Shown here: piece after piece, positions 1 through 25,428 of the stretch
Position numbering within the stretch: the stretch's first letter is position 1
Layout of the letters: each line of letters opens with the position of its first letter
IMG/VR virus record: IMGVR_UViG_3300031688_000123
Location: 1 to 25,428 of that record
Strand: one strand, 5' to 3'
Length of the DNA stretch: 25,428 nt
Origin: a virus
Lineage: Duplodnaviria > Caudoviricetes
Position numbers and translations under genes: made by a program
Notes under the pieces: model-generated
The model's database searches: none
Told to the model about the DNA's origin: nothing
What the model saw: only the letters and a program-made list of their open reading frames with translations

Positions 1-204
1 TCAGCAAGCTCAGTGACAATTACCCTGCCTGCAAGCCCTAGTGCTGGCAACGTAGTCTTCATTAAAAACGCTGGCACAGGCACAGTCACAGTGGGTCGTA
101 ATGGCTCTAAGATTAATTCGCAAACACAAGACGGAACCTTGGCGGCAGACGCTGCTGCAACTCTTGTTTTTGTGAACGCAACGATTGGATTTAAGGAGCT
201 TTGA
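1..204 (+). CDS. Tail fibre adaptor-domain protein, cassette 1 (5'-truncated)
   Basis: Frame 1 is open from base 1. The TITLPASPSAG...TVGRNGSKI...D.TL motif is shared with the ORFs at 1314 and 2754 and is typical of fibre repeat domains in aquatic phages. Confidence 0.7.
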   Translation, partial: SASSVTITLPASPSAGNVVFIKNAGTGTVTVGRNGSKINSQTQDGTLAADAAATLVFVNATIGFKEL

Positions 205-205
205 A

Positions 206-1087
206 ATGGCTATAAGTTTAGGTGGGGGCGGTAGTGCCTCAGTAATAAATGAAAAAATAAATATAAACTCAGCAGAAAACCTAATCACTTTGGCTGATGG
301 TCGTGTGTATCTCAAAGGCGGTGTTACGTCAACAGACACATCTACTTACCCAGATGCCACACAAAATATGGCATATACTGGAACAAATTTCAGCACAGCA
401 GGTCAGATGAGTGCTGAGTCAGGGGTTGCTTATGCGAGTGGACATCTATGGGTGCTGGGAAAATACAACAATACTGTATACAAATACACAACCGCTGGCT
501 CTTATACAGGAACTAGTTTTTCAGTAGCTGCTCAAGACTCTGATATGTTTGGCTTAACTGACAGAGACGGCCTAGAGTTTTTAGCGTGTGGTACTCAGAA
601 TAATAGAGTGTCTAGGTACACTAGTTCTGGTTCGTTTAACACTAGTTTTTCTATTGCAGCTCAAACAACTACCTGTAAAGGACTAGCGTGGGACGGCTCA
701 TTCGTGTGGGTCGTAAGCGGAAATGGCAGTGCCTCAACCATTCACAAGTATAACCTTAGCGGAACCTACCAGAACGTAGTTTATAACATCACTGCACAAG
801 ACAACAACGCACAAGGCATCACATGGGATGGCAGCTTTTTCTGGGTGTGCGGGCGGCAAAATAACAGCGTCTATCAGTTTACAGCCGCTGGCGTATATAC
901 GGGTAAAACACTAAGTGTTTCTTCTCAAGGTACAAGACCTGTAGGGATAAATTTTGGAGCTTCAGCTTATTGGGTGGTAGATGAAACTGCTAATAAAGTC
1001 TTCAAATACCTAAACCAAATTGGCGTAGTTTCTACGTCGTCTGGAGCAGCCACTACTGGTGAGCAAAACTATGTGAGGATTAAATGA
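206..1087 (+). CDS. Putative receptor-binding adhesin with beta-propeller-like repeats, cassette 1
   Basis: Start moved to ATG 206, which follows AAGGAG at 193-198. About 40-aa blades recur (GLAWDGSFVWVV, GITWDGSFFWVC). The N- and C-termini are similar to the ORF at 1664. Confidence 0.65.
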   Translation: MAISLGGGGSASVINEKININSAENLITLADGRVYLKGGVTSTDTSTYPDATQNMAYTGTNFSTAGQMSAESGVAYASGHLWVLGKYNNTVYKYTTAGSYTGTSFSVAAQDSDMFGLTDRDGLEFLACGTQNNRVSRYTSSGSFNTSFSIAAQTTTCKGLAWDGSFVWVVSGNGSASTIHKYNLSGTYQNVVYNITAQDNNAQGITWDGSFFWVCGRQNNSVYQFTAAGVYTGKTLSVSSQGTRPVGINFGASAYWVVDETANKVFKYLNQIGVVSTSSGAATTGEQNYVRIK

Positions 1088-1311
1088 TGACTTTAGTTAT
1101 ACAAGCAGACCATGTTTCGCCAACATCAGCAGCAATCTTCTGGCGCAATGATGAACTCGCTCGCACAGACATAGCCGCCACAGTTTCTGACTACCCGAAC
1201 GCAGCAGCCATCCTAGTGTACCGCGAGGCACTTAGGCAATGGCCTGCAAGAAACGAAGCTGGTGAATACATCAACGGCTTTCCCAACACACGACCAGTTA
1301 TAGGGGAATAA
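1084..1311 (+). CDS. Tail fibre assembly chaperone-like protein, cassette 1
   Basis: WRNDELARTD...YREALRQWP...FPNTRP resembles Phage_tail_APC-type chaperones. ATGA overlap with the upstream gene. Confidence 0.7.
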   Translation: MMTLVIQADHVSPTSAAIFWRNDELARTDIAATVSDYPNAAAILVYREALRQWPARNEAGEYINGFPNTRPVIGE

Positions 1312-1313
1312 CT

Positions 1314-1667
1314 ATGGCTTTAACAAAAGTAAAGGCTGGCGTTATTGCAGACGATTCAATTGGTGCTTCTCAAATTGCTTCTGACCCAATATCAGTGGGC
1401 ATCACCACAGTAGCCACAGCATCATCGTTGACAGCCACAGTTAATACTCATGTCTACGTTAGCGCAGCAGGTCAGACTATAACGCTGCCTGCGTCACCTT
1501 CGGCTGGTCAGCGAGTGCTGATTACCGTGGGTAACTTTGTTAACACAATTGTGGGTCGCAACAGCAGTAACATTATGTCTAGCGGCACTGATATGACACT
1601 GGACAAAGAGTACCTTTCAATTCAATTTATATTTACAGACGCGACACGCGGATGGGTAATGGCATGA
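1314..1667 (+). CDS. Tail fibre adaptor protein, cassette 2
   Basis: MALTKV anchor followed by the TITLPASPSAGQRV...VGRNSSNI...DATRGW domain. Confidence 0.7.
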   Translation: MALTKVKAGVIADDSIGASQIASDPISVGITTVATASSLTATVNTHVYVSAAGQTITLPASPSAGQRVLITVGNFVNTIVGRNSSNIMSSGTDMTLDKEYLSIQFIFTDATRGWVMA

Positions 1668-2551
1668 GCAACTTTAGTGATTTTATAAGTAGTGGCGGCG
1701 GCGGCTCAGAGGTCAATGACCAGAAGTTTATCAACAGTACAGCCAATCTTATTACAACAGAGTCAGGCGAGAAGTGGCTAAAGTCTGGAGTTACAGAGAC
1801 CTCAGTGTCCGACTATCCTAATGCAAGTACCGTTATATCTACCATAGCTAACGGGAGTTTTAACTTTAGTGCCGCATCAGCACCAAAAGGCATTGTGGCT
1901 ATAGGTTCTGATATTTGGGTACTTTATTCAGCAAGTATGCAAAAGTTTGCAAATACAGGGGGTTCTGCTCTAATTACTATAGGGACTTTAGGTGGGTCAG
2001 AAACTAACGCGAGAGGATTAGGTTACGATGGAACACATTTATATGTCGTAGGCGATCAGTACGATTGGGTGGCGCGGTACAACACTGCGGGTGTCTATCT
2101 AAACTCTAGCTTTTCGACTACTCCTTCCTCTTCTCCACGTTCTGCTGCTTGGGACGGGTCGCACTTCCATGTCTCTCAATATTCTAATAATACAGTCTAT
2201 AAGATTACTGCGGCTGGGGTCTACTCAGGACAAAGCTATACGGTGCAGGCTAGCGGCTGCTCTTTAACTGTTGCTGACGGTTATATTTATGCAATGAGAG
2301 CTGATTCTACTATTGATAAATACTCAACTGGCGGGGTTTTTATAAATACTTTAGCGGGGTATTCTTTTGTATCGGGAGTAGCTGGTAACAGTAGCAATAC
2401 TGCTTATACAGGTATTACCTATGATGGGTCTAATTTTTGGATTTGTGTGCTTAGTAATGAAAAGGCTTATAAGTTTACTACAACAAAAGTAGTCGGTCTT
2501 ACCTCTTCAACATCAGAAGCGGGTTCACCGCTGTATTCGAGGATACTCTAA
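1664..2551 (+). CDS. Putative receptor-binding adhesin with beta-propeller-like repeats, cassette 2
   Basis: Start moved to ATG 1664 (ATGA overlap, MSNFSDFISSGGGG). Repeats include GLGYDGTHLYVV, SAAWDGSHFHV and GITYDGSNFWIC. Paralog of 206-1087. Confidence 0.65.
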   Translation: MSNFSDFISSGGGGSEVNDQKFINSTANLITTESGEKWLKSGVTETSVSDYPNASTVISTIANGSFNFSAASAPKGIVAIGSDIWVLYSASMQKFANTGGSALITIGTLGGSETNARGLGYDGTHLYVVGDQYDWVARYNTAGVYLNSSFSTTPSSSPRSAAWDGSHFHVSQYSNNTVYKITAAGVYSGQSYTVQASGCSLTVADGYIYAMRADSTIDKYSTGGVFINTLAGYSFVSGVAGNSSNTAYTGITYDGSNFWICVLSNEKAYKFTTTKVVGLTSSTSEAGSPLYSRIL

Positions 2552-2754
2552 TGGCTATCGTTATATATGAACAAGTGCTTGAAACTCAAGAAGTATACGC
2601 AAAGCAATGGCGTGATGCAGAATTAACTCGCACTGACATATTGGTTGCAATACCTGATCATCCACAACGTGCGGCTCTTTTAACGTACCGTACTGATCTA
2701 AGAGCATGGCCCTCCACAGATTCGTTTCCAGACACAAGACCTGAGGTGAACTGA
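2551..2754 (+). CDS. Tail fibre assembly chaperone-like protein, cassette 2
   Basis: WRDAELTRTD...YRTDLRAWPSTDSFPDTRP. Confidence 0.7.
   Translation: MAIVIYEQVLETQEVYAKQWRDAELTRTDILVAIPDHPQRAALLTYRTDLRAWPSTDSFPDTRPEVN
2706..2741 (+). repeat. 36-bp direct repeat, copy 1 (copy 2 at 4170-4205)
   Basis: atggccctccacagattcgtttccagacacaagacc versus atggccgtccacagattcgtttcctgacacaagacc, 34/36 identical. Confidence 0.9.
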
Positions 2755-3059
2755 TGTCGATTACTAAAGTATCCTCAAGCGTTCTTGACAACACTGGTAT
2801 CCCTACAGCAACTGTAGGCAGCAATGCAAACGCTACACCTAACACACATCATTTCGTCAGTGCATCAGGTGTGACGCTAACTCTTCCAACTCCTACTGTG
2901 GGCATGAAGGTCTACGTAACTGTAGGTAACTTTGACACAACAGTCATTGGGCGCAATAGCAGCACCATCGTAGGCTCTGCAACAGACTTAACAATCAACG
3001 TAGCTAATATGTCTATCGGGCTTATTGGCACATCAACTTCATCATGGGTGTTTATATAA
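2754..3059 (+). CDS. Tail fibre adaptor protein, cassette 3
   Basis: MSITKV anchor, then VTLTLPTPTVGMKVYVTVGNF...IGRNSSTI. Paralog of 1314-1667. Confidence 0.7.
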   Translation: MSITKVSSSVLDNTGIPTATVGSNANATPNTHHFVSASGVTLTLPTPTVGMKVYVTVGNFDTTVIGRNSSTIVGSATDLTINVANMSIGLIGTSTSSWVFI

Positions 3060-3905
3060 ATGTCGAATTTAACTGACCTAATATCAGCAGGCGGTGGTGG
3101 TGGTACTTTATTTACAATCCCCGTTACCAAATCAACAACATGGACACCTCCGTTTAACGGTACTGCGGTTATCCATTGCATAGGCGCTGGCGGTTCTGGA
3201 GCTACTTCTCAGGCAAAGGAAAAGGCGGGTGGAGGCGCTGCTGGAGGATACTCTCGTAAAGTAGTTACTCTTTCCACAGGCACCAACTGGACAATGGTTG
3301 TAGGAGCAAGTGGCGCTCCGCAAAATGGTCAAGGAACCGGTAATGCTGGCGGAAATACTACTGCAACGGACGGCTCATCAAGCCTCGCGGCTAACGGTGG
3401 TGGTGGGGGTATAAACAACAGTGCGACAGCAGCAGCAGGCGGTACAGCTTCAGGAGGTGATGTAAATAATGCAGGAGGCGTTGGTGGCGCTGGCAGTCTT
3501 CCAATAGGTACTGGAGGCGCTGTTGGTATTTTAGGTACTGGAAACGCTGGCACTAACCATGATATCGAACACAATGACGTAAGTAATAGCGTTTATGGAG
3601 GACACTCTGATGTTATAAGTCCTCAGTTTGAGAATACTAACGGAGAGTTGAGAGGCGGTGGAAGAGGCGGTAGAAGTTATGCGTCTGCTTCAACTGTGCA
3701 GGGCGATAGGTCTAACGGAGGATTTTTAGCAGGTGGAGGGGCTGTCTACAACCAATACGTTAATACTATACAAGGCGGTGACGGTGGCATAGGCGCTGGT
3801 GGCGGTGCTTGCATGATTGGCGCAGCACCTACTCAACTAGGGCGGACTACTTCAGGCGCTGGTGGCCACGGCTTAATTATTGTCATGTACACGGCGATAG
3901 GGTAA
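3060..3905 (+). CDS. Glycine-rich adhesin-like protein, cassette 3
   Basis: The MSNLTDLISAGGGG N-terminus matches the cassette 2 adhesin. The body is a Gly-rich domain (IGAGGSG, GGGAAGGY, GAGGHGLIIVMY). Confidence 0.7.
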   Translation: MSNLTDLISAGGGGGTLFTIPVTKSTTWTPPFNGTAVIHCIGAGGSGATSQAKEKAGGGAAGGYSRKVVTLSTGTNWTMVVGASGAPQNGQGTGNAGGNTTATDGSSSLAANGGGGGINNSATAAAGGTASGGDVNNAGGVGGAGSLPIGTGGAVGILGTGNAGTNHDIEHNDVSNSVYGGHSDVISPQFENTNGELRGGGRGGRSYASASTVQGDRSNGGFLAGGGAVYNQYVNTIQGGDGGIGAGGGACMIGAAPTQLGRTTSGAGGHGLIIVMYTAIG

Positions 3906-3915
3906 GGAGAATACT

Positions 3916-4221
3916 ATGAGCAATAAATGGATAATTAAAGACGCTGATGGAAACATCACTAATCCTTGCATCTTATCTGATGAGGCTTTTGTGCAATCAA
4001 TTTCTGATTATTACGAAGAGTGGGTAGCGGCTGCACCTATCGCACCAACAGCAGAAGAAACTGCTCGCGGATGGCGCGATGCAGAACTGTCATCTACAGA
4101 CACAGCTTCACAGACCCCAGACTGGCCGAATCGTGACAACATCCTGACCTACCGGACTGCATTGCGTCAATGGCCGTCCACAGATTCGTTTCCTGACACA
4201 AGACCCGAACTAGGAAGCTAA
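3916..4221 (+). CDS. Tail fibre assembly chaperone-like protein, cassette 3
   Basis: AAGGAG RBS. WRDAELSSTD...YRTALRQWPSTDSFPDTRP with a longer N-terminal extension than its paralogs. Confidence 0.7.
   Translation: MSNKWIIKDADGNITNPCILSDEAFVQSISDYYEEWVAAAPIAPTAEETARGWRDAELSSTDTASQTPDWPNRDNILTYRTALRQWPSTDSFPDTRPELGS
4170..4205 (+). repeat. 36-bp direct repeat, copy 2
   Basis: 34/36 identical to 2706-2741. Confidence 0.9.
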
Positions 4222-4223
4222 AA

Positions 4224-4544
4224 ATGTCTCCAAAAAGGTTAGAGCCAGAGTCTCGCTATGCTGAGTTTGACTTAAATAACGATGGGATTGTTACGGACGA
4301 TGAAATTCATAAGCATCAAGAGATGGTTGAGTTGCAGCTCAGGGAAGAGAAAGCAGACAGCCAAAGAAAAATGGCATGGGTAGCGATGATATCAATGTGC
4401 GTTTATGCACTCTTACCTTTACTGCCTTTTATACCAGAAAGCAGACTAGAGACACTGGCCTCACTAAGCGACATGCTGTTTCTTAGTCAGGCATCAGTTA
4501 TTGGAATGTTTTTTGGGGCATCAGCTTATATGACGAGGAAGTGA
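4224..4544 (+). CDS. Holin-like membrane protein with EF-hand loop
   Basis: DLNNDGIVTDDE fits the 12-residue EF-hand loop. Two hydrophobic segments and a basic C-terminus follow. Confidence 0.6.
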   Translation: MSPKRLEPESRYAEFDLNNDGIVTDDEIHKHQEMVELQLREEKADSQRKMAWVAMISMCVYALLPLLPFIPESRLETLASLSDMLFLSQASVIGMFFGASAYMTRK

Positions 4545-4545
4545 G

Positions 4546-4914
4546 ATGGGAATTTTAAGTACGATACTGGGAAGCGGTGACGTTATCTCGAAGGGGCTGG
4601 GTCTCATAGACTCCATGCACACAAGCGATACAGAAATGATCGAGGCCAAAACAAAGGCTAAGACAGACCTGCTATCGGCGTATTCGCCATTTAAGATTGC
4701 ACAGCGTTACCTAGCCCTAATCTTTTGCTGCACATTTGTTGGATCATATTTTATGGTCTTGGCGCTCTTCTTTATGGATAAAGACATCTCGCAGGTACAA
4801 GAATTAATCACATCATTTAAGATCGACTGGATTTGCCTCACGATTGTCGGATTTTATTTTGGAGGCGGCGCATTTGAGGGCGTTATAAATAAGAAATCTG
4901 AGGCTAAGAAATGA
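4546..4914 (+). CDS. Holin-like protein (GTA 3TM holin-like)
   Basis: Amphipathic N-terminus, LID..HTS..E..EAK, two TM segments, GFYFGG and a Lys-rich tail. Confidence 0.6.
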   Translation: MGILSTILGSGDVISKGLGLIDSMHTSDTEMIEAKTKAKTDLLSAYSPFKIAQRYLALIFCCTFVGSYFMVLALFFMDKDISQVQELITSFKIDWICLTIVGFYFGGGAFEGVINKKSEAKK

Positions 4915-6905
4915 CAGGATTTAAAATCAATACCTTTGGTGGCACTGCCCCAAAAATATACTCTAGACTTCTTCCAAATGATGTTGCTCAAATTGCCCAA
5001 AATACACGACTCGATTCAGGCCGGTTAGAGCCTTGGAAAGGAAATGCCTCAGCCAGTATAACCCCCGTTGCGAGTTACAGTGTCTCGGCGCAGACCAAGA
5101 CCTTGTTTAAATATACCGATAGCATATGGATCGGAAGCGATAACGACCTTAATATAGTAAGAAGTCCTATCGCAGAAGATCCGTGGGAACGCATTTACCT
5201 AACGGGCCGTTATGGCGCATACCCTGAGATGACCTTATCATCTATTGTTGGATCGGGAACTTACTATCGCCTCGGTCTTCCTTTTCCGGCAAGCCTCCCT
5301 TCCGCCCCTGTGCTGTCAAACAAAGACGCTAGCGCTGAGTCGGCAACTCTGCTGACTGATACTGAAACTCCATTGTCGCGCTCCTACATATATACCTACG
5401 TTACTGCTTACGGAGAGGAGGGGCCTCCCTCCGTGCCGACATTAGCCAATATTGTAGACGTGTATACCGACCAGAACGCAACGGTGACATTTGGCAGCAA
5501 TGTAGCAGGCTACAACATTACATCTAAAAGACTTTATCGAACGGACTCCACAGGGGTATACAGGTTTGTTGCGGATGTAGCCTTTGCAAATGCAACTTAC
5601 TTAGACGTTACAGCAAATATTGATCTGGGAGAAGAAATCCCGACAGCGTCATTTGCAGCTCCGCCAGACGATGTATCAGCAGATCATCCAGATGGAGCTA
5701 TGCAGGGTTTGGTAGCTATGCCTAACGGAATCCTTGCAGGTTTTAGTGGTCAGGCGGTTTGCTTTAGCGAGTCATTTCAGCCCCATGCTTGGCCTACCGA
5801 CTACCAGTTAACGGTAAAGAGTGACATAGTCGCAATAGCCCCACTAACGAGCGGGTTGCTTATTCTTACAAAAGAAAAGCCAGCAATCATTCAGGGTCTT
5901 GATCCTTCTAGCATGGCAATGACAGAGATTGACTCTACACTTTCATGCGTGTCTAAGAGAAGCGTGGTAGATATGGGGGAGTATGTTATGTATGCCTCTC
6001 CAGACGGGCTTGTTATCGGTAGTGAGCAGGGATTAAAGATCGCTACTGGTCAAATACTGACACGGGATCAGTGGCAGGCGTTCGTCCCATCATCCTTAGT
6101 GGGGTTCTTGTGGGAAGGTCACTACATTGGGTTCTACTCTACAGCCTCTGAGAACAAGGGTTTCATCTTTGATCCTCGCGGTGGGAAAAATAGTTTTGTT
6201 AGTTTGGATTTCCATGCAACTGCTGGATTTAGCGATCTTGAAAATGATGAGCTATACCTTGTCGTTAACGGAAGCGTAGTAAAGTTTGCAGAAGGATCGG
6301 CCTTAAATCTCAAGTGGCGGTCAAAAAAATTCTACACCCCAAGACCAATAAATCCTGCTGTAGCAAAGGTTGATTGTGACTCCTACTCTATTACCTCTGT
6401 AACCCACACAGTTACAGTTGTTAATAGCGGTGGAAATAAGTATGCAATTGCAGGGCTTGGGACTGCGCCAGCGCTGACCTTAAAGAGGGGCGTAACATAT
6501 ACGTTTGATTTGTCAGATTCTAGCAACAGTAATCACCCGCTGGCCTTTAAAACATCCTCTGATGCCAGCTACACGACGGGAGTGACTACAACAGGAACTG
6601 CCGGATCTACCGGAGCGAAAGTTGTTTTTACTGTACCGGCAAGTGCGCCAAGCTCGTTAAAGTACTACTGCACTGTCCACGGCAACGCAATGGGAAATTC
6701 AATTTCGGTAAGCGAAGAAGAGCCGCTGACGTTTAAGATCTTTGCGGACGGAGTATTGAAGCATACGCAAGTGGTAGCTAGCAGCGAGTTATTCAGGCTA
6801 CCTTCTGGCTATAAAGGACAGGAGTTTGAAGTAGAGGTTACAGGCTCAGTGCCAATAAACGAGCTTTGTGTTTACGAATCAGCTGCGGAGATTGGACTTG
6901 AGTAA
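4911..6905 (+). CDS. Tail tube/nozzle (stabilisation)-like virion protein with inserted cupredoxin-like domain
   Basis: 664 aa, beta-rich. Motifs (FGG.AP...RLLP, YTYVTAYGEEGPPS, FSE...PHAWP, YASPDGLV, WRSKKF) resemble podovirus tail proteins. Lies directly before the fibre gene. Confidence 0.65.
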   Translation: MTGFKINTFGGTAPKIYSRLLPNDVAQIAQNTRLDSGRLEPWKGNASASITPVASYSVSAQTKTLFKYTDSIWIGSDNDLNIVRSPIAEDPWERIYLTGRYGAYPEMTLSSIVGSGTYYRLGLPFPASLPSAPVLSNKDASAESATLLTDTETPLSRSYIYTYVTAYGEEGPPSVPTLANIVDVYTDQNATVTFGSNVAGYNITSKRLYRTDSTGVYRFVADVAFANATYLDVTANIDLGEEIPTASFAAPPDDVSADHPDGAMQGLVAMPNGILAGFSGQAVCFSESFQPHAWPTDYQLTVKSDIVAIAPLTSGLLILTKEKPAIIQGLDPSSMAMTEIDSTLSCVSKRSVVDMGEYVMYASPDGLVIGSEQGLKIATGQILTRDQWQAFVPSSLVGFLWEGHYIGFYSTASENKGFIFDPRGGKNSFVSLDFHATAGFSDLENDELYLVVNGSVVKFAEGSALNLKWRSKKFYTPRPINPAVAKVDCDSYSITSVTHTVTVVNSGGNKYAIAGLGTAPALTLKRGVTYTFDLSDSSNSNHPLAFKTSSDASYTTGVTTTGTAGSTGAKVVFTVPASAPSSLKYYCTVHGNAMGNSISVSEEEPLTFKIFADGVLKHTQVVASSELFRLPSGYKGQEFEVEVTGSVPINELCVYESAAEIGLE

Positions 6906-9039
6906 CTTTAAGGACAACATGTTAGTCCCACTGAAATGGGCGGGTCAGGATAAGAGGTTTGCAGATGGTCTAAAAGAAAATCTAGATATCATTTGCGGAC
7001 ATCGTGGTGACCCTCTTGATAGGGCGATCACTGCGAGAGACCTTCTTGATTCTGGTATAGCAAAGCTTCCAGCTGGATCTACAGCTTTTAGTGGAAGCTC
7101 AAGAGAGCTTACTCCTCCAGACAAAATTCCATACTTAATTACCCCGCCAGCACCGACTAACTTGCAGGCAAGTGGAGCATTCCAAAATATCCTACTTAAC
7201 TGGGACTTGACTCTATACATAGGTCACGCACATATTGAAATATGGCGCAACACTTCTGACAACATAGCCGCTGCGGCCATGCTAGCAACGACTACACAAT
7301 CAACGGGTACGTATGCTGACAACGTAGGTTCTGGCAGTTCATTTTATTACTGGGTTAGAGCGGTCAACGAAAATGGTCTTTCGGGGCCATTTAATGGATC
7401 TACCGGAACACTAGGACAAACAGCGCCAGATGTCGCTTTTCTTATAAATACTTTATCGAATGCAATAACATCCAGCGAGCTTGCTACATCTCTTAGCACA
7501 CAGCTATCGACTTACCAAACCGTAATAGACGTTAACGGTAATATTACGGGACGAGGCTATCAAACCGCCAGCCAAGTCGCGGGTACTGTGGGCACTGCGG
7601 TTGCTGGGGTAACAGGGAAGATACCGACTTGGGTTGCATCGGGCACATATGCAGTTAACGATGTTGTTAGAGATGCCGGTGGAAAGCTGTATGTGTGTCT
7701 TATCGCTGTAACCGCAGGCACGTCGGACACCCTACCAACTACGTTTGCAGCGCCAACAACTAACTGGAAGCTGTACGGCGACATAGCTCGCACTGAAGAT
7801 AGCGCGAGTAAGATTACACAGCTGAATCTGCTTGACGGAAATTCTAGTTCCGCAGCAGCGCAATCTATTCACGGCCTAAACTCGATATTAAAAGATAGCG
7901 ACGGGAACGCCGTAGTTTCCTCTACAAATTTAAGCACAATGAAAACGTCTGTGCTGAATGCGAATGGCACGGCGCGAGCGACAGCTACCCAAATAGATTA
8001 CCTTAGCTCAAGCTACACCAACCCAACAACAGGTGTAGCGGATAACGTCACTCTCCAGCAAGCGCTGAATACATCGGCGTCTAGTGTCAACGGTTTAAAT
8101 GCTCAGTACTCTGTGAAGATTGACAATAATGGCCACGTTGCAGGATTTGGCCTATCAAGTACTGATGTGGACGGGACACCCTCGTCAGCTTTTATTGTTA
8201 ACGCCGACAAATTTGCAATTGTCCACTCCACTGACACAAGCGCCCAGACGAACAATCCGAATGCGGCTCACGTCCCTTTTGCTGTGCTTCAGGCTACCAC
8301 TTTAAATGGCGTATCAGTTCCTGCGGGTGTTTATATGAAGCAAGCCTTCATATTAAATGGCGCTATTACAAATGCAAAGATAGGCAATGCGGCTATTGAT
8401 AACGCAAAGATAGCAAGCTTATCTGCGGACAAGATTAATGCAGGCACAATTAGTACATCGCTATTAAATATTGACGGTTCGTCTTTAACTAGCGTTGGTG
8501 GTGTTTTGCAGATTGGTTCGGTAAATGTTAATTCTCTTACCGGAACCAGCATTAGCGCAACCATTATGTCTGGCACCACCGTGTACGCGAACAAGCTGAC
8601 GGGCGATGTTAATAAATTGCTTCCATTCAGATCGACTACTACGGTGCCATTTAGTGGAAATGCTGCTGCTGGTGGGGGGGTAGTGCAGGTAATAGCTGTG
8701 CAACTTCCGGCTACATCTCATTTAACCGTAGGCCATAAACCATTTGGCTCGATCACGGGCTGGTACGATTCTACGGCCAATAAGACTTACTCTTTTAAGC
8801 TATATATGCAGCTTGGTACTGGCGCATATCAACTTGTTGGCGAGACTAGATTTAAAGCTAACACTAATCTTTATGCACAGTTTGCTGTTAGTGGCTCTCT
8901 GGCTACTGCTACAACGGCGGTTGTTAATATGAAATTAGAAGTAACGCGGACAGGCAGCTCAGGGATTTCCGACAGCGATAACTCCACTACCCTTGATCGA
9001 GTTTACGAAGTGTCAGGCTTTATTATGGGAGCGAGATAA
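6898..9039 (+). CDS. Host-specificity J-like tail fibre/tip protein
   Basis: Probable TTG start at 6898 (GGAG at 6887-6890; ATG 6919 is an alternative). Contains an FN3-like module (PPAPTNL...YYWVRAVN), a CBM5/12-like module, a DUF1983-like segment (YSVKIDNNGHVAGFGL...FIVNADKFAI) and ITNAKI repeats. Confidence 0.75.
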   Translation: MSNFKDNMLVPLKWAGQDKRFADGLKENLDIICGHRGDPLDRAITARDLLDSGIAKLPAGSTAFSGSSRELTPPDKIPYLITPPAPTNLQASGAFQNILLNWDLTLYIGHAHIEIWRNTSDNIAAAAMLATTTQSTGTYADNVGSGSSFYYWVRAVNENGLSGPFNGSTGTLGQTAPDVAFLINTLSNAITSSELATSLSTQLSTYQTVIDVNGNITGRGYQTASQVAGTVGTAVAGVTGKIPTWVASGTYAVNDVVRDAGGKLYVCLIAVTAGTSDTLPTTFAAPTTNWKLYGDIARTEDSASKITQLNLLDGNSSSAAAQSIHGLNSILKDSDGNAVVSSTNLSTMKTSVLNANGTARATATQIDYLSSSYTNPTTGVADNVTLQQALNTSASSVNGLNAQYSVKIDNNGHVAGFGLSSTDVDGTPSSAFIVNADKFAIVHSTDTSAQTNNPNAAHVPFAVLQATTLNGVSVPAGVYMKQAFILNGAITNAKIGNAAIDNAKIASLSADKINAGTISTSLLNIDGSSLTSVGGVLQIGSVNVNSLTGTSISATIMSGTTVYANKLTGDVNKLLPFRSTTTVPFSGNAAAGGGVVQVIAVQLPATSHLTVGHKPFGSITGWYDSTANKTYSFKLYMQLGTGAYQLVGETRFKANTNLYAQFAVSGSLATATTAVVNMKLEVTRTGSSGISDSDNSTTLDRVYEVSGFIMGAR

Positions 9040-9389
9040 TGCAGCAGTATGTTAAGTGGGATCATGAAAACAATAAGATACTTATTGGGCCTCAAAGTAT
9101 CGCTGGAGATGACGATAACTGGTGTTTGTTTGATGAGGGTGGTGCTATACAAAATCCTCGCACTCAAACGCGGCGGTTTGCATATGATGCAGATATACAG
9201 ACAGTGGTCGGGTCGGTGGAGGGGAATCCTGAGCTGACATGGGAGCAGGTTCGGCAATCCAACTACGGTGGGTTGGAGGATCAGCTCGATATGATTTGGC
9301 ATGACATTAATAACGAGACGCTAGATAAAACCGGAAGCTTTTACAGAGCGATTAAAGCTGTTAAGGATGGCGCAAATAAGCCTGAATAA
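9039..9389 (+). CDS. Fibre-associated chaperone-like protein
   Basis: C-terminal R...Y..LEDQLDMIWHD...IKAVKD pattern seen in small proteins following phage fibres. Overlaps the fibre stop codon. Confidence 0.55.
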   Translation: MQQYVKWDHENNKILIGPQSIAGDDDNWCLFDEGGAIQNPRTQTRRFAYDADIQTVVGSVEGNPELTWEQVRQSNYGGLEDQLDMIWHDINNETLDKTGSFYRAIKAVKDGANKPE

Positions 9390-9431
9390 GGGCCTTGCAA
9401 GCGTCACAGAATAATTATTTACTTGTTGATT

Positions 9432-9459
9432 TTGCAAGACGTAACGTACTATATATAAG
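9432..9459 (+). promoter_or_regulatory. Candidate sigma70-like promoter for the GNAT/ejection gene block
   Basis: TTGCAA (9432-9437), N16, TATAAG (9454-9459), in the only long AT-rich intergenic gap of the late region. Confidence 0.4.
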
Positions 9460-9556
9460 ACATACGGCTTAAACAGCCGACCCGCAAGCTACTCATCTGA
9501 GCGTTTTATTTCAGATCGAATATAGCCTCCGCGATTAAAAATTTTAGGTAATACTT

Positions 9557-10021
9557 TTGAGTTATATAGTGAGGATACCCTCGCTCAAAGACTTTGATCA
9601 GATCAATTCTTTAGGGCTATGGTTCCAACAAAATAGTGATTTCTCCAAGTGCGGCTGGTCATCAGACAAGGCTCTAAAATTTGTGACTTCGGGGAAAAAT
9701 CCTGAATCAAATACTTTCATGCGCGTGTGTACAGATGGTGATGAGATCGTGGGATTCTTTCTAGGAAGTGCCGTTGAGTACTTCTTCTCGGAGAGTGTAA
9801 TAGCACAAGAGATGACAGTGGTATTTAAGCCTGAACATAGAGACAACATAGGCCCCCATCTAGCCACAATGATAACCGACTTTACAGAGTGGGCAAGGCA
9901 GCGTGATGCGGTAGAAGTATGCATAGGCATCACTTCCGGTATAGCGGGTGAGGGGTATTCAAGATTTATTCAAAGTCAGGGCTTCAGACAGGCCGGACTA
10001 ATATTTAAGAAAGAGGTGTGA
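9557..10021 (+). CDS. GNAT-family acetyltransferase-like protein
   Basis: TTG start with AGGT upstream. GNAT pattern: IVGFFLG, V.PEHR..IG..L, WARQRDA, F..QGF. Precedes ejection proteins as in many podoviruses. Confidence 0.7.
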   Translation: MSYIVRIPSLKDFDQINSLGLWFQQNSDFSKCGWSSDKALKFVTSGKNPESNTFMRVCTDGDEIVGFFLGSAVEYFFSESVIAQEMTVVFKPEHRDNIGPHLATMITDFTEWARQRDAVEVCIGITSGIAGEGYSRFIQSQGFRQAGLIFKKEV

Positions 10022-10022
10022 T

Positions 10023-10598
10023 ATGTGTGGTGGCGGCGGTGGTTACGAAGAAAAGGAGCAGGCGTCTAAGCTGGCGTTAGCCGAGCAGGCTGCATCTAGC
10101 CTACGAAGGTACGGTGACGTTTTTGTTCCCCTAGAAAATGCCTTCATCCAAGATAATCTCAATGCATTTGGAAATGAGGCATATCAACAGCCGATGGGCG
10201 ACGCCATGAACCAGACGCTAGGATTGTACGAGGATAAGCTCCCATCTTATCAGAACCAGTTATTTCAGGCAGGAATAGATCCTACCTCCGGCGCATATGG
10301 CGGAAAGATGGATTCAATCTATCAAGCCACAGCAAGAAGCGTTGGTCAGGCTGGTGGTAATGCAGCAGTTGGGCAGACAGATAAGGCCTACCAAGGGTTA
10401 ACGAATGTTGTTAGGGCAGGCCAAGGTCTCCAGACAGAGACCATTCAAGGGAATGTAAGCCGCCTTAGCGATTCAATGTCTTTGGCGAAGACGCAGGCAG
10501 ATGCAGACTTCGTTAAACGACAAGGCGCTCAAAATATTGCAGGAACGGTTGTCGGCGCTGGAGCTGGAATGTATACCAATAAAGGAGGCACTGGCTAA
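10023..10598 (+). CDS. Internal virion/ejection protein
   Basis: GAGG RBS, MCGGGGG start, Ala/Gln/Gly-rich helical sequence and a hydrophobic Gly-rich C-terminus. Confidence 0.6.
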   Translation: MCGGGGGYEEKEQASKLALAEQAASSLRRYGDVFVPLENAFIQDNLNAFGNEAYQQPMGDAMNQTLGLYEDKLPSYQNQLFQAGIDPTSGAYGGKMDSIYQATARSVGQAGGNAAVGQTDKAYQGLTNVVRAGQGLQTETIQGNVSRLSDSMSLAKTQADADFVKRQGAQNIAGTVVGAGAGMYTNKGGTG

Positions 10599-11158
10599 TG
10601 CTTGATGCACTAATCGCCATGTATGGCGACCAGAACTCGCAGCAAGTGCGTGATGTTGAGAACTTTTACTTCCCCAGCGACGACCCTGCTAACCGAGGTG
10701 TCCCAGAGTACTCTGGCTCTAACTACAACGCTTACTCAGGCATTAACCCATACGCTTACTCAGGCTCTAGGCCTGAAGATATGGGTGGAGACAAGCTGTA
10801 TGCAGATCTTATTCGCGCACAAACCCGTGACTACATGACTAGATACGCTCCTGTTGAGAACTTTTTAGCCAGTGAAATAACAGCAACCGGAACAAAGGCT
10901 CTTGCAGGTGATTTAGGGCGGACAAGATCAGCAGTGACGGGAGCAGCAAACAAAATTCAAGGGATGCAAAGCAGGGGCATGGAGCGTTTCGGTTTAAGTA
11001 ACGCACCTAGTAACCAGAATCAAATGAGTACAGTCGGCACATTAGTTGGCGGCTTAAATGACACTAGAGCCAGAGATTCAGATCGTCGAGAGGCGCTCAT
11101 ATCTGGCTCGTTTGGAGGTATCGCCCAGAACGCGGCGGCCACGGGGAGAGGCATATGA
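10598..11158 (+). CDS. Internal virion/ejection protein
   Basis: AGGAGG RBS, overlap with the upstream stop codon, and composition and position in the ejection block. Confidence 0.55.
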   Translation: MLDALIAMYGDQNSQQVRDVENFYFPSDDPANRGVPEYSGSNYNAYSGINPYAYSGSRPEDMGGDKLYADLIRAQTRDYMTRYAPVENFLASEITATGTKALAGDLGRTRSAVTGAANKIQGMQSRGMERFGLSNAPSNQNQMSTVGTLVGGLNDTRARDSDRREALISGSFGGIAQNAAATGRGI

Positions 11159-11643
11159 GCTTAATGACGGTAGGCCAAGGCCTAAGAAAAAATACGAATG
11201 CTGCAATGGCAGCAGTGGCTAAAGCAGACGTATCTGAAGCGCAGAAAAAAATACAGATGGATGCGCAAGAAGATGCTGCAAAAACAAGCACTATATCTAC
11301 ATTTGGAGGTATGGGTGCCGCTGTTGGCGTTAACAAATATCTTGGATTGCAGGCAGCTAAAACGGCAGCAGCAGGAGGAGCCGCAGCAGGAGGAGCCGCA
11401 GCAGGAGGAGCCGTATCAGGTTCAACCGTTATTGCAGGGGCCGGTGGAACCTTAAACGGAGTAGCTGCTGGTTATGGTGGAGCCTTAGGGGCTGGTGCGG
11501 TAGGCGGAGCCGCAGGAGGAGGAGCCGCTATAGCCGCTCCCGTAGCAGGCGGAGCCGCAGGAGGCATGGCTGGGCTTGCCGCTATAGCCGCTCCCGTAGC
11601 CATTGCGATTGGTATTGGTTATTTGTTTAGTGAAATATTCTAG
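11155..11643 (+). CDS. Gly/Ala-rich pilot/ejection protein with C-terminal hydrophobic helix
   Basis: GGAAA repeats and a terminal AAPVAIAIGIGYLFSEIF. Confidence 0.6.
   Translation: MSLMTVGQGLRKNTNAAMAAVAKADVSEAQKKIQMDAQEDAAKTSTISTFGGMGAAVGVNKYLGLQAAKTAAAGGAAAGGAAAGGAVSGSTVIAGAGGTLNGVAAGYGGALGAGAVGGAAGGGAAIAAPVAGGAAGGMAGLAAIAAPVAIAIGIGYLFSEIF
11368..11412 (+). repeat. 3 x 15-bp exact tandem repeat GCAGCAGGAGGAGCC
   Basis: Copies at 11368, 11383 and 11398, encoding AAGGA x3. Confidence 0.95.
11502..11600 (+). repeat. Interleaved direct repeats
   Basis: aggcggagccgcaggagg at 11502-11519 and 11547-11564; gccgctatagccgctcccgtagc at 11524-11546 and 11578-11600. Confidence 0.9.
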
Positions 11644-11652
11644 GAGTTACTG

Positions 11653-13449
11653 ATGTCATTTTCAGAAGGTGTACAGGCAGGTTTCGGGTTAGTCAATGAC
11701 GTTTATGATCGTCGTGAAAAAAAAGCCGAAAGGCAAGCTATCACAGCCGAAAGGCAAGCTGTCAAAACCGATAGGTCAGAGGAGGCAAGGCTAACCGCCG
11801 AGCATCGATCAAACGTTTTAACCGAACAAATAAGGCAGGGTAAAGCGTCAGATGCTCATAGGACTTTAGTACAAACAAATACAGCACAAGCCGGCACGGA
11901 AAGAAGAGCGAATGAAGCAGCGGCACTTGAATATCAGCGAAACGTATTTGACAGCAAACAAGAAGGGCTGGGCATAACAAGGGCCGCCCAAAACGATCAA
12001 CTGGCCGCGCAAAAGGCTCAAAGGGAGCGGGAAGAAAAGCTGCAAGCAAAACTTCTGGCGGATCAGACCGCTGCAATGAATGCTACTGCTTTTTTGAATA
12101 ACGCTGAGAACGCATCAACAGAGGCAGACTATGACGCCCTATTCGATAACTGGAAAAAAACCCAAGACTCTTTAGCTGATGTAGGGGTCATACTCGATCC
12201 TATAGAACCTATAGACCACGATGTAATCATAGCCAGCATGAATAAACTTGCTGCCGGCGAAGAGGTTGATGATAAGGCAGTTGTGAACGCAATGGATAGT
12301 GTGCTAAAAACCAGCGCAAAGTTTCAGGAGGGAACACTAATTACTCCAGAAACTCATCCTGCCGCCGGAGAAGAATTCTACAACAAGGGATTTACAGTTG
12401 TAGGTATTCAGACTCGATCAGCATTGCTTCAGGACGATTCTGGCCAAGGAGGGAAAGGGCCATACTTAAAGCCTACTGTTACCGTAACTGTTGAGGATGG
12501 ACAAGGTAGACGGTCAATGTATCTGACCAATATGACAGAGGGTCGTCAAGGTGGTGGAGCGCCTGTGAGAATTTATACTGAGGATCTAGTCAAGGCAAAT
12601 GCGGCGCGAATTAATTATTATAGAGCGTTTACACCGGATGCAAAGAGGGCGTTAAAAGAGGCCATAAGAAGACAGGCATATTCGGATGATGGTGGCAACT
12701 ACGATGTAAGGGCTTACGAGAAAGCAAGACTAGAATTAAGCACTAACCTTCTAAAGGATCTTGATGCAAGGCAGGTAATGGATATGCCTGTCACTGCTGG
12801 CGCGTCTATGACTTGGGCTGAGTTTAGCCAAGGCGATCAGTGGGAGGATTACGTTGAGCATAAGCTCTTAATTCCAGATAACAGGGCACTTCCTGACAGG
12901 GACGAGGTTGACCTAATGTTAAGTCAATTACGAGATCACCCTGCGATTAAAAAAGTTAACGCCCAAAGAGAGAAGCAAGGCCGCAAACCCTTAGATGAGA
13001 TAGAGCTTAGTCAGGCGTCTGTTTTCTTTAAGACGGGCGATAACTTTGAGATTCAGCTTAGTTCAAGCAACGCGCAGCAAAGGTGGTTTAACAAGATGAG
13101 CATACTTGGCCCATCGGGTAACCCAAGAATGAATCCCAGTGAATATAGAGCTAGCGCTAATGGAAGAGGATCTACCCCTAAATCTAAGATCGGATACCTT
13201 GGGGCATATAGGAATGTACAGGAAGGCGGGATGATGACAGAAGTTAGCATTGAAGAGGACGGAGTAGAGTTTCCGTTAATGGTGCCTACGCTGACTAAGG
13301 CCGAAATTAATACTCTGCAAAATATGAACATCGAGGGCAATGCGGACAACATTCCTGAGTCAATTAAAGAGAAGGCTAGAGTGCATATGAGGGAGAGGTT
13401 GAGTCAGGGTCTAAGTCCGTTCTATGGTTTTAATGACCGAAATAAATAA
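11653..13449 (+). CDS. Internal virion/ejection protein (598 aa)
   Basis: AGGAG RBS, MSFSEG...GFGL start, long coiled-coil-like N-terminal part and a distinct C-terminal globular module. Confidence 0.6.
   Translation: MSFSEGVQAGFGLVNDVYDRREKKAERQAITAERQAVKTDRSEEARLTAEHRSNVLTEQIRQGKASDAHRTLVQTNTAQAGTERRANEAAALEYQRNVFDSKQEGLGITRAAQNDQLAAQKAQREREEKLQAKLLADQTAAMNATAFLNNAENASTEADYDALFDNWKKTQDSLADVGVILDPIEPIDHDVIIASMNKLAAGEEVDDKAVVNAMDSVLKTSAKFQEGTLITPETHPAAGEEFYNKGFTVVGIQTRSALLQDDSGQGGKGPYLKPTVTVTVEDGQGRRSMYLTNMTEGRQGGGAPVRIYTEDLVKANAARINYYRAFTPDAKRALKEAIRRQAYSDDGGNYDVRAYEKARLELSTNLLKDLDARQVMDMPVTAGASMTWAEFSQGDQWEDYVEHKLLIPDNRALPDRDEVDLMLSQLRDHPAIKKVNAQREKQGRKPLDEIELSQASVFFKTGDNFEIQLSSSNAQQRWFNKMSILGPSGNPRMNPSEYRASANGRGSTPKSKIGYLGAYRNVQEGGMMTEVSIEEDGVEFPLMVPTLTKAEINTLQNMNIEGNADNIPESIKEKARVHMRERLSQGLSPFYGFNDRNK
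11724..11760 (+). repeat. 16-bp direct repeat with 21-bp period
   Basis: agccgaaaggcaagct at 11724-11739 and 11745-11760, a heptad duplication (AERQAIT/AERQAVK). Confidence 0.9.
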
Positions 13450-13493
13450 AAAATAACAAAATCCCTATCAACATAGATTAAAGGCCGACATAC

Positions 13494-16400
13494 ATGCTTT
13501 ACCTGAATAAGCCAAATAGAAGATCTCAATTTTATGACTTTGGTGAGGAAGACGAGACTGGTGCTTTAAATGAATTTAAGAAGGGCGTGTCTTCTGGCGT
13601 AGATCAGCTTCAAGGTTTAATTGGAGGTGGTGGCCGTGCGCTTGTAGGGTCTGCAATCGGCGACGATGAGATGTTCCGCAACGGCATGGAATATTACAAC
13701 GAGCAGATGAACGAAGCCGCTGAAAACGCGGCTGATGTAGGCAGTATTGAAGAGATTGAGGGGATTGGTGACTTTGTAAATTATTCTGCCTTTGTTGTAG
13801 GAAACATTATACCCAGCCTAATTGGTGGTGGCGGTGCTGGTGCCGCTGTCGGAGTTGTTGCGAAGAGAGCTGCAATGTCAGCCGCCGGAAAGGTAATAGC
13901 AAAGCAGAGCGCACAGCAGCTTACTAAAAAACAGGCAGCAACGCAGTACGCTAGATCTACTGTCGGTCAGGAAGCCCTAGCCAAGAGAGGCTTGGCAGGC
14001 CAGATGGTTGGCGCAACAGCTTTTGGAACCGCAGCGGGAGCAGGTGAATCCTTTACTCGTATCTATGACGAGACTGGTGAAGAAGCCGCTATAGAGGCAA
14101 TGATTACTGGCGTTGCGTCTGGCGCTCTGGATGCAATGGCTCCGATGAGAGCTTTAAAAAGAATACTTCCGCAAGGTGCGTTCAGGGATGCAAGTGAAGA
14201 AGTAGCCTCTGTCATGGCGAAAAAAAGAGGGGTCTTTAAAAGGGCGCTTACTGAAGCTGGTAAAAGCTCTGCCACTGAAGGCGTCACTGAGATGATGCAA
14301 GAGATCGTCCAGAATGCCGCGCTTGAAGTGGTACGCGGTTATGACCCTGCGCTCGAATCGTCATTTATTGAAAGAATGCTAGAAGATGGAAAGTTTTCAC
14401 AGTACAAAAACGCCTTTGTAGCTGGTGCTATTGGTGGCGGCGCAATGGGTGGTATTACAGGGGCGGTAACACAAGACCCTGAAACAAGAGCGGCGACAGT
14501 AAGGCAAGAGCAGCTACCCTCTCCAGAAGATTTTGACATCGCACAAAACTCTCAGCCTCCTGAAGTAGTTATAGATGATCAGTCCGCAGCACAGACAGCC
14601 CAGCAACGGCAAGAAGAGGTTCGTGCTAGGGCGCAAGGTCTACCTAAGCAGCGTCGGCAGATTCCTCGCACTGACCCCTCTGCCGTTAGAGCTGCCGAGC
14701 AGCAAGATATTATTGATAGAGAACTGCCTAACCGAAGAGATGATCTTGACTCAGGGGAAGCAACGGCTTCACGCGAATCTATTCAGCGCCAAATCAGAGA
14801 TCAGGTGGCCGGACTTCCAGCCGTAAGAGAGAATGTCAAAAAAATATTACAGGAAGTTACTGACGGAACCTACCGAAACGAAGGTGTTGGTGAGACGGTA
14901 ACTATACCGGCACCAGCCCCAGTAACTCCTGAGGCGGATGCTCCTACAGAAGTTAGTGGCTCACTCCCAGATCCCGCTAATGTCGCTCCCCCCATGACTG
15001 ATCTTATTGGTCGTGATGTAGAATACAATGGCAACAAAGGTCTTCTAATCGAAAAAGAAGATGGATTGTATGTGTCCACTCAGGATAACGGCGATGTCTT
15101 TATTGAGTCAGGCCAGAACAAATCACCGGCTGAGTTAGGTGTAGTGGCTGCTGCCTCTGACCTTGAATTTGAGAACGACTTTCAGATAGATCCAGAGACC
15201 AAAAAATTCACGTTGCGGGGGAAAGAATATACCCTCACCCGAATCGTAAAAGACAAAGACGGCAATCCACTGTCATTAGCAGTAAGAGATGCCAAGGGTA
15301 AGCGCAAGACCATTAAAGAAAAGTCTGTACTCGACCGCGCACAGGCACAAATGACTAAGCCACCAAACTTCGCTCAAATTAAAGTCGAGGTTGATGATCT
15401 TCCAGTAGACATACAGGAAGCAATTGTAAAGCAGTCAGATCCAGAGAATATACCTACAGAGATATCGGCACAGGAAGCTCTAGAGATAGCGCAATCTATG
15501 CCTGACGCGGATCAGGTTGCCACGGCTTTGAATGAATCTTTTCAGCTTACCTTAGCGGGCCGTGAGGCAGTCACATCTACACCTATGCAATACAGTCAGA
15601 CCATAACCAGACCTTCCTCTGACGTAACGCTGACTGAGGCGATTCAGCAAATCAATAAAGGCCAAGGGTCAAACAGATCTTCTATAGATGAGTCGCGTAT
15701 TGACAGCCTATTCGATGGCTTGTTTGACGGCCCTATTGTTTTATCAGACGGTGAGACATTAACTCCAGTTAACATGCTGGAAGGCATCAACGAATCTCCA
15801 GATGGCATGTCAGCCAACATCCGCCGAGAGGTTAAAGCTTCTATTCTAGATTTGATTGAAGCAGGTATGCCAAAGTCTGTACTAAAAGATATTTCAGGAA
15901 TCTTTATACACTCTCAAGGTACTTTTGCAAGGGAGACTGACGGTGCTTTTTTCCCTGATACATCGGCACTAAGCCTGAGCCTCTTGAACTTGGTCAATCT
16001 AGTCACAAGTACTGAGAACACGAACAACAGGGCAGGAAAGTTTCGATATGTTATGGCGCATGAGCTAGGCCATGCCTATGATATTGCCAGATCACTATCA
16101 GATGCAGCCCCTGAATTTAGAATTGAGATAGACGGGTTTACCCCAGAAGGTGTTGAGCTAAGTGTCGGGTCGATAATAAGCGAGCTTGGCCGTAACTACC
16201 AGAATGGAACTGAGCTGGGCATGGAGATGGACTACCCGTTTGGGGATGCTTGGTCAATGCTTAACGATAACCCTGATGCATCAGACCAAATTGTAGACGT
16301 GTTGCAGAAAGAAGCGTTTGCTCAGGGCTTTGCTGTCTATCACGCCAGCCCCGAACTTTTGCAAGAGTCTGCTCCATTAACGTATAATTACTTCAAGAAA

Positions 16401-19400
16401 CTGCTACAAACCCCAGCGGAGAGCCAGAGCGATGGACAAGTTAATACTGAAACCCAAGAAGTTGACGCCCAAGCTGGAGGAGTACGTCAAGACGTTCGGC
16501 CACAGACCGTCAGCGGAAGCGAACAAATTCAAGACGAATCAGGAATTGGAGAAGATGGCGGAGGTAGCGCTGTTGCGCAAGAAGCCAGTGAAGGACTGGG
16601 AGAGCAGACCCCACAGGAAGACGGGGACAATATTGGACAAGCTGTACAGTCAGAAGAAGATGCCGCAGACGCCAGAGCTGTAGATCAAGAATTAGGTGAC
16701 GTCGATGATGATTACGACCCGATGGATGACCTCGCATCGTTTGTTGACGACGGGTCTCCATTGTTTGCCCCGTTTAGTCGGGTTCCAGAACCAGATGAAA
16801 GCTCACCTGTACTCCCAATGGGTAAGGTCGAGCAGTCTCTATCTGACCTACTCGCCGAAAATCCCAACCCAACCGCAGAGCAGCTAGGGTCATTAGTTGG
16901 CGCACCCAAAAAACGCAAGGGTAAAGAGTCTGTTCAAGATGTAGATGTAAGACCCGTAACGCTAGATGAGTTGCGCGGATACGTTGAGGACTCATTGTCC
17001 AAGTCAGACAACCTAAAGTGGTATGACGACTTTGGAAATCTATTTAGAGACCTAGTCGGAGATGCAAATCTAGACGAAGCGTCAGTTATCTTTGGCATTA
17101 CCTCGGCACAGAACGCAGCGGAAAACAATCTAGCTGAAACTCTTCATATCATGTCGTTAGCCCGAAAGTTTGATCCGGTTAAACAGCGCAAGCAATTTGA
17201 GTTGGCCGTGAAGGCAACTCGCCGTCCTGACGGGCAGAAGCTTAAAATTACAGGAAGGCAAGTTACTGCGATTAGTGACCTTTATGCTAACGGTGACTTT
17301 GAGGGAGGCATAAAAACCACCACCTACATGCAGATGGTTGCGGACAGGGGTAGAAACGAATACAACCCGTTCAGTGTTCAGGATGTACACATGAGCCGCG
17401 TGTTCGGGTTCCGCAAAAAAGATTTTGATAAGAAATCTGGGGCGCTCGTTGATGCCGCTAAAGTCTCAGGAGAGAATGAGTATCGTTACGCTCAGTACCT
17501 GACCAGCGTATTGGCTGATGAGTTCGGAATGACTCCCAATCAGATGCAAGCAACCCTGTGGTTCTATGCAAAAGATAAGCTCACTCCAAAGAACAAAGGC
17601 GATGAAGACAAGGCCAAGAAAAAGCTTGAAAAATTAAGGAAGAAAGCAGAGGCCGAAGGGAAAGAGTTTGACGAAACCGCCCCAAGGTATGGTGATGGTA
17701 CGCCAGAATCATCTGCCTTATATGCAGCTCCAGAAATTCAAAAAATTGAGAGCATGATTGCTGATGGGACTTTTGATGCATCTGCCCCGCTGGCAGATTC
17801 TTTAGCAGACGGCGTCAGACCGCGAAATAAACCAGCACAAAAGACTACCCCATTCTCTACCGTAAATGAGCGAGAGGGCTTGATGGATTTGGCTAGAGCC
17901 AGATCTCCCAAGTTGATTGCTTCTGCGGTTGCAGGGAAAGGCAGAGGTCTTGCGTTTCCTGATGACACTCCAATTGAGACTCTTGTCCAGTACAACCAAG
18001 ATGTTATGGCTGCTATTGTCGATGATGGTGGGCAAATACCCATCCTTAGGGAGCTGGGAATACCTCACGAAATAGAGGAATCTGCCGGAACCTTTACCGG
18101 ATATGAGCCGTCAATAATGATTAGGCTTCTTGGTGGAAATTTGGAGACTGCTAACAAGCTTGCTCCGTTGCTAGGTGATGCATTGCTTCAGGATTCGGTT
18201 ATAACGTCTCAGGCGGTTTACGGTGAAGCCGGTCTTCCTGCCTTCGTAGTCGTTAAGAAGGACGGTTCTGATTTCTCTAGGGCAGATGCAATGGCTCTGG
18301 CCGAGTCGATGAATCCTAGCAAAGACCCTGAAGGAATAAACTTCAATCAACCTATGAACGACACCTTGATGTTTCTTGATTCAAGGTCAATGAAGGATGG
18401 TTTTGAATATACAGAGTTGCAAGCCGATGAGTTTTATTCTACTCTAGCTAATGAATTAGGTGACGGCTATTCTATTGGCGTCATCACTACCCAAGGAGAC
18501 TATCATGGTTCAGATAAATATAGAGAAGCTATCGAAAAGGCTTGGAATCGAGAGACTCCCAGCGGATCACAAAATATATACGACCGCACCAACGCTTCAC
18601 TTTACGAGCCGGTCAGAAAAGTCTACAACGAGTACGCAGAAAAGCTCGGCATCCCCAAGCGGGAAACAAAAGAGCTAGGCCCGCTACTCTCCCCACCTAG
18701 CAGTGATCGGTTACAACGCGCTAGGGACATGGGGTTTGACACGGATCGTGTGTTCTATCACGGAACGGATCAACAGTTTGACTCATTCTCAGGCGCAATG
18801 CGCGGCTCCGTCACTTCAGCAGACTCGGCAGCAGAAGCAGTATTTTTTTCCAGCAGAAAGAAAACAGCTCAGTCATATTCTCGCGGGAGAAACCCCAATC
18901 TCGAAACCTCTCGAAGGTTAGGAGGCACCCCTAGAGTAATCGAAGCTTATCTAAAGCTACAAAATCCGTTTATAGTTGACATGAAAAATTCTGGGTTTAA
19001 GGATGCTAGATCAACGGCTATTCTTAAGCAGGCAAAAGAGGCAGGCCATGACGGAGTTATCTTTCAACGGTACTATGATTACAATTCGTCAGTGCAAGGA
19101 CGGATAGATTCCTTTCTTACCAGAGGCGTATTAAGCGGTGAAGATATTGTCGCGGTATTTAACACTAATCAGATCCGTTCAGTAGACGCGCAGTTCGATC
19201 CGGCGAAGGCTGAATCTAGCAATATTCTATACTCACCTCCGTCACGCACATACGATGAAGTTAATGCCGCACGGAATGCTGAGATACGAGAGGAGAAAGG
19301 TAAGGTAGATAAGGCTAGTAGCTGGATCAAGAAAACCTTTAAGAGGCAGCTTACATCTAGAGGTCTGCTTAACGAGCAGGTCTTCCAAGCCAAGATTGCT

Positions 19401-21941
19401 AGAGATGGTGAGTTTGGTGCCGCCGAAATTGACACCCGCATGTACCTTAACTCCTATGATAAGGCTGTTAAGGACGCTAACCTTTCAGAAGAGCAGACAG
19501 CATTACTGAGTGAGGCTATCGCCACGCCATTAGATCAGTTAAACAGCCTTAACTTGCCTGACGCAGTGAAGCAGGCCATCGGAGGAATGCGTAAGTACCT
19601 CGACAAGATGTCTATTGATTACGCTCAGGTAGTTGCTGATCAAGCCTCGGCTCTAGTGGAGAGCGGTAAGGGTGATGCCGCAGCGGCGAAGATAGATCTC
19701 CTAAACACCATTGCATCTAACAAGGGCAAGTACCTCAACCGAAGCTACCAAGTCTTTGATGATCCCAAGTGGGCAAACAAAGTACCCAAGCCAGTCATCG
19801 ATAACGCCAGAACATTTCTTGAGGCTAATGGCGCACAGAATGCTGACAGAATTATTAACACCATTCTAAAGACGGGCACCGCTTTTGACAGTTTAAGCAG
19901 CTTCATCAGTGAAGGGAAGCTTGGCAGTAAAGATCTTTCTATCTTGAAGAAAAGAAAAGATATTGCGCCAGAGATTCTAGCCCTGATGGGAGAGTACACT
20001 GACCCGCGTATAAACTTTGTTAAGACAGCTACTAAGGTAAGCCGCCTGCTCTGGAATCACAAGTTCCTTGAGCGAGTTAAGCTTGAGGGTCAGCGGGATG
20101 GTTTCTTATTCACTGCCGAAGACGCTCCAACAGATGCCTATGTTCAGATAGCGCCTGACTCCTCAGATGCAATGAATCCATTGAATGGCCTGTACACAAC
20201 TCCAGAGTTGGCGCAGGGATTCGAGGACGCTATGGATCTAGGGTCTAACGTGGAGTGGGTAAAGAAGTGGCAGCAACTTAACTCAGTGGTTAAGTATGGC
20301 AAGACTGTTATAGCCCCTACTACGGTAGCCCGTAACTTCATGTCAGCGTCTTTGTTCACGGTTGCCAATGGTCACTTTAATTGGGCAAAGGGTGGCGAGT
20401 CACTAAAGTCCTTAAGGGGATTCTGGAGTGACGAGTCTAGCTACTTTGACTCAGCGGAAGGAGCCTCCACGGCTTATCTTCGCGAGATTAGGCGTCATGG
20501 TGTTATCTACGACAGCCCGTATGCAGGCGAATTAACTAAGGCTTTAGAGGACTTCTCCAGAGGAACGGAGCTAGACAATAAAGTTAAAGCTATTGACGGC
20601 ACAAAAGACAAGATAGCCCAAAAGTCTAAGAGCTTCCTTGACTTAGCTGCAAAGTTCTATCAGTACGGCGATGACTTTTGGAAGATCATTGGCTTTGAGA
20701 ATATGGTTGATGTTCTCATGGACAATAAGGGTCTAACCCGCGAGCAGGCCGTGCCTCTTGCTGCCGAAAGAATTAGGGACACATACCCGACATACTCACT
20801 CATAGGTAAGGGTGTAGCAGACCTCCGAAGATTCCCTATGGTCGGTACGTTTGTTTCTTTCCCCGCAGAAATTATTAGAACTAGCTTTAATATGTTCAAG
20901 TACTTAAAGCAGGATATGGCAGACCCAGATATGAGGGGTCACGCTATGACTAAAGTTGCTGGAATGTCAGCCGTATCGCTTGGAATCTACGCACTGCAAG
21001 ACGCAGCCATGCGAGCATTTGATGTGGATGAGGAGGAGCAGGAAGCCATCAGGCTGATGTCGCCAACGTGGAGCGAGAACTCCAACATCCTACCAACAGG
21101 TCGCGATGATGATGGCAACCTTGAGTACATTGATCTCACTTACTTAGATCCGTATGCCTATTTCAAGAAGCCTATTAACGCACTGATGAGAGACCAGCCT
21201 ACCGAGGACGCAATTGTTCAGGCAGGCCGCGAGCTGTTGACACCATTCTTGGGTGTAGATATTGCGACTGGTGCTGTGCTAGAGCTTTACAACAACGAAA
21301 AAGTTTCCGGCGGAAGGATTTGGAATCCCGCCGATACCCCCACCAATAAGCTTTCAGCCGCGACAGAACACCTGATAAAAGGCGCTGGCCCAGCAGTAAT
21401 TCAAAACGTCACTCGCACAGCTAAGGCAATAAACGGCGATGTCTCTAAGTCAGGTAAAAGGTATGAGCTTGAGGACGAACTAAAGGCTTGGGTCGGCTTC
21501 AGGGTTACCACGTTTGATCCTAAAGTCTCTTTGCACTTCAAGGCATACGAGTTTAATGAAGATAAGCGAAACGCTTCTAGCCTGCTCACATCTACGTTTA
21601 GAGACCCAAATCAGTTGGAGGAGGGTGAGCTAATAAATGCATTTGAACGCGCCTCAGCAGCTCGTAAAGAGGGCTATGAGCGCATGATTAAACTGGTATC
21701 TGCGGCAAGAAAGTCTGGCCTCAATAATACCCAGTTGATGATGGTGTTGCGGTCAAATGGCGTGACCAAGAAGGATGCCAAAGCATTAATAGCAGGCAAC
21801 CCAGCAACTTGGGAGATGTCGGACAGTACTCTTAAGAACAGTATTAAGAAGTCTGACCTACTATTTGGTGACGCCACTGGTAGAGAGTTTGAGAAACGCT
21901 GGCTTAAGATTCAGGAATTGCTAAGAGGTGAAACTCAATGA
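13494..21941 (+). CDS. Giant polyvalent internal virion protein (2815 aa): zincin metallopeptidase, HhH-glycosylase-like, ART-PolyVal-like and LPD38-like domains
   Basis: HELGH at 16059-16073 plus EAFA at 16311; WY...ITSAQ...GIK...QDVHM...QATLW at 17019-17561; YHGT...FFS...YLKLQNP...GHDGV...VFNTNQIRS at 18706-19235; helical C-terminal region with YIDLTYLDPY. Confidence 0.75.
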   Translation: MLYLNKPNRRSQFYDFGEEDETGALNEFKKGVSSGVDQLQGLIGGGGRALVGSAIGDDEMFRNGMEYYNEQMNEAAENAADVGSIEEIEGIGDFVNYSAFVVGNIIPSLIGGGGAGAAVGVVAKRAAMSAAGKVIAKQSAQQLTKKQAATQYARSTVGQEALAKRGLAGQMVGATAFGTAAGAGESFTRIYDETGEEAAIEAMITGVASGALDAMAPMRALKRILPQGAFRDASEEVASVMAKKRGVFKRALTEAGKSSATEGVTEMMQEIVQNAALEVVRGYDPALESSFIERMLEDGKFSQYKNAFVAGAIGGGAMGGITGAVTQDPETRAATVRQEQLPSPEDFDIAQNSQPPEVVIDDQSAAQTAQQRQEEVRARAQGLPKQRRQIPRTDPSAVRAAEQQDIIDRELPNRRDDLDSGEATASRESIQRQIRDQVAGLPAVRENVKKILQEVTDGTYRNEGVGETVTIPAPAPVTPEADAPTEVSGSLPDPANVAPPMTDLIGRDVEYNGNKGLLIEKEDGLYVSTQDNGDVFIESGQNKSPAELGVVAAASDLEFENDFQIDPETKKFTLRGKEYTLTRIVKDKDGNPLSLAVRDAKGKRKTIKEKSVLDRAQAQMTKPPNFAQIKVEVDDLPVDIQEAIVKQSDPENIPTEISAQEALEIAQSMPDADQVATALNESFQLTLAGREAVTSTPMQYSQTITRPSSDVTLTEAIQQINKGQGSNRSSIDESRIDSLFDGLFDGPIVLSDGETLTPVNMLEGINESPDGMSANIRREVKASILDLIEAGMPKSVLKDISGIFIHSQGTFARETDGAFFPDTSALSLSLLNLVNLVTSTENTNNRAGKFRYVMAHELGHAYDIARSLSDAAPEFRIEIDGFTPEGVELSVGSIISELGRNYQNGTELGMEMDYPFGDAWSMLNDNPDASDQIVDVLQKEAFAQGFAVYHASPELLQESAPLTYNYFKKLLQTPAESQSDGQVNTETQEVDAQAGGVRQDVRPQTVSGSEQIQDESGIGEDGGGSAVAQEASEGLGEQTPQEDGDNIGQAVQSEEDAADARAVDQELGDVDDDYDPMDDLASFVDDGSPLFAPFSRVPEPDESSPVLPMGKVEQSLSDLLAENPNPTAEQLGSLVGAPKKRKGKESVQDVDVRPVTLDELRGYVEDSLSKSDNLKWYDDFGNLFRDLVGDANLDEASVIFGITSAQNAAENNLAETLHIMSLARKFDPVKQRKQFELAVKATRRPDGQKLKITGRQVTAISDLYANGDFEGGIKTTTYMQMVADRGRNEYNPFSVQDVHMSRVFGFRKKDFDKKSGALVDAAKVSGENEYRYAQYLTSVLADEFGMTPNQMQATLWFYAKDKLTPKNKGDEDKAKKKLEKLRKKAEAEGKEFDETAPRYGDGTPESSALYAAPEIQKIESMIADGTFDASAPLADSLADGVRPRNKPAQKTTPFSTVNEREGLMDLARARSPKLIASAVAGKGRGLAFPDDTPIETLVQYNQDVMAAIVDDGGQIPILRELGIPHEIEESAGTFTGYEPSIMIRLLGGNLETANKLAPLLGDALLQDSVITSQAVYGEAGLPAFVVVKKDGSDFSRADAMALAESMNPSKDPEGINFNQPMNDTLMFLDSRSMKDGFEYTELQADEFYSTLANELGDGYSIGVITTQGDYHGSDKYREAIEKAWNRETPSGSQNIYDRTNASLYEPVRKVYNEYAEKLGIPKRETKELGPLLSPPSSDRLQRARDMGFDTDRVFYHGTDQQFDSFSGAMRGSVTSADSAAEAVFFSSRKKTAQSYSRGRNPNLETSRRLGGTPRVIEAYLKLQNPFIVDMKNSGFKDARSTAILKQAKEAGHDGVIFQRYYDYNSSVQGRIDSFLTRGVLSGEDIVAVFNTNQIRSVDAQFDPAKAESSNILYSPPSRTYDEVNAARNAEIREEKGKVDKASSWIKKTFKRQLTSRGLLNEQVFQAKIARDGEFGAAEIDTRMYLNSYDKAVKDANLSEEQTALLSEAIATPLDQLNSLNLPDAVKQAIGGMRKYLDKMSIDYAQVVADQASALVESGKGDAAAAKIDLLNTIASNKGKYLNRSYQVFDDPKWANKVPKPVIDNARTFLEANGAQNADRIINTILKTGTAFDSLSSFISEGKLGSKDLSILKKRKDIAPEILALMGEYTDPRINFVKTATKVSRLLWNHKFLERVKLEGQRDGFLFTAEDAPTDAYVQIAPDSSDAMNPLNGLYTTPELAQGFEDAMDLGSNVEWVKKWQQLNSVVKYGKTVIAPTTVARNFMSASLFTVANGHFNWAKGGESLKSLRGFWSDESSYFDSAEGASTAYLREIRRHGVIYDSPYAGELTKALEDFSRGTELDNKVKAIDGTKDKIAQKSKSFLDLAAKFYQYGDDFWKIIGFENMVDVLMDNKGLTREQAVPLAAERIRDTYPTYSLIGKGVADLRRFPMVGTFVSFPAEIIRTSFNMFKYLKQDMADPDMRGHAMTKVAGMSAVSLGIYALQDAAMRAFDVDEEEQEAIRLMSPTWSENSNILPTGRDDDGNLEYIDLTYLDPYAYFKKPINALMRDQPTEDAIVQAGRELLTPFLGVDIATGAVLELYNNEKVSGGRIWNPADTPTNKLSAATEHLIKGAGPAVIQNVTRTAKAINGDVSKSGKRYELEDELKAWVGFRVTTFDPKVSLHFKAYEFNEDKRNASSLLTSTFRDPNQLEEGELINAFERASAARKEGYERMIKLVSAARKSGLNNTQLMMVLRSNGVTKKDAKALIAGNPATWEMSDSTLKNSIKKSDLLFGDATGREFEKRWLKIQELLRGETQ
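16359..16388 (+). promoter_or_regulatory. Internal sigma70-like promoter upstream of nested ORF A
   Basis: TTGCAA (16359-16364), N18, perfect TATAAT (16383-16388), about 45 nt before ATG 16432. Confidence 0.6.
16432..16683 (+). CDS. Nested +1-frame ORF A (83 aa, basic) inside the giant gene
   Basis: ATG with GGAG at 16418-16421 and an upstream promoter. The sequence is helical and protein-like, while the host frame is a low-complexity acidic linker over this span. Confidence 0.6.
   Translation: MDKLILKPKKLTPKLEEYVKTFGHRPSAEANKFKTNQELEKMAEVALLRKKPVKDWESRPHRKTGTILDKLYSQKKMPQTPEL
18417..18445 (+). promoter_or_regulatory. Candidate internal promoter upstream of nested ORF B
   Basis: TTGCAA (18417-18422), N17, TACTCT (18440-18445). 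Confidence 0.35.
18505..18678 (+). CDS. Nested +1-frame ORF B (57 aa) inside the giant gene
   Basis: AAGGAG at 18493-18498, a 6-nt spacer, then ATG 18505. Encodes MVQINIEKLSKRLGIERLPADHKIYTTAPTLHFTSRS. Its stop falls at the start of the ART-module junction. Confidence 0.55.
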   Translation: MVQINIEKLSKRLGIERLPADHKIYTTAPTLHFTSRSEKSTTSTQKSSASPSGKQKS

Positions 21942-22249
21942 CAGAGATGATAAGAATCCCAGCATTTTTACTTCCATTCGGTATCACTTTGATAGGCGCG
22001 GCTGTCACATATGGAGGTACTCAGGCGAGGGCTAATTCATTAGAGATTGATGTGGCAAGGTTAGACGCGGATATCAGGGAGGTGTCTGTTGAATCTTTAG
22101 AGAACCACAAGGGTGTCGCGCTAAACGAGCAGGCCATACAGACAATATCTGACGCCCTAGACAGGCAGCATGAAACGCAAAAAGAAACGGCAGCTATTAT
22201 GGAGAACAAGCTACAGACTTTGATTGAAGTAATGATCAACAAAAAATAG
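21938..22249 (+). CDS. Hypothetical membrane-anchored coiled-coil protein
   Basis: GAGG RBS, ATGA overlap, N-terminal TM segment followed by heptads. Confidence 0.7.
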   Translation: MTEMIRIPAFLLPFGITLIGAAVTYGGTQARANSLEIDVARLDADIREVSVESLENHKGVALNEQAIQTISDALDRQHETQKETAAIMENKLQTLIEVMINKK

Positions 22250-22257
22250 AGGCGATT

Positions 22258-22710
22258 ATGATTGGTGAAATTGCATTAATTATCTCTGGAATTAAAGCGG
22301 TCAATGACACGCTGGCTACGCTGAAGGAGTCAAAAGACAATATAGACGGGTTCGCCTCATTGTTTGGGAAGGTCAGTGAGACTGAGGTAGCGATTCGGAA
22401 GATTGACGAACAGGTAGAGCTTGGAGAGCATACCCTAACGACAGAGGAGAGCCTTCAATTAGCCTACTGTCGCGAGGAAGTGCGTAAGCAGCAGAGACAG
22501 CTTAAACGGAAGACTCCTCCAGCAGTCTGGCGTGATGCTTTGATGCTCAAGTCAAAGTCGGAGAGGGAGGCTAAGGAGAAGTCTCAGAGGAATCAAAAAG
22601 CCCTAGCAAAGAAGAAGCGCCAAATGTCTTCTATCATAGAGACTCTTATGTTCTTTGCCGGTCTATTGGTCGTAGGGTATCTACTCTTATTGTGGTTAGG
22701 CGCGGTATGA
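22258..22710 (+). CDS. Hypothetical coiled-coil protein with C-terminal TM segment
   Basis: GAGG RBS, MIGEIAL...IKAV start and a hydrophobic C-terminus. Confidence 0.7.
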   Translation: MIGEIALIISGIKAVNDTLATLKESKDNIDGFASLFGKVSETEVAIRKIDEQVELGEHTLTTEESLQLAYCREEVRKQQRQLKRKTPPAVWRDALMLKSKSEREAKEKSQRNQKALAKKKRQMSSIIETLMFFAGLLVVGYLLLLWLGAV

Positions 22711-22814
22711 GTAACTTTGACCCAAAGTCTCCTGAGGACTGGCAAGGTTTAGGCTTGGTAATTTTTATGGGTATAGCTATATTCGCTATTAGGCAGATCT
22801 ATTCACCAGCGTAA
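22707..22814 (+). CDS. 35-aa single-TM microprotein (not in ORF track)
   Basis: ATGA overlap with the upstream stop. MSNFDPKSPEDWQGLGLVIFMGIAIFAIRQIYSPA. Confidence 0.55.
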   Translation: MSNFDPKSPEDWQGLGLVIFMGIAIFAIRQIYSPA

Positions 22815-22824
22815 ATGATAGTCG

Positions 22825-22848
22825 AAAAAAAGCCGGACAGAATCCGGC
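22825..22848 (-). terminator. Rho-independent terminator (minus strand)
   Basis: GCCGGA-cagaa-TCCGGC stem with A7 at 22825-22831, read as U7 on the minus strand. Confidence 0.75.
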
Positions 22849-22867
22849 AAAGAGGAGGAATGCTTCG

Positions 22868-23002
22868 CTAGATAATGATGGCAAGCGCCGTAAAAATAGC
22901 TAACGTAATGCCAATATCTAAGGCGTCGAGTCTCAGGCTTAATTCCCATCGCAAAAAGTCATCAATTGAGTCTTTAATTCTTACGAGAATCTCTGATTTC
23001 AT
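22868..23002 (-). CDS. 44-aa membrane microprotein next to attP (not in ORF track)
   Basis: MKSEILVRIKDSIDDFLRWELSLRLDALDIGITLAIFTALAIII. AAGG upstream and a terminator 20 nt downstream. Confidence 0.55.
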   Translation of the reverse strand: MKSEILVRIKDSIDDFLRWELSLRLDALDIGITLAIFTALAIII

Positions 23003-23059
23003 AGTTATAGCCTTTAGTGTTGTGTCCCTACTAAGAAAAGATCTGTGTGAAAACTTCCC

Positions 23060-23170
23060 TAAGTCATTGATTTATAACGAAATAGGCCACATAACACTGG
23101 CAGTGTTGAGGTCAGCGGTTCGATCCCGCTAGGCTCCACCAATATTTTTACTCTATAAATCAATGACTTA
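23060..23170. repeat. Perfect 17-bp inverted repeat containing the IHF consensus
   Basis: taagtcattgatttata / tataaatcaatgactta. AATCAATGACTTA matches WATCAANNNNTTR. Confidence 0.85.
23092..23141 (+). tRNA. 3' half of tRNA-Ala(GGC), the att core (not a complete tRNA)
   Basis: Anticodon arm TAACA-CTGGCAG-TGTTG, T arm AGCGG-TTCGATC-CCGCT, acceptor 3' strand AGGCTCC-A-CCA. The D arm and 5' acceptor strand are absent. Confidence 0.9.
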
Positions 23171-23261
23171 TAGACCCCCAAAGCACAACCCTTCTAGTGT
23201 TGTGTGAATGGGGCTTTTTCTGGCCCTATTTCGTACCTGTTTTAGTGTTGTGTCCGAACCA

Positions 23262-24314
23262 CTAATATAGTCCTACTATTTTTGAGCTAATTTCTCTGGC
23301 TCTTTTACGGTCATCCTGAACATATCTTTTGACGCTTTCTAAACTTTTCCAGCCACCCACCATACGAATGTCTTCAAGATCAGCTCCGGCATTTTTAAGC
23401 CATGTTGCAAAGCTGTGACGTAACGTATGGAATACAAGCTTGTCCTCAGGAATTAACAGCTCTTCATCTCCTGAGCTACCCATAATATAGGTGTTGTACA
23501 TCCTTATAGAGGCATGCCACTTGAGTTTAGTTACCGCCGATGCTGTCATTGGCTTGCCAAGATAATTACTGTCTTCCTGAACAAACACATACTCCAGCGA
23601 TAGCTGAGGGTACTCAGCCTTTAGTCTATTTCTGACCGCAAGCCTATCTTTAAGAACCTCTGTCGCCAACTCATTAAGCTCAACATTGTGATCAGATCCG
23701 TTCTTAAGCTCACCCCCAGAAATATGCAGTCGGGTCAAATCCTTACTGACCTGTGACCACCTGAGACGAACAATGTTAGACTTTCTAAGACCTGTCGCTA
23801 AACCCATTCTCACAAAGTCTTTTCGCAGTGGATCAAGAAATCTCATCCACCCCTTCGCAACTTTAGTCGGCAAAAAATAATCCCTACCTTTTGTTGGAAG
23901 CCTTACAATCTTCGGAAACTTCCGAAATGAAACGTCTAAACTGTCATGGGCGTAATTGCACAACGACTTGAGGTACGTCAGGTATGTGTTGATTGCATCG
24001 TTACCTATCCCCTTGCCGCTCCGTAAGAGAGTCACCATCTTGGTGATATCGAGATTGGAAATGTCACCCATCTCCCGACCCTCAAAAATACCAGAGGTCT
24101 CATCCATCGAAATAACCTTATGCTTAAGCAACCGTGTTTTGGCTCCGTATGCAATAGGGCTTTTCCCGCCTTCTACTAAAATCATCAAAGGTCTTTTCGT
24201 ACACATCCACTCAAGCGAAGATACCGCGTTACTGCTTTTTACACGCCCAAGCTTTTTAGTTGGTTCAGCTAAGTACAACTGAGCCGCTTCTTCAAACAAG
24301 ATATTATCACTCAT
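23262..24314 (-). CDS. int: Tyrosine recombinase (phage integrase)
   Basis: Catalytic set TGLR, LKNG, FHTLRHSFA, GGW and KRY. Start is probably ATG 24314, with GGAG 6 nt upstream. Confidence 0.92.
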   Translation of the reverse strand: MSDNILFEEAAQLYLAEPTKKLGRVKSSNAVSSLEWMCTKRPLMILVEGGKSPIAYGAKTRLLKHKVISMDETSGIFEGREMGDISNLDITKMVTLLRSGKGIGNDAINTYLTYLKSLCNYAHDSLDVSFRKFPKIVRLPTKGRDYFLPTKVAKGWMRFLDPLRKDFVRMGLATGLRKSNIVRLRWSQVSKDLTRLHISGGELKNGSDHNVELNELATEVLKDRLAVRNRLKAEYPQLSLEYVFVQEDSNYLGKPMTASAVTKLKWHASIRMYNTYIMGSSGDEELLIPEDKLVFHTLRHSFATWLKNAGADLEDIRMVGGWKSLESVKRYVQDDRKRAREISSKIVGLY

Positions 24315-24367
24315 AAATTTCTCCATCGAGCGAAGCTATCCACACAAATCGAGGCTAGGATAGCATT

Positions 24368-24396
24368 ATTATAAAGGCAATTAAAAGGCCTCTAAA
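24368..24396 (-). promoter_or_regulatory. Candidate integrase promoter
   Basis: Minus strand TTTAGA (24396-24391), N17, TATAAT (24373-24368). Confidence 0.5.
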
Positions 24397-24641
24397 TTTA
24401 AGGGGTGGTCAACCCCCACGTTCCATTCACCATCATCGTTATAACTTTCAATACAAATTTCGTGACCAAAATCAATTAGAAAAACATGCGGGTAACCCAG
24501 TTCTCCCATATGAGAGTGCATTAATGAGTCGCTAGAAATCGGGGCAACCCTACAGTCACTTTTTGTTCTTAATGTAGTACTCCACTTGATCGCATTTATG
24601 TTTAAACCTAACTCCTGACTTATACTTTCCATAACGCTCAT
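24381..24641 (-). CDS. Hypothetical protein (86 aa)
   Basis: AAGGA RBS, ATG start, co-oriented with int. No motif recognised. Confidence 0.65.
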   Translation of the reverse strand: MSVMESISQELGLNINAIKWSTTLRTKSDCRVAPISSDSLMHSHMGELGYPHVFLIDFGHEICIESYNDDGEWNVGVDHPLNLEAF

Positions 24642-24759
24642 TGTTTATCCTTACATCGTATTATTATTAAAAGTCACCAATAAAAAGTAGCTCGTCGTCG
24701 CCATCAGTGAGCCAATCTGACCATGAAGCGGAACATACTCCGCCGGCGAGGGGGAAATC

Positions 24760-25164
24760 TCAATGTGCCGTTGTGCTTTGGTACTTCTTGATCACGTCGT
24801 CACGAATGATTCTGTAATCGCGGGGAGCAGAAAAGGCAAACGATGCCTGAGGAACTATCCGCTGCTTGCCTCCACCTCGCTCACACGTCTGGCAAAAAGC
24901 TTCCTTTATTTCGTAGTTCTTAACATGCTCAAGGCACACAGTAACGTCGTGATCTAAGCTAAGTTCGTCACCGCCGACCTTCAAAACATGCTCTTCCACG
25001 CGGCTGTTCTTTACGTCTACGTTGAGCAGTGCGTCGTTAATGTCACCCCAGCGCACTGTCCTTACCCAAATCCTGTGGTCATACGAACCCTCAAGATTTT
25101 CAGGATCAAGATTCCAGCCACCGTAAACAACGGTTCCAGCATGTCGTGTCAACTTTAAAGCCAT
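24760..25164 (-). CDS. CsrA/RsmA-like protein with internal expansion and CxxC
   Basis: GGAG RBS. N-terminal LKLTRHAG and C-terminal QASFAFSAPRDYRIIRDD match the CsrA terminal motifs. Confidence 0.55.
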   Translation of the reverse strand: MALKLTRHAGTVVYGGWNLDPENLEGSYDHRIWVRTVRWGDINDALLNVDVKNSRVEEHVLKVGGDELSLDHDVTVCLEHVKNYEIKEAFCQTCERGGGKQRIVPQASFAFSAPRDYRIIRDDVIKKYQSTTAH

Positions 25165-25173
25165 ATAAACTCC

Positions 25174-25428
25174 CTAAAACGGTATGTCGTCTTCGGCCAA
25201 TGCCTCTTCGGTCTTAGCTTGAGGCGCTTGAGTCGCAGGTCGCGCTACTGCAACTCCACCCTCATTTACAAATTGCTTAAGGCTGGGCTGACCCTTGATC
25301 CAACTATCTTGAATCTTTAAAAACTTACCGGAGTTGCTTTCCGCTAAAAACCCTTTCCAATTCATCCGCATAGCATCCTCCGCTTGAGCATCAAATCCTG
25401 CCTGAAGCCAATCGATTAAAGACTGGCT
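25174..25428 (-). CDS. SSB-like protein, C-terminal part (5'-truncated)
   Basis: Frame is open to the window end. A Pro/Ala/Gln linker precedes the acidic tail EDDIPF. Confidence 0.6.
   Translation of the reverse strand, partial: SQSLIDWLQAGFDAQAEDAMRMNWKGFLAESNSGKFLKIQDSWIKGQPSLKQFVNEGGVAVARPATQAPQAKTEEALAEDDIPF

Follow-up and report, generated by a model that had tools for sequence, protein, structure and literature searches.

The window analyzed here, 25,428 nucleotides of marine phage DNA that also encodes an integrase, contains a giant gene with two small open reading frames (ORFs) nested in its +1 frame (Table 1). A Pfam search of the giant protein found a weak ATLF match besides the ART-PolyVal domain, and residues 2037 to 2793 matched phrog_22602, a virion structural protein. 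With ART-PolyVal and a virion PHROG in one large multidomain phage protein, we classify it as a polyvalent protein. No MuF or secretion-system N-terminal domain was found in it in searches of Pfam, PHROG, and NCBIfam. The portions available of the description of polyvalent proteins by Iyer et al. (2017, PMC5512222) likewise show giant multidomain phage proteins with a zincin-like MPTase and ART-PolyVal.

TABLE 1 Features of the giant gene and its nested ORFs (positions in the window)
Feature	Position	Strand	Basis
Giant gene, 2815-aa polyvalent/internal-virion-type protein (host frame)	13494..21941	+	ORF and domain matches
Gluzincin (MPTase-like) metallopeptidase domain, aa ~751-975	15744..16418	+	Conserved motif, AF2, Foldseek
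HExxH zinc-binding motif HELGH, aa 856-860	16059..16073	+	Sequence
Predicted third zinc ligand Glu940 (E-x-F-A-Q)	16311..16313	+	Invariant in alignment
Candidate -35 hexamer TTGCAA	16359..16364	+	Consensus match; not conserved in relatives
Candidate -10 hexamer TATAAT, putative internal promoter	16383..16388	+	Partly conserved
Shine-Dalgarno (SD) GGAG of ORF A	16418..16421	+	SD-like motif kept in relatives
Acidic Q/E/D/G-rich host-frame linker overlapping ORF A	16431..16682	+	Composition; no invariant residue
ORF A, nested +1-frame gene, 83 aa, predicted five-helix domain, putative zincin antidote (ATG at 16432, stop ends at 16683)	16432..16683	+	Homologues, conservation, predicted fold
ORF B, second nested +1 ORF, 57 aa (SD 18495-18498, ATG 18505)	18495..18678	+	Family of 4 nested copies
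ART-PolyVal ADP-ribosyltransferase domain, aa 1753-1899	18750..19190	+	PF18760, E = 4.3e-15

The gluzincin domain is internal to the giant protein, not C-terminal. In an alignment of 46 loci, H-E-x-x-H, an Asp at +3, and a downstream Glu were all invariant (H106, E107, and H110 for HExxH, E190 for the Glu). An AF2 model of the domain (pLDDT 87) contains a three-stranded sheet (strands 52-56, 67-70, and 75-79) and places HExxH and the Glu in separate helices. The top rows of a Foldseek search with this model were of the lethal-factor/PPEP fold, with probabilities of 0.9 to 0.99 and a best E value of only 0.011. The Asp three residues after HExxH is shared with the phage-type MPTase clade in the available text of PMC5512222. 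That text proposes autoprocessing or effector roles for the polyvalent MPTase and, as far as it extends, names no cognate inhibitor; the word "overlap" is absent from it, and its sole "reading frame" passage concerns separate cassettes.

ORF A lies directly behind the gluzincin. Its conserved unit is about 72 to 75 aa, with Y18, F22, H24, P52, and W56 conserved, and the final ~10 residues form a variable tail. AF2 predicted a helical, compact fold (pLDDT 85). ORF A matched no family in Pfam, PHROGs, NCBIfam, or PADLOC, and no family was common to 41 aligned members; the family and profile searches also gave no sequence resemblance to any known inhibitor. The PDB profile search returned a single partial match (8fje, E = 4e-4, positions 13 to 43), and the ESM Atlas returned unnamed clusters only, below 0.9. 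Foldseek gave nothing at E ≤ 0.001 and VIA a best Z of 3.0, which does not in itself prove a new fold. Word-indexed searches that used ORF A by itself recovered nothing beyond the window; relatives of ORF A were recovered by full phmmer and DNA-motif scans.

The first-pass annotation had read this span as a real nested gene: the +1 frame would carry the selection, and the acidic linker of the main frame would be its shadow. The comparative data confirm the gene: ORF A has 46 homologues at E ≤ 1e-3 (full phmmer), it is present in +1 at 49 of 55 loci that were chosen by their zincin alone, and the +1 frame is more conserved than the main frame. The two outcomes that the annotation had named as counting against the gene, a lack of homologues and a better conserved main frame, were thus not observed. 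Because of these data we conclude, from sequence comparison, that ORF A is a real overprinted gene. Single-sequence signals are weak when taken alone. Synonymous shuffles of the giant gene yielded a mean of 0.94 +1 ORFs of ≥72 aa and left this span open in only 10 of 300 cases; ORF length by itself was not taken as evidence.

Selection acts mainly on the +1 frame, as the annotation had supposed, and is purifying there. The ratio of synonymous to nonsynonymous changes was 225/260 for ORF A versus 68/430 for the host frame, counted over 44 of the 49 loci (L196, L224, and three others failed the gap-free-core or duplicate filter), and no host-frame residue across ORF A was invariant in those 44. 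The alternative frame is thus open and conserved, with its own start and under purifying selection, the features by which overprinted genes are recognized. The linker itself has a net charge of -17, with 54% Q/E/D/G and 14% hydrophobic residues versus 28% for each in the whole protein, and the weaker conservation of the main frame supports its reading as a shadow of ORF A.

ORF A is closely coupled to the zincin. Among the six other zincin-picked loci, one had ORF A shifted downstream, one had it diverged, and one truncated; the remaining three were distant zincins with a different nested ORF. Three more zincins, scoring 37 to 40 bits, likewise had another nested ORF in this position. Conversely, HExxH lay upstream in all 48 nested loci having enough upstream sequence. 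Two loci, L158 (a chance motif match) and L043 (too short), were dropped from the set. In L210, ORF A begins 478 nt past the zincin Glu codon, after an extra main-frame stretch, and has its own TATAAT and GGAG. In zincin pairs more than 70% identical (n = 46), the next 300 aa were common to only 15, and the mean identity of ORF A was 91%. In following one effector domain and being specific to it, this small ORF resembles the immunity genes of polymorphic toxins. The two are also complementary in charge (zincin -18, family mean -17; ORF A +9, family mean +3.8).

Zincin and ORF A distances were correlated (Spearman 0.55); physical linkage alone yields both co-inheritance and a distance correlation. 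Mean column identity was 59% for ORF A versus 34% for the zincin; many immunity genes evolve fast, unlike ORF A. We rejected the idea that loss of the ORF A His tracks a dead zincin, as L202 and L218 lack the His yet keep HExxH.

Translation signals are well kept: at zincin-ascertained loci, a start codon was present in 47/47 and an SD-like motif in 44/47, against an SD background of 16%. The promoter proposed by the first-pass annotation fared less evenly. The TATAAT, which reads Tyr-Asn in the host frame within the last zincin helix, is exact in 21 of 74 loci, and the AAT codon was used in 30/30 Tyr-Asn cases versus a 44% background, a bias that favors a -10 element; its final T is missing in about a third of loci. 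The TTGCAA/TATAAT pair has an 18-nt spacer and matches 10 of 12 consensus positions, but the -35 is not conserved among relatives. Promoter-like sites were fewer than in shuffles (11 observed versus 24.4 expected), and a consensus score was rejected as sole evidence. The pattern TATAAT-GGAG-RTG, picked post hoc, had 3 matches at 2 places versus 0.38 expected. RNA contigs were taken from four marine metatranscriptome runs; two of these cover parts of the giant gene over most of its length, ORF A included. Since contigs show neither start nor level, they are neutral on an internal promoter.

The motif scans found 112 distinct loci, and in 48 of these ORF A is free-standing. Free copies are interleaved with nested ones (18 label changes, of which strong branches force at least 6) on a quick tree of 68 columns, in which 48 of 112 inner branches are open and which does not alone give the direction. 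Free copies start at the ATG, and ORF A stays open while the host frame gathers up to 11 stops. Surviving DNA homology is usually little longer than the nested ORF (relative to the ATG, -1 to +216 in L159, 0 to +184 in L161, -38 to +224 in L134, and -133 to +221 in L094), and some host-frame sequence is retained in L094, L038, and L113. Most free copies are unfused ORFs of 72 to 90 aa in arrays. ORF A is fused to T5orf172 nuclease-like domains in P0081 and L070 and adjoins one in L056, and some free copies have hydrophobic C-terminal tails, as judged by eye.

Arrays that combine ORF A with other nested-ORF families occur in L050, L091, L117, L072, and L096, and such arrays bring together ORFs of different phages. 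The other captured segments lie mostly inside other nested ORFs (17/23 versus a 10.8% background), although these are not 23 independent events because there is some relatedness among the arrays. One locus (L159) is a tmRNA island with a type I R-M system followed by four nested-type ORFs, and another (L161) is a tRNA-Met island with an integrase, AlpA, and type I R-M. Effector-free copies thus cluster in mobile or defense islands, in the manner of orphan immunity arrays, of which AID/rAID arrays are an example. Cell genomes rarely hold free copies (1 of 201 in the family of G001); in a GTDB scan, 4 of 5 motif matches were true, one of those four being broken. The arrays sit in bacteria-like DNA; many of the free loci are short contigs without an assigned origin.

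ORF B lies behind another domain of the giant protein and shares 46% identity with one of the free ORFs of the L159 island. Across nested families, upstream domains were alike within a family, and no similar pair was seen across unrelated families; this comparison took in one 18-member cluster consisting of two merged families (81/153 pairs similar), not the 6-member family D.

The first-pass annotation had suggested a protease inhibitor or partner protein, which fits the coupling to the zincin, the replacement behind distant zincins, and the excision into arrays. We think it reasonably probable that ORF A is the cognate zincin inhibitor, with which the phage would protect itself or exclude superinfecting phages, and which bacteria would have harvested as orphan immunity. 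The giant protein would be packaged and injected, with its predicted zincin active. ORF A would be made separately, probably from the internal -10 promoter, and therefore could be present without the giant protein, either early or in a lysogen. As a small cytoplasmic antidote it may bind or block the zincin and so neutralize it, either for self-protection during synthesis of the giant protein or to keep related phages out; this would likely protect the cell that carries the phage and, through excised copies, bacteria that are not infected. Bacteria or their integrative elements may then gather such antidotes, which would give them orphan immunity to phage enzymes that are injected. By overprinting, a domain inside a polyprotein-like effector could keep its cognate immunity gene right behind it, and the two could travel together as a single recombining module. 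More broadly, and with somewhat less than even confidence, we suggest that overprinted, domain-specific antidotes lie behind each enzymatic domain of giant injected proteins and that marine bacteria and islands stack the excised genes against injected virion enzymes.

Other roles for ORF A have to be weighed against inhibition of the zincin. It could be an independent "moron," acting in superinfection exclusion or host modulation, that uses the unconstrained linker as free space and has a target other than the neighboring protease. Its strong conservation across divergent zincins, its working as a free gene and in fusions, and the L210 locus, where it need not abut the zincin, all suit such a gene, which would explain capture into islands as well. 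Giant proteins have many linkers, however, and nested ORF A was seen only downstream of a zincin (48 of 48); other nested families stay with their own upstream domains, and the distant zincin clade has its own nested ORF. We consider this unlikely, if still a serious candidate. A substrate mimic or bait, titrating or timing the protease in the phage and serving in bacteria as a sensor that, once cleaved or bound, triggers an effector fused to it or next to it (an integrated decoy), is suggested by the T5orf172 fusions and neighbor and by the hydrophobic tails, but we find it distinctly unlikely: most free copies are unfused and in arrays, the fusions differ from one another and may reflect read-through into neighboring DNA, and ORF A is predicted to be compactly folded.

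A chaperone or a packaging or processing cofactor that acts in assembly only, with free copies as decaying prophage debris, would agree with the strict linkage of ORF A to the giant gene, the partly kept host-frame sequence at three free loci, and the autoprocessing proposed for MPTases in the available text of PMC5512222. We judge it very improbable, as free copies hold ORF A open through host-frame decay, homology stops at the ORF A borders, and arrays stack ORFs of different phages. It is largely refuted that ORF A is translated solely through a programmed +1 frameshift that extends the zincin, or that it is no more than the untranslated shadow of a linker that is conserved. One database protein (P0053) joins the zincin C terminus to ORF A, probably through an assembly indel, because a near-identical sequence is nested normally in L024; the conserved start codons and SD-like motifs, the ATG starts of free copies, and the weakly constrained host frame all speak against such readings.

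The reading of ORF A as a zincin inhibitor has parallels in known systems. In T4, Spackle is the product of a separate gene. As far as the available text goes (PMC7677548), this small phage protein blocks the gp5 tail lysozyme of its own virion in superinfection exclusion and is the closest functional model; unlike ORF A, it is a periplasmic early protein with a lysozyme as its target. No Spackle match to ORF A was found by sequence (PDB profile search) or by fold. The MuF toxin-immunity pairs of temperate phages, in the portions available of PMC5576092, also have a small, domain-less, domain-specific ORF directly downstream of the effector domain; in those pairs the toxin domain is C-terminal and the small ORF comes after the toxin gene, whereas here the effector domains are internal and several per protein, the small genes are overprinted in a continuing frame, and toxicity is putative. 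T6SS orphan immunity arrays, as described in the available part of PMC10539506, similarly stack immunity-like genes without effectors in mobile islands. The source of the arrays described here is a phage virion-protein gene, so the threat would be an injected phage enzyme and not a bacterial toxin as in T6SS. No paper on nested genes in polyvalent or ejection proteins was found in the literature searched, which lay mostly outside subscription journals.

The roles of enzymatic domains in polyvalent and ejection proteins are largely predicted. A cognate inhibitor for each domain, if true, would mark the domains that harm cells and give reagents to clone and assay them. It would also point to a class of defense genes hidden by standard annotation within longer ORFs, and to an effector-immunity arms race in the +1 frame that gene callers have largely overlooked. 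Some acidic, low-complexity "linkers" in polyvalent proteins may be shadows of a second gene, and this large natural set of overprinted genes with free relatives allows direct tests of how overlapping genes arise and are released.

Ahead of ORF A, a basic 83-aa ORF in the +1 frame of the giant gene, we located the TATAAT, GGAG, and ATG reported by the first-pass annotation; its status as a gene rests on its relatives. The single-sequence signals of ORF A alone are without significance. Promoter-like sites in the region were fewer than in shuffles (11 versus 24.4), and in synonymous shuffles a +1 ORF this long arose roughly once per giant gene; the ORF A span itself stayed open in only 10 of 300. 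The proposed homologue search against 1.84 billion representatives (phmmer) returned 46 relatives at E ≤ 1e-3 and 21 at E ≤ 1e-10, many of them 72 to 100 aa long. A family DNA motif led to 28 viral loci, and in 28/28 ORF A was nested in the +1 frame of a host ORF of >1700 aa. By these relatives, ORF A is a real gene. It has no family in Pfam, PHROG, NCBIfam, or PADLOC, and fold searches gave no clear match; its AlphaFold2 model consists of five helices (pLDDT 85).

Features of the window (a linear virus record, 25,428 bases long and 48% complete, encoding tail genes, internal-virion genes, and an integrase) and of free loci
Feature	Position	Strand	Remark
Giant protein	13494-21941		ORF, 2815 aa
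ATLF	aa 932-970 of giant protein		weak match
ART-PolyVal	aa 1753-1899 of giant protein		Pfam-type domain match
Virion-protein PHROG	C-terminal part of giant protein		
TTGCAA-18-TATAAT	16359-16388	+	before ORF A
GGAG	16418	+	before ORF A
ORF A	16432-16683	+	+1 frame of giant gene, 83 aa
ORF B	18505-18678 (from SD 18495)	+	second nested +1 ORF, with SD
Second 83-aa +1 ORF	14575-14826	+	in giant gene
Two globular-looking domains	16752-17800; 17830-18500	+	unannotated, in giant protein
Tail region	1-4221	+	adaptor, receptor-binding-like, and chaperone-like short genes in three to four similar, repeated cassettes
Tyrosine integrase	23262-24373	-	TTTAGA-17-TATAAT and GGAG upstream
L159 array	oriented 5430-6560, record 3430-4566	-	four captured nested ORFs
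L070	410-1879		ORF A fused or adjacent to T5orf172
L056	744-1256		ORF A fused or adjacent to T5orf172

ORF A has a net charge of +9 and the overlapped host frame one of -17; the latter is 54% Q/E/D/G, with few hydrophobic residues. The annotation had held that the other frame carries the selection across this span, and the comparison of frames bore this out. In 46 nested loci (64-codon overlap core), identity was 52% in the +1 frame (44% without motif columns) versus 37% (34%) in the host frame. Host third-codon positions varied least: their entropy was 0.74, versus 1.54 and 1.65 for the two zincin controls. Synonymous/nonsynonymous differences between close pairs were 380/374 for ORF A and 36/741 for the host frame. 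Because these loci were ascertained through ORF A, we repeated the test on 86 loci found by the zincin alone, with frame statistics on 44. ORF A was again the more conserved (42.5% versus 31.3% identity), the reverse of the outcome that would have contradicted the annotation; differences were 225/260 in ORF A and 68/430 in the host frame, and five ORF A residues were invariant over the 44 loci, versus none in the host frame. The ORF A start codon was present in 47/47 loci, and an SD-like motif in 44/47, versus 16% before other +1 start codons (47 of 49 loci counted, two being without the anchor motif). The host frame is open throughout the overlap. Since selection favors the +1 frame, the acidic linker is best read as a shadow of ORF A.

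The promoter proposed at the TATAAT was upheld in part. The -10 position reads TATAAT in 21/74 loci, its Tyr codon is TAT in 49/67 (background, 47%), and its Tyr-Asn cases use AAT in 30/30 (background, 44%); the -35 was not conserved among the compared loci. As the loci are related to each other, this bias is only suggestive of an internal promoter, on which RNA contigs matched to the giant gene were neutral. In locus L210, ORF A begins 478 nt past the zincin Glu codon, after an extra host-frame segment, and is again preceded by TATAAT and GGAG.

In the zincin, HExxH, Asp at +3, and E-x-F-A-Q are invariant in aligned loci. The domain shows the MPTase features tested, in agreement with the phage-type MPTase clade in the main text of PMC5512222; its model has a pLDDT of 87, and lethal-factor/PPEP-type gluzincins rank first in fold searches (best E, 0.011). 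HExxH precedes ORF A in 48/48 nested loci whose upstream part is 175 aa or longer, and ORF A follows in +1 in 49 of 55 distinct zincin-ascertained loci. The other six comprise a truncated contig (L221), the displaced ORF A of L210, a diverged A-like ORF (L218), and three distant zincins (L174, L183, and L199), behind which lies a conserved nested ORF other than ORF A. The distant short zincin clade formed by L174, L183, L186, L199, L208, and L239 carries an unrelated nested ORF (56-60 aa) where ORF A would lie, an apparent non-orthologous replacement. Only 15 of 46 zincin pairs >70% identical share the following 300 aa, which argues that zincin and ORF A move as one module.

Motif scans found at least 119 loci in metagenomes and 5 in GTDB genomes; with these, the set came to at least 112 distinct loci, with 63 nested, 48 free of a surrounding giant gene, and 1 unclear among the matches listed. 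Up to 11 stops interrupt the former host frame of free copies. A quick tree of 115 rows interleaves free and nested copies, with 18 changes, at least 6 of them forced by strong branches. DNA matched a nested gene over ORF A in 22/30 free loci tested, usually ending at the ORF A borders, and L094 retains the last helix of the zincin; these limits and this remnant point to capture from the phage gene. Free copies are accessory, with one in 1/201 genomes of the family of cell genome G001.

Several free loci stack captured nested pieces. In L159, recorded as a K189A-clade gammaproteobacterial single-cell genome, the order is type I R-M, a fusion of families B and E, two E-family ORFs, and ORF A, with tmRNA and smpB adjoining; the array has a near-perfect internal repeat and sits between hsdR and the island's tmRNA end. 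ORF A alternates with another family in L050, L091, L117, L066, and L114, has two paralogues in L072 and in L096, and in L161 lies inside a tRNA-Met integrase/AlpA island, ahead of type I R-M and NucS. Of the 23 giant-gene matches outside ORF A in the 48 listed free loci, 17 fell mostly inside other nested ORFs, which occupy 10.8% of those genes; as the arrays are partly related, these are not independent events. A few free copies are fused to T5orf172 domains. Among database proteins, ORF A is fused or adjacent to T5orf172 or carries hydrophobic membrane-like tails in P0081 and P0086 as well as in P0043, P0044, P0048, P0049, P0065, and P0070, and occurs as two tandem copies each in P0068 and P0073.

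The giant ORFs retrieved together contain 243 SD-led nested ORFs, 238 of them in +1, including several conserved families. Upstream domains are similar inside a family and dissimilar across families, two zincin-linked families excepted (one cluster in this comparison merges two families). The pattern of a nested ORF behind a domain is general. ORF B represents a second such family in the window, with four nested copies; in the L159 island a free relative, 46% identical, is fused to an E-family ORF. More nested +1 families, each with its own host-frame domain, occur in L007, L051, L061, L087, L222, and others; by their motifs, several such domains look HhH-glycosylase-like. Family E has TATAAT/TATACT ~50 nt upstream of its ATG. 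The first unannotated domain of the giant protein had no nested ORF with an SD and ≥35 aa behind it. The second 83-aa ORF, known only from the window and a near-identical contig, is probably due to chance. The integrase and its upstream signals suggest a temperate phage.

We consider ORF A a probable antidote to the zincin because its genomic setting is typical of an immunity gene: it is small, specific to one domain, directly behind it, replaced upon domain divergence, and collected domain-free in islands. The complementary charges of ORF A and zincin fit this reading. Against it we count that linkage by itself accounts for co-inheritance and that conservation is higher in ORF A than in the zincin. 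We regard a moron unrelated to the zincin as unlikely. A bait or sensor seems distinctly unlikely. An assembly cofactor, with the free copies as debris, is improbable, and a frameshift product or shadow, set beside the conserved start codon, is scarcely credible.

We compared this setting with toxin-immunity pairs, and the effector-free collection with orphan immunity, as described in parts of PMC5576092 and PMC10539506, respectively. The zincin/ORF A pair may resemble a polymorphic toxin-immunity module in its working, but it falls outside that class: the zincin is internal in a giant protein without a MuF or secretion domain, and ORF A is overprinted, unlike the module's small gene. Our literature search, mostly of openly accessible main texts, found no account of nested genes in these giant proteins, and "overlap" is absent from the main text of PMC5512222. 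T4 Spackle, which excludes relatives by inhibiting gp5 (PMC7677548), is a model for the role of ORF A. Transcribed probably from an internal promoter and translated from its own start codon, ORF A would protect the producing cell or exclude related phages, and bacteria or their elements may reuse it. We tentatively speculate, at somewhat less than even chance, that a general hidden layer of antidotes has been turned into a new anti-phage defence.
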